From NCBI GenBank assembly GCA_016722565.1, contig JADKIU010000007.1, positions 303,679 to 367,678 on the forward strand: 64,000 bases of DNA, read 5' to 3'. Below, piece after piece: positions 1-64,000 of the stretch. The stretch comes from Bacteroidota bacterium. GTDB taxonomy: Bacteria > Bacteroidota > Bacteroidia > 2-12-FULL-35-15. Numbering within the stretch: position 1 is the first letter of the stretch; each line of letters opens with the position of its first letter. A model generated the notes under the pieces. That model was not told the origin of the DNA, did no database searches, and saw only the letters and a program-made list of their open reading frames with translations. The position numbers were made by a program, and so were the translations under genes.

Positions 1-1158
1 GTTACTTCTTCACCGTATTGCCAATCATCAATGGTTCCGTTGGTGGAATACAACACCGTTTGCGGAGCTGTTCCATATGAATACTTATTATAGGTTGTTA
101 AATGTTTGGCATACTCTGAAAATTGCGCATAGTCAGGAGCAATCACCGCTGCATCGTAACCAAATGAATAAATCAACAAGTTACCAAACGTATGGTTGTT
201 TAACGACAACTTAAACGTATGTGCATTGCTAAAGTCTCTTAAGTTTTGTGATTCAGCTTCCGACCAAGCTGCAGTTCCGCGATACGCTTCTGAAAATCCG
301 CTTGGCGATGAACCAATATTATCATAGCCCCATTGATAGCCGTAGTTTCTGTTAATATCTACACCATACGAACCACCATTGTTTCTTCTGTTTTTTCTCC
401 ACATCCCGCCACCGGTTGGATCGGTTGTTTCATTACGAATGTATCCATCCGGATTCACCAATGGAATAAAATACATTTCTTCATTATTAACTAAGTATTG
501 TACTTCCGGATTGGTAGCATAATTCTCACATAAATAATACATGTACAAAATCAATTGTGAAACCGATGCAGGTTCACGTGCATGGTGTGCCGAATTATAA
601 AGAACCTCCGGCTCCGCTTCATCCACATTCGGATTATCTGAAATTTTCATCCAATACAATGGATTACCATTAATTGTATTGATAGGACCGATAGGCATCT
701 TTGCTTTTACCAAAGTAGGAAACAAAGTTGCTAAATTGTCCATGTGCCAGAGTATTTCGGCATAGGTAAAATATCCGCCCATACTTCCCAACGAAAAATT
801 TGTCGGTGTCGGATAGGTAGGTGGAACACTGCATCCAATCGACATAGTCGTAACCGGAGTGGTTTCGTTTTTAACTGTATTTTGATCTTTATAAAATTGT
901 TTTACATCTGCAATCAAAACATCATAGGTGAATCCCATTTCTTTTGCAATGGCAATTTCTGTTTCAGAAAAATCGGAGATAAACCAAAACCCTTTTTTCA
1001 TTTCGCCATGGTCCATTGCCAAACCGGCTTGTGCCAATTGGATAATACCCAACTCATCCGCATAAATTTTTACACGTGAATAGTTTTCTGTTTGAATGGA
1101 TTGTGCAAATGTTGGAGTTATACCCAACAATAAAAAGAATAGTAAAAATTTTTTCATT
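1..1158 (-). CDS. M14-family zinc carboxypeptidase, secreted. The window holds the N-terminal part; the C-terminus runs past the window start.
   Basis: The minus-strand frame is open from the ATG at 1156-1158 to position 1. It starts with an MKKFLLFFLLLGITPTFAQS signal peptide and contains NSAHHAREPAS (HxxE zinc-binding motif) and NRNYGY, both typical of M14 carboxypeptidases. It is missing from the ORF track because it is truncated. Confidence 0.7.
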
Positions 1159-1213
1159 AGAAATCAATTAGATGTATAACAAATCTAATGATATCCACCA
1201 TGAAAACCAAATA

Positions 1214-2269
1214 CTATCTTTCTCGTTTACTCGGAGCTATTTTCAAAGGATTAGAAGTAATCTCTTTGTAGAGTTTTCGTACTTTATAAATGTCGATGGC
1301 GGCATATATGGCTCTCCGAAACGATTCTTCTGAAGCAACATTTTTTCCGGCAATATCGTAAGCCGTGCCATGATCGGGAGAGGTTCTTACCACCGGCAAA
1401 CCGGCCGTAAAGTTGACACCCGAATTAAATGAAATAGTTTTGAATGGAATTAATCCCTGGTCGTGATACATGGCCAACACGGCATCAAAATTTTTGTAGG
1501 CTTCATTTCCGAAAAATCCATCCGCAGGATAAGCACCATACACCAACATGCCTTCTTCTTTCAATTGATTGATAGCTGGCAGAATAATATTTTTTTCTTC
1601 ATCGCCAATTACACCATTATCTCCCGCATGCGGATTTAAACCCAACACAGCAATCTTCGGTTTACGAATTTCAAAATCTTGAATCAACGATTGATTTAAT
1701 GCTCTTAGCTTTTTAACGATTTTTTCAGTTGTTAATTCTTGCGCCACTTTGGTAACAGGAATATGTCCGGTAACCACCGCAACACGCAATGTATTACTTA
1801 CCAAAAACATTAAACTATTTCCATTGCCAAATTTATCGTCTAGGTATTCGGTATGACCCGGAAATTTAAAATCTTCTGATTGGATATTTTCTTTATTGAT
1901 TGGTGCGGTAACCAATACATGCACTTTCCCTTGCGCCAATGCATAAGCCGCTGCTTCTAACGATTTAAATGCATACTTTCCGCCATCCGGAGTTTGTTTT
2001 CCCAATTCAATGTTTACGTCTTCCTCGTATACATTAATGAGGTTGGCGCGCTTATGATTTATTTCTGAAAAATCTTTTATCTGATTAAAACTAAAATCTT
2101 CGATGTTCAATGCCTTCCGATGAAAGCTTGCTGTTTTCATTGAACTGAAAACAACAGGAGTGCAGAGCTCAAGCATTTGTGGATCCAGAAATGTTTTGAT
2201 AATCACTTCCATTCCAATTCCATTGATATCACCTTGTGAAATTCCAACAATTATTTTTTCGTCTGACAT
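1214..2269 (-). CDS. pdxA: 4-hydroxythreonine-4-phosphate dehydrogenase
   Basis: 351 aa. Contains GLNPHAGDNG, TAPINKEN and PGHTEYL, and has the PdxA length and layout. Confidence 0.85.
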   Translation of the reverse strand: MSDEKIIVGISQGDINGIGMEVIIKTFLDPQMLELCTPVVFSSMKTASFHRKALNIEDFSFNQIKDFSEINHKRANLINVYEEDVNIELGKQTPDGGKYAFKSLEAAAYALAQGKVHVLVTAPINKENIQSEDFKFPGHTEYLDDKFGNGNSLMFLVSNTLRVAVVTGHIPVTKVAQELTTEKIVKKLRALNQSLIQDFEIRKPKIAVLGLNPHAGDNGVIGDEEKNIILPAINQLKEEGMLVYGAYPADGFFGNEAYKNFDAVLAMYHDQGLIPFKTISFNSGVNFTAGLPVVRTSPDHGTAYDIAGKNVASEESFRRAIYAAIDIYKVRKLYKEITSNPLKIAPSKRER

Positions 2270-2388
2270 TTTAAATAAATTATAAATTATAAGCTATGAA
2301 TTATAAATTAAAACAAAACTTATTGATGTAGTAAAGGTAATTGTTTATTGCTTGTGGAGAATACAATTTTCAATTTGTAATCTTAAAT

Positions 2389-3540
2389 TTATTCTTCCAC
2401 CCACCCCACAATATCACTCAAGTTGGTAATGTACAAGGTTGTCCATTTTTTGTTGGTTGTATTCCAAATCGCTACACCTTGCGGATAACGCTCTTCACCC
2501 ATCACGATTTCACTTTGAAAAGCAGCATATCCGCTCACCGTTTTTGCATTCTCCAAACGACACCATTTTTTACCAATCACTTCCAACTCATATAAAATGG
2601 ATCTGCCGTATTTCGGATTTTCATCCGCCTCTAAGAAAAAATTATTTCCAATCGGTTGGTTCACCAACTTGGTAACCATTTTCTTTTTTATATCAATCGC
2701 AAAACGACCTTTTCCACAGGCATACACAACACCTCCATCACTTGCAAATTCAAAAAACGCATTGGCTGCCGTTGCCGGAATTTCTGTTATCTCTCCAATT
2801 TTTTCTATTGAATGATTGATGTTCACTTTATAGATGGTTGCCGACTGCTGATTTTTTGAAAAGTTGGCATACAAAAAAGAAGTATTGTCCAGCCAAAAAA
2901 TCGGAAACTTACGTTTTACATCATCGCCCAACAAGGGCTGTGCTTCGCCAAACCCTGCATCTTTGACCAATACATCTTGTTTTCCGGAAACGGCATAGGC
3001 TGAAATACTAAATGGCTTCGTGGTTTCATCCACCTCCACATCCGGACGAGGCAGCGGATTGTAATTCGCATTCTCTACTTTCCCGAATTTTTCTGTTCTT
3101 AAATCCAAAACCGAATAATACTTTCCTTTAAAAATATCGTTGGTGCGAAAAACAATACTATCTCCTTTAAAAGCGATAAAATCTCCACGCTCTGCTACCA
3201 ATAATTTTTTTGTTTTGATATCAATTACATTTCCGATACTGGTTACCACGTATCGGTTGCGATAAATTCTGTTTTTACCTAAATCGAAACGAACATAATT
3301 TCCGGTAACACCGGCTTTTTGGGTGGGAAGGGAAATAACGGTTTCTTTCGAAACCATTGCTCCATCTACAAAATGATAATTCACTAAATGTTGCAAATTA
3401 TTTGCTGCGGCATTGTCATCATACTCGGCAACAAGAAGAGAAACCTTCCTGCCGGCAGGCAGACCTTCTTTTGGTGGCAATTGAAATGCTACAAAAAAAG
3501 CGAAAACACAAAAGAGAGCAGAGAGTTTGAGTAGTCGCAT
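2389..3540 (-). CDS. hypothetical secreted protein
   Basis: 383 aa with an N-terminal signal peptide (MRLLKLSALFCVFAFFVAF). I recognise no family. It sits between pdxA and pepA on the same strand. Confidence 0.6.
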   Translation of the reverse strand: MRLLKLSALFCVFAFFVAFQLPPKEGLPAGRKVSLLVAEYDDNAAANNLQHLVNYHFVDGAMVSKETVISLPTQKAGVTGNYVRFDLGKNRIYRNRYVVTSIGNVIDIKTKKLLVAERGDFIAFKGDSIVFRTNDIFKGKYYSVLDLRTEKFGKVENANYNPLPRPDVEVDETTKPFSISAYAVSGKQDVLVKDAGFGEAQPLLGDDVKRKFPIFWLDNTSFLYANFSKNQQSATIYKVNINHSIEKIGEITEIPATAANAFFEFASDGGVVYACGKGRFAIDIKKKMVTKLVNQPIGNNFFLEADENPKYGRSILYELEVIGKKWCRLENAKTVSGYAAFQSEIVMGEERYPQGVAIWNTTNKKWTTLYITNLSDIVGWVEE

Positions 3541-3549
3541 TAAAAAAGT

Positions 3550-4985
3550 TTATGCATTGTTTTTCAAATAGTCGAACAGCAGTCGAACTCCAACTCCTGT
3601 GCCACCTTTTACTCTGTAATTATCTTTACTGGTTAAAAAAGCCGGACCAGCAATATCAAAGTGCATCCAAGGGTAGTTGATGTAACGTGCTAAAAATTTT
3701 CCTGCAGTGATACTTCCGGCATACGGTCCACCTAAATTTTTCATATCCGCAATATCCGATTTGATTAATTCATCGTAATCATCCCAGAAAGGCATTTCTG
3801 CCAAACGCTCAAACACATTATTACCACTTTGTTTCAATTTTGTTTTGGTACGTTCATCGGCTGTTCCCATCGCTACAATACCGGATGTTCCGATTGCGGC
3901 AACTGCTGCGCCTGTTAAGGTAGCTAAGTCAATTACCAACTTCGGATTGTATTTTTGTGCATATGACAATGCATCCGCCAAAATCATTCGTCCTTCCGCA
4001 TCCGCATTTAACATCTCCACCGTCATTCCATTAAACATGGTGATGACATCTCCCGGAACATACGCATTTTCACCCGGACGATTATCTGTTGCAGGCACCA
4101 AACCAATAACATAAACCGGCAATTTCGCTTTCGCGATGGCATACAATGTTCCTGCAACTGCAGCAGAACCTGCCATGTCGCATTTCATCATGTCCATGCT
4201 GTTAGGTGTGGGTTTTAAACTTAATCCGCCGGTATCGTACACCACACCTTTACCAACCAAAATAATTGGTTGTTTATTTTTTGCATTGCGGGGTTTGTAT
4301 TCCATAATGCTGAAGGTAGGAGGCTCCATACTTCCTAAATTCACGGATAACAATCCGCCCATTTTTAAGGCTTTGATCTTTTCTTTATTAAACACCTCCA
4401 CATTAAATCCGGCCGACTTTCCTAACTTCTGAAATTCTTTTGACAGTTGTGTTGCCGTTAAAAAATTCACAGGCTCATTCACCAACGTACGTGAAATACA
4501 AGTTGCTTCTACCACAATGTTCAACTCTTCAACTTGTTTTGCATTTATACTTTTCGAAATAATTGAAATCGATTTTAACGAATGTGTTTCTTTGTCTTTG
4601 TCTTTTTTATATTTCAAAACTGATAGTTACTCAACGCCAAACCTTCTGCAAATGCTAAGGTTTCCAATACTTTCCCATCAGCATCCACAACAGTTACCGA
4701 CTCTTTTTTCGCATCTGTAATCCAGGTATGAATCGTGCTGGCTGCCTTGCGCAACAATTCTGCTGTTTGATATTTTTCTTTTTTCGCATCAATCAACTGC
4801 ACAATAAACAAGCGGTGAAGCTGATTAATGCAAACTGATTTTTTTTCGTGTTGATTAATTTCATTCTTGATGAAATCGATTTCTACTTTGGATAAACCAT
4901 AGTTGTTAAAACTATTATTCTTACCGCACAACAAAACAACGTTCTCATTGTTATTTAGTGTAGATTTTTTGGAGATATTCGTCAT
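3550..4985 (-). pseudogene. pepA: M17 leucyl aminopeptidase interrupted by a 1-nt deletion. The N-terminal domain ORF is 4614..4985 and the catalytic domain ORF is 3550..4617. This is either a real pseudogene or a homopolymer sequencing error.
   Basis: The C-terminal ORF has VGKGVVYDTGG and NADAEGRM, which match the M17 NTDAEGRL signature. The upstream ORF ends ...AEGLALSNYQF and then a TGA. The next frame continues (L)KYKKDKD from a TTG, which restores the conserved Y-x-F-x-x-Y-K linker. The two frames overlap in an A4 run at 4616-4619. Confidence 0.7.
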
Positions 4986-5088
4986 ATAATTTCTACTTTT
5001 GAGGAAGTAAATGTAATAAAAGAATTGAGAAATTCCGAACGAACCGACTACCGGCTAAAAAGCCAATTAAAACAATACTTCTAAGGGC

Positions 5089-6237
5089 ATGAATACAGAA
5101 CAATTATTAAAACGGGCATTAAATTTCGAATTTCTAACGCAAGAAGAAGGCGTTTATTTATTTAAACATGCACCTACTGCCGAATTGATATTTGTTGCCA
5201 ACGAACTTCGCAAAATTCAAAAACCGGATTCACTTCCCAATAATGGCAAACCGGGCAAAGTAACTTGGCAAATCGATCGAAATGTAAACACCACCAATGT
5301 ATGTACCGCCAATTGCAAATTCTGTAACTTTTATCGCATTCCCGGACATGCAGAATCGTATATCACCGACATTGAAACGTATAAAGTAAAAATTGATGAA
5401 ACGCTTAAATATGGTGGCGACCAACTGCTTTTGCAAGGCGGTCATCATCCCGATTTAGGATTGAAATTTTATGTCGATACGTTTTCTTCCATCAAAAAAA
5501 TATATCCAAAATTAAAGTTGCATGCACTGGGGCCACCGGAAATTGCACACATCACCAAGCTCGAAAAATCAACACATACGGAAGTATTAAAAGCATTGAA
5601 AGATGCGGGAATGGACAGTTTACCCGGAGCAGGAGCAGAAATATTGAACGACCGCGTACGCAGATTAATTTCAAAAGGAAAATGTACAGGCCGCGAATGG
5701 CTGGACGTAATGCGTGCTGCACATCAATTAAACATTACCACTTCCGCTACCATGATGTTCGGACATATCGAAACCATCGAAGAACGTTTTGAGCATTTGG
5801 TATGGATTCGTCAGGTACAAAGCGAAAAGCCAAAAGATGCAAAAGGTTTCTTAGCATTTATTCCTTGGCCGTTTATGGACGATGGTACTTTATTGAAACG
5901 TCACAAAGGAATCACCAACAATGTAAGCGGTGACGAATACATCCGCATGATAGCAATGAGTCGCATCATGTTACCAAACGTCATTAACATACAAGCAAGT
6001 TGGTTAACCGTAGGAAAAGATGTAGCAAAATTGTGTTTACATGCCGGAGCCAATGATTTTGGCAGCATCATGCTGGAAGAAAATGTGGTTTCAGCGGCAG
6101 GAGCACCTCACCGTTTTACCGCAAAAGGCATTCAGGATGCCATTAAAGAAGCCGGATTTGAACCACAATTGCGTACCCAACAATACGAATACCGTGAGTT
6201 ACCCGCAAACATGGTGGAACAAGTGATTAATTATTAA
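5089..6237 (+). CDS. radical SAM enzyme of the MqnC/MqnE/CofH family, probably from the futalosine menaquinone pathway
   Basis: 382 aa. It has the CxxxCxxC cluster CTANCKFCNF and KVTWQIDRNVNTTNVC, and the overall layout resembles dehypoxanthine futalosine cyclase or aminofutalosine synthase. Confidence 0.6.
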   Translation: MNTEQLLKRALNFEFLTQEEGVYLFKHAPTAELIFVANELRKIQKPDSLPNNGKPGKVTWQIDRNVNTTNVCTANCKFCNFYRIPGHAESYITDIETYKVKIDETLKYGGDQLLLQGGHHPDLGLKFYVDTFSSIKKIYPKLKLHALGPPEIAHITKLEKSTHTEVLKALKDAGMDSLPGAGAEILNDRVRRLISKGKCTGREWLDVMRAAHQLNITTSATMMFGHIETIEERFEHLVWIRQVQSEKPKDAKGFLAFIPWPFMDDGTLLKRHKGITNNVSGDEYIRMIAMSRIMLPNVINIQASWLTVGKDVAKLCLHAGANDFGSIMLEENVVSAAGAPHRFTAKGIQDAIKEAGFEPQLRTQQYEYRELPANMVEQVINY

Positions 6238-6290
6238 GAGAATCTCTAAAAAAAAGAAGGTGTGTTGATGAACACACCTTCTTCCATTTA

Positions 6291-7505
6291 CTATTTTACA
6301 ATCACATTTTTTATTGTCACCTCACCATTAATTGTTGCTTTCACACGATATGCTCCTTTGGGTTCTCCAGATAAATCAACAACTACATTATTTGAAGAAA
6401 TTGCTTTCTTGAGAACAGTCTTACCGGATATATTGAATACTTCAATCTCTCCTGAAACCTCAATTTGATTGATATCAATTATAAGTTTACCATCACTACT
6501 AGGGTTTGGATAAATTGTCATTTTACTCATTACCTCTTCTGAATTTGAATTCATACTCTTTGGGGGGCAACAGCTAAAACTCGCATACTTTGTTACTAAA
6601 ACATCATCCGTACTTGTAGTACAATCAGAACCGGAAACAGTAAGTGTATACGTTGTAAACGATGAAGTTGGAATCGCATTTGTTGTTGCGCAAGTTGAAC
6701 AGGCTAATCCGGTTGTAGGTGACCAGCTATAAGTAGACCCCGAAGCAGTAGTACCTATCGTAACACCAACGCAACCTCCTGAACAGCATGAACAAGTAAA
6801 CGACTTATCACTTCCTGCATTTGCCGCACAATTCATTGAAACATCATCAATTATAAAGTGTCGCAAATCACTATAATTTCCATCATTGCAAAATACATTA
6901 CAGCCCATCACAAGATAATAGGTGGTTGTAGAAGGAGCAGTCCAATCGTATTCAACTCGATAAAATCCACCGGCTACACTTGTCGATGAAGTTAATACTG
7001 TGCCCTGTGATCTAACATTCCCAAGAATTGCACTTGCAGAAGAGCCAACGGAAGTATTCACCATTGTAATACTAAAAAGATTCATTGGATCCCAGCCGGC
7101 AACTAACGTATTTACATAGGCTGTAATTCGATACGTTCTGCCTGAAGTTACTGAAACAGTCTGATAGATATACTCCGCACTTGCCGTAGAAGTAGGAGCA
7201 AAACCTCTATATTCAATATGCGCATAACCTGTACCTGTTCTCGCTGTGCTTACTTGACAAGACGATGTACCACCCGCTGTTGAATTAAAATAATCAGGCA
7301 AAGTGCTTGTCACATCTGTTGTTGAGTTACAATTTGAATATGGATATGAACTTTTTAAACCATACCAATTTGTCGCTTTCGTAATTGCATAGTTACTCGG
7401 ACACGTTGGAAGAGAGCTGTAGCTTTCAAATCCTCCATTTGAAATTTGTCCAGAAGCTACATTTATTATAATAAATGAGCCAATTAAAAAAAGAAACTTT
7501 TTCAT
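6291..7505 (-). CDS. T9SS cargo protein with a type-A CTD, Cys-rich, function unknown
   Basis: Signal peptide MKKFLFLIGSFIIINVASGQ and a C-terminal Por_Secre_tail-like region (IYPNPSSDGKLIIDINQ...AYRVKATINGEVTIKNVIVK). Confidence 0.7.
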   Translation of the reverse strand: MKKFLFLIGSFIIINVASGQISNGGFESYSSLPTCPSNYAITKATNWYGLKSSYPYSNCNSTTDVTSTLPDYFNSTAGGTSSCQVSTARTGTGYAHIEYRGFAPTSTASAEYIYQTVSVTSGRTYRITAYVNTLVAGWDPMNLFSITMVNTSVGSSASAILGNVRSQGTVLTSSTSVAGGFYRVEYDWTAPSTTTYYLVMGCNVFCNDGNYSDLRHFIIDDVSMNCAANAGSDKSFTCSCCSGGCVGVTIGTTASGSTYSWSPTTGLACSTCATTNAIPTSSFTTYTLTVSGSDCTTSTDDVLVTKYASFSCCPPKSMNSNSEEVMSKMTIYPNPSSDGKLIIDINQIEVSGEIEVFNISGKTVLKKAISSNNVVVDLSGEPKGAYRVKATINGEVTIKNVIVK

Positions 7506-7873
7506 GACATTAGGGTTTTAGTTAATACTATTTTATATTGCTAATTTCCAGAGAATTAGACAAAATTCCATGGACAAAACAATACGCCATCTTACATTAT
7601 GAAAAAGCGCGAAATCATTGATTTTTTAGCAAAAAAAAGCCCTTTTATCACATACACGAAAAACAATTATATCTAAAATACTGTTAATACGCTGGCAATT
7701 GAATGAGACCATCTGCTTCTTTAAATCGAATTAAATAAATATATTTCAGATATAGAGCTTCGTAGGAGCGGCATAATTTGTTTTGATAGCCTTTATTTCA
7801 GACATGTATACAATTCCTAAATTTAGTTTTGTTTTCCATTCTTTATTGGTCTAATTTTATAGAAAAAAACACC

Positions 7874-8959
7874 ATGAAAAAATTATTGATTTTCATTTTT
7901 CTGTCAATTTCTGCCTTTAGTTTCGCTAGCCATAATATGGGAGGAGATATTACCTATAGGTACATAGGAAGTGCTTCATTCCCTAACAGGTACGAAATCA
8001 TTGTAACGACTTATACAAAATGGTTAGATTCTACAAGTGTAGACAGATGTGAACTGAAGTTTATTTTTGGTGCTGGTGACAGTGCTCTTGTTGAGCGCGT
8101 TAATGGGCTTAGCGTTAATTGTCCATCGGCACATGACGGAGAATTAATCGGTGGATGCACAGGAAATGTAAGGATGAATCTCTATACAACTTCCCATGAT
8201 TTTCCTAGTAATGGAATTTATACAATATCGATTGAAGACTACAACAGAAGTTCAGGAATATGTAATCTCATTGATTCTGAAAACCAATCCTTTTTTTTGC
8301 AGACAGAACTAATTATCAATCCATTCTTGGGTAGCAATAATGCACCCGATTACACATCCATTCCTGTAATCTGTGTTGCAAATGGCATCATTTCTTACTA
8401 CAATCCATCAGCAATAGAACCCGATGGAGATAGTTTGTATTATGAATTGATTCCACCAATAGCTAATGGAGTATCGACTGTACTCTATGCTTATCCGCCA
8501 TCAAGCAGTTCGTTTAGCATAAACAATTTATCTGGAACAGTAACCTGGGATCATCCAATGGTGATTTGCTATTACATATTTGACATCCGTATTTCCGAAT
8601 GGAGAAAGATTTCTGGCACCTATTATCTGGTTGGGAAAACCATGCAGGAAGTCTGGGCAGAAGTATCGGTATTGGGTGGAATTAAAGAAAATAATCCAAG
8701 CGTTTCAATAACAGCATTTCCAAACCCATCTAGCGGTTTTATCAATTTCAAAATTGAGAGTGAAGACCAAAACTCGGAATACGAATTGAACATCAGTAAT
8801 TCGTTGGGACAAACCATTCAAACAATCGCAATAAAGAACAATTTAGCGACTTTAGATGAAGGTGAACTTTCAGCAGGAATGTATTTTTATAGCCTTACAA
8901 ACAAAAGAGCAATTGTAAACAAAGGGAAATTTGTTATTTTACAAGGTAATATGAAATAA
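7874..8959 (+). CDS. T9SS cargo protein with a type-A CTD. Its N-terminal module is paralogous to those at 8996 and 26257.
   Basis: The N-terminus (ASHNMGGDITYRYIG...DGDSLYYEL) is shared with the two type-B CTD proteins. The C-terminus (FPNPSSGFINFKIES...GMYFYSLTN) is a type-A sorting domain. The ATG at 7874 is in frame with track ORF 7829. Confidence 0.7.
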   Translation: MKKLLIFIFLSISAFSFASHNMGGDITYRYIGSASFPNRYEIIVTTYTKWLDSTSVDRCELKFIFGAGDSALVERVNGLSVNCPSAHDGELIGGCTGNVRMNLYTTSHDFPSNGIYTISIEDYNRSSGICNLIDSENQSFFLQTELIINPFLGSNNAPDYTSIPVICVANGIISYYNPSAIEPDGDSLYYELIPPIANGVSTVLYAYPPSSSSFSINNLSGTVTWDHPMVICYYIFDIRISEWRKISGTYYLVGKTMQEVWAEVSVLGGIKENNPSVSITAFPNPSSGFINFKIESEDQNSEYELNISNSLGQTIQTIAIKNNLATLDEGELSAGMYFYSLTNKRAIVNKGKFVILQGNMK

Positions 8960-8995
8960 AATCCCTAATTTAGAGTTCTTATTCTGAGGCACTTT

Positions 8996-11731
8996 GTGAT
9001 GAAAAAACATTTACTCTCCATACTTCTTCTTTTGATTGGTTTTTCCAATGCATTTGCGACACATAATCGTGCTGGAGAAATCACTTATAAATACATTGGT
9101 ACTACTGCCAATCCATATAAGTATAAAATCATTGTCACCACCTATACCAAATTTGTAACTAGCTCTACTTCTAATACTGATAAATGCGAATTGATGGTAT
9201 TGTTTGGCGATGGCGACAGTGCTTCTGCACCACGCGTAAATGGACCAGCAGGTGACTGTTCTCCTCTTAAAAATGGTGTGATGATTGGCATCGATACTCG
9301 CCTCAACGTTTATGAAACAGAACATAATTATGCCGGACCTGGTAACTACATTATTAGTATGGAAGACCCAAACAGAAATTCAGGCATTTGTAACATCGTT
9401 AGCTCCGTTGATGTTTCTTTCTTCCTTCGTACCGAATTAGTGATCTCTCCTTTTTTAGTCCAGAACAATTCACCCACTTTGCTCAATCCCCCCATCGACA
9501 ATGCTTGTGTGGGTGTCTGTTTCGAACACAACCCGGGTGCATACGATATTGATGGAGATAGTTTGCATTATAGTTTAAGTGTTTGCTACGCAAATGGATT
9601 ACCACTTGCTTTGTGGAGTTATCCACCCAACATGAACGCCAGCAGCATCAATCCGTTAACAGGTGATTTGGTTTGGTGTGTACCCACCATGATTTGCGAA
9701 TACAACGTAGCAATTGTCATCAAGGAATACCGCTTGTTACCGGGTACCTCAACGCGTTATTATATTGGTTCCGTTTTACGTGATATGCAAATTGATGTAA
9801 AACCTTGTATCAACGATGCTCCGATATTTACTCCTGTAAACGATACCTGCGTGATTGCTGGGAGCAATTTAAATTTCAATGTTTTTGCAACAGATCCACA
9901 AGCCAACCTGCTTACAATTACAGCAACCGGTGGTCCACTTTTATCAACCGAAACACCACCTGCAAGTTTTACTTCATTCCCAGGAATTGGAGCTGCAAGT
10001 GGAACCTTCAACTGGAACCCAAGCTGTACACAACTTCAATTATTACCTTACCTCATTACATTTAAAGCAACGGATGGTGATTTGTCTACCCCTTTGGTGA
10101 ATTTTGAATCCATGTTTATTCGAGTGATTGCACCTGCTCCAACTGGCTTAACAGCAGTTCCAAGCGGATCAAGCATTCTCCTCAACTGGAATTATCCGTT
10201 CTGCGATAGCACTGGAAGCAATCCGCTTAAAAAGTTTTATATCTATCGAAAAAACACTTGTGACCCTTGGACACCCGGACCATGTGAAACAGGAGTGCCC
10301 AGCTATACCGGCTACACACTTATTGGTACTACCAATTATACCATCACCAACTTTATTGATAATAATGGTGGTGCAGGCTTAATCAATGGCGTAGATTATT
10401 CCTATATCGTTGTTGCTTATTATGTTGATGGCTCGCAAAGTATTGCATCGGATCACGTATGTGCCCAATTGGTAAGGGATGTTCCGATTATGACCAATGT
10501 GAGTGTGATGACAACCAACACCAGCACAGGAACCATTTGGACACACTGGGTAAAGCCGATAGGTAATTCAGCCAATCTGGATACCATTATCAATCCGCCA
10601 CCTTACGAATACCGCTTAATGAAAGCAACCGGCTTTAATCCTCCGGCTACAGCATATACATTGGAAACAACTTATACATTTGGTTCTTATACGGCCATGA
10701 CCGATACCGGATTTGTTAGCAACGGATTAAATACGGAAGGCACACCATATACCTTTAAAGTAGATTTCTATTCAAACGGAATTTATAAAGGCTCTACACA
10801 AACAGCATCATCGGTATTTTTAAGCTCTACGCCTGCCGACAAACAAGTAAATTTAACTTGGCAACATTTTGTTCCTTGGAACAATTATGAATATTTTATT
10901 TACAGAGAAACCAGTCCGGGCTCTACCGTATTCAATTTAATTGACAGCACCACCGCATTAACATACGCGGATACCGGCTTGGTGAACGAAGTTGAATATT
11001 GTTACAGAATATTAGCCGTTGGTGAATATTCCGATACATTACTTCCTAAACCATTGCGTAACTATTCACAAATTAATTGTGAAACCCCGGTTGATATTGT
11101 TCCACCATGCGCACCACCATTTGATGTGGTAACGGATTGTGAAGCAACACAAAATACCATTACATGGGTAAACCCAAATACATTCTGTAGTGATCAGGAT
11201 GCGGTGCAAATCAATATTTATTTTTCACCGAATGTAACCGACCCAATGCAATTGGTGTATAGCACAACGGATATGAGCTTAACAAGCTATACACTTCCGG
11301 TGTATTATTTCGAAGGTGTTGTATCCATAGCAGGCTGCTATGCTGTAACAGCAGTTGATTCGGCATTAACCCCTAACGAGAGCGTAATTGTAAATAGAAT
11401 TTGTGTTGACAATTGTCCGGAATACGAATTACCAAACGTATTCACTCCAAACGATGATGGTAAAAATGATTTCTTTACACCACTTCCAGACTGGCGTTTT
11501 GTAAAAGATGTCGACATCAAAATTTTTGATCGTTGGGGATTGGAAATGTTCTCAACCGATGATCCAAATGTATTATGGGATGGTAAAAATAAGGACACAA
11601 AACAATTCTGTTCTGATGGCACCTATTTTTATGTATGTACCGTAAACGAAATTCGTATTGACGGCATCAAACCTCGTGTATTAAAAGGGTTTGTTCAAAT
11701 CATCAAAGAAGGATCAAATCCTGCACAATAA
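8996..11731 (+). CDS. large surface adhesin-like protein with a type-B T9SS CTD (gliding-motility-associated C-terminal domain)
   Basis: 911 aa. N-terminus ATHNRAGEITYKYIG. C-terminus PNVFTPNDDGKNDFF...WDGKNKDT...GTYFYVCTV, which matches the TIGR04131 / CHU_C pattern. Confidence 0.75.
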   Translation: MMKKHLLSILLLLIGFSNAFATHNRAGEITYKYIGTTANPYKYKIIVTTYTKFVTSSTSNTDKCELMVLFGDGDSASAPRVNGPAGDCSPLKNGVMIGIDTRLNVYETEHNYAGPGNYIISMEDPNRNSGICNIVSSVDVSFFLRTELVISPFLVQNNSPTLLNPPIDNACVGVCFEHNPGAYDIDGDSLHYSLSVCYANGLPLALWSYPPNMNASSINPLTGDLVWCVPTMICEYNVAIVIKEYRLLPGTSTRYYIGSVLRDMQIDVKPCINDAPIFTPVNDTCVIAGSNLNFNVFATDPQANLLTITATGGPLLSTETPPASFTSFPGIGAASGTFNWNPSCTQLQLLPYLITFKATDGDLSTPLVNFESMFIRVIAPAPTGLTAVPSGSSILLNWNYPFCDSTGSNPLKKFYIYRKNTCDPWTPGPCETGVPSYTGYTLIGTTNYTITNFIDNNGGAGLINGVDYSYIVVAYYVDGSQSIASDHVCAQLVRDVPIMTNVSVMTTNTSTGTIWTHWVKPIGNSANLDTIINPPPYEYRLMKATGFNPPATAYTLETTYTFGSYTAMTDTGFVSNGLNTEGTPYTFKVDFYSNGIYKGSTQTASSVFLSSTPADKQVNLTWQHFVPWNNYEYFIYRETSPGSTVFNLIDSTTALTYADTGLVNEVEYCYRILAVGEYSDTLLPKPLRNYSQINCETPVDIVPPCAPPFDVVTDCEATQNTITWVNPNTFCSDQDAVQINIYFSPNVTDPMQLVYSTTDMSLTSYTLPVYYFEGVVSIAGCYAVTAVDSALTPNESVIVNRICVDNCPEYELPNVFTPNDDGKNDFFTPLPDWRFVKDVDIKIFDRWGLEMFSTDDPNVLWDGKNKDTKQFCSDGTYFYVCTVNEIRIDGIKPRVLKGFVQIIKEGSNPAQ

Positions 11732-11732
11732 T

Positions 11733-12320
11733 ATGTTTTCCGGAATTATAGAAGTACTTGGGGAAGTTGTTGGCATTCAAAAAGAGCAAAGCAATTTACA
11801 CCTTACCGTAAAATCACTGTTCACACACGAACTCAAGATTGATCAAAGTGTTGCACACAATGGCGTTTGTTTGACCGTTGTTGGCATCCAAAACGACACC
11901 TACACCGTTACTGCAATTGACGAAACCATCAAAAAAACAAACATCGGTTTACTCAACAAAGGAGATGTAATCAACTTGGAACGTTGTTTAAAAGTAGGCG
12001 ACCGACTGGATGGACATATCGTTCAAGGACACGTAGATCAACGTGCCGTTTGCACCAAAATGGAAGAAACTGATGGTAGCTGGACGTTCACATTTGAATA
12101 CGATGCCACAAAAGGCAATGTAACCGTTGAAAAAGGATCTGTTTGTGTGAATGGTGTGAGTTTGACTGTGGTTAATTCAAAAGACAATTCCTTTTCCGTT
12201 TGTATCATTCCATATACGTTTGAACATACCAATTTCAAAACAATCACCCCCGGTGCCATTGTCAACATTGAGTTTGACATTGTAGGAAAGTACATCGCCA
12301 AAATGTTACCGAAAGCTTAA
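11733..12320 (+). CDS. ribE: riboflavin synthase alpha subunit
   Basis: Starts MFSGIIEVLGEV. It has the duplicated lumazine-binding halves (GVCLTVVGI / GVSLTVVNS). The ATG at 11733 lies 1 nt after the TAA of the upstream gene. Confidence 0.85.
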   Translation: MFSGIIEVLGEVVGIQKEQSNLHLTVKSLFTHELKIDQSVAHNGVCLTVVGIQNDTYTVTAIDETIKKTNIGLLNKGDVINLERCLKVGDRLDGHIVQGHVDQRAVCTKMEETDGSWTFTFEYDATKGNVTVEKGSVCVNGVSLTVVNSKDNSFSVCIIPYTFEHTNFKTITPGAIVNIEFDIVGKYIAKMLPKA

Positions 12321-12434
12321 TCGGTTTTATCCAACTGTTTTTTTTTCAAAAAATTAAACGAATCGCTTTGCCATTCGTCAAATTGTCTTAAATTAGCTAT
12401 CAATTAAAATTCAAAACATTTTAAAACATCCCAA

Positions 12435-14099
12435 ATGAAAAAAACTACTCTTATTAAGTTATTATTTATCGGCTTTGTTCTGCAAGTCTCTTTGGCTTCA
12501 GCTCAAGCAACCTACACCGATATCTACAATATTTTTCAAGCAAATTGCACCACATGTCACGATGCAAGTAGCCCTGCTGGTGGATTAAATTTAATTGCTC
12601 CTTCGGCTACGGTATACACCAGTTTAGTGAATGTGAACCCAAGTAATCCTGCTGCATTGGCAAGAGGCGACAAACGCATCAAACCGGGTGATCCACACAG
12701 AAGCTTTTTGTTACGTAAATGTCAAAATGGTTTGGATCCTGACAATGGATTGGTTTCTGCGGCAGAAGGAAATGTAATGCCGGATGGCGTAGGTGCTACT
12801 CCATTAACAAACAAAGAAATTGAATTAATCCGTCAGTGGATTTATGCCGGTGCTCCTCAAACAGGAGTTGTGGTAGATACTGCGGTTGTGAATCAATATT
12901 ATAACGGGTACGGAATTACAAGCGTTGCTCCTGCACATCCATTGCCAACTGCTCCTGGGTCTTTCCAAGTACACGTTGGGAAAATCTTTTTAGGTGAAAG
13001 TTCTGAAGTAGAATATTTCTTAAAACACAATTTGAATTTACCGGACACATTGGAAGTAAATCGCATTGAATTGTTTTTGTCAACACAATCACATCACTTC
13101 ATCATCCATAAATTTTTACCGGGTGCTGCAGCAAGCTTTACCGATGCATTGCGTATTCAAAATCCATCAACCGGTGCTGGCTCTTCCGATGGCTACAACA
13201 CCATGGTGAGTGCATTCCAAGCATCTCGCAACGATGTATTGCCAATAACAACTGCTTATCAATGGGAAACAAGTACTGTATTGGATTTGAATCACCACTT
13301 CTTTAATTCAAACCCCGATTCAGTTTTAGCTACCGATGTGTATTTTAATGTCTACACACAACCAAAAGGAACAGCTGCTAAAATTATGTACAGCGATATT
13401 ATTACCAACACCAGTATTTTTATTCCGAACAACAGTACCGATGTAACCTTTACAAGAGCAGATTACAATGCAAGTGCTTCAAACATGTGGAACATTTGGT
13501 TGCTTTCGTCACATACACATAAATACGGAGTGGACTTCGATATCTTTTTAAGAAATCCAGGCGGAAGTACCGGCACGCAAGTGTATGAAGGATATTACAA
13601 CAACGACTACACCTTCAATCAAGGTTACTACGATTGGGAACATCCTCCTGTTCGATTATTCGATCCATTGCTGGATGTAAATCCAAGAGATGGCTTGATT
13701 CAACAAGCGAAATTTAACAATGGTGGTCCTGCTTCTGTATTCTTTGGATTAACAACCAACGATGAAATGATGTTGTACTTTGTACAATACACATTAGGAA
13801 CTTCCATTGTAGGAATCAATGAAAATTCCGCGATTGAAAACAAAATCAATTTAAATGCATATCCGAATCCATTCAGCGCAAACACACAAATCTCTTACGA
13901 TTTAAAAGAGAATGCAACTGTGAATGTAGCCGTTTATGATGTATTGGGTAACAAAGTAGAAACACTTGTCAACGAAAATCAAAACAGTGGCAATCATGTA
14001 ATTGATTATGCTGCAAAAAACAAAGCAAAAGGAATTTATCTTGTTGCCGTTACCATTGACGGGCAAGTGTATACCAAACGAATTGTTTTAACTAACTAA
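12435..14099 (+). CDS. T9SS cargo protein with an N-terminal PSCyt1-like (Planctomycete cytochrome C-type) CXXCH module
   Basis: Signal peptide, then NCTTCHDASSPAGGLNL...MPDG...LTNKEIELIRQWIYAGAP, which fits the PSCyt1 (PF07635) pattern. The C-terminus is a type-A CTD (YPNPFSANTQISYDL...GIYLVAVTIDGQVYTKRIVL). Confidence 0.65.
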   Translation: MKKTTLIKLLFIGFVLQVSLASAQATYTDIYNIFQANCTTCHDASSPAGGLNLIAPSATVYTSLVNVNPSNPAALARGDKRIKPGDPHRSFLLRKCQNGLDPDNGLVSAAEGNVMPDGVGATPLTNKEIELIRQWIYAGAPQTGVVVDTAVVNQYYNGYGITSVAPAHPLPTAPGSFQVHVGKIFLGESSEVEYFLKHNLNLPDTLEVNRIELFLSTQSHHFIIHKFLPGAAASFTDALRIQNPSTGAGSSDGYNTMVSAFQASRNDVLPITTAYQWETSTVLDLNHHFFNSNPDSVLATDVYFNVYTQPKGTAAKIMYSDIITNTSIFIPNNSTDVTFTRADYNASASNMWNIWLLSSHTHKYGVDFDIFLRNPGGSTGTQVYEGYYNNDYTFNQGYYDWEHPPVRLFDPLLDVNPRDGLIQQAKFNNGGPASVFFGLTTNDEMMLYFVQYTLGTSIVGINENSAIENKINLNAYPNPFSANTQISYDLKENATVNVAVYDVLGNKVETLVNENQNSGNHVIDYAAKNKAKGIYLVAVTIDGQVYTKRIVLTN

Positions 14100-14120
14100 T
14101 ATCATTCGAATTCATTCATA

Positions 14121-14163
14121 AAAAAATCCCGCTTCGTAAAATTACGAAGCGGGATTTTTTTTA
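14121..14163. terminator. bidirectional Rho-independent terminator between convergent genes
   Basis: Perfect hairpin ATCCCGCTTCGTA-aaat-TACGAAGCGGGAT with an A-run on one side and a T-run on the other. Confidence 0.8.
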
Positions 14164-14172
14164 ATTTATTTT

Positions 14173-15126
14173 TTAAAAAACCTTACTCGCTACTCTTCGT
14201 GTTACTTCCGAAGTTCCCATTGTATAATAGTGTAAACAAGGTGCTCCTGCTTTAATCAATTCTTTTGATTGTTGAATGCACCACTCTATACCTACTTCTT
14301 TAACTTCCGCATCCGTTTTACATTTTTCAATCTCTTCCAACAAGGCTTGCGGCACATCAATCTTAAAAATTTTAGGAAGCACCGTTGCTTGTTTTTTTGT
14401 TGTAATAATTTTTAATCCCGGAATAATCGGAACATTAATATTCTGCTCCTTGCATTTTTTCAAGTATTCAAAATATTGTGAATTATCAAAAAACATTTGA
14501 GTGACAATATACTCCGAACCAGCATCAATCTTTGCTTTCAGATGTTTCATGTCTGAAATCATATTAGGTGCTTCAAAATGTTTTTCGGGATAACCGGCAA
14601 CACCAATACAAAAATTGGTGGGTGCAACATCGGCCAAATCTTCATCAATGTATTTGCCTTTGTTCATGTTCCCGATTTGTTTTACCAAATCAATGGCATA
14701 GGTATGTCCACCCGGCTCCGGAACAAACTCTGGTTCACTTTTAATCGAATCGCCTCGTAAAGCCAATACATTATCAATCCCTAAAAAGTGCAAATCAATC
14801 AATGCATTTTCTGTTTCTTCTTTACTAAAACCACCACAAATAATATGAGGAACAGCATCCACATGATATTTATTCATAATGGCTGCACAAATCCCAACCG
14901 TCCCCGGACGCTTACGAATGCTTACTTTTTCCAAGTAACCACCTTCGCGTTTTTTGTACAAATACTCTTCGCGGTGGTAGGTCACATCTACAAACGAAGG
15001 TTTAAATTCCATCAACGGATCAATTCCGTCAAAAATAGATTGAATGCTTTTTCCTTTTAATGGTGGAAGAATTTCGATGGAGAACAAGGTCGATTGAGCT
15101 TGTTTGATGTGATCAGTTACTTTCAT
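14173..15126 (-). CDS. metF: 5,10-methylenetetrahydrofolate reductase
   Basis: 317 aa. Contains FSIEILPP and has the MetF TIM-barrel layout. Confidence 0.85.
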   Translation of the reverse strand: MKVTDHIKQAQSTLFSIEILPPLKGKSIQSIFDGIDPLMEFKPSFVDVTYHREEYLYKKREGGYLEKVSIRKRPGTVGICAAIMNKYHVDAVPHIICGGFSKEETENALIDLHFLGIDNVLALRGDSIKSEPEFVPEPGGHTYAIDLVKQIGNMNKGKYIDEDLADVAPTNFCIGVAGYPEKHFEAPNMISDMKHLKAKIDAGSEYIVTQMFFDNSQYFEYLKKCKEQNINVPIIPGLKIITTKKQATVLPKIFKIDVPQALLEEIEKCKTDAEVKEVGIEWCIQQSKELIKAGAPCLHYYTMGTSEVTRRVASKVF

Positions 15127-15427
15127 AAAGGTGTAATTGCAGATCTATCTGCCGACAAGTTAAATTATAATTCGGGTGCAAAGTAACGGCTTGGAGGGTT
15201 AAAAACCAAATTAATATGTGATTACAAAAGTGGAATGTGTACCATTCCCAGCTATAAAGGAATGAAGGGGGATTTTTCCATATTATTCGGCAGAATTTTA
15301 GTAAATTCGCACTCCTTAAGAAGAAAGTACAGATAACCAATTTAGTATTAACAGATTCCGCAATTGCTGCGGGATTAATTCGACTTAATGATTTCAATTC
15401 GCTTACAGCTTTTGAAATCATAGTCTC

Positions 15428-17224
15428 ATGAAAATGGAGAACATTAGAAATTTTTGCATCATTGCCCACATCGATCACGGAAAGAGTACCCTTGCCGACC
15501 GTTTGCTTGAATATACCAATACCATCAGCAAACGCGACATGCAAGCGCAAGTGCTCGATGATATGGATTTGGAAAAAGAACGCGGAATCACCATTAAGAG
15601 TCATGCCATTCAAATGGACTATGAACTAAATGGTAAAAAATATATTTTCAATTTAATTGATACTCCCGGACACGTAGATTTCTCTTACGAAGTTTCCCGC
15701 TCCATTGCTGCTTGCGAAGGCGCCTTGTTAATTGTAGATGCCGCTCAAGGAATTCAAGCACAAACCATCTCTAACTTATACTTAGCGCTTGAAAATGATT
15801 TAGAGATTATTCCTATCCTAAACAAAATCGATTTACCGAGTGCTGAGCCCGAAATGGTAAAAGATCAAATTGTGGATTTATTGGGTTGTAAACGCGAAGA
15901 AATTATGGCGGCATCCGGAAAAACTGGAACCGGTGTTCACGAAATATTAGCAGCTATTGTTGACCGTATCCCTGCTCCAAAAGGTGACCCCAGCGCTCCC
16001 CTGCAAGCATTAATTTTCGATTCAGTATTTAACTCCTTCAGAGGGATTATCGCTTATTTTAAAATTGTAAATGGTACTCTTAAAAAAGGAGAACGTGTAA
16101 AATTTGTGAATACAGGTGCCGAATACAATGCCGATGAAATTGGTGTTCTCAAATTAAAACAAGAACCCCGAAACCAAGTAAATACAGGTGATGTAGGGTA
16201 TATCATTTCCGGAATTAAAGATGCACGTGAAGTAAAAGTAGGTGATACCATCACCACCACCAACAACCCTTGCGAAGCAGGCATACAAGGTTTTGAAGAT
16301 GTAAAACCAATGGTGTTTGCGGGTATTTATCCGGTGGATACCGAAGACTTTGAAGAATTACGTTACTCCATGGAGAAATTGCAATTGAACGATGCCTCCT
16401 TAACATGGGAGCCGGAATCTTCTGCTGCTTTGGGGTTCGGTTTCCGTTGCGGATTCCTCGGCATGTTGCATATGGAAATTATTCAAGAACGCTTGGAACG
16501 TGAGTTTAACATGACCGTTATCACAACGGTTCCCAACGTTTCCTACCATGCATATACTGCTAAAGGCGATAAATTATTAGTAAACAATCCTTCCGATTTA
16601 CCGGATCCTAGTAAACTGGACCGCGTGGAAGAACCGTATATCAAAGCTCAAGTAATTACCAAAGCCGAATTTGTTGGCCCCATCATGAGCTTGTGTATCA
16701 ACAAACGTGGTATCATTGTAAATCAAAATTATTTGACCACCGACCGCGTTGAATTAATTTTTGAAATGCCGTTGGGTGAAATTGTATTCGATTTTTACGA
16801 CCGCCTAAAAACCATTTCAAAAGGATATGCCTCCTTCGATTATTCTCCGTTAGATTACCGCTCATCCGACTTGGTAAAAATGGATATTCTTTTAAATGCT
16901 GAACCGGTTGATGCGTTGTCATCGTTGATTCACCGCGACAATGCCTACGACTTCGGTAAAAAAATGTGTGAGAAATTAAAAGAATTAATCCCACGTCAGC
17001 AATTCGAAATTCCTATTCAAGCCGCTATCGGAGCAAAAATTATTGCCCGCGAAACCATCAAAGCCATGCGTAAAGATGTGACCGCTAAATGTTATGGTGG
17101 TGATATTTCACGTAAACGTAAATTGTTGGAAAAACAAAAAGAAGGAAAGAAACGGATGCGTTCGGTTGGTAGTGTAGAGATTCCACAAAGTGCATTTATG
17201 GCTGTGTTGAAGTTGAACGATTAA
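15428..17224 (+). CDS. lepA: elongation factor 4 (translational GTPase LepA)
   Basis: Contains [21 protein letters not shown]. 598 aa, with the characteristic LepA C-terminal domain. Confidence 0.95.
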
Positions 17225-17337
17225 TATTTTTTGGAGCAGTTCCAACATTTTTCATAACCAGCTCACACCCGCTTTCCGTTCCAATCTTTTTGTGAAAAAC
17301 AAAAAGGATTTTTACTTCAATCGGGGCTAAAAAGCAT

Positions 17338-18150
17338 TGGGTTGTTTTCCAAAAGTAAACTGATTCGCTGCTATCCCTAAGGCAGATAAGAGCTTCTGTC
17401 ATTTTTCATAGCCCCGATTGCAGAGAAAATCCTCAAGCGATAGCGAAGAGATTGAAACGAAAAGCGGGTGGATGATTAATACGGAGCGAAATAAAAATGC
17501 TCCAAAATATTTTATGTAGTATTAGGGCCTTCCCTTTCAGGGCGGGCTATTCGCTGCAATCTTTTTCGTACCTCAAAAGGATTTACGCTACTATCCCTAA
17601 GGCAGATAAGAGCTCCTGTCATTTTTCACAGCCCCGATTGCAGAGAAAATCCTCAAGCGATAGCGCAGAGATTGAAACGAAAAGCGGGTGAAGGATTAAT
17701 ACGGAGCGAAATAAAAATGCTCCAAAATATTTTATGTATTATTAGGGCCTTCCCTTTCAGGTCGGGCTATTCGCTGCAATCTTTTTCGTACCTCAAAAGG
17801 ATTTTCGCTGCTATCCCTAAGGCGAATCCATCACCTATTAATATTTATAGCCCCGATTGCAGAGAAAATCCTCAAGCGATAGCGCAGAGATTGAAACGAA
17901 AAGCGGGTGGATGATTAATACGGAGCGAAATAAAAATGCTCCAAAATATTTTATGTATTATTAGGGCCTTCCCTTTCAGGTCGGGCTATTCGCTGCAATC
18001 TTTTTCGTACCTCAAAAGGATTTACGCTACTATCCCTAAGGCAGATAAGAGCCTCTGTCATTTTTCATAGCCCCGATTGCAGAGAAAATCCTCAAGCGAT
18101 AGCGCAGAGATTGAAACGAAAAGCGGGTGGATGATTACTCCGGAGAAAAA
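17338..18150. repeat. tandem direct repeat with a roughly 220-bp unit and about 3.7 copies, noncoding
   Basis: The anchor CTATCCCTAA recurs at 17371, 17591, 17811 and 18030. The anchor GCCCCGATTG recurs at 17411, 17631, 17850 and 18070. Copies are more than 95% identical. In copy 3, a segment of about 30 bp at 17823-17848 has been replaced. Confidence 0.9.
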
Positions 18151-18168
18151 TATTAGTGCTTCAAGGAA

Positions 18169-19173
18169 TTAGTGTTTCACAACTTTTCTCACAACAGAAT
18201 TCCCTTTCGAATCATTTATTCGAACAAAATAAATTCCATTCAAAAAATCAGAAATATTTATTTCTGTTTGATTATTTTCTGAATACAACATTCTTCTTCC
18301 AAAAACATCCAATACTTCTATTGAATTAATTTCTAGTTCTGTTTTAATTTGAAATGATCCGGTTGTTGGATTTGGATAAACATTAATATTAATGGATTTA
18401 TAAACCTCATTCAAACCCATGTATAACTGATCGCAATAAATGTTGCTCATGAATGGCGGAGGAGGCCCTCCTGGTGTCACAACCGGAATTCCATTAATGG
18501 AAGCACAATATACATGAAAGCTGTTGACATATTCAAACTCTCCAAAATAACTAAGCGGATTATACAACTGGCCAACTCCTTCAACAAGTGAAGTTACCAC
18601 CATACTCCCTGGGCCACCCGGCTGCATCCAATATTGATCGGTAGTATCAACTAATGCATCTGGAGGCATAAGTCCGTGATAAATACCATTAAAACGAAAG
18701 CGTTTATGGTAAAGACCATCGTGAGGCATCAAAACACTATCAATGGAAGTCACCCATGCAGTATCTAATGTTGCCATCGGAGGCATTTCTGTAACTACCA
18801 ATTGATCATAAAAGCCAAAACCGGAAGTGGCATTCACAGTATCACCAACAGAAAGGTCAAAATCATAAAACACTTTTTCGGTATTGGTAGTAAAAGAATA
18901 GAAATATACTTTCTTATTCAACGTATCATTTCTGATCCCCCCCGTTTTTGAAACAGGCAATACCCCCGAATAAACTATTGCATAATGGTGAGCTCCGATC
19001 AATGTGTCTAAATTAATCTCAGTACGATGAGGAACCCAATAGGAGTCGCCCATCGACAAAGTATAATGGGAATAGCCATAAACAACCATTTTTGATGGAA
19101 ATGGAATATATGATTGCGCTCGAACTCCAATAAAATTAAGCAAGAGAAGGATAATCACTACATTTTTTTTCAT
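18169..19173 (-). CDS. T9SS cargo protein with a type-A CTD, function unknown
   Basis: Signal peptide MKKNVVIILLLLNFIGVRAQ. The C-terminus is VYPNPTTGSFQIKTEL...GIYFVRINDSKGNSVVRKVVK. Confidence 0.7.
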   Translation of the reverse strand: MKKNVVIILLLLNFIGVRAQSYIPFPSKMVVYGYSHYTLSMGDSYWVPHRTEINLDTLIGAHHYAIVYSGVLPVSKTGGIRNDTLNKKVYFYSFTTNTEKVFYDFDLSVGDTVNATSGFGFYDQLVVTEMPPMATLDTAWVTSIDSVLMPHDGLYHKRFRFNGIYHGLMPPDALVDTTDQYWMQPGGPGSMVVTSLVEGVGQLYNPLSYFGEFEYVNSFHVYCASINGIPVVTPGGPPPPFMSNIYCDQLYMGLNEVYKSININVYPNPTTGSFQIKTELEINSIEVLDVFGRRMLYSENNQTEINISDFLNGIYFVRINDSKGNSVVRKVVKH

Positions 19174-19278
19174 GATCTATGGCTTATATTCATACAATTT
19201 ACAAAAAATATCTCAAATCCCTGTAACTTTACCGTTCCTTAGTCGTCTTATACCTGAAAATCGCACAAAAACGCTACA

Positions 19279-19764
19279 ATGACTGTCGAAGAATTCAACA
19301 AAACCGTTGATTTACATGCAGATAACCTCTACCGGTTTATCCTTAAGAATATTAAGGATTCTGAAAAGGCGCGCGACATTGTGCAGGATACATATGAGAA
19401 ATTGTGGTTAAAAGTGTCGGAAGTGGAGAGTACAAACGCAAAATCGTACATGTTTACCACTGCTTATCGTACCATGATTGATAGAATACGAAGAGATAAG
19501 AAACAAGGCGAAATGACGGATGCTAATTTGAATAGTTTAAGCTCAAACCGTCAGTATAGCGATTTAAAAGAAATATTAAATGAGGCATTAACCAAATTAC
19601 CTGAAATACAACGCTCCGTAATTTTATTACGCGATTATGAAGGGTATAATTATGCTGAAATTGGAGAAATAACCAACTTAAGTGAGTCACAAGTAAAAGT
19701 ATATATTTTCAGAGCACGTGGGTTTTTAAAGAACTACATTGGAGCAATGGAAAACGTAATATAA
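19279..19764 (+). CDS. ECF-subfamily RNA polymerase sigma-70 factor
   Basis: 161 aa. Region 2 reads DIVQDTYEKLW. Region 4 reads LRDYEGYNYAEIGEITNLSESQVKVYIFRAR. Confidence 0.8.
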   Translation: MTVEEFNKTVDLHADNLYRFILKNIKDSEKARDIVQDTYEKLWLKVSEVESTNAKSYMFTTAYRTMIDRIRRDKKQGEMTDANLNSLSSNRQYSDLKEILNEALTKLPEIQRSVILLRDYEGYNYAEIGEITNLSESQVKVYIFRARGFLKNYIGAMENVI

Positions 19765-19898
19765 CCTCACCCCATAATCCCCTCGCGATAAGAGAGGGGC
19801 GTTTGGTGAGAAGGGTATTAAAAATGAAAAGACAAAAAGTAAATAATTAATCAAATCAAAAAGTCCCTCTCCTTTGGAGAGGATTTAGGGTGAGGTCT

Positions 19899-21203
19899 AT
19901 GAACATTAACAAAAATAACTACGAAGCATTTTTCCTTGATTACCACGAAGGAAATCTTTCACCTCAACAGGTGGCTGACTTGTTATTGTTTGTTGAACAA
20001 CACCCCGAGCTTAGAGAAGAATTTGAAAGTTTTGAGAATGTTACTTTAGACGACTTATCAACTATTTCGTTTGATCAAAAATCTTCTTTGAAAAAAGAAA
20101 TCACACTAGAAAACAGAGAAGAGTACTTCATTCGAAGTATTGAAAACACCCTAACACCTGCTGAAAAAAATTTATTAGACGCATTTATAAAACAACATCC
20201 CCAGTTTTTAAAAGAGCTTGAATTATTTCAAAAAACAAGAGTGCCTGCTGACACAACTATCGTTTTTGAAAACAAAGAAGCATTACAAAAATCCACTGCA
20301 GATGATTTGTTAATTGCCTCCATGGAGGGTCTATTAACCAAGCAAGAAAACATCTTCTTAAATCAACAACTAGCTGTTGATGCAGAAATGCAACACAATT
20401 ACAGTTTGTACAAACAAACAAAATTGGTTGCCGACACCACCATCGTTTTTGAAAACAAAGAAGAATTAAAACGTGAAGAACGAAAAATTATTCCGTTCTA
20501 CTTTTATGTTGCCGCTGCCGCTTCCATTGCCTTGTTAATTGGAATGTTCTTCCTCTACAACAGCACCACACAAGAACAAACCTTTGCGGACAAAACAAAT
20601 GAAACAAAAACTGCTCCTGTTGAAAACAATAATTCAACCGCGGTAATAAAAAACATTCAGCCAATTGAAAATAATCCATCCATAAAAAATCAGATGGCTG
20701 CAACAACTTCATCGATTATTAAAAACAAACGCAACAACGACAGCATCGCTAAAACACCTGTTAATGTAAACGAACAACCCATTTTACCAATTGCAGTGAA
20801 CATCCCTGAGAACAAGAAAGAAATTGAACAAGAAAAAATATTATTGGCAAACAACGAGCAAACAAACAAACCAAACACTGCAACTGAACCAACAAACAAC
20901 GATGCCATTGCAAGTATCATTGGAAAATCAAAAACTATTGGTGCATCAACAGGTTACCTTTCATTGCGTGAATTAGCAACCGAAAAAATAAAAGAAAAAA
21001 CATTGGATGAAGAAACCCTTGCCATACAAAAGAAAAATGGTCGCGTTAAACGTTTCTCGGGTTGGGACTTCGCACAAATTGTTACGAGAGGTATCAGCAA
21101 AATGACCGGCAGAGATGTGGAAGTAAAACCAACCTACAGTGATGATGGTGATGTAACAGCTTATGCTTTAGGAAATGGCATTCAAATATCGAGAGGAAAA
21201 TAA
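19899..21203 (+). CDS. putative anti-sigma factor, single-pass membrane protein
   Basis: It sits immediately downstream of the ECF sigma gene. It has one transmembrane segment (IIPFYFYVAAAASIALLIGMFFLY) and an internal duplicated ADTTIVFENKE motif. The ATG at 19899 is in frame with track ORF 19890. Confidence 0.5.
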   Translation: MNINKNNYEAFFLDYHEGNLSPQQVADLLLFVEQHPELREEFESFENVTLDDLSTISFDQKSSLKKEITLENREEYFIRSIENTLTPAEKNLLDAFIKQHPQFLKELELFQKTRVPADTTIVFENKEALQKSTADDLLIASMEGLLTKQENIFLNQQLAVDAEMQHNYSLYKQTKLVADTTIVFENKEELKREERKIIPFYFYVAAAASIALLIGMFFLYNSTTQEQTFADKTNETKTAPVENNNSTAVIKNIQPIENNPSIKNQMAATTSSIIKNKRNNDSIAKTPVNVNEQPILPIAVNIPENKKEIEQEKILLANNEQTNKPNTATEPTNNDAIASIIGKSKTIGASTGYLSLRELATEKIKEKTLDEETLAIQKKNGRVKRFSGWDFAQIVTRGISKMTGRDVEVKPTYSDDGDVTAYALGNGIQISRGK

Positions 21204-21204
21204 G

Positions 21205-22782
21205 TTACAATTTGCTATCCGCACCCTTTGGATAATTCACCGTATAATGCAACCCTCTACTCTCTTTCCTTTTTCGCGCATGTTTGATAATGATGTAAGC
21301 AACATTGATAATGTTTCTTAACTCACATAATTTCGGAGAGATAATTGTTTTTAAATACAAGGCTTCATTCTCTTTGTACAAAATTTCCAAACGATCAAAA
21401 GCACGTTGCAAACGGATATCCGAACGTACAATTCCAACATAGTTGGTCATAATTGCTTGCACTTCTCTTAAACTTTGAATCAACAATACCATTTCCTCGG
21501 GATGTGCAGTTCCTTCTGCATCCCAATCAGGAATGGCTTCACAGAAATTTATTTTTTTTGCCTGCTCCACAGCATCCAACGCTGCACGATGTGAATACAC
21601 AACCGCTTCCAACAACGAATTGGATGCCAAACGATTTGCTCCATGCAAACCAGTTGAAGAACATTCACCTATGGCATACAAATGATGAATGTTACTGCGA
21701 CCATGTTGATCTACTTTTATTCCACCACACATATAATGTGCAGCCGGCACAACAGGAATAAAATCTTTGGTGATATCAATTCCCAATGTCAAACATTTCT
21801 GATAAATGTTAGGGAAATGCTTTATCAATTCTTCTTTGTCTAAATGACGGCAATCTAAATACACATAATCATCTCCTCGTGTTTTCATTTCATTATCAAT
21901 CGCACGTGCAACAATATCACGCGGGGCTAACGATTTGCGTGCATCGTATTTATGCATAAACTCTTTCCCGTCAATCGTTTTTAAAATTCCACCAAAACCA
22001 CGCACCGCTTCTGAAATTAAAAACGAAGGACTCTCTCCCGGATTATACAAAGATGTTGGATGAAACTGATAAAATTCCATTCCTTCTACTTGTCCTTTCG
22101 CCCGGTACACCATCGCTACACCATCACCGGTTGCTATGGTTGGATTGGTGGTAGTGCTGTATACATGTCCAGCTCCACCGGTTGCCATTAAAATGGTTTT
22201 CGCCAGAATGGTTTCAATTTTATTGGTTCGCAAATTTAATACATACGCTCCGTAACATTCAATATCAGGGGTGCGGCTGTTTACTTCTTTTCCTAAATGA
22301 TGTTGTGTTAATACATCAATCGCAAAATGATGATCTAAAATTTCGATGTTGGGATGTTGATGCACTGCCGCTAATAATGCACGTTCTATTTCATATCCGG
22401 TATTGTCCTTATGATGCAAAATACGATGTTCGGAATGCCCGCCTTCTTTCGCCAAATCATATTCACCACTTGCTGTTTTATCAAATTTAGCGCCCCAGGC
22501 AATCAATTCATTTACGCGGTCGGTAGATTCGGTAATCACCATGCGAACAATTTCTTCATCACAAATTCCATCACCGGCAATCAAGGTATCTTGTATGTGT
22601 TTTTCGTAGCTATCCGGACTATACATCACAGCCGCAATTCCTCCTTGGGCATACTTGGTGTTGCTCTCATCCTCATTGGCTTTGGTAATCATGCATACCT
22701 TTCCATGTTTCGCCACTTTCAGCGCATAACTTAATCCTGCAATACCAGAACCAATAATTAAGAAATCTATTTTTCTCTTCAT
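21205..22782 (-). CDS. nadB: L-aspartate oxidase
   Basis: The FAD-binding N-terminus reads DFLIIGSGIAGLSYAL. 525 aa, with the succinate dehydrogenase / fumarate reductase flavoprotein-like layout. Confidence 0.9.
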   Translation of the reverse strand: MKRKIDFLIIGSGIAGLSYALKVAKHGKVCMITKANEDESNTKYAQGGIAAVMYSPDSYEKHIQDTLIAGDGICDEEIVRMVITESTDRVNELIAWGAKFDKTASGEYDLAKEGGHSEHRILHHKDNTGYEIERALLAAVHQHPNIEILDHHFAIDVLTQHHLGKEVNSRTPDIECYGAYVLNLRTNKIETILAKTILMATGGAGHVYSTTTNPTIATGDGVAMVYRAKGQVEGMEFYQFHPTSLYNPGESPSFLISEAVRGFGGILKTIDGKEFMHKYDARKSLAPRDIVARAIDNEMKTRGDDYVYLDCRHLDKEELIKHFPNIYQKCLTLGIDITKDFIPVVPAAHYMCGGIKVDQHGRSNIHHLYAIGECSSTGLHGANRLASNSLLEAVVYSHRAALDAVEQAKKINFCEAIPDWDAEGTAHPEEMVLLIQSLREVQAIMTNYVGIVRSDIRLQRAFDRLEILYKENEALYLKTIISPKLCELRNIINVAYIIIKHARKRKESRGLHYTVNYPKGADSKL

Positions 22783-22847
22783 GAATCTTACAACACTTAC
22801 TTTTATGTACCTTTGTACTATTATAACACCTCAAAATTACTGAAAAG

Positions 22848-23471
22848 ATGGACACAATCGTTAAAAAGCCGATTATCATATATGCCGAAAGCACTCCCAA
22901 TCCTTCATCCATGAAGTTTGTTGCCAATCAATTGTTGGTACACGATGGTGCCACCGCACAATATCTAACAAAAGCCGAAACCAAAGGTTCTCCATTGGCA
23001 GCAAAACTATTTGAATTTCCTTTTGTAAAAGCAGTGTTTATGGCGGCCAATTTTGTAACCATCACAAAAATTGATGCCATTCAATGGGAAGAAGTCACAT
23101 TCGAGTTACGTGATTTTATTCGTGTGTATATTTCAGAAGGCCATCCTGTTATTACTGAATTACCAAAAACCGAAGTTGCGATTGACAATACATTCACAGA
23201 GAAAAAAGAAGTATTTACAGAACATGCTGCTCCAACAACAGAAGTAGAAGTAAAAATTGTTGAAGCACTGGAACAATATATTCGTCCGGCTGTTGAAGGC
23301 GATGGCGGAAGTATTACTTTCAAAAGTTTTATCGATGGGATTGTTACTGTTCAATTGCGCGGTGCATGCAGCGGTTGTCCGTCCTCTACGATAACACTAA
23401 AAGCAGGAATTGAAGGTTTATTAAAACGAATGATTCCTGAAGTGAAGGAAGTCGTTTCTGAAGCAGTTTAG
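22848..23471 (+). CDS. Nfu/NifU-family iron-sulfur cluster scaffold protein
   Basis: Has an N-terminal Nfu_N-like region and a C-terminal NifU motif (CSGCPSS). Confidence 0.7.
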   Translation: MDTIVKKPIIIYAESTPNPSSMKFVANQLLVHDGATAQYLTKAETKGSPLAAKLFEFPFVKAVFMAANFVTITKIDAIQWEEVTFELRDFIRVYISEGHPVITELPKTEVAIDNTFTEKKEVFTEHAAPTTEVEVKIVEALEQYIRPAVEGDGGSITFKSFIDGIVTVQLRGACSGCPSSTITLKAGIEGLLKRMIPEVKEVVSEAV

Positions 23472-23611
23472 ATTGGAAAATTGAAAGATTAGTTCCGAGT
23501 GAAGAAAAGAAAATATATCATTTTTAACAATAAAAAAAGTCGTCTAGAAATTTTCTAAACGACTTTTTAATTTTTCCCAAAGGGACTCCTTCGGAGCAAT
23601 GTTACAAATTT

Positions 23612-26119
23612 CTAATTTTTTATAATCTTTTTCGTAACTACATTATCACTTGTAATCACTTGCAAATAATAAATTCCGTTTGCAATTTCAGCGATGTTAA
23701 TATTTTTTGTGTTGATGCCCGGATTACCATCCATCTCTTCTGAATAGATTAATTGTCCGGTTACATTCATCACATTCATTTTTACTTGCTCCGATTTTTC
23801 CATTTGAAATTCCAATGTAAAATCGGTTGTTGCAGGATTTGGATAGACACTCAACAACAATGCATTTTCATTTTCTACAATTCCATAGTTATTGATATTG
23901 AACACTGCAGAAACGGTTGAACAACCCAATGCATTAAACACCTCTACATAATAATTTCCATTTCCGGTAAATTGGAAATTTTGAGTAGTAGCACCAACAA
24001 CAGGTGAACCATTGAAATACCATTGATAAGCAAAATAAGAAGGAGAACACATCAACGAATCGATGCCTTGCGTTAACGTTGGTAAACCAGGATTTCCAAT
24101 CACATAAATTGTAACAGAATCCGTATTGGTGCAACCACCGGTAGCTGTTCCAACAACCGTATACGTTGTTGTAACGGTTGGACCGGCAACAGGGTTTGCA
24201 ATGTTCGGATCACTTAATGAACCAGCAGGCGACCACACATAAGAAACACCACCTGTAGCCAATAAATTTGCGTTTGTACTCAAACAAGTACTGTCATTCG
24301 GACCTGCATTAATTGGTGGCAATGAAAACACAGTCACCGTTTGTGAAGCGGTTGCCGTACATCCTGTTCCGTTGGTGATGGTAACAGAATAAGTTCCGGA
24401 AGTAGAAACTGTAATTGACGCCAATGTATCGGATGCAGAAGTGCTCCACAAATAAGAAGTTCCTGCTGCAGAAGTTAAGGTAACAGAACCACCATTACAG
24501 AAAGAAGTAGGACCACTTGCGCTAATACTTGGTGAAGGAAGTGGAACCACATTCACAACAATCGTATCGTTATCCGTACAACCATTTGCGTTTGTAATTG
24601 CAACAATGTAGGTAGTTGTAACCGATGGATTCGCAATCGGGTTGGCGATATTTGTAAAATTTAATCCGGATGCTGGAGTCCACAAATAGCTTACAGCACC
24701 GGGTGCAGAAGCACTTAACTGAACAGAGCTACCATTACAGATGGTCGTGTCCACACCTGCATCCGATTTTAACTGACAATATTTAATCGTTTCATAATCT
24801 TCGTTAGAACCTAATCCACGGCTCATTCCGGCTATGAATACATTTCCGATAGCATCTACAGAAACAGCCGCTGCTTGATCGGCATTGTTACCCGTACCAT
24901 TGTATTTTGTTAACCATTCTTGTGCTCCTGTTGCATCATATTTAATCGTTAAATAATCGTTGTTTGCACCGGTAGTAAACGAATACCCGGTAATATAAAC
25001 ATTTCCGGAAGCATCCAGTGCAATAGCTTTTCCTTCATCGTATCCGTTGGACGGACCGTTATATCTGGCTGTCCATTGAGAAACCCCTGCATTATCATAT
25101 TTTATTGTAAATGCGTCTTCAGCGGTACTTCCTACACCAACACTTTTTCCTGTAACATATACATTTCCGGAAGCATCCAATGCAATTGCGTTGGCTCTGT
25201 CATAATCGTTTCCGGTTCCATTGTAACGTTGCTCCCATTGTTGAACACCTGCAGAGTTATACTTAACAGTTGCATAATCATAATCTGTCAACACCAATGT
25301 TTGACAATATCCGGTAACATAAACATTCCCGGAAGCATCTACAGCAATTGCGCGTGCTTCATCGTAGTTGGCACTCGGACTGTTATATTGGGAAGCCCAT
25401 TGCTGAGCACCTGCCAAATTGTATTTTACTGTAAGAAAATTAAAATCGTTTGCAGCACTTTGATAGGTATATCCTGCCACATAAGAATCACCGGTAACAG
25501 CATCTACATAAATAGAAAATCCGGCATCAATAGATGCTCCTCCACCTTCAAAACGATTAGCAAATTGTTGAACACCGGAAGAATTGTATCTCACTGTAGT
25601 CGCTGCACTATTAGAACCTGATCCATCACTTGTTCCGGTTACGAATACATTTCCTGCATTGTCTACTCCAACATCCCAAGCCTCATCGGTTGCCCCTGCA
25701 ACATTTGTGTAACGAGAAGCCCATTGTTGAACTCCGGCAGCATCGTATTTTACAGTTGCATAATCATACCCTGTTCCCGCACCACCATAACTCCAACCGG
25801 TAACATATACATTTCCTGAAGCATCCACAGTAATCGCATGAGCTTCATCCAAACTGTTACCTGGTCCGTTGTATTCCGTTCTCCACAATTGAGCACCTGC
25901 AGGATCATATTTAATGGTTACATAATCAAAGTTTCCGCTGGCACCAAGCCCTAATCCAGTCACATACACATTCCCTGCAGCATCCACAAACATATCCTCT
26001 GCCCTATCGATATTGCTTCCTGCACTGGTATAACGCGTTTGCCATTGAATATTAATCTGAGCTTTTGTAATAAAAGAAATGGCCCCGAAAATAAGAGTAG
26101 TAAGTAGAATTTTTTTCAT
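23612..26119 (-). CDS. T9SS cargo protein with SBBP beta-propeller repeats and Ig/PKD-like domains
   Basis: Repeated D(A/S)SGNVYVTG motifs typical of SBBP repeats, and a C-terminal type-A CTD (VYPNPATTDFTLE...GIYYLQVITSDNVVTKKIIKN). Confidence 0.75.
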   Translation of the reverse strand: MKKILLTTLIFGAISFITKAQINIQWQTRYTSAGSNIDRAEDMFVDAAGNVYVTGLGLGASGNFDYVTIKYDPAGAQLWRTEYNGPGNSLDEAHAITVDASGNVYVTGWSYGGAGTGYDYATVKYDAAGVQQWASRYTNVAGATDEAWDVGVDNAGNVFVTGTSDGSGSNSAATTVRYNSSGVQQFANRFEGGGASIDAGFSIYVDAVTGDSYVAGYTYQSAANDFNFLTVKYNLAGAQQWASQYNSPSANYDEARAIAVDASGNVYVTGYCQTLVLTDYDYATVKYNSAGVQQWEQRYNGTGNDYDRANAIALDASGNVYVTGKSVGVGSTAEDAFTIKYDNAGVSQWTARYNGPSNGYDEGKAIALDASGNVYITGYSFTTGANNDYLTIKYDATGAQEWLTKYNGTGNNADQAAAVSVDAIGNVFIAGMSRGLGSNEDYETIKYCQLKSDAGVDTTICNGSSVQLSASAPGAVSYLWTPASGLNFTNIANPIANPSVTTTYIVAITNANGCTDNDTIVVNVVPLPSPSISASGPTSFCNGGSVTLTSAAGTSYLWSTSASDTLASITVSTSGTYSVTITNGTGCTATASQTVTVFSLPPINAGPNDSTCLSTNANLLATGGVSYVWSPAGSLSDPNIANPVAGPTVTTTYTVVGTATGGCTNTDSVTIYVIGNPGLPTLTQGIDSLMCSPSYFAYQWYFNGSPVVGATTQNFQFTGNGNYYVEVFNALGCSTVSAVFNINNYGIVENENALLLSVYPNPATTDFTLEFQMEKSEQVKMNVMNVTGQLIYSEEMDGNPGINTKNINIAEIANGIYYLQVITSDNVVTKKIIKN

Positions 26120-26256
26120 GCTAAATGTGTCATAAGTTTAGTCAAAACTAAGCTTTTTTATCATTAATCTGACAATTTTGAAGATAAAAATTTGCCCGAA
26201 CAAAATTTTTATTACATTTACATTTCGTAATTGTATAACGACTAAACACTATTTGA

Positions 26257-29200
26257 ATGAAGAATAAATTACTTCTCCTAATTATTTTTGTCTTCCTTCT
26301 ACCATTTGTTTCAAATGCAACTCACGTTGTGGGTGGATCATTAACATATGAACAATTGGGTGGCTCTACTTACCGTGTTACACTAAAGCTTTACCGCGAT
26401 TGTAAACCAGGAAGTGCTGCGTTCCCTAACCCTGTTACTATTGAGGTGAGAAGAAACTGTGGTGGTACTGCATTACCGGATATTACAATTCCATTCCCGG
26501 GTGCATCCTTAGTACCTCCTAACATCGATACCTGCGCAGTAAATCCAGGCATCTGCTTAGAAGAAGCAATCTATACTCAAGTTGTTACAGGATTACCTCC
26601 AACTCCAGGTGGATACGATTTATATTTCCAATATTGTTGCAGAAACTCAACCCTACTAAATATTGTCGCTCCTTTATCTGCTGGTGAAACATGGTATGCG
26701 CATATTCCTGACAACGGAGTCGTAATTGCAAACAGCAGTCCGAAATGGGTAAACCCTCCTCCCGTATTTGTTTGTCAAGGAAACAACATGTTCGTTGATC
26801 ACAGTGCGACTGATTCTGATGGTGACTCATTAGTTTATTCGCTTTATACGCCTTTCGATGACAATGCAATTACCTATCCCGGTTGCGTTTGGTCTACTCC
26901 TTCAGTTACTTGGTCCAGCACCTATGGTGCCAACAATCCGCTCGATGCCGCCACCCCGTTTTCATTAACAGTCAGTCCTAGTGGTATCATCAACGGTGTC
27001 CCTCCTATTCTAGGTCAGTTTGTGGCCGGTGTGCGTTGCGAAGAATGGCGTAACGGAGTAAAAATCGGAGAGATTTTACGAGATTTCCAATTCAACGTTG
27101 TAAACTGCCCACCTCTTGCTGTCGCCAGCTTTAGCTCTGGTGGAGCATGTAACGGAACAACCATTACCTTTTCAAATACAACAACTCCTGCTGCCAATAC
27201 CTATTTATGGGATTTTGGTGATGGTTCACCAACTTCTACTGTTACCAGTCCGGTGCATACGTATCCTGGTTTAGGAAGTTATACAGCTGTTTTAATTATC
27301 AATGATGGAACGCCTTGTGCAGATACCATGACACAATTGGTAAACATCTCCTACGTGATCTCCGACTTTAGTCATAATGCACCCAACTGTATGGGCTTGC
27401 CAATTAGCTTCAATGATACCTCTTCAGTCGATCCGGGTAGTACCATCACCAGCTGGAATTGGAACTTCGGAGATTTCGGAACAAGTACCCTTCAAGACCC
27501 CACTCATATTTATGCTGCCGGTGGAACCTATAATGTTAGCTTAATTACAGTTACTGCTGCAGGATGCTCAGACACCATTACCTATCCGGTTACCATTCAA
27601 GGAAACCCGATTGCGAATGCCGGTGGTGATACCATCAGCTGTACCAACAACTCTACCATCACATTGGGTGGAACAGTGTTGAATGCAGGAGGCGGTATTT
27701 GGAGCGGTAGTGGTATATTCAACCCAACCGACAGCACATTAAACGCAACGTATACACCAACAGCTGCAGCTATCTTAGCAGGTGCTGATACATTGGAGTT
27801 GATTACCTATGCCAATGCTTTCTGCCCTGCAGATACAGATCAAGTTATTATTAGTTTTTATGCCGGACCAACTGCTACGGCCGGACCAGATTTGTTTGTA
27901 TGTAAAGACACCGCAAGTGTTCCAGTTTGTGCAACCATCACCGTTGCTTCCGGAGGTATTTGGGCAACAACAGGATCCGGAACATTTACAAGTCCGACAT
28001 CTTTATGTACCGATTACATCCCGAGCACAGCTGATACAACGGCAGGCACGGTGATGCTCTATCTTGCAACAACTGGAAACGGAAATTGTATCGCCTCGAG
28101 TGATACCGTTATTGTTACCTTCACAGGAACACCAATCGCTTTAATCACTTCAGCAGATAGCTCCTGCGCAAGCAATCCAATTAACTTGAATGCAAACGTT
28201 ACCACCGGAACTGGTATTTGGTCAACAACCGGAAGTGGTTCTTTCTCACCAAATGACACCACCATCAATGGGGTATATTTACCGAGCCCGACTGATGATC
28301 TTGCAGGAAACGTGACTTTAATCTTTACCTCTACCAACAATGGTGGTTGTCGCTCCAATGCAGACACCATCAATGTAACGTTGATTCCATCACCGGTGGC
28401 AGCCTTCTCAAGCATTAGTGCTTGTCCGCAAGACACCGTTTCCTTTACTGATGGTTCAACCACTGTAGGAACAATCGTTGCATGGAATTGGAACTTTGGC
28501 GATTCCGGAACAAGTACTTTGGAAGACCCAACACATATTTATGCAACAGGCGGACCATTCAACGTTTCGTTGATTGTTACTTCAAACAATGGTTGTGTGG
28601 ATACACTTAATCAAATTGTAAACGTATTCGAAAAACCGATTGCAAACTTTAATGCAAACGGAATTTGTTTGGATGACGGAACAGTATATACAGACATTTC
28701 AACAGTTGGGGGTGGAGCAACCATTGCTACTTGGAACTGGACCTATGGTGACGGAAGTACAAACGGAACGATTCAAAATCCTTCTCACAATTTCCCAACT
28801 GCCGGAACATACAATACGCAATTGATTGTAACCTCCTCTCAAGGATGTATCGATACGGTGGTTCAGTCGGTAGTGGTATTACCCGGACCAGCTGCCGTAT
28901 TTACTTCTGACGACTTTACAGGAAATGTCAATCAGCAAATCAACTTTACGGACCAATCCACCAATGGCGCCATTTCATGGTTCTGGGATTTTGGTGATAG
29001 CTCTTCCGATTCAACATCTACTTTACAAAATCCTTCTCACACCTATGGTGCCGGTGGATATTATGATGTTTGTTTAATTGTAACAGATGCAAACGGTTGT
29101 ACAGATACTACTTGCAGAACAGAAGTAATCTCCATGCCTCCGGATGTTCCAACAGGATTCAGTCCGAATGGTGATGGTGAAAACGACATCTTCTTTGTTT

Positions 29201-29427
29201 ATGGTGGTCCATTCAAAAAAATTGAATTCAGAATTTACAACAGCTGGGGTGAATTGATTTTTGAAAGCACCGATGCGACCGATTGTGGCGGACATACGTG
29301 TGTTGGTTGGGATGGTAAACGTAAAGGTATTGACCAAGCATTAGGCGTATATGTATACACCGTTATTGGAGTAACCGAAGACGATAAGGAACATAAAATT
29401 TCGGGTGACGTTACTTTACTTCGATAA
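26257..29427 (+). CDS. large PKD-repeat adhesin with a type-B T9SS CTD
   Basis: 1056 aa. N-terminus ATHVVGGSLTYEQLG. Several PKD units (WNWNFGD...THIYA.GG.YNVSL). The C-terminus (FSPNGDGENDIFF...WDGKRKG...GVYVYTV...GDVTLLR) matches TIGR04131. Confidence 0.8.
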   Translation: MKNKLLLLIIFVFLLPFVSNATHVVGGSLTYEQLGGSTYRVTLKLYRDCKPGSAAFPNPVTIEVRRNCGGTALPDITIPFPGASLVPPNIDTCAVNPGICLEEAIYTQVVTGLPPTPGGYDLYFQYCCRNSTLLNIVAPLSAGETWYAHIPDNGVVIANSSPKWVNPPPVFVCQGNNMFVDHSATDSDGDSLVYSLYTPFDDNAITYPGCVWSTPSVTWSSTYGANNPLDAATPFSLTVSPSGIINGVPPILGQFVAGVRCEEWRNGVKIGEILRDFQFNVVNCPPLAVASFSSGGACNGTTITFSNTTTPAANTYLWDFGDGSPTSTVTSPVHTYPGLGSYTAVLIINDGTPCADTMTQLVNISYVISDFSHNAPNCMGLPISFNDTSSVDPGSTITSWNWNFGDFGTSTLQDPTHIYAAGGTYNVSLITVTAAGCSDTITYPVTIQGNPIANAGGDTISCTNNSTITLGGTVLNAGGGIWSGSGIFNPTDSTLNATYTPTAAAILAGADTLELITYANAFCPADTDQVIISFYAGPTATAGPDLFVCKDTASVPVCATITVASGGIWATTGSGTFTSPTSLCTDYIPSTADTTAGTVMLYLATTGNGNCIASSDTVIVTFTGTPIALITSADSSCASNPINLNANVTTGTGIWSTTGSGSFSPNDTTINGVYLPSPTDDLAGNVTLIFTSTNNGGCRSNADTINVTLIPSPVAAFSSISACPQDTVSFTDGSTTVGTIVAWNWNFGDSGTSTLEDPTHIYATGGPFNVSLIVTSNNGCVDTLNQIVNVFEKPIANFNANGICLDDGTVYTDISTVGGGATIATWNWTYGDGSTNGTIQNPSHNFPTAGTYNTQLIVTSSQGCIDTVVQSVVVLPGPAAVFTSDDFTGNVNQQINFTDQSTNGAISWFWDFGDSSSDSTSTLQNPSHTYGAGGYYDVCLIVTDANGCTDTTCRTEVISMPPDVPTGFSPNGDGENDIFFVYGGPFKKIEFRIYNSWGELIFESTDATDCGGHTCVGWDGKRKGIDQALGVYVYTVIGVTEDDKEHKISGDVTLLR

Positions 29428-29451
29428 TACATTAGGTTGAGAAGAATTAAT

Positions 29452-30477
29452 ATGAAACATATTTTACATACTCCATTTTTAAAGTCGATGAATAAATCAC
29501 TACTCGCGATGGTGCTTTTACTTGTTGTAAAAGTAGCCTCAGCTCAAGATTTTCACTTGTCGCAATACGATGCTCCTCCTATGTTTCTCAATCCTGCAAT
29601 GACAGGAATGTTTGACGGGAAATATCGTATACACGGACATTACCGTACACAGTGGATGGCCGTTGCAACAAAACCATATACCACTGCCGGATTGTCTTTC
29701 GACATGCCTGTAAAAAAATTCGGTATCGGATTACAAGTTTTTAATTACCGTGCCGGTGCAGGAAATTACAATGCATTAAGTGCATTGCTTTCTGTTGGCT
29801 ACGATGTTGTTTTCGATAAAAAGAAAAACCATCACTTAGCATTAGGTGTTCAAGGTGGTATTGTAAACAAAGCAGTAGACCAAAGTAAATTGTCTTTCGG
29901 AAATCAATACACTACCGCAAATGATGGTGGCTTTGATGCTTCTATCGCAAGCGGTGAAACATTTGCCAACTCCAACTTTACGATTCACGATATCAACGCT
30001 GGTTTCTTGTATTATTATGCAAAAGAAAATTCACGCATTAATCCATTCATCGGTTTTTCTGCATTCCATTTAACACAGCCTACCGAATCATTCTTTGATA
30101 AAGAAAACAAATTACCATTGCGCTATTATGCACATGGTGGTGTGAAAGTTAACATCAATGAAAAAATTCAGTTGTTGCCAAAGTTCATTTATATGAAACA
30201 AATCAACGACCAGGAATTAACGGCTACTTTGTTGTTGCATTACTTCCTAAAAGATTCAGAAACGTATTTGATCTTCGGACCAACGTATCGTAATAAAGAT
30301 GCAGCCATTATTGAAGCAGGTTTAAAGAAAGGTAGTTATACCGCTCGTATCAGCTACGATATCAACACCTCTTCATTGCAACAGGTTTCGAACAAACGCG
30401 GAGGTTTTGAAATTTCTTTAACCTATGTTGCCCGCAGAAGCAAACCGAACCCTTTAGCAAACTGTCCAAGATTGTAG
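29452..30477 (+). CDS. PorP/SprF-family T9SS membrane protein
   Basis: The ATG lies 25 nt after the adhesin stop. It carries the signature AQDFHLSQYDAPPMFLNPAMTG and the beta-barrel-like composition of the TIGR03519 family. Confidence 0.8.
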   Translation: MKHILHTPFLKSMNKSLLAMVLLLVVKVASAQDFHLSQYDAPPMFLNPAMTGMFDGKYRIHGHYRTQWMAVATKPYTTAGLSFDMPVKKFGIGLQVFNYRAGAGNYNALSALLSVGYDVVFDKKKNHHLALGVQGGIVNKAVDQSKLSFGNQYTTANDGGFDASIASGETFANSNFTIHDINAGFLYYYAKENSRINPFIGFSAFHLTQPTESFFDKENKLPLRYYAHGGVKVNINEKIQLLPKFIYMKQINDQELTATLLLHYFLKDSETYLIFGPTYRNKDAAIIEAGLKKGSYTARISYDINTSSLQQVSNKRGGFEISLTYVARRSKPNPLANCPRL

Positions 30478-30479
30478 TT

Positions 30480-32543
30480 ATGAAAAACACGAAAAATATT
30501 ATTGCCTTATTATTCCTGTTTGTGACTGTATCTACTTTTGCTCAAAGCAAAAGGGAATGGTTGGAATATGCTGATGCAGCTTACAAAAACGGAGATTATA
30601 AAACTGCTGTTACTTTCTATTTAAAAGTAGTAGACAAAGGAACAGCTGTAGATTATACACGCCCATACGAAGCAAAACCGTATACACCTCCTAAAAAAAT
30701 TAAAAAGGACAGCGCAAGTGTTCCAAAAGACACAACCGTTATTACTACTTCTGACCCTACCGAACAATATGCGATTCATCAAATTGCAGACAGCTATCGT
30801 TTAAACCACGATTATGCAAATGCTGAAATTTGGTTTAAAAAATCAGTAGACAATAAACCAACGGATTATCCTTACGAACGTTTTTGGTATGGTGATGCAT
30901 TGATGAAAAATCAACGTTATCCGGGTGCTGCGTATCAATTTGAGCAAGTGATGACCGAAGCAGAAGGAAAAGATTCTGCCATGTTCAAACAATCGAAATT
31001 AAAAATTGCTGGCTGTTATTTGGCAACAGATACTGCTAATAACAAAACAGGTGTTATCGTTACCAAAATAAAAGATTCGTTATTCAATTCCGGAACAGCT
31101 AGTTTCGCTGTGAACTATTATGGCGATGCAAACACCGTTCAGTTTACCACTGCACGTGACGGCAACACCGTTCTTGATCCAAAAAAACAAGATCCGAAAT
31201 ATGTTTGCGACATTTATACTTTAAAGAAAACAAATAGTGGCTGGACTGAATTAGCAAAAGTATCCGGACCGGCAAACACAGAAATGCACGAAGGTGCAGG
31301 ATTCCTTACCTTAGACAGAAGTAATTATTTCTTCACCCGTTGGTCAACCACCAACAAAAACGAATGTGCAATCTATCTTTCAAAAAACATGAACGATCGA
31401 TGGTTGGGTGCTGAAAAATTAAACGACAACGTAAACCTTGCAGGCTATAAAACCATGCATCCTTCTCTTTCTCCAGATGGAAGTATTTTATATTTCTCTT
31501 CCAACCGCCCGGGTGGTTTTGGGAAAATGGATTTATGGTATGTGAACCTAGATGATGATAGTCGTCCTGTTGGTTCACCAATCAACATGGGTCCTTTGTT
31601 TAATACATCAGAAGATGAGGTGACACCTTTCTTTCATTATTATACTTCAACCTTGTATTTCAGTTCTAACGGTCATCCTGGATTTGGTGGATTGGATATC
31701 TTCAAATCATCTTATAACAGCGATTCATTGTGGTCGGCTCCCAAAAATATGGGCGCACCTTTCAACTCTAGCAAGGAAGATTCCTACTTTGTTTTAGAGC
31801 GTAGTCAGCGTGCAGGCTTCTTAACATCCGACCGCGAAGAATGTAAAGATTGTACAGGTGGTGCTTGTTTAAAAATTTATTCCATTGAAAAAGATCCATT
31901 GGTATTTGATTTAAAAGGAACGGTTTACAATGCTGAAACGAATCAGGTGATTGCAAACTCCATGATTACATTAAAAGATATCCGTGGAGATAAAGAGCCA
32001 TTCTTCTTGTTTACTGATGCAGATGGTAATTATTTTACTGCATTAGACGAAGGAATGGAACTGTATCTAAAAGCACAGAAAAATAAATTCTTTGGTGATG
32101 CAGGAAACGTAACCACTTTGGGATTAACAGAATCTGCGCATTTAGTAAAAGATTTCTTCTTATCTCCAATTCCTTCAGGCGATATTGTGATTCCAGGAAT
32201 TGAGTACGATTTGGATAAAGCAACCTTACGTCCGGCTTCTAAAAAGATTTTGGATGACTTAGCTGACTTCTTGAACTTGAACAACAACTTAACGGTTGAG
32301 ATTAATTCACATACAGATGAGCGTGGTGGAGATGCATATAATATGCGATTATCACAGGAGCGAGCAAAATCCTGTGTCGACTACTTAATCTCGAAAGGTA
32401 TTGCTAAAGAACGATTGTTACCTCAAGGGTATGGAGAAACCAAATTGTTAATCCCTAAAGCAACTACTGAGGAAGAACACCAAAAGAACAGAAGAACTGC
32501 TTTCCGACCAATCAAAGAAGGAGATATCAGAACTACAAAATAA
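30480..32543 (+). CDS. OmpA-family protein with TPR-like and Tol-type beta-propeller regions
   Basis: Its start overlaps the sprF stop (TAGTTATG). The C-terminal OmpA_C region reads NSHTDERGGDAYNMRLSQERAKSCVDYL. Confidence 0.8.
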   Translation: MKNTKNIIALLFLFVTVSTFAQSKREWLEYADAAYKNGDYKTAVTFYLKVVDKGTAVDYTRPYEAKPYTPPKKIKKDSASVPKDTTVITTSDPTEQYAIHQIADSYRLNHDYANAEIWFKKSVDNKPTDYPYERFWYGDALMKNQRYPGAAYQFEQVMTEAEGKDSAMFKQSKLKIAGCYLATDTANNKTGVIVTKIKDSLFNSGTASFAVNYYGDANTVQFTTARDGNTVLDPKKQDPKYVCDIYTLKKTNSGWTELAKVSGPANTEMHEGAGFLTLDRSNYFFTRWSTTNKNECAIYLSKNMNDRWLGAEKLNDNVNLAGYKTMHPSLSPDGSILYFSSNRPGGFGKMDLWYVNLDDDSRPVGSPINMGPLFNTSEDEVTPFFHYYTSTLYFSSNGHPGFGGLDIFKSSYNSDSLWSAPKNMGAPFNSSKEDSYFVLERSQRAGFLTSDREECKDCTGGACLKIYSIEKDPLVFDLKGTVYNAETNQVIANSMITLKDIRGDKEPFFLFTDADGNYFTALDEGMELYLKAQKNKFFGDAGNVTTLGLTESAHLVKDFFLSPIPSGDIVIPGIEYDLDKATLRPASKKILDDLADFLNLNNNLTVEINSHTDERGGDAYNMRLSQERAKSCVDYLISKGIAKERLLPQGYGETKLLIPKATTEEEHQKNRRTAFRPIKEGDIRTTK

Positions 32544-32548
32544 AATCA

Positions 32549-32583
32549 AAAACCCAAACAGGAATGTTTGGGTTTTTTGTTTG
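32549..32583 (+). terminator. Rho-independent terminator
   Basis: Hairpin AACCCAAACA-ggaa-TGTTTGGGTT followed by TTTTTTGTTTG. Confidence 0.7.
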
Positions 32584-32593
32584 ATTCATTTTA

Positions 32594-32797
32594 TTATCCA
32601 AAAAGAACTTTAGTTCTATCGTTAATTATTTGATAACTCATGCTTGGTGCAAAGCGTTTCACACTTTTTTTCCGTCTTCTATGGTCGCGTCTGTTCCCAC
32701 AACCTGGCTTTGGCGCACAGCCATCTAAAAGAAAAATAGCAGACACGAGTAGTGCAACCATACTTAGTTTACTGAATCGAGGGAGTAGTGTATTCAT
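32594..32797 (-). CDS. small putative lipoprotein
   Basis: 67 aa with a signal peptide and a lipobox-like LLDGC. The call is weak. Confidence 0.3.
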   Translation of the reverse strand: MNTLLPRFSKLSMVALLVSAIFLLDGCAPKPGCGNRRDHRRRKKSVKRFAPSMSYQIINDRTKVLFG

Positions 32798-32821
32798 TTA
32801 GCAAATATGTTTAAGATATAA

Positions 32822-33283
32822 TTATTTAGGAGTACCTGGTGTAATATCACCAGGTGCTTTTGGCAACCAGCAACCTTCGTACTTAAATGTTAGTTTACTA
32901 TAATAGTCGCTGCTATAAAATCCAACTCTGTCCAAAGTAGCATCAATTTCCGACTGATCTAATCCTGCTGTTTCGCGCAAACTCAAAACATAAATCCAGT
33001 TTTCTTTTTTACACATCCAAGAGCCATACATCTTGTAGTTAATCTCCAAAAGATCCCATGCAAATTCATCTTTCTTTTTATCCGGTACTGCGCACAACGG
33101 GCTCATTACTTGTAAATAAAATTTTCCGGGAGTGGTTGAAAAATCAAATACATCAATCCAAACACTTGCATCTTTAATCTTAATGGACCATTGTCCGGGT
33201 TTTGCCCCGCGACTAGCCGCTACATCCAATTTTAATCCGGCTATACTGTTTTCTATCAGCTTTCCTGTCTCTTCTATGTTCAT
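32822..33283 (-). CDS. hypothetical protein, possibly YbjN-domain-like
   Basis: 153 aa, soluble. I judged it YbjN-like only from its size and composition, so this is low-confidence. Confidence 0.45.
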   Translation of the reverse strand: MNIEETGKLIENSIAGLKLDVAASRGAKPGQWSIKIKDASVWIDVFDFSTTPGKFYLQVMSPLCAVPDKKKDEFAWDLLEINYKMYGSWMCKKENWIYVLSLRETAGLDQSEIDATLDRVGFYSSDYYSKLTFKYEGCWLPKAPGDITPGTPK

Positions 33284-33386
33284 GTTATAAACCTTTTAAT
33301 TAAACGTATTAAAAATAGTAAATATTCTTGTTTGAAAAAATATTTTTTTGAGGATTTCGCTTCGGAAAAGGAAATCCTTTGAAGCC

Positions 33387-33469
33387 GTCATTGCGAGGAA
33401 CGAAGCAATCTCAGCCCATTGGTCACGCTAGTCTTCATCTTGAGAGATTGCTTCGTTCCTCGCAATGAC
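33387..33469. repeat. perfect 26-bp inverted repeat (hairpin) with a 31-nt loop in a divergent intergenic region
   Basis: GTCATTGCGAGGAACGAAGCAATCTC at 33387-33412 is the exact reverse complement of 33444-33469. Confidence 0.9.
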
Positions 33470-33611
33470 GCTGCGCAATCGGAGCAATCGCCCCTCTCTA
33501 TTGGAGAAGGGTTGGATGAGGTCAGAAACGACAAAAATAATTGAAAATAATTTTGGTTTATATTATAAACTAATTTACATTTGTCAAATATTTACATAAA
33601 TCAAGTCGTTT

Positions 33612-35771
33612 ATGAATCGTATTTTATTCACCTTTACATTGATTCTATTGAGTTTCCAAGGAGTATTGGCGCAAACCAAAGTTTCCGGCAAAATCCTCGA
33701 CCAGAAAAAACAACCCCTACCCGGAGTGAACGTTTTTATAAAAGACACCTATGATGGTGCCTCTACCGGTGCGGATGGAACCTTCTCCTTCACCGCGGCA
33801 GATACTGGAGACGTTATCATCGTTTGCAGCTTCATCGGTTTTGAACAAATTGAAAAAAAGATCAAACTCACAAGCATCGATTTCACATTTAACACCACCA
33901 TGAAGGAATCCTTAAACGAATTAAAAGTGGTGACCATCTCCGCAGGAACCATTGAAGCCAGCGATGAGAAAAAAACAACCGTATTAAAACCACTCGACAT
34001 TGTTACCACTGCCGGTGCGCAAGGAGATATTGTGGGAGCTTTAAAAACATTACCGGGTGCACAACAAGTGGGTGAGTCGGAAGGACTCTTTGTGAGAGGT
34101 GGTGACGGAAGTGAAACAAAAACCATCATCGATGGAATGGTCGTAAATAAACCATTCTTCAGCGCTGCTCCCGATATCGCCTCGCGTGGACGCTTTTCTC
34201 CTTTCTTATTTAAAGGAACAGTTTTTAGTACCGGTGGATATTCGGCTCAATACGGACAAGGAATGTCATCGGTATTAGCATTGGAAACACAAGATTTACC
34301 AGCACAAACATCCTCTACTCTTGCTATTTCATCCGTAGGTATTGGTGGAGGTTATAATAAATTATGGAAGGAAAAAAACATGAGTGTTGGATTTGATTTG
34401 AACTATGCCAACCTACTACCTTATTTTAAATTAGTCAAACAAACTCCCGAATATACCAGAGCGCCACAATTTTCCGGTGGCTCTCTGAACTTCCGTAAAA
34501 AAACTTCTACCACCGGAATGCTCAAATTTTACGGGTATTTTAACCTTTCGGATTTAGGAATTAAAACACTCAGCATCGATAGCACCAACGGATTCAAAAA
34601 TTTATTCGAATTAAATAACTCCGATGTATATACCAACCTTACCTATAAAGAACGTTTGGGTGAAAAGCTCTTAATGAACATTGGCGCATCTTACAGCACC
34701 AATGTGGATAACATACGCACCTGGACCGATTCCATCCGTTCACAAAGTGACATGACACAAGGACGAATTGTATTTAGCAGAGGCATCGGAAAATTATCCA
34801 TGCTCCGCATCGGTGCAGAATACCAATACACCTATGACGATGTAAAAATTGATGGTGCAGCATCAGGTTATGGATACCATATCCGAAATACAATTTATGA
34901 TAACTACTCTGCACAATTTGTAGAAGCAGATATTTACATTACACAAAAATTAGTGTGGCGTGCAGGTGCCCGTGGTGAGCATTCTACCTTAGAAAAAGAA
35001 TATGTAATTTCTCCGCGTACTTCTGTTGCATATAAAGTGGGAGAAAAAAGTCAGCTCTCATTGGCGTACGGACAGTTTTATCAAAAACCGGACAGAACCT
35101 ATTTGTTTTATCCGCAGATTCCCGGCTACAACAAAGCAACACATTACATCGCGAACATTCAGCGTGTGGATGATTTTCACACCTTGCGTGCCGAAATCTA
35201 TTATAAAAAATACGATAATCTTACCAACCTAAACGATTCAACCAATTCAGGATATGGGTATGCACAAGGATTAGATGTTTTTTGGAGAGATAAAAAAACC
35301 ATCAAAGGTGTAGATTATTGGATTTCGTATACCTATTTAGAAACAAAACGCAAATACCAAAACTATCCCAAAGAAGTGACACCACCATTTGCGGCAAAAC
35401 ATACAGCATCACTGGTATTCAAAAAGTTTTTTGAAAAATTAAACTTGAGCAGTGGATTCACCTACACCTATGCAAGCGGTCGACCATACTACAATCCAAA
35501 CAACCCGGAATTTATGAGTGACCGAACCATTGATTATCATTCATTGGGAATCAATGGCGCCTACTTGCGACAAATAAAAAATTGTTTTGCAGTGTTAGCA
35601 TTTTCAGTAACCAACACGATTGGCAATGAGCAAATTTTCGGATACCGCTACTCGTACGATGGAAAACAAAGTGCAGCAATAACGCCTCCTGCTAAACGCT
35701 TTTTCTTTGTAGGCTTATTTTTATCGTTTGGACAAAATCGTTCGAAAGAAGTAATCGATAATAACAATTAG
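33612..35771 (+). CDS. TonB-dependent outer-membrane receptor with an N-terminal carboxypeptidase-regulatory-like domain
   Basis: Signal peptide, then the CarboxypepD_reg-like VSGKILDQKKQPLPGVNVFIKDT, then plug and beta-barrel regions. 719 aa. Confidence 0.85.
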   Translation: MNRILFTFTLILLSFQGVLAQTKVSGKILDQKKQPLPGVNVFIKDTYDGASTGADGTFSFTAADTGDVIIVCSFIGFEQIEKKIKLTSIDFTFNTTMKESLNELKVVTISAGTIEASDEKKTTVLKPLDIVTTAGAQGDIVGALKTLPGAQQVGESEGLFVRGGDGSETKTIIDGMVVNKPFFSAAPDIASRGRFSPFLFKGTVFSTGGYSAQYGQGMSSVLALETQDLPAQTSSTLAISSVGIGGGYNKLWKEKNMSVGFDLNYANLLPYFKLVKQTPEYTRAPQFSGGSLNFRKKTSTTGMLKFYGYFNLSDLGIKTLSIDSTNGFKNLFELNNSDVYTNLTYKERLGEKLLMNIGASYSTNVDNIRTWTDSIRSQSDMTQGRIVFSRGIGKLSMLRIGAEYQYTYDDVKIDGAASGYGYHIRNTIYDNYSAQFVEADIYITQKLVWRAGARGEHSTLEKEYVISPRTSVAYKVGEKSQLSLAYGQFYQKPDRTYLFYPQIPGYNKATHYIANIQRVDDFHTLRAEIYYKKYDNLTNLNDSTNSGYGYAQGLDVFWRDKKTIKGVDYWISYTYLETKRKYQNYPKEVTPPFAAKHTASLVFKKFFEKLNLSSGFTYTYASGRPYYNPNNPEFMSDRTIDYHSLGINGAYLRQIKNCFAVLAFSVTNTIGNEQIFGYRYSYDGKQSAAITPPAKRFFFVGLFLSFGQNRSKEVIDNNN

Positions 35772-35872
35772 TACGGATAACAAATAAAATTAGAATACAC
35801 GCATATAAATTGAAAAAACATTTCAAAAGAAAATAGAAAAAATTAACAACAATTAAACAATCAGAAAACAAA

Positions 35873-36514
35873 ATGAAAAAGACCTTATCAATTCTAGCAC
35901 TATTAAGTGTAGCGATTTTTGCAGAAGCACAAAATCCGAAATACATTGCCGCGATGGAAAAAAACATTGCTGCATTAGACACCACACGTGATGGCGCAAA
36001 ATTGCAAAACTTGGCGAACAACTTCGAACGTATTGCCAGCGCTGAAAAATCAGAGTGGTTACCTAATTATTATACAGCGTATTGTTATGTAAACATGACT
36101 TACTCTACCAAAGGAAATGAGATTGATACCTTTTGCGACAGAGCAGAAAAATTCATCAAAGTTGCCGATTCAATCAGTCCGAATAACTCTGAAATCTACA
36201 CCCTCAAAGCACAAATCGCATCTGCACGCATCAGTGTAAATCCAATGTCACGCGGACAAAAATATGGAATGGAATCCGGTGAACTACGTGAAAAAGCGAA
36301 GGAATTAGACAAAACAAATCCACGTCCGTATTACTTAGAAGGAACTGCATACTTCTATACACCTCCGATGTTTGGTGGTGGAAAAGACAAAGCAAAACCT
36401 GTTTTTCAAAAAGCATTGGAAATGTATGAAACATTCAAACCAGCCAGCACCATCGCTCCAAACTGGGGAAAAAATTCTTGTACTTATTTCCTAAAAGAAT
36501 GCGATAAGAAATAA
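35873..36514 (+). CDS. hypothetical secreted protein
   Basis: 213 aa with a signal peptide (MKKTLSILALLSVAIFAEAQ). Confidence 0.55.
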   Translation: MKKTLSILALLSVAIFAEAQNPKYIAAMEKNIAALDTTRDGAKLQNLANNFERIASAEKSEWLPNYYTAYCYVNMTYSTKGNEIDTFCDRAEKFIKVADSISPNNSEIYTLKAQIASARISVNPMSRGQKYGMESGELREKAKELDKTNPRPYYLEGTAYFYTPPMFGGGKDKAKPVFQKALEMYETFKPASTIAPNWGKNSCTYFLKECDKK

Positions 36515-36584
36515 ATTCGAGTGTTGCAGATTTTTTGAATTATAGAATCAAAAAATCGAAATTCTAAAAATCAAAAATATAACC

Positions 36585-37160
36585 ATGGAAAACGAAGAAA
36601 AACAACTCACGCAGGAAGAAAGCCTAAAAATCATTCACGAAATGATTGCAGCTGCTAAAAATGATGTGAAAGCAGATGCATTCATCTTCCTGCTTTGGGG
36701 ATGGCTGGTATTTGTAGCAAGTATTGCACAATTTATTTTAGTCAACTTACACGTTTCCTGGAATTCTATACCATGGATGTTGATGCCGGTTGGAGGAATC
36801 ATCACCGCTGTATATTCGTTTATGAAAGGTAAAAAAGACCGAACAAAAACAAATGTAACAGAATCACTAAAATACACTTGGATTGCATTTACCGTTGCGC
36901 TCCTAATCATTCTGTTTTTTAACTCCATGAATTACTTGCAAGTATTACCCATCATAATGGCGTTGTATGGAATGGGATTGTTTCTTTCCGGTGGTGCGCT
37001 TCGATTTAAACCATTAATGATTGGTGGTATTTTTTGTTGGATATGTGCTGTTGCCGGTTTTGAAATCCAAAACATGTATCAGCTGCTGATTCTGGCAACT
37101 GCTGTATTGGGCGGTTACATTATTCCTGGCTACTTATTAAAAATGAACAATAAAAAATAG
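36585..37160 (+). CDS. hypothetical integral membrane protein
   Basis: 191 aa with four or five predicted transmembrane helices. Its stop is 1 nt before the start of the next gene. Confidence 0.6.
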   Translation: MENEEKQLTQEESLKIIHEMIAAAKNDVKADAFIFLLWGWLVFVASIAQFILVNLHVSWNSIPWMLMPVGGIITAVYSFMKGKKDRTKTNVTESLKYTWIAFTVALLIILFFNSMNYLQVLPIIMALYGMGLFLSGGALRFKPLMIGGIFCWICAVAGFEIQNMYQLLILATAVLGGYIIPGYLLKMNNKK

Positions 37161-37161
37161 A

Positions 37162-37449
37162 ATGTTTAAAGATCTCGACCCCTTATTACATTCACAACTG
37201 CGCTTATCCATCATGAGTTTATTGATTAGCGTGAAGGAAGCAGACTTTAGTTTTCTGAAAGAAAAAACGGGCGCGACTGCCGGTAATTTAAGTGTACAAA
37301 TCACCAAATTAGCCGAAGCAGAATACATTACTGTTAAAAAAACATTTAAAGATAATTATCCACAAACCAGTTGCATCATCACAAAAAAAGGAATCAAAGC
37401 ATTTGAAAACTATGTAGAATCCATTCAAGTCTATATTAAAAAGAATTAG
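37162..37449 (+). CDS. putative winged-helix transcriptional regulator
   Basis: 95 aa with wHTH-like composition (LRLSIMSLL...ATAGNLSVQITKLAEAEYI). It appears translationally coupled to the upstream membrane protein gene. Confidence 0.55.
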   Translation: MFKDLDPLLHSQLRLSIMSLLISVKEADFSFLKEKTGATAGNLSVQITKLAEAEYITVKKTFKDNYPQTSCIITKKGIKAFENYVESIQVYIKKN

Positions 37450-37491
37450 AAATTTTTAAAATAAAACGAATCACCAAACCACAAATCTAAC

Positions 37492-37782
37492 ATGGAAAAC
37501 AGAGACGAACACTTATGGCGTATCGCTAAAAAAAGAGCCGGTTTTAAAAAACATCTGGCTTCTTACATTATTGTAAACGGATTCCTCTGGGCGATGTGGT
37601 ATTTCACACAAGGTCATAGTGAATTTGCTGAAATGGAACACAACGACTTCCCTTGGCCAATTTGGTCCACCCTTGGATGGGGAATCGGTTTAGCATTTAA
37701 TTTCTTTAGCGCTTACATGAGTGATAAAGAAACAGATGTCATGAAAGAGTACCAAAAGTTAAAAGACAGAGAAGGCAGATAA
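37492..37782 (+). CDS. 2TM-domain protein
   Basis: 96 aa with two transmembrane helices. HLASYIIVNGFLWAMWYF resembles PF13239. Confidence 0.55.
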   Translation: MENRDEHLWRIAKKRAGFKKHLASYIIVNGFLWAMWYFTQGHSEFAEMEHNDFPWPIWSTLGWGIGLAFNFFSAYMSDKETDVMKEYQKLKDREGR

Positions 37783-37850
37783 TTGCGAATGAGAACTCTT
37801 TAAACAAGGAAGGTAGAAACGTGTACTCCTATGGAAATTAAAAAAACTCC

Positions 37851-40279
37851 TTAGAACGTCAACACATATTGCAATGCTGTTGTTCTCGGTGATTCAATTT
37901 TCATTGGACGTAGCGAATAATCTACATTAAACACATTGCTGCACACCAAGGACAACTTATGTTTTTTACTCGCCTGATAACTTAGTCGAGCATCAAACAC
38001 ATGATACCCACTATGTTTTTCCCAATAATTAATTGCTTTTAAGTCATCCACAAATGTTAGTGCTTGTGTTAACTCTTCCAAATCTTCAAAAGCTTTATCG
38101 ATGTTTTGCATTTTACTATAGTAACGATAACTAAAGCCAACACCAAATTTAAAAATTCTAAATTCAATATCACCTTTGACCAAATGTTTGAAACGATACT
38201 TTAGAATATTATCCGTAGTATCCATGCTACTATTTTTATAGGTCAATGGTTTTCCAGCACCGCCAAAAGCGCTGTCAACAGCATAGACATTATCAGGAGT
38301 CAAGGTTATAGGTTCTACATACGTATAACCTAACAAAGCAGTCACACCAAATTTTTTGTTTTTTTCATCAGAAGAAAACACCATCGACATATCTACTCCA
38401 CGCACTTGCGAATTTCCTGTATTTACAAATTTAAAACCCAACAAAGCGATAGAAGGCTGCCATTGCCCGAATAAATACTCAATTGTATTTTCATAGCGTT
38501 GATAGAAACCGGCAACATCTAAATATCCCATGATACCACCCAATTTAAATCCTTGCTTTAAACCTACTTCAAAATTATTGCTGGTCTCCGGTTTTAAATC
38601 CGGATTCGGAAACACTCCAAACAAACCGGCTTTCGTAGAAATATAACGCTCAGTAATTGTCGGATATCTAAACCCTTGTCCGTAAGATGCACGCACATAC
38701 GTTGCCTTTAACACTTGCAAGCTTGCACCTGCCCTGTATATTGGAGCAACTACACTATTAAAATTATTCATTTTAAAATACTCATATCGGAATCCACCGG
38801 AAATGTTTAAAATGTTCCAGAACTTTTTATCTATTTGCGCATACCCACTGGCATTTACAATTTTATTGTCGGGTGATCCACTCGAAACATACAGCTGCGC
38901 ATGTGAATTAGAAACACTTCCTACCACTCCACCCGTGAATGTAAAATCTAAATTTTTAAAAATACGTTGTAATTGGTATTCACCATAATACAGTGTCCCG
39001 GAATTCGATTGGTTATTTGTTATCTGATTATCGGAATGAAAAACACGGGTCACCAAACTATGGCTAATGCCATTCCCTTTATTGAACTTAAGAAACGGAT
39101 CAAGGTTAAACAGTTTTTGATTCTGCAAAAACACTGCTCCCGGATATCCTTTGTAAAGGCCCAACGAATCGTCACTCCATGCCAATACCATATTCGTTTT
39201 ATTCAACATCCCGTTTCCGTTGATACCATAACTCAACCCTGGAAATTTTTTGGAACGGTAACGCAAATTAAAATTTAATCGTCCACGGACTTCCTGCATA
39301 TCTTTGTTCGAAAATGTAGGAATTTCGCCAACAACACTTTGAGCAAATGCAGGCACTGGTCCTTGTGGTGGTGGTGGACCAATGTATCCTTGATCGATAT
39401 TAAAATTACCACCAATTACAAAATCAAAATTCTTTTTGATGATACGGGAGTGTAAAAAATTCAAGTTGGTAAATCCGGGAATGGATTCGTTGTACCAATT
39501 GGTCGCAGGCTTTTTGGGATAACTATAATTCCCAACAGAATAGTTTACAATTGTTTTAGGTGTGCTTCTTGGATAAGCTGAACGAACATTGATAACACCA
39601 CTTAATGCCGAAGAACCATATAAAACAGAAGAAGCGCCTTTGATAATTTCTATTTGTTCAATGTTTTCTACAGGAATATAACTCCACTCAGGACGACCGG
39701 CATCACCGCTTAACAAAGGAATTCCATCTACAACAATCGCAACGCGACTCCTACACCAAATGTAAAACCACTTCCTCCTCTAATTTGTGGATCATTATCA
39801 ATGATGGTCAATCCGGGAACTTGTTCCAATGCTGTTTCAACGGAAGTTGTGTTCTTATTATTAATTAAACTAGGCTTGATTACCTCCATCGATACAGTCA
39901 TCTCTTCCAATTTCTGATCGAACTTACCGGATGAAACAACAATCGTTTCTAAAAACTTTGTAACCGTTAATAAGGCAATGTTTTTTTCTGTAATTGCATT
40001 GGTTTGAATGTGAACAGAAAACGTATCATTTACCGAACCAATAAATACACAAAAAAGTTGATGGTATCCCGTATCCAACACCATCGAATAGTTTCCGTCA
40101 ATATCTGAAACGGTTCCTTTGGTCAAATTATTAACCAATCGAATGGTTGCACCGGGCAGGTATTCTTTCGAATTTGCATCGGAAATTTTCCCTTTTAAAA
40201 TTCCTGTTTCCTGAGCAGAAACAGAACCTAAAAAAAGAATTAGAGAGAATAATAAAGAAAGAAATTTATGATTTTGCAT
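37851..40279 (-). pseudogene. TonB-dependent receptor interrupted by a 1-nt deletion in the plug domain near 39741-39760. This is either a real pseudogene or a sequencing error.
   Basis: The N-terminal ORF (real start MQNHKF at 40279) ends ...QIRGGSGFTFGVGVALRLL*. The next frame reads SRVAIVVDGIPLLSGDAG..., which restores the canonical plug sequence GSRV..VDG.P.LSGDAG. The downstream ORF 37851..39716 starts at a TTG. Confidence 0.7.
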
Positions 40280-40337
40280 TTTAAAAAATAAAAAACCTTG
40301 ACAAAAAATGTCAAGGTTTTTTATAGAATAGCTTTTA

Positions 40338-41312
40338 TTACTTGATAAACAATTTACCTGATTTTTGAATTTCAGATCCACTCAATTGATAGAGATACAA
40401 TCCTGAATTTAATTGGGAAACATTAATGGTGCTCAATTGATTGTTTGAAAGCACATGTGTAGAAACCAATTTTCCGGTAATATCATAAATAGATAATGTG
40501 GATGGAGCTTTTATTCCTTTGATAAAATCAACATAAATTGTTTTATCGTATGCATACACATTCGCATTGCTTTCGTTGAAAGAATTTTCAGTAATGCTGG
40601 AAGAATTATATACAACTGCTAAATCATCCAACCACAATTTACTACCGGATGTAGATGTATTTTGGTCGTTAGAAGAAGTTGTATTAATCATAATATATGC
40701 AGGGTTACTGGTAGACACGTAATTGAATGCAACAGCGAAGCGTGTCCATGTTGTAACATTCGCAGCAGGAGTTAAAAACAATGCATCCGCAATTTTATTT
40801 ACAGACGAATCCGGATGATACGATGTAGCTGTTTCTGGGTCGTAGTAATTTCCAACATGTAAAATGGCTCTTACTTTTCCAATTTCAGCAGCACCACCTT
40901 GTGTGTATTTATACCATCCAACAATACTATCCGGACGACCAACAAACGACATACGTCTGATGTCAGAAGCATCTGTATTTTTCATGGTACCAAGATATCC
41001 ATCCGATTTGGTAGTGGTCGGAGCATTTACAATTCCGGTTGTAACTGAACCATTTACCACTGCAAAAACAAATGTTTTGGTTTCCATACGAACGGAATAT
41101 AATCCGCCATGGAATGTTGACGCATCTCTGTAACAGGTTTGAGGACCACTGGTTGCCCAATCGGTTCCAGTTCTATTTGAATTAAAGAAGGTAGGTTCTT
41201 CTGTTGCAGAACCAACATTTTCCCATAATTCAAAATCTCCGTTTTGAATGGTTGTTTGTGCAAACATTCCGGTTGCAAATGTGATTGATAGGAGTGTAAG
41301 TATTTTCTTCAT
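40338..41312 (-). CDS. T9SS cargo protein with a type-A CTD, function unknown
   Basis: Signal peptide MKKILTLLSITFATGMFAQ. The C-terminus reads LSIYDITGKLV...GLYLYQLSGSEIQKSGKLFIK. Confidence 0.7.
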   Translation of the reverse strand: MKKILTLLSITFATGMFAQTTIQNGDFELWENVGSATEEPTFFNSNRTGTDWATSGPQTCYRDASTFHGGLYSVRMETKTFVFAVVNGSVTTGIVNAPTTTKSDGYLGTMKNTDASDIRRMSFVGRPDSIVGWYKYTQGGAAEIGKVRAILHVGNYYDPETATSYHPDSSVNKIADALFLTPAANVTTWTRFAVAFNYVSTSNPAYIMINTTSSNDQNTSTSGSKLWLDDLAVVYNSSSITENSFNESNANVYAYDKTIYVDFIKGIKAPSTLSIYDITGKLVSTHVLSNNQLSTINVSQLNSGLYLYQLSGSEIQKSGKLFIK

Positions 41313-41368
41313 TGGGGGACGTTTTTAGTGTTTCTATAACAAATATACATTTTTTTCAATAACTGTAT

Positions 41369-43306
41369 TTATTCCTTTTCTACCCAGTCGCCATGCTTTT
41401 TAATGAGTTCTATCAACGCATCGACAGCTTTTTCTGAGTGTACATTTCGCTCTACAACTTCCCTTCCCTTGTATAAGGTAATTTTATCAACCCCGGTTCC
41501 AACGTAGCCATAGTCAGCATCTGCCATTTCCCCGGGACCATTCACAATACAACCCATGATTCCAATTTTCACACCTTTTAAATGATCGGTGCGACTTCGA
41601 ATTTTTGCTGTTGTTTCTTGTAAATCAAAAAGGGTGCGACCGCAAGAAGGGCAAGAAATATATTCTGTTTTAGAGATACGTGTACGTGTTGCTTGCAAAA
41701 CACCAAAAGCTGTTGCATTTACATTTTTAGGAGAAGTGCAATCCGTTTGAGAAATCCAAACACCATCACCAAATCCATCCAGAAATAAGGCTCCAAAATC
41801 TGTAGAAGCATGCAATTGAAATTCTTCTTCGGATATTTTTGAATAATTTCGTTTGATGATAACAGGGACAGTAACACCCTTGCTTAACAACTCTAAAAAC
41901 ATTCTGCGTTGTTCAGCCATTCCATGAGTATTGGATGTTTCAAAAACAAGAACACAATTGGAAGATGCGAACATTAATAGATTAGAAGAAGGAAGTAAAT
42001 CGTTTATCTTGATTGAAACAAAATTTAAAATATCCGATTTAGTCTTTGCAGAATTAAATTCACTGAAACTAAACAACGGATAACTTCTTGTTTTATCTTT
42101 TAAATTATTCCAAACACTTGCATTGTAAATCAACCCTAACGTTCCGGGAATCTGGAAATCGATTGTATTGTCTCCGGCAAAAATATAATCACAGGCCTGA
42201 TCGGTCAAATTCCATTTATCAAGTGGCACAGAGTAATTATACCCGACTGCAAATAAAGAAGCCGGAGTAATTTTTTGTTTTTCAGAGAAATCAGCAACAA
42301 CTCTTGGAACATTCGTACCACCAAGATTTCCAACTTCGACTGAACTTCTTTTTGAAAAATCGTAAGGTGAATACGGAAGTTTAATAATTTCAGGAATCGG
42401 TGAATGATTTTTTCTGTCCGAATAGCGTTCTATTAAATTTTTCGCAACAGGAATTTCAAACTCCGGATCTTCTGTTAAGGAAACACGAACCGTATCACCA
42501 ATGCCATCTTCCAGCAATGTTCCAATTCCAACAGCCGATTTAATTCTACCATCTTCTCCTTCACCCGCTTCAGTCACTCCTAAATGCAAAGGATAGTTCA
42601 TATTCAACTCTTGCATTTTGAGTATCAGTAAACGATAGGCCTGCACCATCACTTGAGGATTACTGGCTTTCATCGACAATACGATGTTGTAATAATTTTG
42701 ATCTTCACAGATGCGCAAAAACTCCAACGCACTTTCCACCATTCCCAGCGGAGTATCTCCATATCTACTTAAAATACGATCACTCAGTGAACCATGATTG
42801 GTTCCGATACGCATGGCTGTTCCGTATTCTTTACAAATTTTCACTAATGGTGTAAAGCGTGTTCGTATGCGATCTAATTCCTCAACGTAGGTTGCATCTG
42901 TATACTCAATGTTTTCAAATTTCTTTTTATCAGCATAGTTTCCGGGATTCACACGCACTTTTTCAACAATGCGAGCTGCTAATTCAGCAGCATTCGGAGT
43001 AAAATGAATATCTGCAATTAAAGGAGTCGAATAACCACGCTTCTTTAATTCCTTTTTTATTTCTTCTAAATTTTGTGCTTCTTTTAAACTCGGTGCGGTG
43101 ATGCGAACATATTCACATCCGGCATCAATCATACGAATACTTTGTTCAACTGTTGCAATGGTATTCATCGTATCAGTGGTAGTCATCGATTGAATCCGAA
43201 TCGGATGGTCGCCACCCAATGGTACATCTCCGATATTCACCACTCGTGTTTTATATCTGGAATAGTGCGTTAAACTATTGCAATAAAGTTTAGTATTCAT
43301 AAGCAT
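41369..43306 (-). CDS. ispG: 4-hydroxy-3-methylbut-2-en-1-yl diphosphate synthase, long Bacteroidota-type form
   Basis: Contains VNIGDVPLGGDHPIRIQSMT. The C-terminal 4Fe-4S region reads ISCPSCGRT...GCIVNGPGE. 645 aa, with the insertion domain. Confidence 0.9.
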   Translation of the reverse strand: MLMNTKLYCNSLTHYSRYKTRVVNIGDVPLGGDHPIRIQSMTTTDTMNTIATVEQSIRMIDAGCEYVRITAPSLKEAQNLEEIKKELKKRGYSTPLIADIHFTPNAAELAARIVEKVRVNPGNYADKKKFENIEYTDATYVEELDRIRTRFTPLVKICKEYGTAMRIGTNHGSLSDRILSRYGDTPLGMVESALEFLRICEDQNYYNIVLSMKASNPQVMVQAYRLLILKMQELNMNYPLHLGVTEAGEGEDGRIKSAVGIGTLLEDGIGDTVRVSLTEDPEFEIPVAKNLIERYSDRKNHSPIPEIIKLPYSPYDFSKRSSVEVGNLGGTNVPRVVADFSEKQKITPASLFAVGYNYSVPLDKWNLTDQACDYIFAGDNTIDFQIPGTLGLIYNASVWNNLKDKTRSYPLFSFSEFNSAKTKSDILNFVSIKINDLLPSSNLLMFASSNCVLVFETSNTHGMAEQRRMFLELLSKGVTVPVIIKRNYSKISEEEFQLHASTDFGALFLDGFGDGVWISQTDCTSPKNVNATAFGVLQATRTRISKTEYISCPSCGRTLFDLQETTAKIRSRTDHLKGVKIGIMGCIVNGPGEMADADYGYVGTGVDKITLYKGREVVERNVHSEKAVDALIELIKKHGDWVEKE

Positions 43307-43412
43307 TTGATTGAGTAATTCTGAAGGAATTCCTGCAGGACAAATTTAAGATAAATGCAGAAACTAATTCAGAATATTTGTAAATTTGATATGGATAAAA
43401 AACGGAAACAAA

Positions 43413-44735
43413 ATGAAAAAAAACTACCTCGCATTGATAGCTGTTTGCTATCTTAGCGTATTATCGTTTACTACAAAAGCGCAATGCACCGCTAACTATA
43501 CAGCCAGTAATGTTGCAAACGTGTTTTCATTTACAGATGCCTCTACCACGAGTTCAGGAACGATTGTTACATGGTTGTGGAACTTTGGAGACCTTTCTGC
43601 TCCAAGCACATTGCAAAACCCGACACATACCTATGCTGTATGTGGCGTGTATAACGTTTCATTAACCATCGCTACCAGTTTCTTTTGTACAAATACATAT
43701 TCTACAACCATCACTGTTAATAGTGGAATGACCGGCTCGTTCACATCTACAGTCGACACCACCACCGGTCTGGCTAATTTTATTGCCAGTCCGCTTGGCC
43801 TAGACATTGATTATTCTTGGGATTTCGGAGACGGAAACACAGGAACCGGTGCAACTGCAATCAATACCTATGCGACCTCCGGAACGTATTATGTTTGTTT
43901 AACAATTGCAGATACAGGAGGCATTTGCTCCAGCACGTTCTGTGATAGCGTCATTATATACATCGCAACTCCTGATTGCAGCTCTACTTTTACATATACC
44001 GATAATGGTACCGGAAACTTAACCTTTCAAGCAAACCCTGTTGTGGTTACAAATACGTATAGCTGGGATTATGGCGATGGAACAACCGGAACGCTCCCAC
44101 TTTCACTGCATACTTACGCAACTGCAGGAACGTATTATGTATGTTTAACAACCACTGACCCACTGACTTCCTGCACCAGTACTTTTTGTGATAGTGTTAT
44201 CGCTGCAGGAACAGGTGCTTGCGCTGTTTCATACACGTATTTGGATGTAAACGGAATTGTTGGATTTACTGCATCACCACTTTCGATAACCAATACGTAT
44301 ACCTGGAATTTTGGTGATGGGAATACTGGAACTGGAGCAATAACAACAAATACATATGCTACTTCCGGAACCTACTATGCATGTGTAACGATGATTGACG
44401 CATTCAATGCATGTACGGATACCTATTGTGATTCTGTTACAGTGAATATTACAGGAATTGGAATTTTTGAAAATGGAAGCAACAATTTTAATTTGGTTGT
44501 ATTTCCAAATCCGGCAGAAGAGCAAGTAACTATTTCATACGAATTGACTCAAGCATCAAAATTGAATATTGAACTGTTTGACATAATAGGAAATAAAATT
44601 TCTTCCAGTTCTTTTTCTCAAACTTTAGGAAAACATCAAACGGTTGTTGATACTTACCTGCTAAGTCAAGGTGCATATTTAATAAAACTCAGCTCCGAAA
44701 CTGGAAATGCAAGCAAATTAATCATCAAAAATTAA
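43413..44735 (+). CDS. PKD-repeat T9SS cargo protein with a type-A CTD
   Basis: Four PKD-like units with W.FGDG and paired Cys residues (TFCDSV), plus a C-terminal VFPNPAEEQVTISYEL...GAYLIKLSSETGNASKLIIKN. The ATG at 43413 is in frame with track ORF 43386. Confidence 0.75.
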   Translation: MKKNYLALIAVCYLSVLSFTTKAQCTANYTASNVANVFSFTDASTTSSGTIVTWLWNFGDLSAPSTLQNPTHTYAVCGVYNVSLTIATSFFCTNTYSTTITVNSGMTGSFTSTVDTTTGLANFIASPLGLDIDYSWDFGDGNTGTGATAINTYATSGTYYVCLTIADTGGICSSTFCDSVIIYIATPDCSSTFTYTDNGTGNLTFQANPVVVTNTYSWDYGDGTTGTLPLSLHTYATAGTYYVCLTTTDPLTSCTSTFCDSVIAAGTGACAVSYTYLDVNGIVGFTASPLSITNTYTWNFGDGNTGTGAITTNTYATSGTYYACVTMIDAFNACTDTYCDSVTVNITGIGIFENGSNNFNLVVFPNPAEEQVTISYELTQASKLNIELFDIIGNKISSSSFSQTLGKHQTVVDTYLLSQGAYLIKLSSETGNASKLIIKN

Positions 44736-44752
44736 GTTTATTCTAAGCATTG

Positions 44753-44790
44753 AAAAAAGGAGATTATTTAACCATAATCTCCTTTTTTAT
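44753..44790 (+). terminator. Rho-independent terminator
   Basis: Hairpin AAGGAGATTAT-ttaacc-ATAATCTCCTT followed by TTTTTAT. Confidence 0.7.
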
Positions 44791-44918
44791 TGATATAAAC
44801 AATTAATTTAACATTTTGAACACGTAAGTTTTTACAATTTTGATTTTATTCCAGGCGAAATGTATTGCACATTTGTATCATCAAATTAAAAAACGAAAAA
44901 CAATTAAATCTTAATACC

Positions 44919-46076
44919 ATGAAAACAATCTCTACCATTCAACAAAACATGCTCACCAAAATTTCCAAAGCAGTTCTTTTGGGAGCATTTATTTTCATTG
45001 GCTTTACATCTAAAGCACAATGTACTGCTTCATTCATGCCATTTGATTCGGCTGGATACGGCTATTTTGTAAACACATCTGTAGGATCAGGACTAACCAG
45101 CACCTGGGATTTTGGAGATGGATCAACAGGAACAAGCGTTGGGGATATTACACATTTATATACCACGCCAGGGACTTATTATGTTTGTCTTACAGTAAAC
45201 AATTTTTTAACAACCTGCACTGCTACGTTCTGTGATTCAATTACCATTTCGTCTACATCAGGAAGCTGCAATGCGTATTTTGTTTCAAACGACTCATCCA
45301 CATTCACTCAGTTTTATGATTATTCATCAGGAACTGGAACCTATACCTATTTCTGGGATTTCGGTGACGGTAGCAACTCTTCAACCGTAGGCAACGAAAC
45401 CCACGTTTATGCTAGTCCGGGTACCTACACCGTTTGTTTAACCATAACAGATACGAGTTCTTCATGTACAGACACCTATTGCAGTTCAGTTACTGTTCCG
45501 GGAGTTGCAACATGTTCCGCAAGCTTTATAATTGTACAAGATTCTTCCAACCTTTACAATTACTTTGTATACAATACATCTTCTGTATTTGGACCAGCAC
45601 TTACATACCTTTGGGATTTTGGTGATGGAACAACATCCACCGCAGCATACCCTTCACATACCTATGCATCTACATCACCTGTTGTATTGTGTTTAACAAT
45701 TGCTGACGGATTAGGTTGCACGGATACATTCTGCGATTCAATTACTCCGGGAATGATGATGTCAAGTACATTTACGATTAATGTATTGCCATTGGGTGTA
45801 GCAGAAGAACTTTCAACAATTAATTCATTGGATAATTATCCAAACCCATTCAGCAACTCCACAACCATCAATTACAGTATCCGTAAAGATGCCAATGTAT
45901 CCATCTCCATTGTAGATCTTTTGGGAAATACAGTTGCAGAATTAGAAAATGGAAATCAAGTAAGCGGAGAACATACAACAACTTGGGATGCATCAGCAGT
46001 TGCAGAAGGCATGTATTTACTTCAGTTAAAAGTTGACAACAACATTAAAACCAAAAAAATCATCGTTAGTAAATAA
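44919..46076 (+). CDS. PKD-repeat T9SS cargo protein with a type-A CTD, a tandem paralogue of the gene at 43413
   Basis: It has the same repeat architecture (WDFGDG...YYVCLT...TFCDS) and a C-terminal YPNPFSNSTTINYSI...GMYLLQLKVDNNIKTKKIIVSK. The ATG at 44919 is in frame with track ORF 44865. Confidence 0.75.
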   Translation: MKTISTIQQNMLTKISKAVLLGAFIFIGFTSKAQCTASFMPFDSAGYGYFVNTSVGSGLTSTWDFGDGSTGTSVGDITHLYTTPGTYYVCLTVNNFLTTCTATFCDSITISSTSGSCNAYFVSNDSSTFTQFYDYSSGTGTYTYFWDFGDGSNSSTVGNETHVYASPGTYTVCLTITDTSSSCTDTYCSSVTVPGVATCSASFIIVQDSSNLYNYFVYNTSSVFGPALTYLWDFGDGTTSTAAYPSHTYASTSPVVLCLTIADGLGCTDTFCDSITPGMMMSSTFTINVLPLGVAEELSTINSLDNYPNPFSNSTTINYSIRKDANVSISIVDLLGNTVAELENGNQVSGEHTTTWDASAVAEGMYLLQLKVDNNIKTKKIIVSK

Positions 46077-46095
46077 TTCATCTGTTTGTTTAGAG

Positions 46096-46130
46096 GGAAA
46101 ACCTGCCAGAATATTCGGCAGGTTTTTTTA
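46096..46130. terminator. bidirectional Rho-independent terminator
   Basis: Hairpin AAACCTGCC-agaatattc-GGCAGGTTT with a T-run, between convergent genes. Confidence 0.7.
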
Positions 46131-46976
46131 TGCTTTTTCCTTTTTTAAATATTGCTTCAACAATCCATTTCCAAAAATGGTTGCCAAAATAATTAAGGTG
46201 CCTAAATAAAAACCTGGCGTCATTGCTTCATCCTTTTTCCAAAGAATAAATGCGATGATGATTCCGTAAATGGTCTCCAAATTAACAGTGAGGGTAACGG
46301 TGTACGGACTAATTTTCTTCATTAAATTCACACTTGCAATAAAAGGGAAAGCAGTTCCCAATACTGACAAAATACCCAACCAACCCCAAGCTCCCGGAGT
46401 AATATCAAAAAACGAAGCCGTAAATTCACCCGTAAATAACAAGTAAACTGTTAGGGCAAGAAAACCTCCCGTCAATTCATAAATCGCAATAACAGGTGAC
46501 GGAATTCGTCTAACTAACAAACCATTAAATACTGTAAAAAAAGAAGAGGTAAGTGCTGCCAACATCCCGAAAATAATTCCAAGAGTGTATTGGGTTTCTA
46601 CTTGAAAAATCATTGCGATTGCACCGATAATCACCATTCCGAATGCGATTTCATAACGGATAATTTTACGTTTGTAAAAAATCGGTTCAACAATAGAAGT
46701 AAACAATGTTCCCGTTGCAAATGCAACTAACGTAACAGATACGTTTGAGACATTGATGGCATTATAAAAACAAAACCAGTGAAATGCAATGATAGCACCA
46801 ATTCCAACTAATTGATAAATATCCTTTTTGGGAAGTCGAACATCTATTTTAGCCAGAAATATATAAGAAGCAACAGTTGCCACAGTAATCAACATTCGAA
46901 ACCAAACCAATTGATAGGCAACTACACCTTCAATATTAATGAGTTTCCCCAGAATTGTACCCCCAAATGAGAACAA
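46128..46976 (-). CDS. EamA/DMT-superfamily permease
   Basis: 282 aa with about 10 transmembrane helices and the duplicated EamA-like halves. Confidence 0.6.
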   Translation of the reverse strand: MFSFGGTILGKLINIEGVVAYQLVWFRMLITVATVASYIFLAKIDVRLPKKDIYQLVGIGAIIAFHWFCFYNAINVSNVSVTLVAFATGTLFTSIVEPIFYKRKIIRYEIAFGMVIIGAIAMIFQVETQYTLGIIFGMLAALTSSFFTVFNGLLVRRIPSPVIAIYELTGGFLALTVYLLFTGEFTASFFDITPGAWGWLGILSVLGTAFPFIASVNLMKKISPYTVTLTVNLETIYGIIIAFILWKKDEAMTPGFYLGTLIILATIFGNGLLKQYLKKEKA

Positions 46977-47024
46977 TAAAATGTAAAAGAAGGAGATTTT
47001 TGTTTTTAAAAAGCACTGAATGGG

Positions 47025-48320
47025 TTATTCAAATCGTTTGGAAATTTTAGCTTCCACGTATTCACGTAAAGCTTCAATCTTAATTGTATCAACCACTTCA
47101 GAAGCAAATGCATGCATTAGTAATTTTTTTGCACTCGCCTCACTCAATCCACGAGCACGAAGATAGAAAATTTTATCCTCATCTAACTTGCCGGTAGATG
47201 TTCCATGTGAACATTTTACATCATCCGCATAAATTTCCAATTGAGGTTTGGTATTAATCGTTCCATCATCACTTAAAAGGATATTTTTGTTGGATTGAAA
47301 AGCATTTGTTTTTTGAGCGTCTTTTCTTACGTATATTTTTCCATTAAACGTAGCGGAAGATTTATCTTCAATAATACCTTTGTATAGCTCATTACTGTTG
47401 CAATTCGGTTTTCGGTGGTCTACCAATGTATGATTATCCACTACTTGATTGCCATTCGTTAAATACAACCCATTCAAATGCGATTCAATAAACTGATCAT
47501 CCAAAACCATATTCAAATTGTTTCGCACCAATAATCCACTCAAGGTAAATGTATGCGTTGAAAAATGACTTTGCTTCTTTTGAACCGACTGTGTTGTACT
47601 CACCAAATGTCCGAATTCACTTTCGTTCTGAATTTTATAATGATCTACAATAGCGTTTGCTCCAACAACAATTTCTGTTAATGCATTGTGAAATGATTTG
47701 GCTTTAGAATCAACAATTTCAAAAGATTCAACGATTGTGGCTTGCGCATTTTCTTCAACCACAATTAAATTCCGGGAATTCAAAATGGTGCTTTCAGCTA
47801 CAGAAGTAAGATGAACAATATGAATTGGGGTTTCAATTACAGCACTTTTTGCAACATGAATAAACACTCCACTTGTTGCTAAAGCAGTATTCAATGCAAT
47901 AAATGGATCTAAATTTACATCCGCATATTTTGAAAAATGCTTTTTAAATGCTTCATTAGAAACAGCATCAGAAATGCTTACTATTTCTAACCCTTTTGAC
48001 AAAGAATTAATTTTCGAAAACTCAGAATTAAACTTCCCGTTTTCGATAACAACAACAAACGCATCTTTTAAGAATTGAGTATTTTCAACCTGTTTGGCAG
48101 AAAGTTTTTGTGTGGTTGAAAATGAAAAATCTCCTTTCAAAGCCAATTCCATATTCACATACTTGTACTCTTCACTCTTACGACCAGGAATACCTTGTTT
48201 GGAAAATGACTCTAAAGCTTGTTCACGCAATTGCACATCACCAAACAATGAACCTTTTGAGGCTTCATATTCAGCAATCAATTTATCTTTTATTGTATTT
48301 GTTTTTGTAACCGTTTCCAT
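47025..48320 (-). CDS. sufD: Fe-S cluster assembly protein SufD
   Basis: 431 aa. It sits directly downstream of sufC and has the SufB/SufD-family C-terminal beta-helix region. Confidence 0.8.
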   Translation of the reverse strand: METVTKTNTIKDKLIAEYEASKGSLFGDVQLREQALESFSKQGIPGRKSEEYKYVNMELALKGDFSFSTTQKLSAKQVENTQFLKDAFVVVIENGKFNSEFSKINSLSKGLEIVSISDAVSNEAFKKHFSKYADVNLDPFIALNTALATSGVFIHVAKSAVIETPIHIVHLTSVAESTILNSRNLIVVEENAQATIVESFEIVDSKAKSFHNALTEIVVGANAIVDHYKIQNESEFGHLVSTTQSVQKKQSHFSTHTFTLSGLLVRNNLNMVLDDQFIESHLNGLYLTNGNQVVDNHTLVDHRKPNCNSNELYKGIIEDKSSATFNGKIYVRKDAQKTNAFQSNKNILLSDDGTINTKPQLEIYADDVKCSHGTSTGKLDEDKIFYLRARGLSEASAKKLLMHAFASEVVDTIKIEALREYVEAKISKRFE

Positions 48321-48404
48321 TCTGACTTTGTGCCTTCGATAATTTTATGCTTCGTTTGCGCTCAGCACACTATTTAAATTAAAAATTTGTGAATCTGTGG
48401 CTAT

Positions 48405-49157
48405 CTAAGCACCCACTTCTTCTTTAATAAAATCGTATCCTTTTTCTTCCAACTCCAATGCTAATTCTTTCGGTCCGGATTTTACAATCTTTCCCTTATA
48501 AAGAATATGCACCACATCCGGAACGATATAATCCAACAAACGTTGATAGTGAGTAATCACAATTGTTGCATTGTCTTTCGACTTCAATTTATTTACTCCA
48601 CCCGCTACAATTCTCAAAGCATCAATATCCAAACCGCTATCTGTTTCATCTAATATGGCCAACTTTGGTTCTAACATGGCCATTTGAAAAATTTCATTTC
48701 TCTTTTTCTCACCACCGCTAAAACCTTCGTTTACCGAACGGTTCGCTAGCTTTCCATCCAACTCTACCAATTTTTGTTTTTCTTTTACCATCGCTAAAAA
48801 ATCTTTTGCTTCCATTGGAGCTTGTCCTTTGTATGCGCGAATCTCATTGATAGCCGTTTTCAAAAAATTAATGTTGCTCACACCTGGAATTTCGACAGGG
48901 TATTGAAAGGCAAGAAACACACCTTCGCGAGCTCTGTCTTCCGGAGAAAGTTCTAACAAATCTTTTCCATTGAAAGTTACGGAGCCTTCTGTAATTTCAT
49001 AGTCTTCTTTTCCTGCTAACACAGATGACAAGGTACTTTTCCCGGAACCATTTGGCCCCATAATCGCGTGAATTTCTCCGGCTTTTACCTCTAAATTAAT
49101 TCCTCTCAGAATTTCTTTCCCGTCAATTGACGCATGTAAATTTTTAATGCTTAACAT
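48405..49157 (-). CDS. sufC: Fe-S cluster assembly ATPase SufC
   Basis: Walker A motif GPNGSGKSTL, an ABC signature sequence, 250 aa. Confidence 0.9.
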   Translation of the reverse strand: MLSIKNLHASIDGKEILRGINLEVKAGEIHAIMGPNGSGKSTLSSVLAGKEDYEITEGSVTFNGKDLLELSPEDRAREGVFLAFQYPVEIPGVSNINFLKTAINEIRAYKGQAPMEAKDFLAMVKEKQKLVELDGKLANRSVNEGFSGGEKKRNEIFQMAMLEPKLAILDETDSGLDIDALRIVAGGVNKLKSKDNATIVITHYQRLLDYIVPDVVHILYKGKIVKSGPKELALELEEKGYDFIKEEVGA

Positions 49158-49204
49158 ATGTTTAGTAATTCGTATTTTTCGTATAAATTAGTAATTCGTT
49201 GGGA

Positions 49205-50656
49205 TTAGCCGACAGATCCCTCAAGAGAAACGGCTAACAACTTCTGTGCTTCCACAGCAAATTCCATTGGTAATTTATTTAATACTTCCTTGCAATATCC
49301 GTTTACAATTAAACCGATTGCTTTTTCATTATCTATTCCTCGTGATTTACAATAGAACAATTGATCTTCACCAATTTTTGAAGTCGTTGCTTCGTGTTCT
49401 ACAATTCCCGATTTATCTTTTATCTCGATGTAGGGAAATGTATGGGCTCCACATTTATCACCCATCAATAAACTATCGCATTGCGAAAAATTTCTCGCAT
49501 TGGTTGCACCTTTTGCTATTCTCACCAAACCTCTGTAACTGTTATTACTAAAGCCAGCTGAAATTCCTTTTGAAATGATGGTGCTTCTGGTGTTTTTGCC
49601 AAGATGCATCATTTTTGTTCCGGTATCTGCTTGCTGATAATTGTTCGTTACTGCTACTGAATAAAATTCTCCTACCGAGTTATCTCCTTTTAAAATAACA
49701 GATGGATATTTCCAAGTAACGGCAGAACCGGTTTCTACTTGTGTCCAAGAAATTTTTGAATTGTCTTCCAAACAAATTCCTCTCTTCGTAACAAAATTGA
49801 AAATTCCACCTTTCCCATCTTTATCTCCGGGATACCAATTTTGAACCGTTGAATATTTTACTTCCGCATTTTTATGCGTTACAATTTCTACAACAGCTGC
49901 ATGCAATTGATTTTCATCACGCATTGGAGCGGTACATCCTTCGAGGTAACTTACATAGGCATCTTCATCGGCAATAATTAATGTTCTTTCAAACTGACCG
50001 GTGCCGGAAGCGTTAATTCGGAAATATGTTGAAAGTTCCATTGGACAACGAACTCCTTTAGGAATGTAGCAGAATGAACCATCTGTAAAAACAGCTGAAT
50101 TTAATGCCGCATAAAAATTGTCGGTATAAGGAACAACCGAGCCCATATATTTTTTTACCAGTTCTGGATGTTCTTGAACTGCTTCTCCGAATGAACAAAA
50201 AATAATTCCTTTTTCAGAAAGCGTTTCTTTGAATGTAGTTTTTACCGAAACACTATCCATTACAATATCTACAGCAATTCTACTTTCTACTCCACTCAAT
50301 CTTTTTTGCTCTTCAATTGAAATACCCAACTTCTCAAATGTTTTTAATAATTCAGGATCTACTTCATCCAAACTATTTAATTGCACTTTTGGTTTGGGTG
50401 CAGAGTAATAAATAATATCCTGGAAATTTGGCTTGGTGTAGGAAACGTGAGCCCAGTGAGGCTCTTCTAATGTTTGCCAATAACGAAATGCTTTCAGTCG
50501 ATACTCCAACATCCATTCCGGTTCGTTTTTCTTTTTAGAAATAAAACGAATAATGTCTTCATTCAAACCCTTGGGAGCATTGTCTGCTTCAATATCCGTA
50601 ACAAAACCGTACTTATATTCCCCGCTAATCTGCTCTTCTAATATCTCGTTTGCCAT
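49205..50656 (-). CDS. sufB: Fe-S cluster assembly protein SufB
   Basis: Contains [11 protein letters not shown]...[28 protein letters not shown] and the conserved C-terminus. I take the probable start as MANEILEE at about 50656, in frame with track ORF 49205..50743. Confidence 0.85.
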
Positions 50657-50669
50657 TTTTCTTTGAACT

Positions 50670-50996
50670 TTAAACTGAAAATGATTCCCCGCAACCGCAG
50701 GTTCTGCTTGCATTTGGATTGTTAAATACAAACCCTTTTCCATTCAACCCGCCTGTATAATCCAACTCGGTTCCAATTAGATAAAGGAAACTTTTTTTGT
50801 CGACTGCAATTTTTATCCCTTTGTCTTCAAACACTTGATCGCCTTCCTTTATTTGGTTATCAAACTCCAATTTATAGGAAAGTCCTGAACATCCACCACC
50901 GTCAACACCTACACGAATAAATGTATCATTTGGGCGATTTTCGTTTTTTATTAAGTCTAATGCGTGCTGTTTTGCATTCTCAGATACTGTTATCAT
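50670..50996 (-). CDS. sufA: A-type Fe-S cluster carrier (IscA/SufA/HesB family)
   Basis: Starts [15 protein letters not shown] and has the C-terminal CGCGESF motif. Its 3' end overlaps the probable sufB start by about 17 nt. Confidence 0.8.
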
Positions 50997-51187
50997 TTTT
51001 ATAGTATTGATAATCAATTAGTTACTTCTTATTCTTATTTAGATTGAATCTAATCAGAGTACAAAAATACCTAATTTTAGGTACTCTAACAAGTATTTCG
51101 TCTAATTATTTAAGCGTAAATAAAGAAGCATCTCCTAATTACTTTTTCTATTTTTGGGGGATGTTTATCTCAATCTAAAATTCGACA

Positions 51188-51922
51188 ATGTTTTATTATA
51201 AAAAGTGGGCAATCGTCATTCCAATGGCAAATGAAGAACAGGATTTCAAGCCTTTTATTGAAATGCTCAACTTTGTTATTGATGAACTAAATCCCGGAAG
51301 TGTTTATTTTATCATTGATAAAGCATCTACAGATAAAACGCTCGAACTCTCTCAAGCCCTATCTGCAAAAGATTCAAGATATGTTACTGTTTGGTCGCCC
51401 GAAAACAAAAATGTGGTGGATGCTTATGTAAAAGGATTGCGTGTAGCTTACGAAGCTGGTCATGAAATCATCATTGAAATGGATGCCGGTCTTTCACACG
51501 ACCCTCGTGCCATTCCAATGTTTTTACGTGTACTCAACGAAGGAAACGAATGCGCATTCGGCAGTCGATTTATTAACGGAGGCTCCATGGGCGATTCACC
51601 GTTCAAACGCAGAATGCTTTCTAAAACCGGAACCATCTTGGCAAACTTGTTATTGGGCACGAAATTACGTGATATGACATCCGGCTACCAAGGTTTTCAT
51701 CGGGATGTGGTAGGAAAAATCATTAATCACAAATTTAAATCAAAGGCACATTTCTATCAAACAGAATTACGTTATTTGTTAAGAAAACGAAGAACATTTG
51801 AGGTGCCCATTCACTACCAAGCTCCTTCCCCACGTGTTTCTAAAAATGCCATAAAAAATGCTTACCAAACTTTATTTTATTATTTCATTCAACGACTGCG
51901 TGGAAACAAACCAACATTGTAA
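51188..51922 (+). CDS. GT2-family polyprenol-phosphate glycosyltransferase (DPM1 / GtrB / ArnC-like)
   Basis: Contains IVIPMANEE, EMDAGLSHDP, GSRFINGG and DMTSGYQGF, in the spacing seen in polyprenyl-phosphate sugar transferases. Confidence 0.7.
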   Translation: MFYYKKWAIVIPMANEEQDFKPFIEMLNFVIDELNPGSVYFIIDKASTDKTLELSQALSAKDSRYVTVWSPENKNVVDAYVKGLRVAYEAGHEIIIEMDAGLSHDPRAIPMFLRVLNEGNECAFGSRFINGGSMGDSPFKRRMLSKTGTILANLLLGTKLRDMTSGYQGFHRDVVGKIINHKFKSKAHFYQTELRYLLRKRRTFEVPIHYQAPSPRVSKNAIKNAYQTLFYYFIQRLRGNKPTL

Positions 51923-51932
51923 TTAATTAAAT

Positions 51933-52940
51933 ATGTCTAAGTCACTAATCATCACTTCCATTGCAAATGATCAACATCCGATCTTAAAACAGTTTGCAAA
52001 AGAATGTAAAGAAAACCATTTGGATTACATTGTTATAGGCGATACAAAATCTCCTGCAGATTTTAAATTGGAAGGCTGCGACTATTGGAGTGTTGAACGT
52101 CAACTCACGCTCCCTTTTGAATTAGCTAAAATCACTCCCACTCGTCACTATTCCCGAAAGAATTTAGGCTACCTACTAGCGATTAAAAATGGATCTACCG
52201 AACTGGTTGAAACCGATGATGACAATATTCCAAGACCAGAATTTTGGGAAGAAAAAAAACGTGAAGTAAAAAGTCATGTGTTTGAAAACACAGGATGGGT
52301 GAATGTTTACCATTATTTCACAAAGAATATGATTTGGCCGCGCGGGTTTCCGTTGGAAGAATTACAAAACAAACAAATTGAGCTTTCTACTTTAAAAAAC
52401 ACTGCCGTCAATTGCCCTATTCAACAAGGCTTAGCAGATGAGAATCCGGATGTGGACGCTGTTTATAGATTAACATATCCGTTACCATTAAATTTTGAAA
52501 TCAAAAACAAACTGGCGCTCGGAAAAAATGCATGGAGCCCGTTTAATAGTCAAAATACACACTGGTTCAAAGAAGCATTTCCACTGATGTATCTTCCTTC
52601 CTTTTGCAGTTTCAGAATGACGGACATCTGGAGAAGTTATGTAGCGCAGCGCATTGCGTGGGAATGCGGCTGGAGCGTATTGTATCACGAACCTACTGTT
52701 TGGCAGGAACGCAATGCTCACAATCTGATGAAAGATTTTGAAGACGAAATTCCCGGGTACTCAAACAATTTAAACATCTGCAAAGAATTACAGGGATTAT
52801 CGCTAAAACCCGGACAAGAAAACATCTACGATAATTTAATTACGTGTTACCAAAAATTAATCGATATCAATGTTGTTGGGAAAGAAGAAATGGGCCTTCT
52901 AAAAGCCTGGATAAGCGACATTAGTAAGTTGAAAAATTAA
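51933..52940 (+). CDS. hypothetical protein, possibly associated with the adjacent glycosyltransferases
   Basis: 335 aa, soluble, no confident family. It sits between the GT2 gene and the convergent GT-C gene. Confidence 0.55.
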   Translation: MSKSLIITSIANDQHPILKQFAKECKENHLDYIVIGDTKSPADFKLEGCDYWSVERQLTLPFELAKITPTRHYSRKNLGYLLAIKNGSTELVETDDDNIPRPEFWEEKKREVKSHVFENTGWVNVYHYFTKNMIWPRGFPLEELQNKQIELSTLKNTAVNCPIQQGLADENPDVDAVYRLTYPLPLNFEIKNKLALGKNAWSPFNSQNTHWFKEAFPLMYLPSFCSFRMTDIWRSYVAQRIAWECGWSVLYHEPTVWQERNAHNLMKDFEDEIPGYSNNLNICKELQGLSLKPGQENIYDNLITCYQKLIDINVVGKEEMGLLKAWISDISKLKN

Positions 52941-52943
52941 CTA

Positions 52944-54629
52944 CTAATATTTTATTTCGTATAACTCACACTTCTCCTTTGTACCAATTGTTTTTACCAA
53001 ACGGATCTTCTGTGGATATTTTTGATATACAGGTCCAATCATACGATGGATTGTATTGATAACTCTTCCGTTATTTTTCTTTGGGTTCATCCTTAAATTT
53101 GATAGAATCACATATTGCACTTCCAGTTTTTTCCAATCCATCAAAACCGTATCTGCATCCATGGATGTTGTAATAAATTGACCAAGAAATTTTTTTCCAT
53201 CCCCATATAAAAAAGACATAGCTGGCTTACGAGACAAAACAACTGCACTGTCAGGCAAACTATCTGCACAGTACTTGCTCATCTTTAAGAAATTTTCCCA
53301 ATCGGGTGTATAGCCGTAATAAATATCTCCGGCCAAATTTTTTCTGAAAGAAGTAATTTTACTTTTATCTATTGCTGATATTTTAATAGTATACAGCAAC
53401 ATTCCGCCAGCAAAAAGTACAAATACAACTTGCATCATCGAGTACTTTTTTATCAACTCATAAATTCCATAAAAGAACAAAAGGAATATTAAATGCACTA
53501 CGATTACTATCAATCTGTCTTGCATGTTATTTGACTGAACACCTAGAAATATACCCCCACACAGCACTATAAAATAAATACTGGAGAAAAATATAAACTT
53601 GTTCTTTTTAAAACTTAAGAACGTGAAAATTCCAATCAGCACCGCAGTGATATATGCAAACTGAGGAACTATACTTGCTAATTCATACGCATCTTTTCTT
53701 AAATTCATAATACGATAAATGTGCAACGACATATACGTATTAAAATTATTAAAGAAACGATCAGCCATTCCTGAAAAATCTTCATGCCCACTAATTGGTT
53801 TGTACAACTCTTTTCGAAGCATCATCTCCAACTGATTGGTTTCATTTGCACCAAACATTGCAGTAGTAACAAATTGATAAATCATTCGGATAACAAAAAA
53901 TGCTACCACTGCATATATTACTTGTTTGTAATTCTTTTTCAACAGAAAATAAGCTGCAACTCCAACAATTGCAACAACAGCAACACTCTTTGAAATCGTT
54001 AACAAAACAAACAATAATCCGAAGATGATCCATTTAAGATAATTCTGTTTGAGATCTTCTAAAAGACTTTGGTTGTCCTTAATTCCGTCAATAATTTTAA
54101 AAACAATATAAAAGCAAACCGACTGAACAAAAAGGAAAAATGTTTCTGTAAATGTTTGACTGGCATAATATTGAATAAAATGATTGAATGAGATGAATGA
54201 AATGAGCGCAAAAAGAACAGTATAAGGAATTCATTTTACAAATGCTTTATACGTAAACCAAACAAATCCAAAGTGGCAGACCACTGAAGACATTTTTAAT
54301 GCAATTACATTGAGTCCGAATAGTTTTACGACTATGGATAAAAAAATAGGATAACCCGGTCCTTGAAAATAAGGAAATTTGTTTTCGTGCAACAAGGACC
54401 ACGCTCGCTCTATATAGGAAGAATCATCACCACCATCCGATACTTTTGCGTCAAAAAGTATAAAGGAAAAAATAGTGGAAAAGAACAGAAGAGAATAAAA
54501 AACTTTTTTATCGTTTTTCTCAAACCAATTATTTAATCGATCAAAAAGTTCCAACTTGTTTCTACTTTGCGCAGCAGTCCCTTTTGATGTACTAATTGTT
54601 TTTGATTGGTGCTTTTCTTTTTTTGACAT
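52944..54629 (-). pseudogene. GT-C-fold membrane glycosyltransferase (GT39 / ArnT / PMT-like) carrying an in-frame TGA at 54231-54233
   Basis: Track ORFs 54231..54629 and 52944..54014 are in the same frame. The stretch between them translates as a continuous hydrophobic segment (IPYTVLFALISFISFNHFIQYY...) that runs into LFVLLTISKS. The N-terminal loop has the D-rich motif SDGGDDSSYIERAWSLL. Overall the protein has about 11 or 12 transmembrane helices. Confidence 0.6.
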
Positions 54630-54760
54630 ACATTCATTCTGTTTAAACCACCTAAAATTAATTAAAAAACAGATAAATCAAAATAATACCCTAGTTTAAG
54701 CCGTTTAGTGTTGTCTCATTCACAGATAAGCCTTACTTTTACTCTATAAAGTTACATTTT

Positions 54761-55804
54761 ATGTTAGAAAATACAGGCCGAACAGAATTAAGCAGCTTGG
54801 GTGAATTTGGATTAATCAAACACCTCACTCAATTTATTGAAATAAAAAACGAAAGTACCATCAAAGGCATTGGAGACGATGCAGCGGTAATCGATTATAA
54901 AAACAAACAAACGGTTGTTTCTACCGACATGCTTGTTGAAGGAGTTCATTTTGATTTGGCATACATGCCATTAAAACATCTAGGTTTCAAATCGGTTTCT
55001 GTCAACCTTTCTGATATCTATGCAATGAATGCAACACCTAAACAAATTACCATCTCTTTGGCTATCTCCAACCGTTTTTCAGTTGAAGCCTTGGAAGAGC
55101 TCTATGCAGGTTTTATGATGGCTTGCAAAAAGCACAATGTTGATATCATCGGTGGCGACACTACCACTTCTAAATCAGGATTGGTGATTAGCATAACCGC
55201 AATTGGTGAAGCGAATGCCGAAGATCTTGTTTACCGAAACACAGCAAAAGAAGGAGATTTACTTTGCGTAACTGGCGACTTAGGCGCTGCCTATGTAGGT
55301 TTGCAATTACTAGAAAGAGAAAAAAGAATTTTTATGGAATCTCCCGGGGTGCAACCAGATTTGGAAGGCAATGACTATATTTTAGAACGCCAATTAAAAC
55401 CGGAAGCTAGAAAAGACATTCCCGTTCTATTAAAGAAACTAGAAGTGAAACCCACTGCAATGATTGATGTATCGGATGGATTATCTTCTGAAATATTACA
55501 CATCGCTTCTCAATCAGGAGTCGGATGTAACTTATACGAAGAAAAAATACCAATCGACCCATCCACCTATAACATGGCCCGTGAGTTTAATTTAGATCCA
55601 ACTATTTGCGCACTGAGCGGTGGGGAAGATTATGAATTATTATTCACCATCGACCCATCGGATTTTCCAAAAGTAAAAGCGAATCCTGACATCACAGTTA
55701 TTGGTCACTTAACAAATAGCAAAGAAGGTGTAAATTTAATTTCGAAAGCTGGTACCTCAATCACACTCACTGCCCAAGGCTGGGATTCGCTTTTAAAAAA
55801 ATAA
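54761..55804 (+). CDS. thiL: thiamine-monophosphate kinase (AIR-synthase-related fold)
   Basis: Contains GDDAAVI and DMLVEGVHF. 347 aa. Confidence 0.7.
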   Translation: MLENTGRTELSSLGEFGLIKHLTQFIEIKNESTIKGIGDDAAVIDYKNKQTVVSTDMLVEGVHFDLAYMPLKHLGFKSVSVNLSDIYAMNATPKQITISLAISNRFSVEALEELYAGFMMACKKHNVDIIGGDTTTSKSGLVISITAIGEANAEDLVYRNTAKEGDLLCVTGDLGAAYVGLQLLEREKRIFMESPGVQPDLEGNDYILERQLKPEARKDIPVLLKKLEVKPTAMIDVSDGLSSEILHIASQSGVGCNLYEEKIPIDPSTYNMAREFNLDPTICALSGGEDYELLFTIDPSDFPKVKANPDITVIGHLTNSKEGVNLISKAGTSITLTAQGWDSLLKK

Positions 55805-55805
55805 A

Positions 55806-58772
55806 ATGGCCTCATTGATGAAAATAAAACAACTTCTCCTTTATTTTTTCATCTTGCTTACTTTCACCGGTGAAGCACAATCCACGTTTTTTCGCAACTA
55901 CTCCGTTGAAGATGGATTACCGTTCATCAATGTATCCGCTATTTTTCAAGATAGAAAAGGAAATTTATGGAGTAGCGGATATGGCGGATTAAGCAAATTT
56001 GACGGAATTTCCTTTACCAACTTTGCCCCTAAAGACGGATTACTCAATCACTTTGTAACCACCATCTGCGAAGACAATCAAGGAAATCTTTGGGTTGGAA
56101 GTATCAGCGGCATAAATAAATTTGATGGCAAAACATTTACCGGGTTTACAACTAAAAATGGGCTCATCCACAACTCAATTACCTCGTCCTTAAAAGATAA
56201 AGCAGGAAATATCTGGTTTGGAACAGAAAAAGGATTAAGCAAATTAGCAGATGGCTCATTTATTAATTTTTCAAAAAAAGATGGACTCGTTGGTAATTTT
56301 ATTAAATGTTTGTTCCAAGACAAAGAAGGGAAAATTTGGATAGGCACAAATGATGGCATCAGTATTTTTGATGGAAAAACGTTTACCTCCATTACCACCG
56401 CCAATGGTTTGTTATCAAACGAAATTTCAGCAATCACCCAAGACAAACAAAATAATTTTTGGGTTGGTACTTCCAATGGAATTTGCAAAATCAGCAACAA
56501 TACATTTACCACTTATACAATTGAACAAGGACTAACAGACAATAACGTAACTTCACTTTTAGTCGATAATAAAAATACACTTTGGATTGGAACCGGAAAA
56601 GGATTAGTAAAATATACGAATAATCAATTCACAAAATACTCCATTAAAAGAGATCAAAACAGTAATCTGGTAAGCTGCTTATTCGAAGATTTTGAAAACA
56701 ACCTTTGGATAGGGACTTATTCCGGCTTGTTTAAATACCGCGGTAATCCTTTTATTTCATACGGAATTCATGACGGACTCACCAACAATTTTATTTTTGG
56801 TATCACGCGTGATTCAAAAAACAATCTCTGGGTAGGATCGCAAGGTGGCGGACTTTTTAAATTTGACAATGGTGAATTTTTACAATACAATCAGGAAAAC
56901 GGACTGGATGCCAACGGAGTAAATATGATTTATGAAATCAGTCCAGGAATCCTTTGGCTTGCTACTGATGAAGGATTGAGGATATACAATGGAAAAACGT
57001 TTACAAAAGGTAATGATACTTCCTCTGTTTGGTCAAACGTAACCAATGTAATTTACAAAGACTCCAAAAACAACCTCTGGATAGGTGCTACCGGAAAAAT
57101 ATTTAAATACGATGGTACCAACTTCACCTTTTACCCTCTAAAAGGTTTAACTGAAAAATGTAATGTTTGGACATTTGTTGAAGATAAAAAGGGAACACTT
57201 TGGGCAGGAAGTTATTTAGGTGGAATTTTTAAGTTGGACGGCAATACATTTGTTGAATGCACACAACAGCTTGGATTAAAAAATGACTCTTATCTCGCTT
57301 CGTTAATTGACAAAGAAGGGAATTTATATTTCGGGGCGCTCGATGGTCTGTGGATGTTCAATCCTAATGACATGAGTCAGCCAGCAATGAATTTTAGCGA
57401 AAAAGATGGAATGAGTTCCGATTTGGTGTATTCACTCACATTTGGAAAATCAGAAAATGAAATTTGGATAGGAACCAATCAAGGTATTAATAAGCTTGAT
57501 ATTGCCCGTTATAAAGCGACCAAAGAAAAAAACATTATTCCTTTTGGAAAACAAGAAGGATTCTCCGGAGTAGAATGTAATGGTAATGGAACATTTGTAG
57601 ATCGGGATGGAGCCATTTGGTTTGGAACAGTTAATGGTGTAATCAAGTACGATCCGAATGAATATATCCCTAATCCCTTCGAATCAAAAATTAGCATTAC
57701 AAAATATCGTTTATTTTATAAAGACACATTGTTTACCAACAATATGCATTTGCATTATGATGATAACAGCATCACGTTTAACTTTTCCGGAATCTGCTTA
57801 ACCAATCCTTCAAAAGTAAAATACTCGCATATTCTTGAAGGATTTGAAACCAACTGGTCGCCACCCTCAAAAGATCGTTTTACTAACTACTCCAATCTAC
57901 CTCCGGGAACCTATACCTTTAAAGTGATTTCCTCCAACAACGAAGGGGTTTGGAATACTGTCCCCGCTACATTTACATTTACAATTGATCGCCCTTTTTG
58001 GAAAACCTGGATATTTATCATTGCATCCACCTCCTTTTTCATCATCGCGCTTATTCTTTCCATTCGTTTACGCATCAAACGGATTAAATTGCGTGAAAAA
58101 AGAAAAACCGAACTCAATAAAAAAATTGCAAACATCGAATCACAAGCACTGCGTGCACAAATGAATCCACATTTTATTTTTAATACACTCAGCTCCATTC
58201 AGCATTATATTTCCAATAACGATACGGATGCTGCATTAAAATACTTATCGAAATTTGCGAAATTGATGCGTAGAATCATGGACAATTCCAAACAACAAAT
58301 GATCTCTGTTGCTGAAGAAATCAACGCACTGGAATTATACCTCGAATTGGAAACCATGCGTTTTGATAAAAAATTCATACACACAATTACGGTTGATAAA
58401 GAAATTGACTTGACCTACGACCGCATCCCTTCCATGCTCATTCAGCCTTATGTTGAAAATGCGATCATTCACGGATTACTACCAATGCAAGGGAATGGTA
58501 AAATTTTAATTTCCTTGGAAAAACAAAACGACACGATTTTATGTACCATCGAAGACAATGGAATCGGTAGAGAAAAATCGAAAGAATTTAAAAAGAACAG
58601 AGTGCAACAACACAAATCCATGGGAATGAGTATTACTCAGGAGCGGTTGGACATTTTAAATTCCAGCTTGAATAGTAATATCAATGCCGAAATTGTTGAT
58701 TTGTTTGAAAACGGGAAAGCGGCAGGTACAAAAGTGAGATTAATCATCCCGTTGGAAACCAATGAATATTGA
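55806..58772 (+). CDS. sensor histidine kinase with periplasmic two-component-regulator propeller repeats and a LytS/YehU-type His_kinase domain
   Basis: Repeated NLW(I/V)GT..G motifs, a transmembrane segment, QMNPHFIFNTLSSIQHYI (PF06580), and an HATPase_c C-terminus. It starts 2 nt after the thiL stop. Confidence 0.85.
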   Translation: MASLMKIKQLLLYFFILLTFTGEAQSTFFRNYSVEDGLPFINVSAIFQDRKGNLWSSGYGGLSKFDGISFTNFAPKDGLLNHFVTTICEDNQGNLWVGSISGINKFDGKTFTGFTTKNGLIHNSITSSLKDKAGNIWFGTEKGLSKLADGSFINFSKKDGLVGNFIKCLFQDKEGKIWIGTNDGISIFDGKTFTSITTANGLLSNEISAITQDKQNNFWVGTSNGICKISNNTFTTYTIEQGLTDNNVTSLLVDNKNTLWIGTGKGLVKYTNNQFTKYSIKRDQNSNLVSCLFEDFENNLWIGTYSGLFKYRGNPFISYGIHDGLTNNFIFGITRDSKNNLWVGSQGGGLFKFDNGEFLQYNQENGLDANGVNMIYEISPGILWLATDEGLRIYNGKTFTKGNDTSSVWSNVTNVIYKDSKNNLWIGATGKIFKYDGTNFTFYPLKGLTEKCNVWTFVEDKKGTLWAGSYLGGIFKLDGNTFVECTQQLGLKNDSYLASLIDKEGNLYFGALDGLWMFNPNDMSQPAMNFSEKDGMSSDLVYSLTFGKSENEIWIGTNQGINKLDIARYKATKEKNIIPFGKQEGFSGVECNGNGTFVDRDGAIWFGTVNGVIKYDPNEYIPNPFESKISITKYRLFYKDTLFTNNMHLHYDDNSITFNFSGICLTNPSKVKYSHILEGFETNWSPPSKDRFTNYSNLPPGTYTFKVISSNNEGVWNTVPATFTFTIDRPFWKTWIFIIASTSFFIIALILSIRLRIKRIKLREKRKTELNKKIANIESQALRAQMNPHFIFNTLSSIQHYISNNDTDAALKYLSKFAKLMRRIMDNSKQQMISVAEEINALELYLELETMRFDKKFIHTITVDKEIDLTYDRIPSMLIQPYVENAIIHGLLPMQGNGKILISLEKQNDTILCTIEDNGIGREKSKEFKKNRVQQHKSMGMSITQERLDILNSSLNSNINAEIVDLFENGKAAGTKVRLIIPLETNEY

Positions 58773-58807
58773 TTGGAAATTTAAAAAGTATTATATTCGT
58801 AGTACAT

Positions 58808-59557
58808 ATGATAAAAGCAATAATAGTAGATGATGAATTAGGCGCACGCGAATCATTATCAAAGATGTTAGAAAAAAACTGCAAACAAATTGAAGTGGTT
58901 GCAAAGGTGGATTCGATGCTAAGTGCATTTGAAGCAATTACTAACAAGGAACCTGATTTGGTATTTTTAGACATCGAAATGCCGAACGGGAATGCGTTTG
59001 ATTTACTCGAAAAATTTAAAAAAATCAACTTTAACATCATCTTTACCACAGCTTATGATCATTATGCTATCAAAGCGATTAAATTTAGCGCCATTGATTA
59101 CATTCTAAAACCAATTGACCCCGAAGAGCTTGTAAATGCCGTAAGACGATTTGAAGGCCAACACGGGCAAAAAGAGTCGCTCGATAAACAATTCAAAACA
59201 CTCCTTTCCAACGTAAAGCCTGAAAATAAACTCAAAAAAGTAGGTATTCCTGACGGAGACGGACTTATTTTCATTAACCTTTCAGATATCATTCGCTGTG
59301 ATTCAGACGGCAATTACACCTTTTTTATTCTTACCAATGGCAAAAAAATCATCGCCTCCCGCACCCTAGGGGAATACGAACAAATGTTTGCCGATGACAA
59401 TTTCTTCCGCATCCACCGCTCCCACTTAATCAATCTCGAGCACGTAAAAAAGTACATAAAAGGAGAAGGCGGATACGTTGTAATGTCCGACAATTCACAG
59501 GTTGAGGTCTCCAGACGTAACAAAACCGATTTCCTCGAAAAACTATCCCATTTATAG
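58808..59557 (+). CDS. LytTR-family response regulator
   Basis: The receiver domain has IIVDDE...DLVFLDIEMP. The C-terminal LytTR domain ends ...FFRIHRSHLINLEHV. The ATG at 58808 is in frame with track ORF 58769. Confidence 0.85.
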   Translation: MIKAIIVDDELGARESLSKMLEKNCKQIEVVAKVDSMLSAFEAITNKEPDLVFLDIEMPNGNAFDLLEKFKKINFNIIFTTAYDHYAIKAIKFSAIDYILKPIDPEELVNAVRRFEGQHGQKESLDKQFKTLLSNVKPENKLKKVGIPDGDGLIFINLSDIIRCDSDGNYTFFILTNGKKIIASRTLGEYEQMFADDNFFRIHRSHLINLEHVKKYIKGEGGYVVMSDNSQVEVSRRNKTDFLEKLSHL

Positions 59558-59715
59558 TAAAACCACTTACATTCTAATTCCTACCATTAAATAAGTGAAC
59601 CCGCCATTTACTCATTATGGGTATACTTATGCCTTTTTGTGTCGTAATATTGGTCAGAAGTTCATTCAAATAATGATTACATAACAAGAGCAGGTGTTGG
59701 GAGGTTTGCAACAAA

Positions 59716-59795
59716 ATTAATTGGCACATGGGGATGTTGTTTATATTAATTGGCAAACCGACCACACCTTAACTCAAAAAGAAAACAAATCCGAA
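59716..59795 (+). promoter_or_regulatory. conserved upstream element, copy A (core ACATGGGGATGTTGTT at 59726-59741, flanked by the direct repeat ATTAATTGGCA)
   Basis: It shares an exact 16-mer and extended downstream similarity with 62066-62150. In both copies the core lies about 178 nt upstream of a plus-strand ATG. Confidence 0.3.
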
Positions 59796-59858
59796 AACTT
59801 CCTTCCAAGAAGTTGAAAGGAATAAGATATAAAATAAGAAACTTAAAACTTTAATACG

Positions 59859-60029
59859 ATGGCAACAGTTATACTCGATTTTAACAATTTAAATTCAAAA
59901 GCCATGAACAGAAAAACATCAATCCGCCACGGACACAATTACCACCAAGAGGGTATCGGAACCGTAACCATTTTGTTAGCGATTGCTACAGTATCTATCA
60001 TTTTCTTTAGCATCTACAACGCATTTTAG
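59859..60029 (+). CDS. small predicted membrane peptide, His-rich at the N-terminus. It is missing from the ORF track because it is under 60 aa. An alternative start is 59904.
   Basis: Sequence MATVILDFNNLNSKAMNRKTSIRHGHNYHQEGIGTVTILLAIATVSIIFFSIYNAF. It has a conserved upstream element and is followed by the strong hairpin at 60066-60110. Confidence 0.3.
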   Translation: MATVILDFNNLNSKAMNRKTSIRHGHNYHQEGIGTVTILLAIATVSIIFFSIYNAF

Positions 60030-60065
60030 AATTTCATTTTTGTTTGTTTAGTTTAGTTTAGACCC

Positions 60066-60110
60066 CCGAGAGCGGTACCTTTGAGAGCAGGTGCCGCTCT
60101 CACCTTTTAT
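60066..60110. terminator. putative bidirectional terminator hairpin
   Basis: GAGAGCGGTAC-ctttgagagcag-GTGCCGCTCTC, then ACCTTTTAT. It lies between convergent genes. Confidence 0.5.
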
Positions 60111-60113
60111 ACC

Positions 60114-61664
60114 CTACTTCATTCCGGCAGTTTCTTCTACAATCACTCTAAATGGTACACGTTGCACCTTGCTTTCTGCCCAAGCAATAAAATCAAAATA
60201 CTCAAAGGCAGCCCGCTCAAATGAATCTGATTTTAATTCAATCAATGCCGTTTTTAACTCTTTATAATATTTATTCTGCTCCTCTCGCTTTGTGGTTTTT
60301 AAAATCTTACCAATGAACTCCATAAATACCGTTTCAAATTTATAAACGCGCTTACGAGAGCTTAAATAACGATAAACACTCTTAAAAGCATGCGGAACAA
60401 AATCATCGTGTTTTAACTCTATATGAATAATTAAACTCATAATTTGAGCAAAACAATAGATATTCTCACTCTCCTCAAAATTCGGACTATTCAATAATTT
60501 ATTAATCCATTTTAATGCTTGAGAATATTTTTCAGCACCGAAAAACATAGCAGACATTCCAAAATAAAAATAGGTTTCACGCAACTTTGTAAACTTGCCC
60601 GGATACTTTGACAACTTCTCCTCAATTTTAGGAGCCAATTCAATCCCTTTTTCAAACTCTCCTGTTTGCATATAAATCGACAACTCAATACTCGTTGCAC
60701 TTGAGAATAATTTCACCTCCAAATCCTCATTCTTTCCATTTTCAAATTGAACCAAGGCCAAACGCAATTTCTTTAAACTAGCATACACTTCCTTGTACTT
60801 CTTTAACTGACTCCCCACATAAATTTCATTTGTTAACACCGAAAAATAAATATTTGGCTCCTCTTTAAAAATATCCGGATACGTTTCAATCAGCTGAACA
60901 TTTTTAACTAAGTTTTCATAACTCTTCTTATAATCACCAATACCAAAATAATAGGCGCTATAAATGTGAAAAAACAAGTACCGTGTTTCTGTGGACAAAG
61001 CCTTGTCTTCACCTTTCAATAAGGTATTATCAATAATTTTTTTAAAGCGCAGCAACTCCTCCGAATTTCGAACCTTTCCCTGTGTATTCAAGATGGCAAA
61101 AAAACGACTCTTGATATTCCAGTACTCATTAAAATTGTTGATTTTTTCACTAATCAATTGATCCGCTTCCAGCATTTTTAAAATATCTGCATCGTTCTTT
61201 CCTGAATAATTTTCAGTCTCTACTAATTTCTTTTCCCACAAACTAATCTCTAACAAGGAAGAATGTCGCTCAAAACGGATAGCTACCTTTTTCGCACTCG
61301 ACAACATTTTCGCACATTGCTCATACAGTGTTTTTTTATACAATATTTCTGCGCAATGCAAATCTCTTTTCAATTGAGCATCAATTGAACTTCCAGAATG
61401 AAATGCAGTTAAACTATTCATCACAACATCGTATAACCTGGCCTTGGTAATTGAAAATTTATTGATAAAGGATTCTTTTTTAAATTGTTTTAAAAGAGCT
61501 GCTTCATCATATTCCTTTTGCTTGTCGATTGCTTCGAACAAAATCACATAATTATTCTTTTCACCGATGGTATGGCGGGAAGCATATAAACTAAAATATC
61601 GTTTCTCCGATTTATTGAGTGATTTTATCAGTTTGAACAAATGATCTGAAGCTACGTTTGACAT
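60114..61664 (-). CDS. hypothetical all-alpha (TPR-like) protein, possibly regulatory
   Basis: Track ORF 60114..61709. I take the probable start as MSNVASDHLFKLIK at 61664. About 516 aa. No family recognised. Confidence 0.55.
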   Translation of the reverse strand: MSNVASDHLFKLIKSLNKSEKRYFSLYASRHTIGEKNNYVILFEAIDKQKEYDEAALLKQFKKESFINKFSITKARLYDVVMNSLTAFHSGSSIDAQLKRDLHCAEILYKKTLYEQCAKMLSSAKKVAIRFERHSSLLEISLWEKKLVETENYSGKNDADILKMLEADQLISEKINNFNEYWNIKSRFFAILNTQGKVRNSEELLRFKKIIDNTLLKGEDKALSTETRYLFFHIYSAYYFGIGDYKKSYENLVKNVQLIETYPDIFKEEPNIYFSVLTNEIYVGSQLKKYKEVYASLKKLRLALVQFENGKNEDLEVKLFSSATSIELSIYMQTGEFEKGIELAPKIEEKLSKYPGKFTKLRETYFYFGMSAMFFGAEKYSQALKWINKLLNSPNFEESENIYCFAQIMSLIIHIELKHDDFVPHAFKSVYRYLSSRKRVYKFETVFMEFIGKILKTTKREEQNKYYKELKTALIELKSDSFERAAFEYFDFIAWAESKVQRVPFRVIVEETAGMK

Positions 61665-62065
61665 GTATATTAATAAGATAAATAATTTTGAAACGAATTC
61701 AACAAACAATGTCTATTCACCATTTTTTATATTCCTACCTCCAACCCAAAGAGTAAATATTTGCCTTTATTTTTAATACTTACAAAGATTAAATTCACTA
61801 GACATATATCTAAATTACTTACAATTTATGAGATATCATAGGATATTGATGAATATTTTAAACTAAAAATGAACATTAGACATGTATATATATCAGAAAA
61901 ATCGAAAAAGAGGTTCACGTGTATACTTTTAAAACACAACTATTCAACAATATCAATACATAGAGACACATAACAAAGAATTAGACATATATACTATTAA
62001 CCGAATCCCTAAATTTTACCCCTTGTTTCTACCATAGCTTTGTACCAGTTAAATGCTTTGGCTCG

Positions 62066-62150
62066 GCTTGTTGCATGAAACATGGGGATGTTGTTCGGCA
62101 ACAAGCTAAGCTAGGGCTAACTAAAAAAGACAAAGAAACAACCACTAATG
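62066..62150 (+). promoter_or_regulatory. conserved upstream element, copy B (the core at 62079-62094 sits inside a 9-bp inverted repeat at 62065-62073 and 62097-62105)
   Basis: Same 16-mer as copy A. It is followed by CTAACTAAAAAAGACAAAGAAAC, similar to TTAACTCAAAAAGAAAACAAA in copy A. Confidence 0.3.
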
Positions 62151-62257
62151 ACAAAAAGAGAACCGCTTAATAGTTAAGACTCGAATACAACAACTATAAA
62201 ATTTAAATTCACGTAACACGCCTACAGAATCATCCCTCCATTATAAAATCAAATGCA

Positions 62258-64000
62258 ATGAAAAAATATACGCTTATCATCCTTCTCGCTATTGTGAGCT
62301 TTTCTTTAAAAGCGCAATCTTATGTAACCATCCCCGATTCAGGCTTTGTTTATTGGTTAACAGTAAACATCCCATCGGCCATGGTAGGTAACCAGATGGA
62401 TACAAGTAACGCAGCCATCACAAACTTAACTGCAATGGATGTCTCCTCAAAATGTATTAAAGATTTAAATGGTATTCAATACTTTACTTCTTTGAAAAAT
62501 TTAAATTGTACAAATAATAAAATTGATACTTTATTAAATTTACCTGATTCATTACAATCACTTATCTGTGGAGCAAATTGGTTGACATTTATAATGGAAC
62601 TTCCAGATTCGGTAACCTATTTTGATTGCACCCAAAACCAATTAGACAGCTTACCGCCCTTACCAATAAATTTAGTTTATTTCGATTGTCATAATAATTC
62701 TTTGAGAAGCTTACCTACTTTACCTAATTCGTTACTTTATTTTGATTGCTCAGGTAACCAATTAACAAGCTTACCTAGTTTACCATCATTTTTACCCAAA
62801 TTAAATTGTGCAGAAAATCAACTTACAAACCTTCCATTGCTACCCAATACAATTACATCTATTTATTGTGAAAACAATTATTTAGATAGTTTACCCACAT
62901 TACCTTTGACTTTAGATACTTTAAGTTGTGGTTATAATCAACTAACAAGCCTTCCATCACTACCAAATTCAATAACTGATTTGGAATGTTACTATAATCA
63001 ACTGACAAGTTTACCATCTTTACCATCTTCTTTGATAACCTTAGTTTGTGGAGGCAACTTATTAACTAGTCTTCCAACATTACCAAGCTCACTTGTAACA
63101 TTAAAATGTTACTCAAATCAATTAACAATCTTACCGGCTTTGGCTGGCACACTTTCTTTCTTAGATTGTAGCAGCAACTTAATTACTAATCTACCTGCTT
63201 TAGCTGGCTCGTTAACTTATTTAGATTGTAGTATCAATCAGATTACTAACCTTCCTGCATTAACCGGTTTAATTCAATACATCAATTGTTCAAATAATTT
63301 TTTGACACTTCTACCTACTTTACCAGGATCATTAGCACACCTAAATTGCGCCTATAATTCCTTGATCGATTTACCCGTGCTGCCAAGTGCACTTTCTTTT
63401 TTAGATTGTTCCTATACATCATTAGATAGTCTTCCGGTATTACCAAGCTCGCTTGTCCACCTAGATTGTTCAAACAATTCTCTTACAAATCTTCCTGTCT
63501 CAATAAATTCTGTTAGTGAATTATTCTGTCAAAACAACCTTTTAACTAGTCTTCCAATATTGTCAAACTCAATGTATGCATTAGTATGCAGCAACAATAA
63601 TATTAATTGCTTTGAAGAATTTCCAACAACACTATTTTGGTTTGATATTTCAAATAACCCAATTGCCTGTTTACCTAATTATATCCCTGCTATGGATGCA
63701 GCAATTTTATTGTTCCCATTGTGCATCACCGGTGATTTAATAAACAATCCATTTGGTTGCACAGGAGCTGAAGGTGTTGTAGGCTATACCTACACCGATA
63801 TGAATTCAAATTGTATGAAAGATACATTGGACGGAAATCTTACAAATATCCCAGTACAACTTTTCGATAGCACAGGAACATATTTAGGCCAAACGTATAC
63901 TGCAATAAATGGAGTGTATCACTTTCCCGAATCAATGGGAACTTATGAAGTTCGGGTTGACACAACTGGAATGCCCATTAGCCCGCAATGTTCTAGTCCA
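62258..64000 (+). CDS. leucine-rich-repeat (LRR) secreted protein. This is the N-terminal part; it continues past the window end.
   Basis: Signal peptide MKKYTLIILLAIVSFSLKAQ, then more than 20 tandem 22-aa repeats of the form L.xLxCxxNxLTSLPxLPxS. The frame is open to the last base of the window. Confidence 0.75.
   Translation, partial: MKKYTLIILLAIVSFSLKAQSYVTIPDSGFVYWLTVNIPSAMVGNQMDTSNAAITNLTAMDVSSKCIKDLNGIQYFTSLKNLNCTNNKIDTLLNLPDSLQSLICGANWLTFIMELPDSVTYFDCTQNQLDSLPPLPINLVYFDCHNNSLRSLPTLPNSLLYFDCSGNQLTSLPSLPSFLPKLNCAENQLTNLPLLPNTITSIYCENNYLDSLPTLPLTLDTLSCGYNQLTSLPSLPNSITDLECYYNQLTSLPSLPSSLITLVCGGNLLTSLPTLPSSLVTLKCYSNQLTILPALAGTLSFLDCSSNLITNLPALAGSLTYLDCSINQITNLPALTGLIQYINCSNNFLTLLPTLPGSLAHLNCAYNSLIDLPVLPSALSFLDCSYTSLDSLPVLPSSLVHLDCSNNSLTNLPVSINSVSELFCQNNLLTSLPILSNSMYALVCSNNNINCFEEFPTTLFWFDISNNPIACLPNYIPAMDAAILLFPLCITGDLINNPFGCTGAEGVVGYTYTDMNSNCMKDTLDGNLTNIPVQLFDSTGTYLGQTYTAINGVYHFPESMGTYEVRVDTTGMPISPQCSSP

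Follow-up and report, generated by a model that had tools for sequence, protein, structure and literature searches.

The window analysed here is a 64,000-nt stretch of Bacteroidota DNA. At positions 12435..14099 of its + strand lies a complete open reading frame, running from ATG to stop at exactly these coordinates and encoding 554 aa with 3 Cys residues in all; the product is GenBank MBL0330917.1, which carries the label 'T9SS type A sorting domain-containing protein' and nothing further. Residues 1–23 (MKKTTLIKLLFIGFVLQVSLASA; 12435..12503, +) read from the sequence as a Sec signal peptide, and the structure model has a helix at residues 2–21, within this segment. Cleavage is predicted just before Q24, which is near-invariant (at least 90% conserved) in the family; a 'Q-rule' for the residue following signal peptide cleavage is known in Bacteroidetes. 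At the other end of the protein, residues 476–554 (13860..14096, +) form a T9SS type-A C-terminal sorting domain (CTD). Both PF18962 (41.8 bits; cutoff 27) and TIGR04183 (48.6 bits; cutoff 23) lie above their curated cutoffs over residues 476–551, the fold matches are the CTDs of mirolase and NucA, and PF18962 is carried by all of the 120 homologues among the matches listed. The window also holds a PorP/SprF gene (29437–30477) and at least 10 other open reading frames for CTD-bearing cargo. From the sorting signal, the mature protein may be expected at the cell surface. In the literature that could be searched we found no report of a c-type cytochrome as T9SS cargo, which is weak evidence, as most subscription journals were outside coverage; the present protein would be an example of one.

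Residues 24–145 (12504..12869, +) are assigned to a monoheme class-I c-type cytochrome domain related to FoxE, PccH and PSCyt1. The heme-attachment motif C38-T-T-C41-H42 (12546..12560, +) is invariant in the alignment of the whole family (A1), C38 being kept in 253 of 253 non-gap sequences and C41 and H42 each in 251 of 254; the Cys and His residues of the CXXCH motif that a preliminary description of this DNA had singled out as potentially heme-binding are thus conserved among orthologues. H42 is the predicted proximal axial heme ligand and M115 of an 'MP' motif (12777..12779, +) the predicted distal one. A profile alignment with cytochromes c6 spans both the CXXCH and the axial-Met segment, with M115-P and the next helix falling on the 'AMP...L..eI..v..yvLa' stretch of those proteins. 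The structure model of the domain (pLDDT 93.1) has a cytochrome c fold, with a helix at domain residues 3–13 preceding the heme motif, and it matches heme-c proteins only, the closest structural relatives being FoxE and PccH. On sequence and model together, C38 and C41 would hold the heme covalently, and its axial ligands would be H42 and M115.

The family to which this domain is best assigned requires some care. The preliminary description had found the N-terminus to fit PSCyt1 (PF07635), quoting NCTTCHD, GGLNL, MPDG and LTNKEIELIRQWIYAGAP, all of which are present as quoted. Although 26 of 48 relatives do match PSCyt1 (best E 5.6e-06), the protein itself scores 14.9 bits when searched in full (residues 38–60 only) and 20.0 bits with the N-domain by itself as the query (profile positions 1–23 of 59), in both cases below the gathering score of 22, and neither PSCyt2/DUF1549 nor PSD1/DUF1553 matched the protein at E up to 10. 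Strict membership of PSCyt1 was rejected on these grounds. About as many relatives (23 of 48, best E 1e-05) match Cytochrome_CBB3. What the domain has in common with planctomycete PSCyt1 proteins is a CXXCH followed by a G-x-L-x-L segment; those proteins differ in phylum and in partner domain, which is PSCyt2/DUF1549 and PSD1/DUF1553 there and a PHM-like core here. FoxE, a diheme c-type cytochrome from Rhodobacter ferrooxidans SW2 (PDB 5MAB), shares the PGDP..S and MP...(W)I..GAP segments, with a sequence similarity that is not significant by itself (E 0.11–0.16). Unlike the single heme domain found here on a copper enzyme, FoxE has two hemes and is periplasmic, stand-alone and encoded in a foxEYZ operon. 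The more general part of the earlier proposal, the joining of a heme-c-type module to a T9SS sorting signal in one protein, holds.

The central module had been taken for a region of approximately 400 aa and of unknown function. It is nearer 320 aa in length (residues ~150–470) and has the two-domain β-sandwich fold of the PHM/DBH catalytic core. In the full-length AF2 model, the pLDDT is 85.3 overall and about 90 in the core, and the best 31 Foldseek matches in the PDB are all DBH or PHM (E 6e-12 to 1e-7, probability 1.0), at an identity to PHM of only 13–17%. The N-terminal β-sandwich (residues ~150–312; 12882..13370, +) is the predicted CuH, or electron-transfer copper, subdomain, and the C-terminal one (residues ~313–460; 13371..13814, +) the predicted CuM subdomain, in which O2 would be activated. 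Pfam touches on this assignment in the second subdomain: PF03712 reaches 14.1 bits in the protein itself (residues 317–453; cutoff 23), 25 of 34 relatives match it at E<0.1 (best E 5.8e-06), and a precomputed match is on record for two database relatives. A scan of the protein with PF01082 gave no match. A PNGase F-like non-copper module was also considered for this region and rejected.

Against PDB sequences, neither an HMMER profile of the entire family nor one of its core (A2) reached PHM/DBH, so that a comparison of profile with profile was needed. Since the family core had a probability of just 3.5% in hhalign when the partner was one PHM sequence, an alignment of the real PHM family (A3; 32 real PHM sequences) was assembled, starting from the real PHM sequence in the PDB. 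Aligned with this, the core gave a probability of 85.8% (E 5.4e-06, 233 columns), or 87.2% in global mode (E 4.4e-07, 277 columns), and the homology extends over both PHM subdomains. Profiles and structure model together indicate homology of the central module to the PHM/DBH core, with the predicted ligands of both copper sites conserved.

The metal ligands are where this homology can be followed residue by residue. The ligand sets of PHM, in which the two coppers are ~11 Å apart, have been described (PMC12164859). H220-H221 (13092..13097, +) align exactly with H107/H108 of PHM and are the predicted CuH ligands; each is kept in 262 of 263 sequences. The candidate third ligand, H288 (13296..13298, +; kept in 261 of 263), would be the equivalent of PHM H172. 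It lies on the same strand but two residues past the H172 column, which N286 occupies, in a low-confidence stretch of the hhalign alignment, and changed hhalign settings left it there; because of this offset we infer the equivalence rather than read it from the alignment. An N-x-H here in place of the Q-x-H of PHM suggests a 2-residue shift at the third CuH His. For CuM, H360-T361-H362 (13512..13520, +), with G365 following, align exactly as HTH..G with PHM H242-T-H244, H360 and H362 each being kept in 260 of 263 sequences, and M445 of a D-E-M motif (13767..13769, +) aligns exactly with M314 of the PHM motif DEM as the predicted thioether ligand (kept in 259 of 262, with E444 in 261). At least 98% of the 263 sequences, at identities down to ~35%, keep each of the ligand residues, H288 included, and the entropy of their columns is 0.04–0.11 bits vs 1.5–3.5 bits in neighbouring columns. 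This pattern indicates that the six predicted metal ligands are all under strong purifying selection.

Animals use the PHM/DBH-type two-copper core in the synthesis of noradrenaline and amidated peptide hormones. In comparison with PHM, the catalytic core of PAM (PDB 1PHM/1SDW), the likeness comprises the profile homology just given, the exact alignment of HH, HTH..G and DEM, and the aromatic residue (W355; F in PHM) that precedes the first CuM His by 5 positions. The PHM disulfide cysteines, by contrast, are absent, and the present protein is bacterial, T9SS-secreted, fused to a cytochrome c and without a PAL domain. PHM residues R240, N316 and Y318, which bind the C-terminal carboxylate of the substrate, are not conserved: their counterparts are S358 (S, T, Q or Y across the family), L447 and F449. 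Specificity for peptidylglycine was rejected for this reason and, judged by these residues, the substrate is not a peptidyl-glycine. DBH, tyramine β-monooxygenase and MOXD1 (PDB 4ZEL) provide a second comparison, as the DBH core also follows an N-terminal accessory domain in the same chain. In DBH that domain is a DOMON and the reductant is ascorbate; here it is a predicted covalent-heme cytochrome c, and the dimerization domain is missing, with the T9SS CTD in its place.

The protein belongs to a large family of cytochrome–PHM fusions (more than 230 clusters at 50% identity), the members of which the databases do not annotate as enzymes; the names in use are 'T9SS type A sorting domain-containing protein', 'hypothetical protein' and 'mono/diheme cytochrome c family protein'. 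Among 1591 representative hits, nearly all of the best 150 cluster representatives span both the cytochrome and the copper-core modules, and the sequence at their junction, GAPQTGxVVDT, is conserved. No description of bacterial cytochrome c–PHM fusions was found in the searchable literature, again weak evidence, with most subscription journals outside coverage. The members that could be located are all in uncultured Bacteroidota; a search for a cultured host found none, all 77 genome loci being in MAGs and the 4.2-Mb contig of the relative P0077 also being a metagenome assembly. Tandem paralogues are common. Where members are longer, their extra domains are Ig, PKD, FN3 or SprB stalk domains only, and no carbohydrate-binding module was found among them. 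When the neighbours at the 77 loci were clustered, no partner gene occurred in more than 14 loci and there was no conserved operon partner, so that the operon context gives no clue to either substrate or reductant. In one subclade, a gene for an HMA-domain lipoprotein (PF00403, 46.6 bits) divergently adjoins the family gene, which offers a link to copper.

Recognition of the PHM/DBH core shifts the reading of this protein from a heme- or ligand-binding surface protein to a cytochrome-fused copper monooxygenase. The preliminary description, which had suggested a surface redox or ligand-binding function, was right in the 'redox' direction but missed the catalytic copper core. We consider it probable, from sequence and structure model, that the protein is a secreted enzyme of three modules, namely a cytochrome c, a PHM/DBH-type copper monooxygenase and a T9SS CTD, in which the heme feeds CuH. 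Following Sec export, residues ~24–145 would mature in the periplasm to a monoheme c-type cytochrome, and the module at ~150–470 would be the catalytic core, a PHM/DBH-type copper monooxygenase of the non-coupled binuclear class, with CuH (H220, H221 and probably H288) for electron transfer and CuM (H360, H362 and M445) activating O2. The CTD would then direct the folded, cofactor-loaded protein into the type IX secretion system and so bring it to the cell surface or into the medium. There the fused cytochrome may accept single electrons from an external reductant and hand them to CuH, standing in for the ascorbate, cytochrome b561 or DOMON supply of the animal enzymes, and CuM would bind O2 and hydroxylate a C–H bond of an extracellular substrate.

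Electrons could in principle also flow the opposite way. The copper core would then oxidize either a substrate or Fe(II)/Mn(II), and the cytochrome would pass the electrons on to an acceptor that is external or lies at the cell surface, making the protein an extracellular oxidase/dehydrogenase or an electron-uptake module that does not insert O2. The conserved HH..H / HxH..M set is, however, the signature of the O2-activating PHM/DBH enzymes, and no member with the PHM/DBH fold is known to act as a dehydrogenase. What speaks for such an oxidase is that no partner supplying reductant is encoded nearby and that the N-domain is nearest in structure to PccH and to FoxE, a putative Fe(II) oxidase with His/Met-ligated hemes (PMC10654088). 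On balance we regard this reversal as unlikely.

Very unlikely, in our judgement, is a protein without any oxygenase activity, in which a PSCyt1-type heme module is joined to a non-catalytic one and which serves at the surface to hold heme, bind a ligand or shuttle electrons. The conserved CXXCH and the confirmed CTD would agree with it, as would the N-domain of relatives, which has PSCyt1 as one of its two best matches in Pfam. It is hard to reconcile, though, with a central module that is clearly PHM/DBH-like and has six predicted metal ligands under strong purifying selection, and the protein's own PSCyt1 score is below threshold, with DUF1549/DUF1553 absent.

The N-domain might alternatively carry no heme. 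The Cys-Xn-Cys-His motif would then be a redox-active dithiol or a Cu site in a cytochrome-like fold that had lost its heme, and the domain might supply the core with copper, or with reducing equivalents through thiol chemistry. The variability of the site lends this idea some substance: within the single family the spacing between the Cys residues is 2, 3 or 4 (CX2CH n=130, CX3CH n=124 and CX4CH n=86), which is atypical for one orthologous heme site, and the M115 column holds Met 211 times, Cys 22 times and some other residue ~19 times, so that the distal position is without Met in ~20% of members (Cys, Glu, Ala, Val or Ile instead). The Cys variant is almost confined to the CX2CH clade. Heme c is known to be attached through CX3CH and CX4CH as well, if rarely, and there are c hemes with His/Cys ligation. 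Moreover, an invariant His immediately follows the second Cys, the fold of the domain matches heme-c proteins exclusively and the axial-Met segment aligns with cytochrome c6, all of which leaves a heme-free domain with a slender chance. That the protein is a catalytically dead structural or adhesin protein, in which only the jelly-roll scaffold is still PHM-like, much as in PNGase F-like lectin domains, is scarcely credible. The loss of the HxH motif in two relatives, P0099 and P0107, would speak for it, but the ligand columns are almost invariant amid variable surroundings and the tandem paralogues all retain the full ligand set.

If the protein is a cytochrome-fused copper monooxygenase, it bears on a question concerning PHM itself, as it is still debated how electrons arrive at CuH and how they cross the ~11 Å gap to CuM (PMC12164859). 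A PHM-type enzyme naturally fused to a covalent heme would be self-contained, and its built-in donor could be tracked by spectroscopy; electron entry would then be directly measurable by stopped-flow or photo-triggering, or by use of the natural Met/Cys heme variants. Such an enzyme would also have parallels among the LPMOs. The secreted bacterial c-type cytochrome domain CjX183 of Cellvibrio Cbp2D has been found experimentally to reduce and activate copper LPMOs (PMC8981238). In the CjX183–AA10 LPMO and the fungal cellobiose dehydrogenase–LPMO pairs, as proposed here, a secreted heme domain gives single electrons to an extracellular Cu oxygenase; those systems are made of separate proteins with a mononuclear histidine-brace Cu, whereas here there is one polypeptide and the site would be binuclear and of the PHM type.

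For the biology of the organisms concerned, the family would enlarge the secretome of uncultured Bacteroidota by an unannotated group of oxidative enzymes; these bacteria are major polymer degraders in lakes and soils. A bolder proposal, doubtful though worth stating, is that these proteins form a hitherto unrecognized class of self-sufficient extracellular heme-copper oxygenases in freshwater and soil Bacteroidota, in which a FoxE-like cytochrome and a PHM-type CuH/CuM core together oxidize recalcitrant extracellular material. Were this true, the FoxE-like surface cytochrome would harvest electrons from environmental reductants such as Fe(II), reduced humics and phenolics, and a single T9SS-delivered polypeptide would do the work of the fungal CDH–LPMO pair. 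The arrays of tandem paralogues would then mirror different substrates, and the redox potential would be set by the natural variation of the heme site, CX2-4CH in spacing and Met/Cys in ligand.

Two minor observations concern the immediate surroundings of the gene. A scan for sigma-70 promoters returned 6 matches vs 6.2 expected from shuffled sequence, which is no better than chance. Downstream, between the cytochrome–copper gene and the convergent metF, there is a hairpin resembling a bidirectional intrinsic terminator (14120..14161), with a 19-bp stem and runs of A and T on either side.

The open reading frame at 12435..14099 (+), read from ATG to stop, encodes a protein of 554 aa that is identical to GenBank MBL0330917.1, from a Bacteroidota MAG. 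A typical Sec signal peptide (MKKTTLIKLLFIGFVLQVSLASA, with Q as the next residue) opens the protein, and all of the motifs quoted in the preliminary description (NCTTCHD, GGLNL, MPDG and LTNKEIELIRQWIYAGAP) are present in it. The T9SS type-A sorting domain proposed there is borne out at residues 476-551, which exceed the curated cutoffs of both PF18962 (41.8 bits; cutoff 27) and TIGR04183 (48.6 bits; cutoff 23). Assignment of the N-terminus to PSCyt1 does not hold. PF07635 remains below its gathering score of 22 both in the full protein (14.9 bits) and in the N-domain scanned alone (20.0 bits); it covers residues 38-60 only, equivalent to profile positions 1-23 of 59, and neither of the usual PSCyt1 partners, DUF1549 and DUF1553, was present in a Pfam scan of the protein. 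Among relatives, PSCyt1 (26/48, best E 5.6e-06) and Cytochrome_CBB3 (23/48, best E 1e-05) match the N-domain about equally. Membership of the PSCyt1 family is rejected on the sub-threshold score together with this equality; 'PSCyt1-like' is a fair label for the flavour of the sequence.

The N-terminal module is, on sequence and modelling grounds, a monoheme c-type cytochrome, its heme being predicted. C38, C41 and H42 are invariant in the family alignments, as a conserved CXXCH among orthologues would require, and there is exactly one heme-attachment motif in each family protein (12546-12560 in the window). A model of the N-domain alone is very confident (pLDDT 93.1, pTM 0.87). In the PDB, the corresponding profile matches cytochromes c6 over the CXXCH helix and the axial-Met segment 'AMP...L..eI' (best E 0.015), an alignment that places M115 as the predicted distal ligand. 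The heme site is unusual in two respects. The spacing of the cysteines varies (CX2CH in 130 sequences, CX3CH in 124, CX4CH in 86 and CX5CH in 1; for example, CTVGCH in the relative P0038 and CNAGGCH in P0047), and in 22/263 sequences (21 from the CX2CH clade) the distal Met gives way to Cys; a few others have E, A, V or I there.

The central module, previously taken to be of unknown function, contains a weak match to Cu2_monoox_C (PF03712; residues 317-453, E 0.032, in the same Pfam scan), which turned the analysis toward copper monooxygenases; 25/34 relatives match this family at E<0.1 (best 5.8e-06). The AlphaFold2 model, built from an alignment of 34 sequences, has a mean pLDDT of 85.3 (pTM 0.72), which rises to ~90 in the central module. 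The first 31 Foldseek matches to this model in the PDB are all human dopamine beta-hydroxylase (DBH; 4ZEL, E 6.3e-12) or rat peptidylglycine alpha-hydroxylating monooxygenase (PHM), with probability 1.0 over ~318 aligned columns, and are followed by unrelated jelly rolls at E 1e-6 or worse. HMMER profiles of the family searched against PDB sequences did not reach PHM, and profile-profile comparison with real PHM sequences was therefore used. The deposited rat PHM sequence was retrieved from the PDB (chain residue i is PAM residue i+44). Comparison by hhalign of a 48-sequence core-only family alignment with 32 real animal PHM sequences gave a probability of 85.8% (E 5.4e-06, 233 columns), or 87.2% in global mode (E 4.4e-07, 277 columns), and the alignments cover both PHM subdomains. 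Judged by fold and profile homology, the central part of the protein is a copper monooxygenase core of the PHM/DBH type.

The same alignments bring the ligand motifs into register. S-H220-H221-F aligns with V-H107-H108-M of PHM, S-H360-T-H362-K-Y-G with V-H242-T-H244-H-L-G, and T-x-D-E-M445-M with S-S-D-E-M314-C; in PHM, H107/H108, H242/H244 and M314 are ligands of CuH, the electron-transfer copper, and CuM, the O2-activating copper (PMC12164859). Counted over 263 sequences, down to ~35% identity, H220 and H221 are each kept in 262/263, H288 in 261/263, H360 and H362 each in 260/263, E444 in 261 and M445 in 259/262. Column entropy is 0.04-0.11 bits at the ligand positions, as against 1.5-3.5 bits at their neighbours. 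Five residues ahead of the first CuM His, W355 (253/263) takes the place of a Phe that is invariant in PHM. The column of PHM H172 holds N286; the invariant H288 is on the same strand but two positions beyond it, in a stretch of low confidence, and other hhalign settings leave this offset unchanged. Comparison of N286-x-H288 with Q170-x-H172 of PHM suggests a two-residue register shift, which would make H288 a candidate equivalent of H172. Fold and ligand set place the core, with its predicted copper sites, in the PHM/DBH superfamily. As the target sequence does not reach formal Pfam membership and H288 is offset from the H172 column, we treat the core as a divergent bacterial branch, probably working like PHM and DBH, and not as an orthologue. 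A strict peptidylglycine hydroxylase is ruled out, since R240, N316 and Y318 of PHM, which bind the peptidylglycine carboxylate, are replaced by S358, L447 and F449, at positions that vary across the family. Two relatives, P0099 and P0107, have lost the CuM H-x-H (SSLTY and SSLTN, respectively) and carry DETM instead of DEMM in the whole-family alignment; the heme motif and HH pair are retained, and they are possibly pseudo-enzymes or carry an altered metal site.

A word-indexed search returned >800 homologues. All of the 120 matches listed are of ~550 aa and have PF18962; their source names include 'T9SS type A sorting domain-containing protein', 'hypothetical protein' and 'mono/diheme cytochrome c family protein'. 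Exhaustive phmmer with residues 25-470 (the CTD being left out) against 1.84 billion cluster representatives gave 1591 matches at E<=1e-3, 445 at E<=1e-10 and 232 at E<=1e-30. Of the best 150 of the 1591, nearly every one spans both the cytochrome and the central parts, and the fusion is thus the conserved unit. Relatives are encoded in 181 stretches of GTDB species genomes (the closest at 86% identity); the 77 loci kept all come from MAGs of uncultured Bacteroidota, with the labels Bacteroidia, Chitinophagales, Flavobacteriales, Sphingobacteriales or Saprospiraceae. The only extra domains of longer members are Ig, PKD, FN3, SprB or SdrD-B stalks inserted ahead of the CTD, an arrangement typical of surface display; no carbohydrate-binding module was found among them.

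We regard as established which domains the protein contains, that its ligand residues are conserved, that the fusion of cytochrome to core is obligate and that the protein bears a sorting signal; the following scheme builds on these points. The apoprotein would leave the cytoplasm via Sec and receive its heme in the periplasm. Heme attachment in Bacteroidota follows the system-II CcsBA-type maturation pathway, of which no gene occurs in the window. Copper would also be loaded, and the T9SS would then carry the folded protein across the outer membrane. CuH would be reduced by the cytochrome, itself supplied one electron at a time by an external donor, and CuM would bind O2 and abstract a substrate hydrogen in the manner of PHM and DBH; the heme would stand in for the ascorbate, cytochrome b561 and DOMON of the animal enzymes. 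The nearest functional precedent for a cytochrome feeding an extracellular copper oxygenase is CjX183 of Cellvibrio Cbp2D, a secreted c-type cytochrome domain that reduces and activates copper LPMOs (PMC8981238). The main rival scheme has electrons flowing in reverse, from the copper site through the heme to an acceptor; the resemblance of the N-domain to FoxE and PccH speaks for it, but the O2-activating ligand signature conflicts with it. Electron entry through the cytochrome, if correct, would make the built-in heme a natural system for following reduction of a PHM-type site, and the protein should surprise specialists in copper enzymes or the T9SS. We found no literature description of fusion of such a core to a covalent-heme cytochrome, T9SS delivery of a cytochrome-fused copper enzyme, restriction of the fusion family to uncultured Bacteroidota, tandem arrays of cytochrome-PHM-like paralogues or a variable CXnCH / Met-Cys heme site, which is weak evidence because the search lay mostly outside subscription journals.

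Upstream of the target, on the same strand, is ribE (riboflavin synthase). Its mechanical ORF, 11691-12320, opens with a TTG that falls within the preceding gene; the true start is likely to be the ATG at 11730 (MFSGIIE...), where the NCBIfam match sets in. Beyond the 3' end lie the convergent metF (methylenetetrahydrofolate reductase) and then lepA, a likely bidirectional terminator (14120-14161; a 19-bp-stem hairpin with flanking A-run and T-run) separating metF from the target. Close relatives share the synteny of the window; clustering of ORFs revealed no conserved neighbour family in more than 14 of the 77 loci. Seventeen of the 77 contain two to five tandem paralogues (L053:5917-13522, L045:7986-13574, L048:7833-11436 and 14 further loci), all with the full heme and copper ligand set, which suggests that the copies have diversified in substrate or redox behaviour. 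In a ~40%-identity subclade, an HMA-domain lipoprotein (PF00403, 46.6 bits, GMTCPSGC) is encoded divergently, 140-260 bp upstream, in eight loci (L036:7320-7724 (-), L037, L041-L043, L047, L054 and L067) and lies <2.5 kb away in six more (L050, L056, L059, L062, L068 and L071). Absent from the 64-kb window, it is a candidate copper chaperone and would fit copper delivery. On L078, a circular 4.2-Mb metagenome contig, the gene for the relative P0077 lies 10 bp downstream of that for an FNR-like FAD/NAD-binding reductase and is followed by another T9SS cargo gene (features at 5281-5991 and 7737-9182); the reductase arrangement is not conserved in other loci.

Three ORFs in the window, 2389-3540(-) (383 aa), 19890-21203(+) (437 aa) and 60114-61709(-) (531 aa), had no family match in Pfam or NCBIfam at the thresholds applied. 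T9SS cargo is unusually dense: across the 64 kb, at least 10 other ORFs bear sorting domains of type A or type B/CHU_C, among them 6291-7505(-), 18169-19173(-), 23612-26119(-) and 40338-41312(-), together with 7829-8959, 8996-11731, 43386-44735 and 44865-46076. Several have no other recognisable domain, such as the 911-aa type-B protein directly upstream. After a further one, a PKD-repeat protein of 1056 aa with a CHU_C type-B sorting domain (26257-29427), come a PorP/SprF T9SS membrane protein (29437-30477) and then an OmpA/PD40 protein (30480-32543); 26257-32543 looks like a cassette of cargo and dedicated PorP-like adaptor.

Follow-up and report, generated by a model that had tools for sequence, protein, structure and literature searches.

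The gene lepA and a gene for a protein with a T9SS C-terminal sorting domain converge on a spacer of 944 bp in the stretch of 64,000 nucleotides analyzed here (the window). The spacer extends from the lepA stop at 17224 to the stop of its neighbor at 18169 (Table 1), as an earlier, sequence-only reading of this DNA had described. It is a non-coding repeat cluster; its open reading frames, of 64, 80, and 44 aa, vary from unit to unit, in line with what had been proposed. Tandem Repeats Finder reports one array with a period of 220, 3.6 copies, 92% matches, and 0 indels, and a repeat search of the window gave spacings of 220/219 and 220/220/219, which bears out the head-to-tail arrangement of approximately 220-bp units. 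The array is preceded by an inverted partial copy of the unit (17265-17338), also recognized earlier, whose arms are 88-91% complementary to it.

The units had been described as more than 95% identical. This holds outside the first 45 nt (96-98.5%), but overall identity is 89-97%. The palindrome AAAATATTTT and the motifs CCCTAA and TTAGGG each recur once per unit. The complementary 8-mers GATTGCAG and CTGCAATC are likewise present, as arms of inverted hairpins, with start positions 138 nt apart and not the roughly 110 nt first given. The segment 17823-17848 of unit 3 is indeed a substitution, 26 nt long, and it lies between two hairpin stems, not inside them. Nothing else in the window matches it with up to 3 mismatches, and its 18-nt core has no exact match among 201 loci. 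A CRISPR array was considered and rejected, the sequences between the hairpins being themselves repeated and only this one 26-nt segment differing.

No known RNA family had been recognized in the array, yet all eight gathering-level Rfam matches in the window are to Flavo-1 (RF01705), and all of them fall in the lepA spacer. They span the full-length model (1-76) with scores of 43.5-68.1 bits against a gathering score of 42, the inverted copy next to lepA being the best. With filters off no further Flavo-1 copy was found in the 64-kb window, and even at E ≤ 10 the opposite strand gave no match at these positions. Matches to MIR7533, TCV_H4, and snoRNA families (E > 0.005) lie far under their gathering scores and were discarded as chance matches to palindromic sequence. 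The strand order of the eight hairpins is - + - + - + - +, and linkers of 60 nt and of 14-20 nt, measured from match boundary to match boundary, follow each other in alternation. Because the matches alternate strictly between strands, the 220-bp unit is not one element, as had been assumed, but an inverted doublet of two Flavo-1 subtypes and two linkers, in the order linker B, type B(+) hairpin, linker A/tail, type A(-) hairpin. The spacer as a whole is made up of eight alternating Flavo-1 hairpins: a type B(-) copy by lepA, followed by 3.6 tandem 220-bp doublets. The outermost type B copies have their tails directed outward, up against the stop codons of both convergent genes.

Table 1. Features of the spacer between lepA and the T9SS-tail gene, with positions in the window.
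Feature	Position	Strand	Basis
lepA, 598 aa, left flank, converges on array	15428..17224	+	ORF; Pfam GTP_EFTU, EFG_C, LepA_C on identical protein
3' tail of first type B element, reverse complement ...CTGCTCCAAAAAATA, abuts lepA stop codon	17225..17260	-	TTTTGGAGCA at 17229; inverted repeats; tail consensus from 95 hairpins at other distinct loci
Flavo-1 hairpin type B, foot CCG...CGG, top-scoring	17261..17332	-	RF01705 68.1 bits (gathering score 42); R1 66 bits
Spacer: degenerate remnant of type A hairpin (17364-17383, TTCGCTGCTATCCCTAAGGC) plus linker B copy 1	17333..17405	.	Repeat family, terminator scan, sequence
Weak terminator-like hairpin in linker B copy 1	17381-17400	.	Terminator scan
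Whole tandem array, 220-bp period, 3.6 copies	17366..18152	.	TRF, repeat search, alignment
Flavo-1 hairpin type B copy 1	17406..17475	+	RF01705 45.1 bits; R1 64.4 bits
Linker A = long-form 3' tail of preceding type B element, GGAGC...GCTCC + TGCTCCAAAATATTTT	17476..17535	+	Tail consensus, alignment
Linker A repeats	17696-17755, 17915-17974	+	TGCTCCAAAA at 17498, 17718, 17937
Linker A, diverged copy, abuts stop of minus-strand gene	18135-18168	+	Tail consensus, alignment
Flavo-1 hairpin type A copy 1, foot GGG...CCC, 3' flank CCCGNCC	17536..17611	-	RF01705 47.8 bits
Flavo-1 hairpin type B copy 2	17626..17695	+	RF01705 43.5 bits
Flavo-1 hairpin type A copy 2	17756..17828	-	RF01705 54.0 bits
Substituted linker B, unit 3	17823..17848	.	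Alignment; no match in window or loci
Flavo-1 hairpin type B copy 3	17845..17914	+	RF01705 46.5 bits
Flavo-1 hairpin type A copy 3	17975..18050	-	RF01705 51.5 bits
Flavo-1 hairpin type B copy 4, last; diverged tail reaches neighboring stop codon	18065..18134	+	RF01705 45.4 bits
Right flank gene, 334 aa, T9SS C-terminal sorting domain (Por_Secre_tail), converges on array	18169..19173	-	ORF; PF18962 on identical protein

The hairpins share with published Flavo-1 (RF01705; Weinberg et al. 2010, PMC2864571) the bulged stem, the conserved GATTGNAGCGGAAA-like arms, and the variable apical loop, and both foot variants found here (CCG...CGG and GGG...CCC) also occur in the published seed alignment. 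The type B element differs in having a conserved 3' tail beyond the Rfam model. Element boundaries are sharp and conserved, with TAGCCCC at the 5' end and GCTCC(T)AAAAA at the 3' end, and the foot is preceded by TAGCC in type B or GCGTNA in type A. Covariation across homologs, a check suggested earlier, is strong: an alignment of 24 sequences, made up of 8 window copies, 1 from locus L055, and 15 published seeds, has 90% of its cells paired (35-45% in slid controls) and double changes at 12 of 15 pairs, and 0 of 500 shuffles came up to the observed value. On the Rfam sense strand the apical stems contain G.U 33 times versus A.C 7 times, counts that are partly non-independent and inflated by one subfamily's loop-closing G.T. 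This excess hints at some RNA-level constraint; the counts were too weak to serve as a test of RNA versus DNA and were dropped for that use. By thermodynamic stability, a single unit does not exceed shuffled sequence (z = +0.3 and -1.1), whereas the whole 944 nt is predicted to fold better than shuffled (z = -4.3) via pairing between inverted copies. The long hairpins that had been expected of a transcript through this region are in this respect a property of the whole spacer and not of the unit.

At the same locus in related strains, the spacer is either 285 bp long with 2 hairpins (L204) or 505 bp long with 4 (L001, L202, L203, L205, L116/L209, and L210), compared to 944 bp and 8 hairpins in the window. 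Every allele used for comparison was assembled from short-read metagenomes (k = 141, less than the 220-bp period), and repeats can collapse in such assemblies. Judging from the assembled alleles, the 220-bp unit behaves as a minisatellite whose copy number varies between related strains, and its length polymorphism could help to tell strains of this uncultured Bacteroidia lineage apart. The nearest LepA relatives are MAGs at 95%, 88%, and 85% identity, followed by Pedobacter; Flavo-1 is a family of Bacteroidota, mostly Flavobacteriia, and a host whose nearest LepA relatives are Bacteroidia/Bacteroidota MAGs fits this distribution. The cluster is lineage-specific: in the closest GTDB genome (L002, LepA 95% identical), lepA overlaps a CCP_MauG-like gene, there is no spacer, and no Flavo-1 copy lies within 10 kb, and approximately 60 kb from the three closest relatives contained no Flavo-1. 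Homologues of the T9SS gene (L214-L217) are found in another gene order.

Beyond this locus, a 23-mer from the hairpin arm matches at least 120 metagenome contigs, nearly all with a single hairpin, and subfamilies with identical loops and tails are common to different contigs. Among approximately 120 distinct hairpin loci, an inverted close pair was found only at the lepA locus, with one looser pair, 175 nt apart, at L193. The sequence-only reading held that the array would lose its interest if the unit were a common interspersed repeat. At the family level this is largely the case, with the hairpin widely dispersed, but the composite 220-bp unit was seen only at the lepA locus. In the set of 119 distinct loci, convergent gene pairs flank 15 copies and divergent pairs 14, only 8 copies fall within crude ORFs, and placement by intergenic type matches background. 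A raw count of orientation near flanking genes (40 antisense versus 15 sense) was made before duplicate loci were removed; with the 119 deduplicated loci it became 36 antisense versus 25 sense to codirectional flanking genes (p = 0.2), and the orientation bias was dropped as non-significant. Copies are squeezed in 8-50 nt from neighboring genes. This orientation-independent, extragenic placement agrees with the Flavobacterium psychrophilum transcriptome, in which Flavo-1 matches fall on either strand relative to transcribed regions and many of them show no transcription (PMC9723704). The hairpin also occurs outside Bacteroidota, on Paraclostridium plasmids, and a search of a phage collection gave no match. 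Several other genera have Flavo-1 matches immediately upstream of lepA, a recurrence that hints at a position-specific role; a loose regular expression for hairpins near lepA returned mostly noise, and covariance-model matches were used instead.

We favor, with a probability of around 0.6, the interpretation that the cluster in the spacer is REP/BIME-like, built from a palindromic DNA repeat that is dispersed elsewhere and was amplified here by unequal recombination. Flavo-1 would be a dispersed extragenic palindromic repeat, REP-like at the DNA level, and the inverted hairpin pair at lepA would have been amplified, with contraction also possible, through unequal homologous recombination or slippage of replication between direct repeats, each step adding or removing 220 bp. 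Any function would probably be passive and orientation-independent; the two convergent transcripts, whose 3' ends would contain the hairpins, could be insulated or stabilized by them. The REP-like repeat is favored over a small RNA because of the alternating strands, the lack of promoters, the orientation-independent intergenic distribution, the subfamilies with shared loops, and the copy-number polymorphism.

A bolder extension, which we put forward tentatively, is that Flavo-1 may be a non-autonomous mobile DNA element of Bacteroidota, consisting of the hairpin and a 3' tail ending in GCTCC(T)AAAAA, carried on clostridial plasmids as well, and moved by a putative single-strand-DNA transposase, the lepA locus, whose sister-strain alleles carry 2, 4, or 8 copies, being a natural BIME/REPIN-like hotspot for the study of Flavo-1 dynamics at the DNA level. 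A motif filed for 15 years as a small RNA would then be a mobile DNA element. We compared the L002 and T9SS homologue loci with that of the window, and since no clean filled-versus-empty site pair was found, we can only infer mobility. The element ends show only weak TTTAG/CTAAA complementarity. An HUH...Y..NP regular expression and tblastn with an approximate E. coli RayT sequence turned up no Y1/RAYT-like gene across 2.44 Mb of loci; this search is uninformative, because approximately 1 or fewer would be expected by chance. To our knowledge Flavo-1 has no association with RAYTs. REPs published as flanking TnpAREP subclass 2.6 genes of Bacteroidetes (PMC6006769) are unlike Flavo-1.

Alternatively, the hairpins could act in cis as a 3'-UTR structure that stops or stabilizes the lepA and T9SS transcripts, with selection favoring more copies. 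The spacer does lie between convergent genes, the outermost type B tails abut both stop codons, and the whole spacer has a better fold than shuffled sequence. In E. coli, REPs stabilize upstream mRNA. Elsewhere, the median distance from hairpin to upstream stop in codirectional antisense cases is 46 nt, and in another organism (L217) a Flavo-1 hairpin follows the stop of the T9SS gene homologue by 19 nt. Against this, divergent (promoter) regions hold copies at chance level (14 observed versus approximately 17 expected), copies lack an orientation bias, and the predicted fold of a single unit is no more stable than that of shuffled sequence. The hairpin flanks are T-rich on the 5' side and A-rich on the 3' side (GGCTAaaa on the other strand), the reverse of a terminator; with A-rich sequence following the hairpin on the sense strand, an intrinsic terminator was rejected. 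Strains with 2, 4, and 8 hairpins also coexist, suggesting that copy number is not tightly selected. On balance we regard a selected 3'-UTR structure as doubtful.

That the lepA array consists of independently expressed small-RNA genes, each hairpin a trans-acting sRNA, is unlikely, despite the filing of Flavo-1 in Rfam as 'Gene; sRNA', the strong hairpin covariation, and the preponderance of G.U over A.C on the annotated strand. Covariation fits a DNA hairpin equally well, the copies alternate strands, and their closeness to neighboring genes, with no orientation preference across the family, is not what this explanation predicts. Neither sigma-70-type sites nor the Bacteroidota motif TTG...TAnnTTTG were found in the units, and no U-tract follows the Flavo-1 hairpins. 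Many of the matches in F. psychrophilum are untranscribed or antisense. The tandem small-RNA array raised in the sequence-only reading loses ground on these observations. The promoter or terminator amplification also raised there is not supported, weak terminator-like sites in linker B (17381-17400 and 18040-18059) being all that was found of this sort.

Very unlikely is a MITE/PATE, an insertion-sequence miniature with terminal inverted repeats and target-site duplications that would here have inserted repeatedly into itself. The sharp ends, the identical subfamily loops across contigs, and the presence on Paraclostridium plasmids would all be compatible with it, but 95 aligned flanks show no visible target-site duplication, the units keep a tandem-duplication register (220/219/220) and are not nested insertions, and no transposase was found nearby. 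The earlier suggestion of a minisatellite or MITE-like element was nevertheless not far off. It is hardly credible that assembly expanded the array, or collapsed the shorter alleles, from a single true structure: the short-read k of the comparison contigs and three Logan contigs that break inside the array would allow this, but each window unit has private substitutions and unit 3 its unique 26-nt replacement, the variant combination in unit 1 of L001 is impossible from a k = 141 collapse of the window allele (the units concerned share an identical stretch of only approximately 63 nt), and the two type B(+) copies of L116 are unlike each other, the L204 copy being the same as the second of them.

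The hairpin family is already catalogued, and what is unusual for Flavo-1 is the alternating eight-copy arrangement. Recognizing the array as a cluster of a catalogued motif, and not an unknown RNA gene family, removes a false lead and adds modest evidence on the nature of Flavo-1, in favor of a REP-like DNA repeat over a small RNA. Flavo-1 is among the most abundant Rfam "sRNA" families (PMC9029176), and the finding therefore bears on how such counts are read.

Large REP clusters are on record in which dimers, along with segments of the DNA around them, form tandem repetitions (Di Nocera et al. 2013, PMC3733652). These GTAG/CGTC-tagged clusters have the same anatomy as the lepA array, whereas the foot of Flavo-1 carries neither tag in unpaired form, and the catalogue of families in that paper does not include it. 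A classical REP is an imperfect palindrome of 20-40 nt whose 5' tag, GT[AG]G or CGTC, is unpaired, and it has a high genomic copy number. The hairpins here are approximately 70 nt long with no unpaired GTAG at the foot, and copies were found only at the lepA locus in 64 kb, with none in approximately 60 kb of the closest relatives; dispersal is seen at the family level, extragenically, in at least 120 metagenome contigs. The greater length, the missing GTAG/CGTC tag, and the rarity in the host lineage speak against a REP reading. With the REPINs of Pseudomonas, the locus shares an inverted pair, since an inverted type B pair makes up the minimal allele (L204) and is also found at the left end of the window array, with arms 88% complementary and copies that pair with each other in the predicted fold. 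In REPINs, however, the doublet is the dispersed, replicating unit, while Flavo-1 elsewhere occurs mainly as singletons, with the doublet only at the lepA locus; against the almost always single copies at approximately 120 distinct loci stand eight strand-alternating copies in one spacer here.

A close parallel in architecture is BIME-2 of E. coli, in which REPs in alternating orientation, with alternating linkers, are tandemly reiterated; clusters of the BIME kind are further characterized by the binding of nucleoid or replication proteins (IHF, gyrase, Pol I). The lepA array differs in its hairpins of approximately 70 nt with internal loops in place of 35-nt REPs, and in its phylum. It shares two alternating hairpin subtypes and two alternating linkers, a tandemly reiterated doublet of palindromic units in opposite orientations, a copy number that varies between strains (285/505/944 bp with 2/4/8 hairpins), and a position at the 3' ends of genes.

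The 944-bp spacer between the lepA stop codon and the stop codon of a 334-aa minus-strand gene with a T9SS C-terminal sorting domain is filled by a tandem array, and because both stop codons face the spacer, the two genes are convergent on it. Tandem Repeats Finder returned one array (17366-18152) with a period of 220, 3.6 copies, 92% matches and zero indels. A gap-free repeat search gave repeat spacings of 220/219 and 220/220/219 and matched 17266-17333 to every unit in inverted orientation, which confirms the array and inverted upstream copy described in a sequence-only reading of this locus. Units are 96-98.5% identical beyond their first 45 nt and 89-97% over their full length, the lower overall value being due to the replacement of 17823-17848 in unit 3. 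This replaced segment had no second match in the window at <=3 mismatches, and its core had no exact match in the 201 fetched loci.

When the whole 64-kb window was scanned against Rfam 15 at gathering thresholds, 8 of 8 matches were to Flavo-1 (RF01705), a Bacteroidota hairpin family, all inside this spacer, with scores of 43.5-68.1 bits where the gathering score is 42. No opposite-strand match was found at the same positions, even at E <= 10. The matches lie on alternating strands, and therefore the 220-bp unit comprises two hairpins in inverted orientation (a doublet) and not a single element. The complementary 8-mers noticed earlier are real and correspond to the arms of the inverted hairpins, with GATTGCAG and CTGCAATC lying 138 nt apart from start to start, not about 110. 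The two hairpins are of different subtype. In what we call type B (all plus-strand copies and the first one on the minus strand), TAGCC precedes a CCG...CGG foot; in type A (the remaining minus-strand copies), the foot is GGG...CCC, with CCCGNCC after it (CCCGACC in two, CCCGCCC in the third). Both types are present in the published seed alignment (Weinberg et al. 2010; PMC2864571). Together with 15 published seeds and one copy from Flavobacterium stagni, the 8 window copies form an alignment of 24 hairpins in which 90% of positions expected to pair do so, compared with 35-45% in slid controls, and double changes occur at 12 of 15 pairs. The spacer is an alternating-orientation Flavo-1 cluster, built of doublet units with two alternating linkers.

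Positions of the hairpins and neighbouring genes in the window, and of Flavo-1 copies in comparison loci (L numbers) fetched from other genomes or metagenomes
Feature	Sequence	Position	Strand	Remark
lepA	window	15428-17224	+	left neighbour
Flavo-1 hairpin, type B	window	17261-17332	-	Rfam
Flavo-1 hairpin, type B	window	17406-17475	+	Rfam
Flavo-1 hairpin, type A	window	17536-17611	-	Rfam
Flavo-1 hairpin, type B	window	17626-17695	+	Rfam
Flavo-1 hairpin, type A	window	17756-17828	-	Rfam
Flavo-1 hairpin, type B	window	17845-17914	+	Rfam
Flavo-1 hairpin, type A	window	17975-18050	-	Rfam
Flavo-1 hairpin, type B	window	18065-18134	+	Rfam
334-aa gene, T9SS C-terminal sorting domain	window	18169-19173	-	right neighbour
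Flavo-1 upstream of lepA	L052	9826-9899
Flavo-1 upstream of lepA	L055	9849-9923
Flavo-1 upstream of lepA	L075	9817-9869
Flavo-1 upstream of lepA	L039	3741-3814
Flavo-1 upstream of lepA	L005	9775-9872		weak
Flavo-1-like hairpin, Paraclostridium bifermentans	L213	571-646		NZ_CP094939.1; also CP124692.1, NZ_CP094937.1

Element boundaries are sharp in aligned flanks. Type B copies have a conserved 3' tail, ...GCGGGA(AATA)GCTCC(T)AAAAA (consensus from L082-L201), either directly 3' of the hairpin or after a 30-40-nt insert; since the Rfam model leaves this tail out, the full element measures about 90-120 nt. Linker A, the 60-nt stretch after each of the first three plus-strand type B hairpins (17476-17535 and its repeats), is the long form of this tail, with TGCTCCAAAA at 17498, 17718 and 17937, and the outermost two type B tails adjoin both flanking stop codons. 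Within a subfamily, the apical loop (TTTTTTGAAAAAAAA or GCCGGGGTTCGGC, for example) is identical on many contigs, the pattern predicted by master-copy proliferation.

The cluster varies between sister strains in 220-bp steps, and the nearest other genome lacks it. LepA places the organism among uncultured Bacteroidia: the best match in GTDB is from a MAG (95% amino acid identity), next come further MAGs (88% and 85%), and then Pedobacter (about 81%). In the closest genome (L002) there is zero spacer, the lepA stop overlapping that of a CCP_MauG-like gene, and no Flavo-1 occurs within 10 kb there or in the next six loci. Relatives have the gene order ECF sigma, two T9SS-tail genes, MauG, lepA. 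From a comparison of L002 6827-8827 and L216 3386-6416 with window 17225-19173, the window lineage has lost the CCP_MauG-like cytochrome c peroxidase gene and one T9SS-tail gene, and the cluster sits exactly where these are missing. An ECF sigma-70 gene (161 aa) followed by a 437-aa ORF without a Pfam match occupies 19279-21203; related contigs give the ORF as 434 aa, and all of them keep the two genes beside the T9SS-tail gene. The two could encode a sigma factor and its anti-sigma factor.

Other assemblies of the window lineage encode an identical ECF sigma protein, and their last ~500 nt of lepA are 98.6% (L001) and 96.0% (L116) identical to the window. Their spacers measure 285 bp with 2 hairpins forming one inverted type B pair (L204) or 505 bp with 4 hairpins (L001, L202, L203, L205, L116/L209 and L210), compared with 944 bp and 8 hairpins in the window, differences of 220 and 439 bp. 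The plus-strand type B copy of L204 is the same as the second copy of L116, which fits loss or gain of one unit through recombination between repeats. Array length could instead reflect assembly, with short-read collapse in the comparison contigs, and three Logan short-read contigs do stop inside the array (L206 1-60, L207 1-60, L212 1757-1783), as is also expected for multi-copy alleles that an assembler cannot cross. Every window unit, however, carries private substitutions, and collapsing the window allele at k = 141 could not give the variant combination in L001, leaving an artefact a small residual probability.

A covariance model built from the 24-sequence alignment (R1) found no further copy in the 64-kb window with filters off, and it gave only about 12 matches in 80 lepA-centred GTDB loci (1.42 Mb). 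A 23-mer of the type B arm occurs in at least 120 metagenome contigs, nearly all with a single hairpin by R1; four alternating hairpins were seen only at the same lepA locus of a sister strain, making the cluster arrangement rare for the family (1 of ~120 distinct loci). The sole other inverted pair less than 200 nt apart among these loci is in L193 (1510-1589, minus; 1765-1839, plus). Among the 119 distinct loci left once duplicates were merged, Flavo-1 was antisense to codirectional flanking genes in 36 and sense in 25 (p = 0.2), between convergent genes in 15, between divergent genes in 14, inside crude ORFs in 8 and at contig edges in 21. Set against background intergenic regions of >=60 nt (288 codirectional, 65 convergent, 81 divergent), Flavo-1 is therefore strongly extragenic and indifferent to orientation and to promoter or terminator side.

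In several Flavobacteriia and Sphingobacteriia, Flavo-1 shares the strand of lepA and lies upstream of it at a distance of less than 230 nt; from the density of matches across lepA-centred loci, chance alone would give about one such copy, and the family may be recurrently associated with lepA. F. stagni (L055) has an additional copy 97 nt downstream of lepA. In another organism (L217 6057-6130), Flavo-1 is found 19 nt past the stop of a 47%-identical homologue of the window's T9SS-tail gene, with the opposite orientation relative to that gene. Far outside Bacteroidota, plasmids of Paraclostridium bifermentans (Bacillota) carry a hairpin that is clearly Flavo-1-like and scores 54.6 bits with R1.

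Flavo-1 was discovered through comparative genomics, with 239 representatives, and graded a probable, non-cis-regulatory RNA without a proposed function (PMC2864571); a later review names it as one of the most abundant Rfam sRNA families and likewise gives no function (PMC9029176). The F. psychrophilum transcriptome places copies in sense as well as antisense to transcribed regions, with many others outside all of them (PMC9723704). In the present locus, 16900-18500 contains no sigma-70-like promoter (3.9 expected from shuffles), the Bacteroidota-type TTG...TAnnTTTG promoter is absent from every unit, and the sole -7-like box (17357, minus strand) is outside the repeat. Flavo-1 flanks are T-rich 5' and A-rich 3', the reverse of a terminator, and a weak terminator-like site occurs only in linker B, which precedes the plus-strand type B hairpins. 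For a single unit, neither strand is predicted to fold more stably than its shuffles (z = +0.3, -1.1), and the gain in stability that the whole spacer shows (z = -4.3) comes from pairing between inverted copies. On the Rfam sense strand, G.U pairs outnumber A.C mismatches in apical stems by 33 to 7, and since about half of the G.U cases are the loop-closing G.T of one subfamily, this excess is weak evidence.

We infer that Flavo-1 behaves like REP, as a dispersed palindromic DNA repeat, and that the lepA locus is probably its BIME-like form, which would expand and contract through slippage or unequal recombination. If there is a function, it is probably a passive one, for example by placing a hairpin structure at the 3' end of each of the two convergent transcripts. 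A less likely reading is that Flavo-1 is in truth a mobile DNA element, filed in the wrong category, whose transposase is yet to be discovered. No filled-versus-empty site pair was found. A search of 2.44 Mb of loci found no Y1 transposase, a result that is uninformative. REPs beside Bacteroidetes TnpAREP subclass 2.6 genes look unlike Flavo-1 (PMC6006769). The sequence-only reading is confirmed in what it observed and supported in part in its interpretation. Flavo-1 was already known, and the cluster adds another example of it, arranged in a way that is unusual within the family. The nearest parallels to the cluster are E. coli BIME-2 and the tandemly reiterated REP dimers with flanking DNA of Di Nocera et al. 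(PMC3733652). Flavo-1 differs from classical REPs in their defining size and GTAG/CGTC tag, and we therefore describe the cluster as working like REP/BIME, not as being one.

Follow-up and report, generated by a model that had tools for sequence, protein, structure and literature searches.

What is the long perfect hairpin that stands between two divergent genes of a Bacteroidota bacterium, and does it serve either of them? The window, by which we mean the whole 64-kb stretch of DNA analysed, had previously been read from its letters alone, and that sequence-only reading suggested either the terminal inverted repeats (TIRs) of a Correia or MITE-type miniature element, or a strong bidirectional terminator, an attenuator or an operator. 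Here, we propose that the hairpin is probably a gene-less inverted pair of ~25-nt CGTC-tagged REP-like units that belong to the Ssn-related motif (SRM) superfamily. The dimer is REPIN-like and occupies a hotspot of mosaic repeats that separates two divergent promoters (Table 1). From the overall interpretation offered earlier, we retain a miniature, dispersed and multi-copy repeat without a riboswitch, and set aside the MITE TIRs, the terminator or attenuator, and the operator.

Table 1 Features of the repeat island and its neighbours, in window positions
Feature	Position	Strand	Remarks
YbjN-domain-like protein, 153 aa	32822..33283	-	Named after NCBI names of homologues; points away from island
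Hairpin-capable 27-nt segment GCTTCGGAAAAGGAAATCCTTTGAAGC	33359..33385	.	Directly 5' of left tag; contains the 33371-33378 arm
Left repeat unit	33386..33410	+	CGTC 33386-33389, ATTGC 33390-33394, GAGGAACGAA 33395-33404, GCAAT 33405-33409, invariant C 33410
Spacer	33413..33443	.	31 nt, sequence lineage-specific
Right repeat unit	33446..33470	-	Reads GATTGCTTCGTTCCTCGCAATGACG on + strand
Module C, unrelated miniature repeat	33476..33521	+	5' flank CAATCGGAGC..., then CCCCTCTCTATTGGAGAAGGGTTGGATGAGG; repeat itself 33491-33521
Candidate Bacteroidota-type promoter of receptor gene	33552..33583	+	TTTG-N20-TACATTTG, 28 nt before ATG at 33612
TonB-dependent receptor, 719 aa, CarboxypepD_reg + Plug	33612..35771	+	Points away from island

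The hairpin and its intergenic setting

An inverted-repeat search placed the perfect 26-bp repeat exactly where it had been described, and its extension to 27 bp through the C-G pair 33386/33470 is borne out. The two arms (33386-33412 and 33444-33470) are 27 nt each, 100% complementary and 31 nt apart; complementarity runs 2 bp past the units (TC/GA at 33411-33412 and 33444-33445), and the whole dimer measures ~85 bp. That such a repeat is far beyond chance holds true: the 26-mer of the arm occurs at only two places in the window, even with three mismatches allowed, any match to it was seen in 0 of 100 dinucleotide shuffles, and a long hairpin is predicted on either strand, with folding energies of -81.7 kcal/mol (+ strand) and -79.3 kcal/mol (- strand) that correspond to z scores of -6.1 and -7.1 against shuffles. 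The hairpin is part of a repeat island (~33350-33520) of 50-55% GC, set within intergenic DNA of 17-23% GC.

A very stable hairpin on both strands, positioned upstream of a TonB-dependent receptor gene, could be taken for a local cis-regulatory device, be it an attenuator, a terminator or insulator acting in both directions, or a palindromic operator at which a dimeric regulator would control the TonB receptor. We regard this as very improbable. Both neighbouring genes point away from the island, no intrinsic terminator (a GC-rich hairpin with a T-run) was found in 33200-33700 (0 sites), and neither strand has a T-tract after the stem. The candidate promoter of the receptor gene is outside the island and downstream of it, so that the promoter and a conserved block, TGTTATAAACTAATTTACATTT, sit between the island and the receptor gene. 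The promoter pattern (TTTG-N20-TACATTTG) is not enriched window-wide and is weak alone; the block is conserved even in L252, an orthologous locus free of the island. A sigma-70 promoter scan returned one match, not above shuffles, for a promoter type that is wrong for Bacteroidota. Three relatives (L125, L250 and L252) retain both genes and the promoter block without the dimer, and unrelated genes adjoin the same sequence in more than 100 genomes. Four observations make a local regulatory role unlikely, namely the divergence of the genes, the lack of a terminator site, the downstream position of the candidate promoter and the relatives that have no dimer. Most likely there is no dedicated regulation of the YbjN-like gene or the TonB receptor gene by the dimer. 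The terminator or attenuator once proposed therefore falls away, and an operator is unlikely given the strains and orthologues that have the same two genes and no repeat.

The 153-aa YbjN-domain-like protein gave no Pfam match. Elsewhere in the window, which is part of a metagenomic contig, we noted T9SS PorP/SprF and CHU_C genes, and matches to Flavo-1 motifs, all of which point to Bacteroidota as the source.

A dispersed unit in a mosaic hotspot

Each arm contains a 25-nt dispersed repeat, CGTC-ATTGC-GAGGAACGAA-GCAAT-C. Its 22-nt core, CATTGCGAGGAACGAAGCAATC, is found without a single change at no fewer than 120 loci (at least 120) of a species-representative genome collection, mostly in Bacteroidota, and in 39 predicted viral contigs; the counts from the genome collection are samples of the matches listed (at least 120 loci) and not a census. 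Among the matches listed, isolate carriers include Flavobacterium, Mucilaginibacter, Sphingobacterium, Lacinutrix, Polaribacter, Flavisolibacter and Flavihumibacter, with further carriers in Chitinophagaceae, Bacteroidales and many Bacteroidota MAGs. Complete genomes that carry the unit include those of Mucilaginibacter sp. SMC90 (CP094527) and Chitinophagaceae MMS25-I14 (CP197396). A few carriers in the same list are labelled Comamonadaceae, Anaerolineaceae, Peregrinibacteria or cyanobacterium; all of these carriers from outside Bacteroidota are MAGs, for which mis-binning is possible. Several genomes among the matches listed hold multiple copies of the unit. The idea of a multi-copy miniature repeat is thus upheld by the at least 120 genomic loci and the 39 viral contigs, and the dimer is gone or replaced in relatives; single-copy status, which was named earlier as an argument against a mobile or RNA-level role, applies within the 64-kb window only, as the family is multi-copy. 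BLASTN of the island against PLSDB plasmids gave no match, the arms being too short for significance, and a full-text literature search with the repeat sequence recovered unrelated primers only.

When the 158 exact copies listed were aligned in register, a self-contained unit, (C/T)GTCATTGCGAGGAACGAAGCAATC, emerged. More than half of these copies (82 of 158) have no partner, 60 have an inverted partner with the tags pointing outward, 8 have one with the tags inward, and 10 have direct neighbours, including tandem arrays. The viral contig set shows the same preference, with 11 tags-outward dimers against 0 tags-inward. Spacers of the tags-outward dimers among the listed copies have a median of 32 nt and a mode of 31-34 nt, and because they pile up at these lengths, the 31-nt spacer of the window represents the modal geometry. 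The units are strongly intergenic: 21% of them fall within ORFs of at least 120 aa, which cover 84% of all bases. Dimer spacers are alike only inside genera (Mucilaginibacter; Flavobacterium), and the spacer of the window bears no resemblance to 32 other dimer spacers, and for the window we therefore reject an ancient origin of the dimer as a single element with a conserved spacer. We also considered the TGA that abuts GATTGC in many spacers as the relic of a GIY-YIG stop codon; this was dropped, as it is indistinguishable from the TCA tail of the unit itself.

These arrangements bear directly on a MITE or Correia-like origin, in which the dimer would descend by deletion from a DDE-type insertion sequence and have the 26-27-bp arms as its TIRs. 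The size of ~85 bp, the perfect terminal inverted repeats and the many copies across genomes would suit such an element. However, the arm stands alone in 82 of the 158 listed copies and also forms direct tandem arrays, as a complete REP-like unit and unlike TIRs; no target-site duplication was seen at the flanks of 32 dimers; no insertion sequence or transposase with these arms occurs in the listed loci; and the spacers vary between lineages while the arms are identical. We consider this origin, and with it the earlier suggestion of Correia or MITE TIRs, highly unlikely.

The history of the locus can be followed in its relatives. Eight sister contigs (L121-L124, L126-L128 and L130) keep the island, with two changes in the left arm (AGTCATTGTGAGG) and a spacer 2 nt shorter, so that the perfection of the repeat is strain-specific. 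In L125, where the flanking gene is 97.4% identical and the AT-rich flanks are identical, there is no dimer, and an unrelated miniature repeat, module C (CCCCTCTCC...GGGAGAG..GGGGTGAGGT), is split by a nested CCCGATAGCTATCGGG palindrome. In L250 (94% protein identity), module C is intact and is followed by a solo long-form unit on the - strand (CGTCATTGCGAG-TCCCGC-ATTTTC-GCGGGA-TGTG-GCAATC). The outgroup orthologue L252 (85% protein identity, with the same divergent TonB receptor) has an empty AT-rich spacer of 140 nt and no island. Close strains at 97-98% flank identity thus carry different mosaics of miniature repeats. The different fills in relatives, together with the empty site in L252, indicate that the DNA of the island was inserted, and that the hotspot it entered acquired units of the family on at least two independent occasions. 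Compared with L125 and L250, the lineage of the window and L121 gained ~33359-33475, which comprises a 27-nt hairpin segment, the 85-bp dimer and CTGCG, with no target duplication around it. The contigs compared included no clean pair of filled and empty sites whose junctions would define insertion or excision of the dimer, and it is from the geometry that we infer that the dimer may move as one piece.

Strain comparison also clarifies the smaller hairpins beside the dimer. The second hairpin reported earlier is present, as 8-bp arms (AGGATTTC/GAAATCCT, 33351-33358/33371-33378), but only its right arm belongs to the inserted DNA, the left arm being part of the ancestral flank. Read by eye, an alternative self-contained hairpin, GCTTC-GG-AAAGGA-AA-TCCTTT-GAAGC, can be drawn at 33359-33385; this segment is present in the lineage of the window and L121 and missing from L125, L250 and L252, and a search for a second copy of it found none. 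The GC-rich imperfect palindrome is likewise real, though better placed at 33491-33511 (CCCCTCTC/GAGAAGGG) than at 33485-33510. It forms the core of module C, of which the window holds a degenerate copy; the Bacteroidota consensus is CCCCTCTCCTTTGGAGAGGGGTTGGGGTGAGG (L054, L014, L036). The stretch at 33475-33489 (GCAATCGGAGCAATC) was considered as the decayed 3' halves of further units and rejected, since CAATCGGAGC is the 5' flank of module C and is shared by the window and L250. Nesting of repeats is common. Units are nested in Flavo-1 motifs in L116 and L035, where matches to the 76-nt model are drawn out to 108 nt, and adjoin such motifs in L001 and L089.

Small GIY-YIG genes beside the units

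Which enzyme, if any, might act on these units? Unbiased clustering of all ORFs in the at least 120 listed loci revealed a single family concentrated beside units, a ~100-aa protein that consists of one GIY-YIG domain (PF01541, Pfam). The gene was found in 4 of the at least 120 listed genomic loci and in 1 of the 39 viral loci, and is thus nearby in only 5 of 159 loci selected for the unit; all five genes are no more than 372 bp from a unit, four of them within 70 bp. Unit-adjacent genes of this kind include those of Lacinutrix venerupis DSM 28755 (locus L010, 1598-1937) and Flavobacterium nitrogenifigens NXU-44 (locus L048, 3014-3329). In the reciprocal sample, which consisted of 80 metagenomic loci encoding relatives of the GIY-YIG protein (50-81% identity), units were searched for as GTCATTGCGA with at most one mismatch, followed by RMRGCAATC. 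Unit density at these loci is 4.94/kb within 200 bp of the gene versus 0.10/kb beyond 600 bp. At least one flank carries a unit at 56 of 75 GIY-YIG loci and both flanks do so at 39 of 75, with the canonical layout (a + strand unit upstream and a - strand unit downstream, tags outward) at 26 of 75. This reciprocal test is decisive and ties the unit family to the GIY-YIG genes.

The same protein family leads to a characterised enzyme. SsnA, a GIY-YIG protein of one domain and 94 aa, binds and cuts the Neisseria Transformation Sequence (NTS, CGTCATTCCCGCGMAVGCGGGAATCYRG), which is an extended dRS3 (Chenal et al. 2025, PMC11893778). SsnA cuts only ssDNA and only one strand, a few nt upstream of the motif; cleavage needs three bases 5' of the palindrome, and binding needs the C just 3' of it (PMC11893778). 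Genes of the Ssn family are typically flanked by SRMs in an IS-like NTS-ssnA-NTS layout, an analogy that was raised there as a hypothesis only (PMC11893778). In our set, four loci (L163, L185, L191 and L199) encode members of the same protein family flanked by canonical published NTS/SRM motifs, with TCGTCATTCCCGCGCAGGCGGGAATCCGC on both sides of the GIY-YIG gene in L191. As the Bacteroidota GIY-YIG protein is 50-53% identical to these NTS-flanked relatives (E 1e-34), the unit-adjacent proteins can be regarded as putatively Ssn-like candidates for cd10448, the domain family of Ssn proteins. Neither the 64-kb window nor the sister contigs contain a GIY-YIG gene of the Ssn-like family, and a PDB sequence search with the unit-adjacent GIY-YIG protein gave no relative.

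The genes beside the units also speak to the strict REPIN model, in which an inverted REP doublet is mobilised by a Y1/HUH transposase (RAYT). Two inverted imperfect-palindrome units with a short spacer, in intergenic DNA and without target-site duplications, are what that model would predict, but the tag here is CGTC and not GTAG, and ORF clustering of the listed loci found no transposase family near units. A Y1-transposase probe (used as homology bait only) gave, in ~1 Mb of unit-bearing loci, one marginal match (E 0.019), kilobases from any unit. CGTC repeats, moreover, are reported not to flank RAYT genes (PMC3733652). A RAYT-driven doublet is therefore a very unlikely account of this hairpin.

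We analysed the anatomy of the unit in a sample of 194 family units beside GIY-YIG genes. The family consensus reads, in order, Y-GTC, ATTGC, GAG-variable inner stem-loop-CGAA, GCAAT and C-Y. The boxes are conserved, with 141 distinct inner segments among the 194 units. The outer 5-bp stem (ATTGC/GCAAT) is present in the MFE fold of 112 of 122 units, and the inner segments fold better than their own shuffles (mean z -1.7), with compensatory inner stems such as CCGCCG/CGGCGG and TCAC/GTGA. The base that precedes GTC is C or T in 184 of the 194 units, and the base that follows GCAATC is T or C in all 194. These conserved Y-GTC and C-Y flanking bases match the positions that are critical for cleavage and binding by SsnA (PMC11893778). 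The arms of the window, as in the left unit at 33386..33410, represent the minimal form of the family, with GGAACGAA as inner segment and neither an inner stem nor an inner hairpin; it is this shortest form that is conserved base for base across classes.

Strong predicted folding, compensatory variation of the inner stem in family units, and the co-occurrence of units with Flavo-1 'RNA' motifs, in which they also nest, could instead point to a structured small RNA or a cis-acting RNA element. Rfam 15, scanned at gathering and at lenient thresholds, returned only sub-threshold matches to plant and insect miRNAs and a weak one to SAM-I/IV, which the long perfect hairpin explains; no Rfam family matches, in agreement with the earlier remark that no riboswitch signature could be seen. 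Units are found in both orientations, with inverted pairs predominant, and the island shows no evident promoter upstream of the hairpin. The conserved unpaired tag, along with the link to an ssDNA-specific nuclease family, points to recognition at the DNA level. An RNA-level explanation is most improbable.

The preferred reading, a gene-less inverted pair of Ssn-related units, draws on layout. The tags of the window dimer point outward, with the geometry seen where a unit, a GIY-YIG gene and a second unit follow one another; because tags-outward units flank GIY-YIG genes, the dimer looks like such a unit-gene-unit arrangement in which a short spacer replaces the gene. At this locus the dimer is inserted DNA in a permissive gap between two divergent promoters, a hotspot to which other close lineages have added other miniature repeats. 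In the mechanism we envisage, DNA may become single-stranded during lagging-strand replication, during conjugation or transformation, or as phage DNA, and each strand would then present one sense unit near its 5' side, if the strand requirements described in PMC11893778 apply. By analogy with SsnA and NTS (PMC11893778), a cognate Ssn-like nuclease encoded in trans could bind the sense unit and nick a few nt 5' of the GTC tag. Once the two arms pair with each other over 27 bp, an ssDNA-only enzyme would no longer see the motif, which would then be double-stranded. The spread and turnover of units would depend on the cognate nuclease and on recombination. The nuclease may propagate the repeats in the manner of REPIN/RAYT systems, or it may only restrict incoming ssDNA.

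A more speculative extension, which we put forward tentatively and think rather unlikely, is that the dimer is a non-autonomous mobile element with the Ssn-type GIY-YIG nuclease as its 'transposase'. The unit-ssn-unit arrangement would be the autonomous form, and gene-less dimers would be copied in trans via ssDNA hairpin intermediates that land preferentially in other hairpin loops. If true, this would be a GIY-YIG counterpart of RAYT/REPIN that spreads over Bacteroidota classes, other phyla and phages with its 22-nt core unchanged.

The locus itself is ordinary, a selfish or neutral miniature repeat between two promoters. What it points to is a very large, sequence-uniform Bacteroidota branch of CGTC-REP/SRM repeats that the published SRM pattern misses. 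Small GIY-YIG genes flanked by GTCATTGCGA...GCAATC units represent candidate enzyme/site pairs, which could extend the toolbox of sequence-specific ssDNA nucleases and could test whether Ssn-type nucleases restrict ssDNA only or spread repeats. For genome annotation, the units matter in that they create spurious small ORFs and distort Flavo-1 matches when nested inside them.

Relation to known repeat systems

Several described systems resemble this repeat to different degrees. Correia elements and MITEs are likewise small, with inverted ends and many copies, and are often near promoters. Their TIRs, however, are never free-standing, they have TA or other target duplications, and they originate from DDE-type insertion sequences, none of which applies here: neither TIRs with target-site duplications nor a parent insertion sequence was found for the dimers and listed loci. 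BIMEs and the mosaic intergenic regions of Neisseria are similar in that unrelated miniature palindromic repeats are packed or nested and vary between strains, although they involve other repeat families and another host phylum.

REPINs (Bertels & Rainey 2011, PMC3116915) offer another parallel, as two inverted REPs and a spacer form a long hairpin that is non-autonomous, intergenic and free of target-site duplications. The doublet also mirrors, without the gene, an arrangement in which the same units flank a gene, as in the RAYT 'REPtron'. The systems differ in that REPINs combine a GTAG tag with an HUH/Y1 transposase whereas CGTC goes with a GIY-YIG nuclease here, and neither a GTAG tag nor a RAYT gene flanked by the same REPs was found in our material. 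Replicative mobility has been demonstrated for REPINs; for the dimer, the geometry makes movement as one piece a possibility.

CGTC-tagged REPs were defined by Di Nocera, De Gregorio & Rocco (2013, PMC3733652) as a superfamily that includes Neisseria dRS3 (CGTC-1) and Rickettsia RPE-4/6, occurs mainly as inverted dimers and has no transposase (PMC3733652). Our units share with them the unpaired CGTC/TGTC tag at one end, a stem that starts with A-T and T-A, a short tail, the predominance of inverted dimers with spacers of 20-100 bp and the presence in Bacteroidetes; among the listed matches the pairs are mostly inverted dimers, and the units are multi-copy and mainly intergenic, with no flanking transposase. 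They depart from the four described families in the stem, which is 8-9 bp with a loop of 4-5 nt in those families; the window unit has 5 bp around a 10-nt interior, and long forms have a two-tier hairpin.

SRM and NTS also share many features with the unit. Both are oriented hairpins with an unpaired YGTC tag, a palindrome ATT...AAT and an invariant C followed by Y, such that NTS (CGTCATTCCCGCG...CGGGAATCY) and the window unit (CGTCATTGCGAG...GAAGCAATCT) share a YGTCATT...AATCY frame. An unpaired HGTC tag 5' of the palindrome and a conserved C 3' of it, as SRMs have, are present (CGTC-ATTGC...GCAAT-C; 194 units). Both are mostly intergenic, clustered and mosaic, and inverted units of the family stand on either side of small single-domain GIY-YIG genes, a feature of the family and not of this locus, where no enzyme gene lies within 64 kb. 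The differences concern the stem and the host phylum. The stem is bipartite: an outer part of 5 bp encloses a GAG/CGAA internal loop and a variable inner hairpin, the latter absent in the window. The host phylum, Bacteroidota, is not discussed in the text of PMC11893778. Neither arm matches the published SRM pattern, HGTCWYN(0-2)YYVSBRHN(0-5)WNVSBRGN(0-2)RNCYNB, which has 0 matches in the whole window and does recognise NTS as a control. Because the pattern is unmatched and the stem and loop are unlike those of the four described CGTC families, we assign the unit, on its sequence features, to a new subfamily of the SRM/CGTC-REP kind that is distinct from the canonical SRM.

Miniature repeats within and beside one another

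Module C, which shares the repeat island (~33350-33520) with an inverted pair of the ~25-nt, REP-like CGTC unit and is unrelated to that unit, has the consensus CCCCTCTCCTTTGGAGAGGGGTTGGGGTGAGG and a conserved 5' flank (CAATCGGAGC). By sequence comparison it is a second dispersed Bacteroidota repeat; we found no gene associated with it and no description of it in the literature. A perfect 16-bp palindrome, CCCGATAGCTATCGGG, recurs in three unrelated sources, nested in module-C-like repeats in the order ..GGAGAGT, palindrome, AGGGGTGAGG.., and is a third miniature insert, one that seems to prefer the module-C-like hairpin. Where the CGTC unit is nested in Flavo-1, the Flavo-1 match lengthens from 76 to 108 nt. 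Judged from these arrangements, miniature repeats enter, or settle beside, one another's hairpins.

Miniature repeats, ORFs and hairpins, by locus (L, other loci compared)
Feature	Position	Strand	Remark
Module C	window 33476-33521		degenerate copy
Module C	L054 1263-1294; L014 327-348
Module C	L250; L125		orthologous intergenic region
16-bp palindrome	L125		orthologous intergenic region
16-bp palindrome	L075 1428-1443; L108 2221-2236; L037 5573-5588
CGTC unit nested inside Flavo-1	L116 6605-6712; L035 6579-6686		Flavobacterium
CGTC unit beside Flavo-1	L001 2540-2663; L089 2732-2852		Flavobacterium; 5-25 nt apart
CGTC unit, direct tandem arrays	L081 5307-5430; L097 7633-7750; L044; L090		Sphingobacterium-like; period ~33 nt
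CGTC unit within longer repeat	L031 3254-3275; L114 2204-2225		cyanobacterial MAG contigs
Flavo-1 RNA (RF01705) cluster	window 17261-18152	alternating	eight matches above gathering score
Small ORF through island	window 33388-33534	-
Small ORF through island	window 33419-33544	+
Small ORF through island	window 33465-33599	+
Ordinary terminator-like hairpins	window 32539-32586; 14120-14161		at gene ends

CGTC units in arrays and composites

After the Sphingobacterium-like arrays come sister units that keep the frame but differ in the stem (GTCATGCTGAGCGAAGTCGAAGCATC, GTCATCCTGAGCGAAGTCGAAGGATC), an arrangement suggesting that several specificities are co-resident in these genomes. In the cyanobacterial contigs, the flanks are conserved on both sides of the unit (gtacctaagcaaaattaattgt.tattgt before it, ...gaagattttaraatgttaaattaatt after it), and the longer repeat would be a composite element in another phylum, provided that the binning is correct.

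Flavo-1, ORFs and terminators in the window

The window carries a tandem array (220 bp x 3.6, 92% matches), with Flavo-1 matches within it and just upstream, and each 220-bp repeat holds two Flavo-1-like hairpins in opposite orientations. Because of these opposed hairpins and the alternating strands, Flavo-1 looks like a DNA-level repeat rather than a conventional sRNA gene.

The ORFs through the island encode 41-48 aa each, and comparable ORFs read through units cluster across genomes (e.g. ...VIARNEAI...); small ORFs that cross units are likely spurious, as annotation artefacts. The two ordinary terminator-like hairpins have arms of 22 bp and 20 bp, respectively, with A/T runs, whereas the unit-dimer hairpin (33386-33470) lacks a T-tract.

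Follow-up and report, generated by a model that had tools for sequence, protein, structure and literature searches.

A predicted GT-C fold membrane glycosyltransferase gene of an unclassified Bacteroidota family carries an in-frame TGA: recent nonsense mutation or residual consensus error

The window analysed here, a stretch of 64,000 nucleotides of the Bacteroidota contig JADKIU010000007.1, contains a gene for MEMB, our name for the predicted GT-C protein of an unclassified Bacteroidota family. The gene is disrupted by an in-frame TGA, which arose through a recent nonsense mutation or was left in the consensus as a residual error. Neither case involves recoding: the first would make an ordinary null allele, and the second is a matter of base calling. 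The stop codon itself is routine, calling for a pseudogene flag or a second look at one base, and says nothing on recoding. Little is known, however, about the MEMB family and the genes beside it.

The three genes proposed in an earlier note on this DNA were recovered at the positions given there (Table 1), as open reading frames of 244 and 335 aa and one 562-codon frame. In this last frame, 54629-52944 on the minus strand, the TGA at 54233-54231 (...YKAFVK*IPYTVLFALI...) was the sole interruption, as had been claimed. On their common strand, 10 bp separate the GT2 gene from the start of the GT75-type gene. A scan for sigma-70 promoters and terminators returned nothing above background. In the NCBI annotation, the N-terminal 132-aa piece of MEMB is listed as a separate "hypothetical protein" (MBL0330949.1, IPP64_16440), and the GT75-type product as a DUF288 domain-containing protein (MBL0330947.1).

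Table 1. Features of the MEMB locus, in window coordinates
Feature	Position	Strand	Description
GT2 glycosyltransferase, 244 aa	51188..51922	+	DPM1/ArnC-type catalytic domain, without membrane anchor
GT75/STELLO-type (DUF288) protein, 335 aa	51933..52940	+	Homologue of the NDP-sugar pyranose-furanose mutase MtdL
MEMB, disrupted gene for a predicted GT-C fold membrane glycosyltransferase	52944..54629	-	561 sense codons + stop
MEMB remainder 3' of the TGA, 428 codons	52944..54230	-	About ten TM helices + C-terminal alpha/beta domain
In-frame TGA, codon 133 of MEMB	54231..54233	-	Replaces an Arg codon
MEMB N-terminal fragment, 132 codons + stop	54231..54629	-	TM1, first external loop with the invariant DD, TM2
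D68-D69 Asp-Asp codons of MEMB	54423..54428	-	Directly after TM1; motif FDAKVSDGGDDSSYIERAW

The MEMB frame is genuine coding sequence, since its alignments to more than 200 full-length proteins (~560 aa, 60-95% identity) extend across both sides of the TGA. The earlier note had proposed aligning orthologues at this position; when this was done, the stop column held Arg in 27 of 27 aligned orthologues, and the orthologues were not split into two genes there, an outcome that by the note's own terms would have refuted its system-level inference. R133 is invariant among 61 close orthologues, and of the 141 distant representatives 108 have R or K there; in the structure model R133 sits in a short loop joining TM helices 2 and 3. 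Eight related contigs were read at the nucleotide level, and for codon 133 seven of them (L001, L002, L003, L083-L085, L005) have CGA and the eighth (L004) has CGC. Given Arg in the orthologues and CGA in close relatives, the lesion is a single CGA>TGA (C>T) transition, in agreement with the earlier view of the TGA as a nonsense mutation or substitution event with recoding unlikely.

If the TGA is real, the 132-aa fragment is the only product expected. This fragment keeps the DD loop and lacks E162, R291, N295, R372 and the C-terminal domain, so that the allele would be null; the first possible restart after the TGA, a TTG at 54014, would lose three helices. Phase variation was considered and rejected, as neither the TGA nor the L002 deletion described below lies in a repeat tract, the L094 lesion being the only one in a T-run.

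Against its relatives, MEMB had a dN/dS of ~0.065, equal to that of long-range comparisons. The window branch carries 24 synonymous and 9 non-synonymous changes and the sister branch 26 and 5, and the window gene shows no decay besides the TGA. Two close lineages have frameshifts that are independent of the window lesion. L002 and L003, from two independent assemblies, have a common 1-bp deletion at codon 83 and are only 3-5 nt away from the intact L083 and L085, and the L094 gene (protein P0392) is shifted by +1 at codon ~244, within a T-run. Two apparent lesions were set aside: the stop seen in L015/L081 falls at a contig end, and the L084 product is short because of an N-run in its scaffold. 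Family-wide, MEMB is intact in ~75 of 77 species representatives. In view of the lack of other decay and the two independent frameshifts in related populations, MEMB appears to be dispensable or counter-selected in the species group of the window.

We favor a real and very recent loss-of-function mutation as the most likely explanation of the broken gene, at somewhat better than an even chance. CGA>TGA is a classic spontaneous nonsense mutation, while the errors left over in long-read assemblies are mainly homopolymer indels rather than clean transitions. Furthermore, short-read assemblies of close relatives carry real inactivating lesions in MEMB, and the window consensus is generally good, as only 2 of its ~55 genes are broken. 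What speaks against a real mutation is that, among the public assemblies searched, the TGA allele was not found outside the source record. There were no exact matches to it in JGI metagenome contigs, an N-wildcard scan recovered CGA carriers alone, and the remaining contigs of the species group (~96% identity) all carry CGA. The 132-aa fragment had no exact match in the contig index and, among protein clusters, is recorded only from the source MAG; the same index had no exact match for the GT75/STELLO-type protein, thiL or IspG either.

The uniqueness of the allele favors an uncorrected consensus error in the MAG, for instance one left over from Nanopore sequencing or polishing, or a variant of a minority strain that became fixed when the consensus was polished. 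The gene would then be intact, with CGA at codon 133, and we give this explanation a substantial chance, although one clearly short of even. Purifying selection on the rest of MEMB is undiminished, and the lack of further decay is also what a base error would give. The second broken gene of the window, for a TonB-dependent receptor, has a 1-nt deletion 14 kb from the TGA; counted in favor of error as a second single-base lesion, it fits residual consensus errors and real pseudogenes equally well. The 679-kb contig of the source MAG suggests long-read assembly, and the changed base adjoins a GAATTC site; with R9 chemistry, systematic errors beside methylated motifs are known. Its IPxx locus tags suggest that the source may be one of a published set of activated-sludge Nanopore MAGs. 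The MAGs of that set were assembled from R9.4.1 reads and received one Illumina Racon round (PMC8012365).

By comparison, it is very improbable that the TGA is decoded, as selenocysteine or through a reassigned code, natural suppression or programmed read-through, to yield the full-length enzyme. The frame is open without decay on both sides of the TGA, and a following A does not give UGA its strongest context for termination. However, the orthologues have Arg, never Cys or Sec, and residue 133 is encoded directly in every relative. TGA also serves to end the histidine-kinase gene at 55806-58772, where it overlaps the start of the next gene (ATGA), and among the long ORFs of the window MEMB alone has a TGA within its frame. 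A search for a SECIS-like structure 3' of the TGA found none (fold z = -0.03), as the earlier note had expected, an Rfam scan gave no match, and a tRNA scan of the window found no tRNA gene. To our knowledge, TGA-to-Arg is not a known bacterial reassignment.

On the basis of structure prediction, MEMB is a GT-C fold integral-membrane glycosyltransferase. The model has ~12-13 TM helices and a C-terminal alpha/beta domain that is predicted to be periplasmic, and in a fold search its multi-pass membrane domain superposed on solved GT-C enzymes. The family also shows the residue pattern by which GT-C enzymes are recognized, with conserved basic residues and, in the loop that the model places outside the cytoplasm after TM1, conserved acidic ones: D68, D69, K112, E162, R291, N295 and R372 occur in every one of 141 representatives (27-46% identity). 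D68-D69, in the first external loop, is a candidate catalytic acidic motif. The MEMB donor may be a polyprenyl-phosphate- or diphosphate-linked sugar, a suggestion drawn from the fold and the neighbouring DPM1-like GT2.

The earlier description of this protein as a GT39/ArnT/PMT-like GT-C enzyme held for the fold and did not hold for family membership. By the terms of the earlier note, its system-level inference would be refuted if the GT-C assignment failed in an HMM search, and for the window protein it did fail: no Pfam or NCBIfam model was matched, and the assignment was recovered only by structure prediction and fold search. Similarly, a PDB profile search with MEMB gave no usable match and no sequence match to ArnT, PMT or STT3. 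PF02366, PF13231 and the NCBIfam models of GT39/PMT and ArnT-like GT83 gave nothing above threshold, with no match for the window protein or P0001 even at E<=10, and only sub-threshold PMT_2 matches were seen, in 15 of 61 family members (best 5e-5); thus, "GT39/ArnT/PMT-like" is a description of the fold, not a shown membership. One MEMB relative is named "glycosyltransferase family 39 protein" by NCBI. The family is a conserved one, restricted to Bacteroidota and without a curated sequence model, and present HMM libraries fail to detect it.

The DPM1/GtrB/ArnC-like nature of the GT2 catalytic domain was confirmed, with Dol-P-Man synthase 5mlz (1.4e-19) and ArnC (1e-7) as the best PDB matches and Pfam PF00535 at 54 bits. 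Its top NCBIfam matches (PgfS, Dol-P-hexose transferase, ArnC, AglJ and PpgS) were far below the equivalog cutoffs, and its dN/dS is ~0.004. In contrast to PfDPMS and ArnC, which have DAD, the window GT2 reads D100-A-G102, within a stretch (EMDAGLSHDP) kept in 33 of 33 orthologues; E98 could stand in, as an ExD motif, for the missing Asp. Unlike GtrB, ArnC and archaeal DPMS, it has no C-terminal TM anchor, and ends at residue 244 without a hydrophobic helix. Human DPM1 and mycobacterial PpgS are also without anchors.

The second gene, formerly given as hypothetical and of unknown function, can be re-identified as encoding a GT75/STELLO-type mutase homologue. Its product matches Pfam PF03385 at 45.7 bits, above threshold, and MtdL in the PDB (7xpr/7yua) with an E of 2e-20 across residues 63-307. 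Among the residues aligned with MtdL, it keeps D95-D96-D97-N98 (DDDN), R137 (WPRGFP), D173, S206, Q207, R228, D231, R260 and H263, which cover the DXD motif, the catalytic Arg and the sugar-binding Asp/Gln/Arg set; the roles of the MtdL residues, including the catalytic/autoglycosylated Arg and the essential residues, have been described (PMC9937993). These motifs are conserved across ~30 orthologues. Unlike MtdL, the window protein has Gln258 for the Mn2+-coordinating His287, within TVWQERN, which is kept in all orthologues, and Tyr73 for Asp87. The inactivity of AtRGP5 has been linked to the joint loss of His287 and Arg257 (PMC9937993), and Arg257 is retained here. Both cytoplasmic enzymes, GT2 and the GT75-type protein, each lack one canonical metal ligand.

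The proposal that the three genes form a glycosylation module needs correcting: the gene order recurs in relatives, but the three genes are not one transcription unit, MEMB being convergent to the GT2 operon. The order GT2-(SDR2)-STELLO, convergent MEMB and then thiL was found at many loci of this taxonomic order, including one on a 4.5-Mb contig, and the adjacency points to a possible functional link between MEMB and the GT2 operon. It is nevertheless quite possible, if not quite probable, that this adjacency is incidental, a question separate from the nature of the TGA. The transferase of the operon would then be X598, an AftB-like GT-C (AftB model NF041481, 1.3e-15), with MEMB acting independently of it as a housekeeping enzyme of the envelope; the MEMB donor might be linked to undecaprenyl diphosphate, as it is for oligosaccharyltransferases. 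MEMB is anchored to thiL, and many relatives have the MEMB-thiL pair without GT2 and STELLO, while distant MEMB homologues adjoin parC or an aminoacyl-tRNA synthetase gene. X598 lies upstream of GT2 on the same strand in seven loci (L005, L008, L010, L016, L018, L032, L040), and the operon in relatives also carries a double epimerase/dehydratase (SDR) gene. Moreover, the best Foldseek matches of MEMB, and the match of its C-terminal domain, are to STT3/AglB. However, about a dozen loci, the window and the 4.5-Mb contig among them, are without X598 and have MEMB as the sole GT-C nearby, and a polyprenyl-phosphate-sugar synthase requires a GT-C consumer. In addition, Bacteroidales homologues of MEMB adjoin a divergent GT2-containing gene, and in mycobacteria several GT-C enzymes acting on one lipid-linked donor are the norm.

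Kinship between MEMB and X598 was rejected, as the two are unrelated at the sequence level (hhalign probability 2.9%). A 406-aa gene upstream of GT2 in L093 encodes a T9SS cargo protein and is not an X598 remnant. As for the T9SS cargo brought up in the earlier note, the only thing that spoke for a link was that the window contains many genes for such cargo.

If MEMB does work with the operon, the GT75-type mutase homologue would first convert a nucleotide-sugar, possibly to a furanose; GT2 would make a polyprenyl-phosphate-linked sugar from it on the cytoplasmic side; and intact MEMB would pass that sugar on, at the periplasmic face, to a glycan or a protein of the envelope. A broader proposal, tentative and unlikely to hold in full, is that MEMB founds a sequence-orphan, Bacteroidota-restricted GT-C family of ~1000 clusters at 50% identity with oligosaccharyltransferase-like architecture. 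With the anchorless GT2 and the GT75-type mutase, joined in relatives by the double SDR and the AftB-like GT-C, this family would make up a route not described before, from nucleotide-sugar through furanose and undecaprenyl phosphate to an envelope glycan in the periplasm. The mosaic operon seen in uncultured Bacteroidota (AftB-like GT-C, GT2, double SDR and GT75) could supply lipid-linked furanose donors starting from nucleotide sugars, where the systems described in 2024 start from PRPP. Under the broader proposal, the three independent inactivating lesions in one wastewater/freshwater species group would point to ongoing selection on that surface modification, for instance by phages or grazers. 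The intact and broken natural alleles within one species group also offer a ready comparison for finding the glycan product.

Compared with the oligosaccharyltransferases STT3/AglB/PglB (GT66), MEMB shows resemblance at the fold level only. Its alignment lacks WWDYG, the conserved stretch being YYGYTPDWENF, and Pfam STT3 was marginal in a single member out of 61 (E 0.32). MEMB is likewise without sequence-level membership in ArnT/GT83 or PMT/GT39. The window operon differs from ArnC/ArnT (lipid A L-Ara4N) and GtrA/GtrB/GtrC (periplasmic O-antigen glucosylation) in that it includes a GT75-type gene, the GT-C gene is on the opposite strand, and no GtrA/ArnE/F-type flippase gene adjoins GT2. The mycobacterial GT-C enzymes that depend on polyprenyl-phosphate-arabinofuranose (AftA/AftB/AftD/Emb), and the three-component pentofuranose systems that founded GT136, use a lipid donor derived from PRPP via a UbiA-type phosphoribosyltransferase (Kelly et al. 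2024; PMC11127046). In contrast to both, no UbiA-type or MATE gene was seen here, and the window donor would come from a nucleotide sugar by way of the GT75-type mutase and then GT2. The GT75-type protein itself passes the Pfam threshold for plant STELLO (PF03385/DUF288), and shares DDDN and the catalytic/autoglycosylated Arg with MtdL, which like Hyg20 and plant RGP/UAM is a GT75 NDP-pyranose mutase.

The GT2 gene, the middle gene and MEMB, the disrupted GT-C fold gene, lie with the in-frame TGA exactly where the earlier note placed them. By exact-sequence look-up, the N-terminal 132-aa piece of MEMB is recorded at NCBI as 'hypothetical protein' MBL0330949.1 (IPP64_16440) and the middle gene as 'DUF288 domain-containing protein' MBL0330947.1; the gene downstream is thiL (MBL0330950.1) in the NCBI record of the source MAG, 'Bacteroidetes bacterium'.

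Features of the window and of related loci (L016 and L012)
Feature	Position	Strand	Remark
GT2 ORF, 244 aa	51188-51922	+	ORF reading
Middle (GT75/STELLO-type) ORF, 335 aa	51933-52940	+	starts 10 bp past end of GT2 ORF
MEMB frame, 562 codons	54629-52944	-	single in-frame TGA at 54233-54231 (...YKAFVK*IPYTVLF...)
TonB-dependent receptor gene, split in two ORFs	37851-40381, junction about 39728-39779	-	frame reading
Receptor ORF 1	39728-40381	-	CarboxypepD_reg domain
Receptor ORF 2	37851-39716	-	end of Plug domain and beta-barrel
Y_Y_Y/Reg_prop sensor histidine kinase	55806-58772	+	TGA stop; 4-nt overlap (ATGA) with next ORF
ORF after kinase	58769-59557	+	counterpart in syntenic locus L093 is a LytTR response regulator
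T9SS sorting-domain genes 1-5	6291-7505, 7829-8959, 8996-11731, 12435-14099, 18169-19173		
T9SS sorting-domain genes 6-10	23612-26119, 26257-29427, 40338-41312, 43386-44735, 44865-46076		
PorP/SprF gene	29437-30477		
TPR-PD40-OmpA gene	30480-32543		
X598, 598-aa multi-pass membrane protein	L016:8471-10267	-	directly upstream of GT2, same strand
Fused double SDR, 676-681 aa	L012:8719-10749	-	between GT2 and GT75/STELLO gene

In a database search, the joined MEMB frame retrieved more than 200 uninterrupted proteins of ~560 aa (60-95% identity), all from uncultured Bacteroidota. The residue at the stop was invariably Arg in orthologues (27/27 and 61/61 aligned sequences); among 141 distant representatives, 108 have R or K. 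At the DNA level, related contigs carry CGA (L001, L002, L003, L083, L084, L085 and L005) or CGC (L004) at this site, so a single C>T transition accounts for the lesion. Orthologues were not split at this position; routine splitting here is what, by the earlier note, would have undone its system-level inference. MEMB is one ORF in essentially all 77 species-level loci, the exceptions being L072 (a long-read MAG, frameshift) and L015/L081 (stop at the contig end). In the predicted structure, R133 belongs to the short basic loop that joins TM2 to TM3. A product stopped at codon 133 ends after TM2, keeping TM1 and the DD loop, and the first possible restart, a TTG at 54014, skips three helices.

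The TGA in MEMB is not a recoding site, and it is highly improbable that it is decoded and that full-length protein is still made. Neither Cys nor Sec occurred at this position among the orthologues. Shuffled controls folded as well as the 96 nt around and 3' of the TGA (z = -0.03), in line with the earlier expectation that no SECIS-like structure would be present. An Rfam scan gave nothing relevant, and a tRNA scan found no tRNA genes in the window. TGA is also the working stop of the histidine-kinase gene, where it overlaps the response-regulator start, and the other long ORFs of the window are all free of in-frame TGA. Stop usage among ORFs of at least 200 aa in the window was TAA 26, TAG 12 and TGA 2. 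There is nothing unusual about what this stop codon means: either MEMB, a conserved gene, has a null allele here or a base is wrong.

Other lesions were found in MEMB of relatives and in the window itself. Two independent metagenome assemblies (ENA ERZ27257534 and JGI 3300006056) share a 1-bp deletion at MEMB codon 83 (L002:2891-4575 and L003:167-1851, the same as L086, L087 and L082), in which GAAAATAAG became GAAAAT-AG, leaving ORFs of 100 and 449 aa; these loci are otherwise 3-5 nt away from the intact L083 and L085. In L094:137-925 (Logan SRR25779721, a 965-nt contig), GCATTTTTTG became GCTTTTTTTTG (T8 run) at MEMB codon ~244, a +1 frameshift in the T-run with a stop after 262 aa; because it is known from a single short contig, this lesion may be an assembly artefact. 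Three closely related lineages each carry their own break in MEMB, L094 being on one short contig. The 559-aa product of L084 was rejected as a true in-frame deletion, as it reflects an N run (scaffold gap; alignment columns 1170-1185). The window contains one more broken gene, that of the TonB-dependent receptor, which is relevant to whether such breaks are assembly errors or real pseudogenes. Judging from the downstream frame, which reads SRVAIVVDGIPLLSGD, a 1-nt deletion in ...GGTGTAGGA^GTCGCG... seems to have caused the break.

On balance, the TGA is somewhat more likely than not to be a real nonsense mutation. A CGA-to-TGA change is the textbook spontaneous nonsense mutation, breaks affect just 2 of the ~55 genes of the window, and the same gene is independently lesioned in short-read assemblies of close relatives. 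Against these observations, an error in the MAG sequence, with the organism's gene intact, retains a considerable though lesser probability. The TGA allele is unique, with 0 matches in JGI metagenome contigs; the 132-aa product is on record from the source MAG only; and every contig from its species group (~96% nucleotide identity) has CGA. Selection on the remainder of MEMB is not relaxed (dN/dS 0.065; 24 synonymous and 9 non-synonymous changes on the window branch, its sister having 26 and 5). The source MAG contig is very long (679,285 bp), which suggests long-read assembly, and the receptor lesion, also of a single base (about 39746-39751), is 14 kb away. A GAATTC site (window 54227-54232, minus-strand reading) starts directly 3' of the C>T base, and the receptor frameshift sits within GAGTC. 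Were the assembly to come from Nanopore R9 reads, methylation-associated systematic errors might explain both; this may also be coincidence.

The GT-C assignment of MEMB, which the earlier note had staked on an HMM search, holds at the level of the modelled fold only. Neither Pfam nor NCBIfam matched the window protein or a 95%-identical intact orthologue (P0001), permissive thresholds included, so that formally the assignment fails by HMM; a sequence search of the PDB with the family profile likewise retrieved no GT-C chain. In contrast, when an AlphaFold model of P0001 from a 61-sequence alignment (pLDDT 81, pTM 0.83) was compared with the PDB using Foldseek, the top 35 matches were all GT-C enzymes, led by STT3/AglB (4e-8) and followed by ALG12, ArnT, PglB, PimE, Pmt4, AftB and EmbB. 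Curated libraries lack this family, which is small; 1016 representatives out of 1.84 billion matched at E<=1e-3. D68, D69, K112, E162, R291, N295 and R372 are invariant in 141/141 cluster representatives (27-46% identity), with D68-D69 just after TM1, a pattern expected for a GT-C active site. Below-threshold PMT_2 matches in 15 of 61 members (best 5e-5) probably explain the NCBI label 'glycosyltransferase family 39' on one member.

The DPM1/ArnC-like assignment of GT2 was supported by its best PDB matches, 5mlz (1.4e-19) and ArnC (1e-7); its top NCBIfam matches were PgfS, Dol-P-hexose transferase, ArnC, AglJ and PpgS. The protein lacks a membrane anchor, and purifying selection on its gene is very strong (dN/dS ~0.004). 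Whereas the canonical metal-binding motif of DPM1/ArnC-type enzymes is DAD, GT2 codons 100-102 (window 51485-51493) read D-A-G (EMDAGLSHDP), as in 33/33 orthologues examined. The middle gene, previously described as of unknown function, scores above the threshold of the Pfam STELLO model (PF03385) and aligns with MtdL, a GT75 NDP-pyranose mutase (E 2e-20); judged by sequence, it is a GT75/STELLO-type mutase homologue. Of the MtdL functional residues (PMC9937993), DDDN, the catalytic Arg (R137), D173, S206/Q207, R228, D231, R260 and H263 are kept, whereas Gln258 stands in place of the Mn ligand His287 and Tyr73 in place of Asp87.

The fullest operon in related loci has the order AftB-like GT-C (X598, 598 aa), GT2, 676-aa double SDR epimerase/dehydratase and GT75-type gene; the AftB-like GT-C and the double SDR are both absent from the window. 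X598, also present in L005, L008, L010, L017, L018, L032 and L040, matches the NCBIfam terminal beta-(1->2)-arabinofuranosyltransferase (AftB) model NF041481 (1.3e-15) and the LA_3751/LA_3752 putative glycosyltransferase family, with no match in Pfam. The double SDR joins an HpnA-like sugar epimerase to a GalE/LegB-like half and recurs in L006-L008, L010, L027, L031, L032, L042, L044 and L093:7963-10008. The three genes proposed to form one module are adjacent, and the full arrangement was found again on a 4.5-Mb contig. MEMB is convergent to the GT2 operon, and its constant partner is thiL, even in loci without the operon. Distant MEMB homologues adjoin parC, an aminoacyl-tRNA synthetase gene or a methyltransferase-GT2 fusion gene. 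Adjacency is the sole link between MEMB and the operon, and could quite possibly be incidental.

No evidence tied the module to T9SS cargo, a link that the earlier note had raised, despite many T9SS cargo genes and a PorP/SprF homologue in the window. In ten window genes the product carries a C-terminal T9SS sorting domain (Por_Secre_tail or CHU_C), and several of these proteins also have PKD repeats; one CHU_C cargo gene (26257-29427) is followed by the PorP/SprF gene and then the TPR-PD40-OmpA gene.

In the route that we propose, the GT75-type enzyme would convert a nucleotide sugar, possibly from pyranose to furanose, a step that SDR-catalysed epimerisation or dehydration would precede in relatives. 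GT2 would then move the sugar onto undecaprenyl phosphate, and, after flipping, one or more GT-C enzymes (MEMB, and X598 where present) would add it to an envelope acceptor. ArnC/ArnT and Gtr follow the same logic, the furanose being the twist of the proposed route. In contrast, the pentofuranose systems of PMC11127046 are PRPP/UbiA-based.
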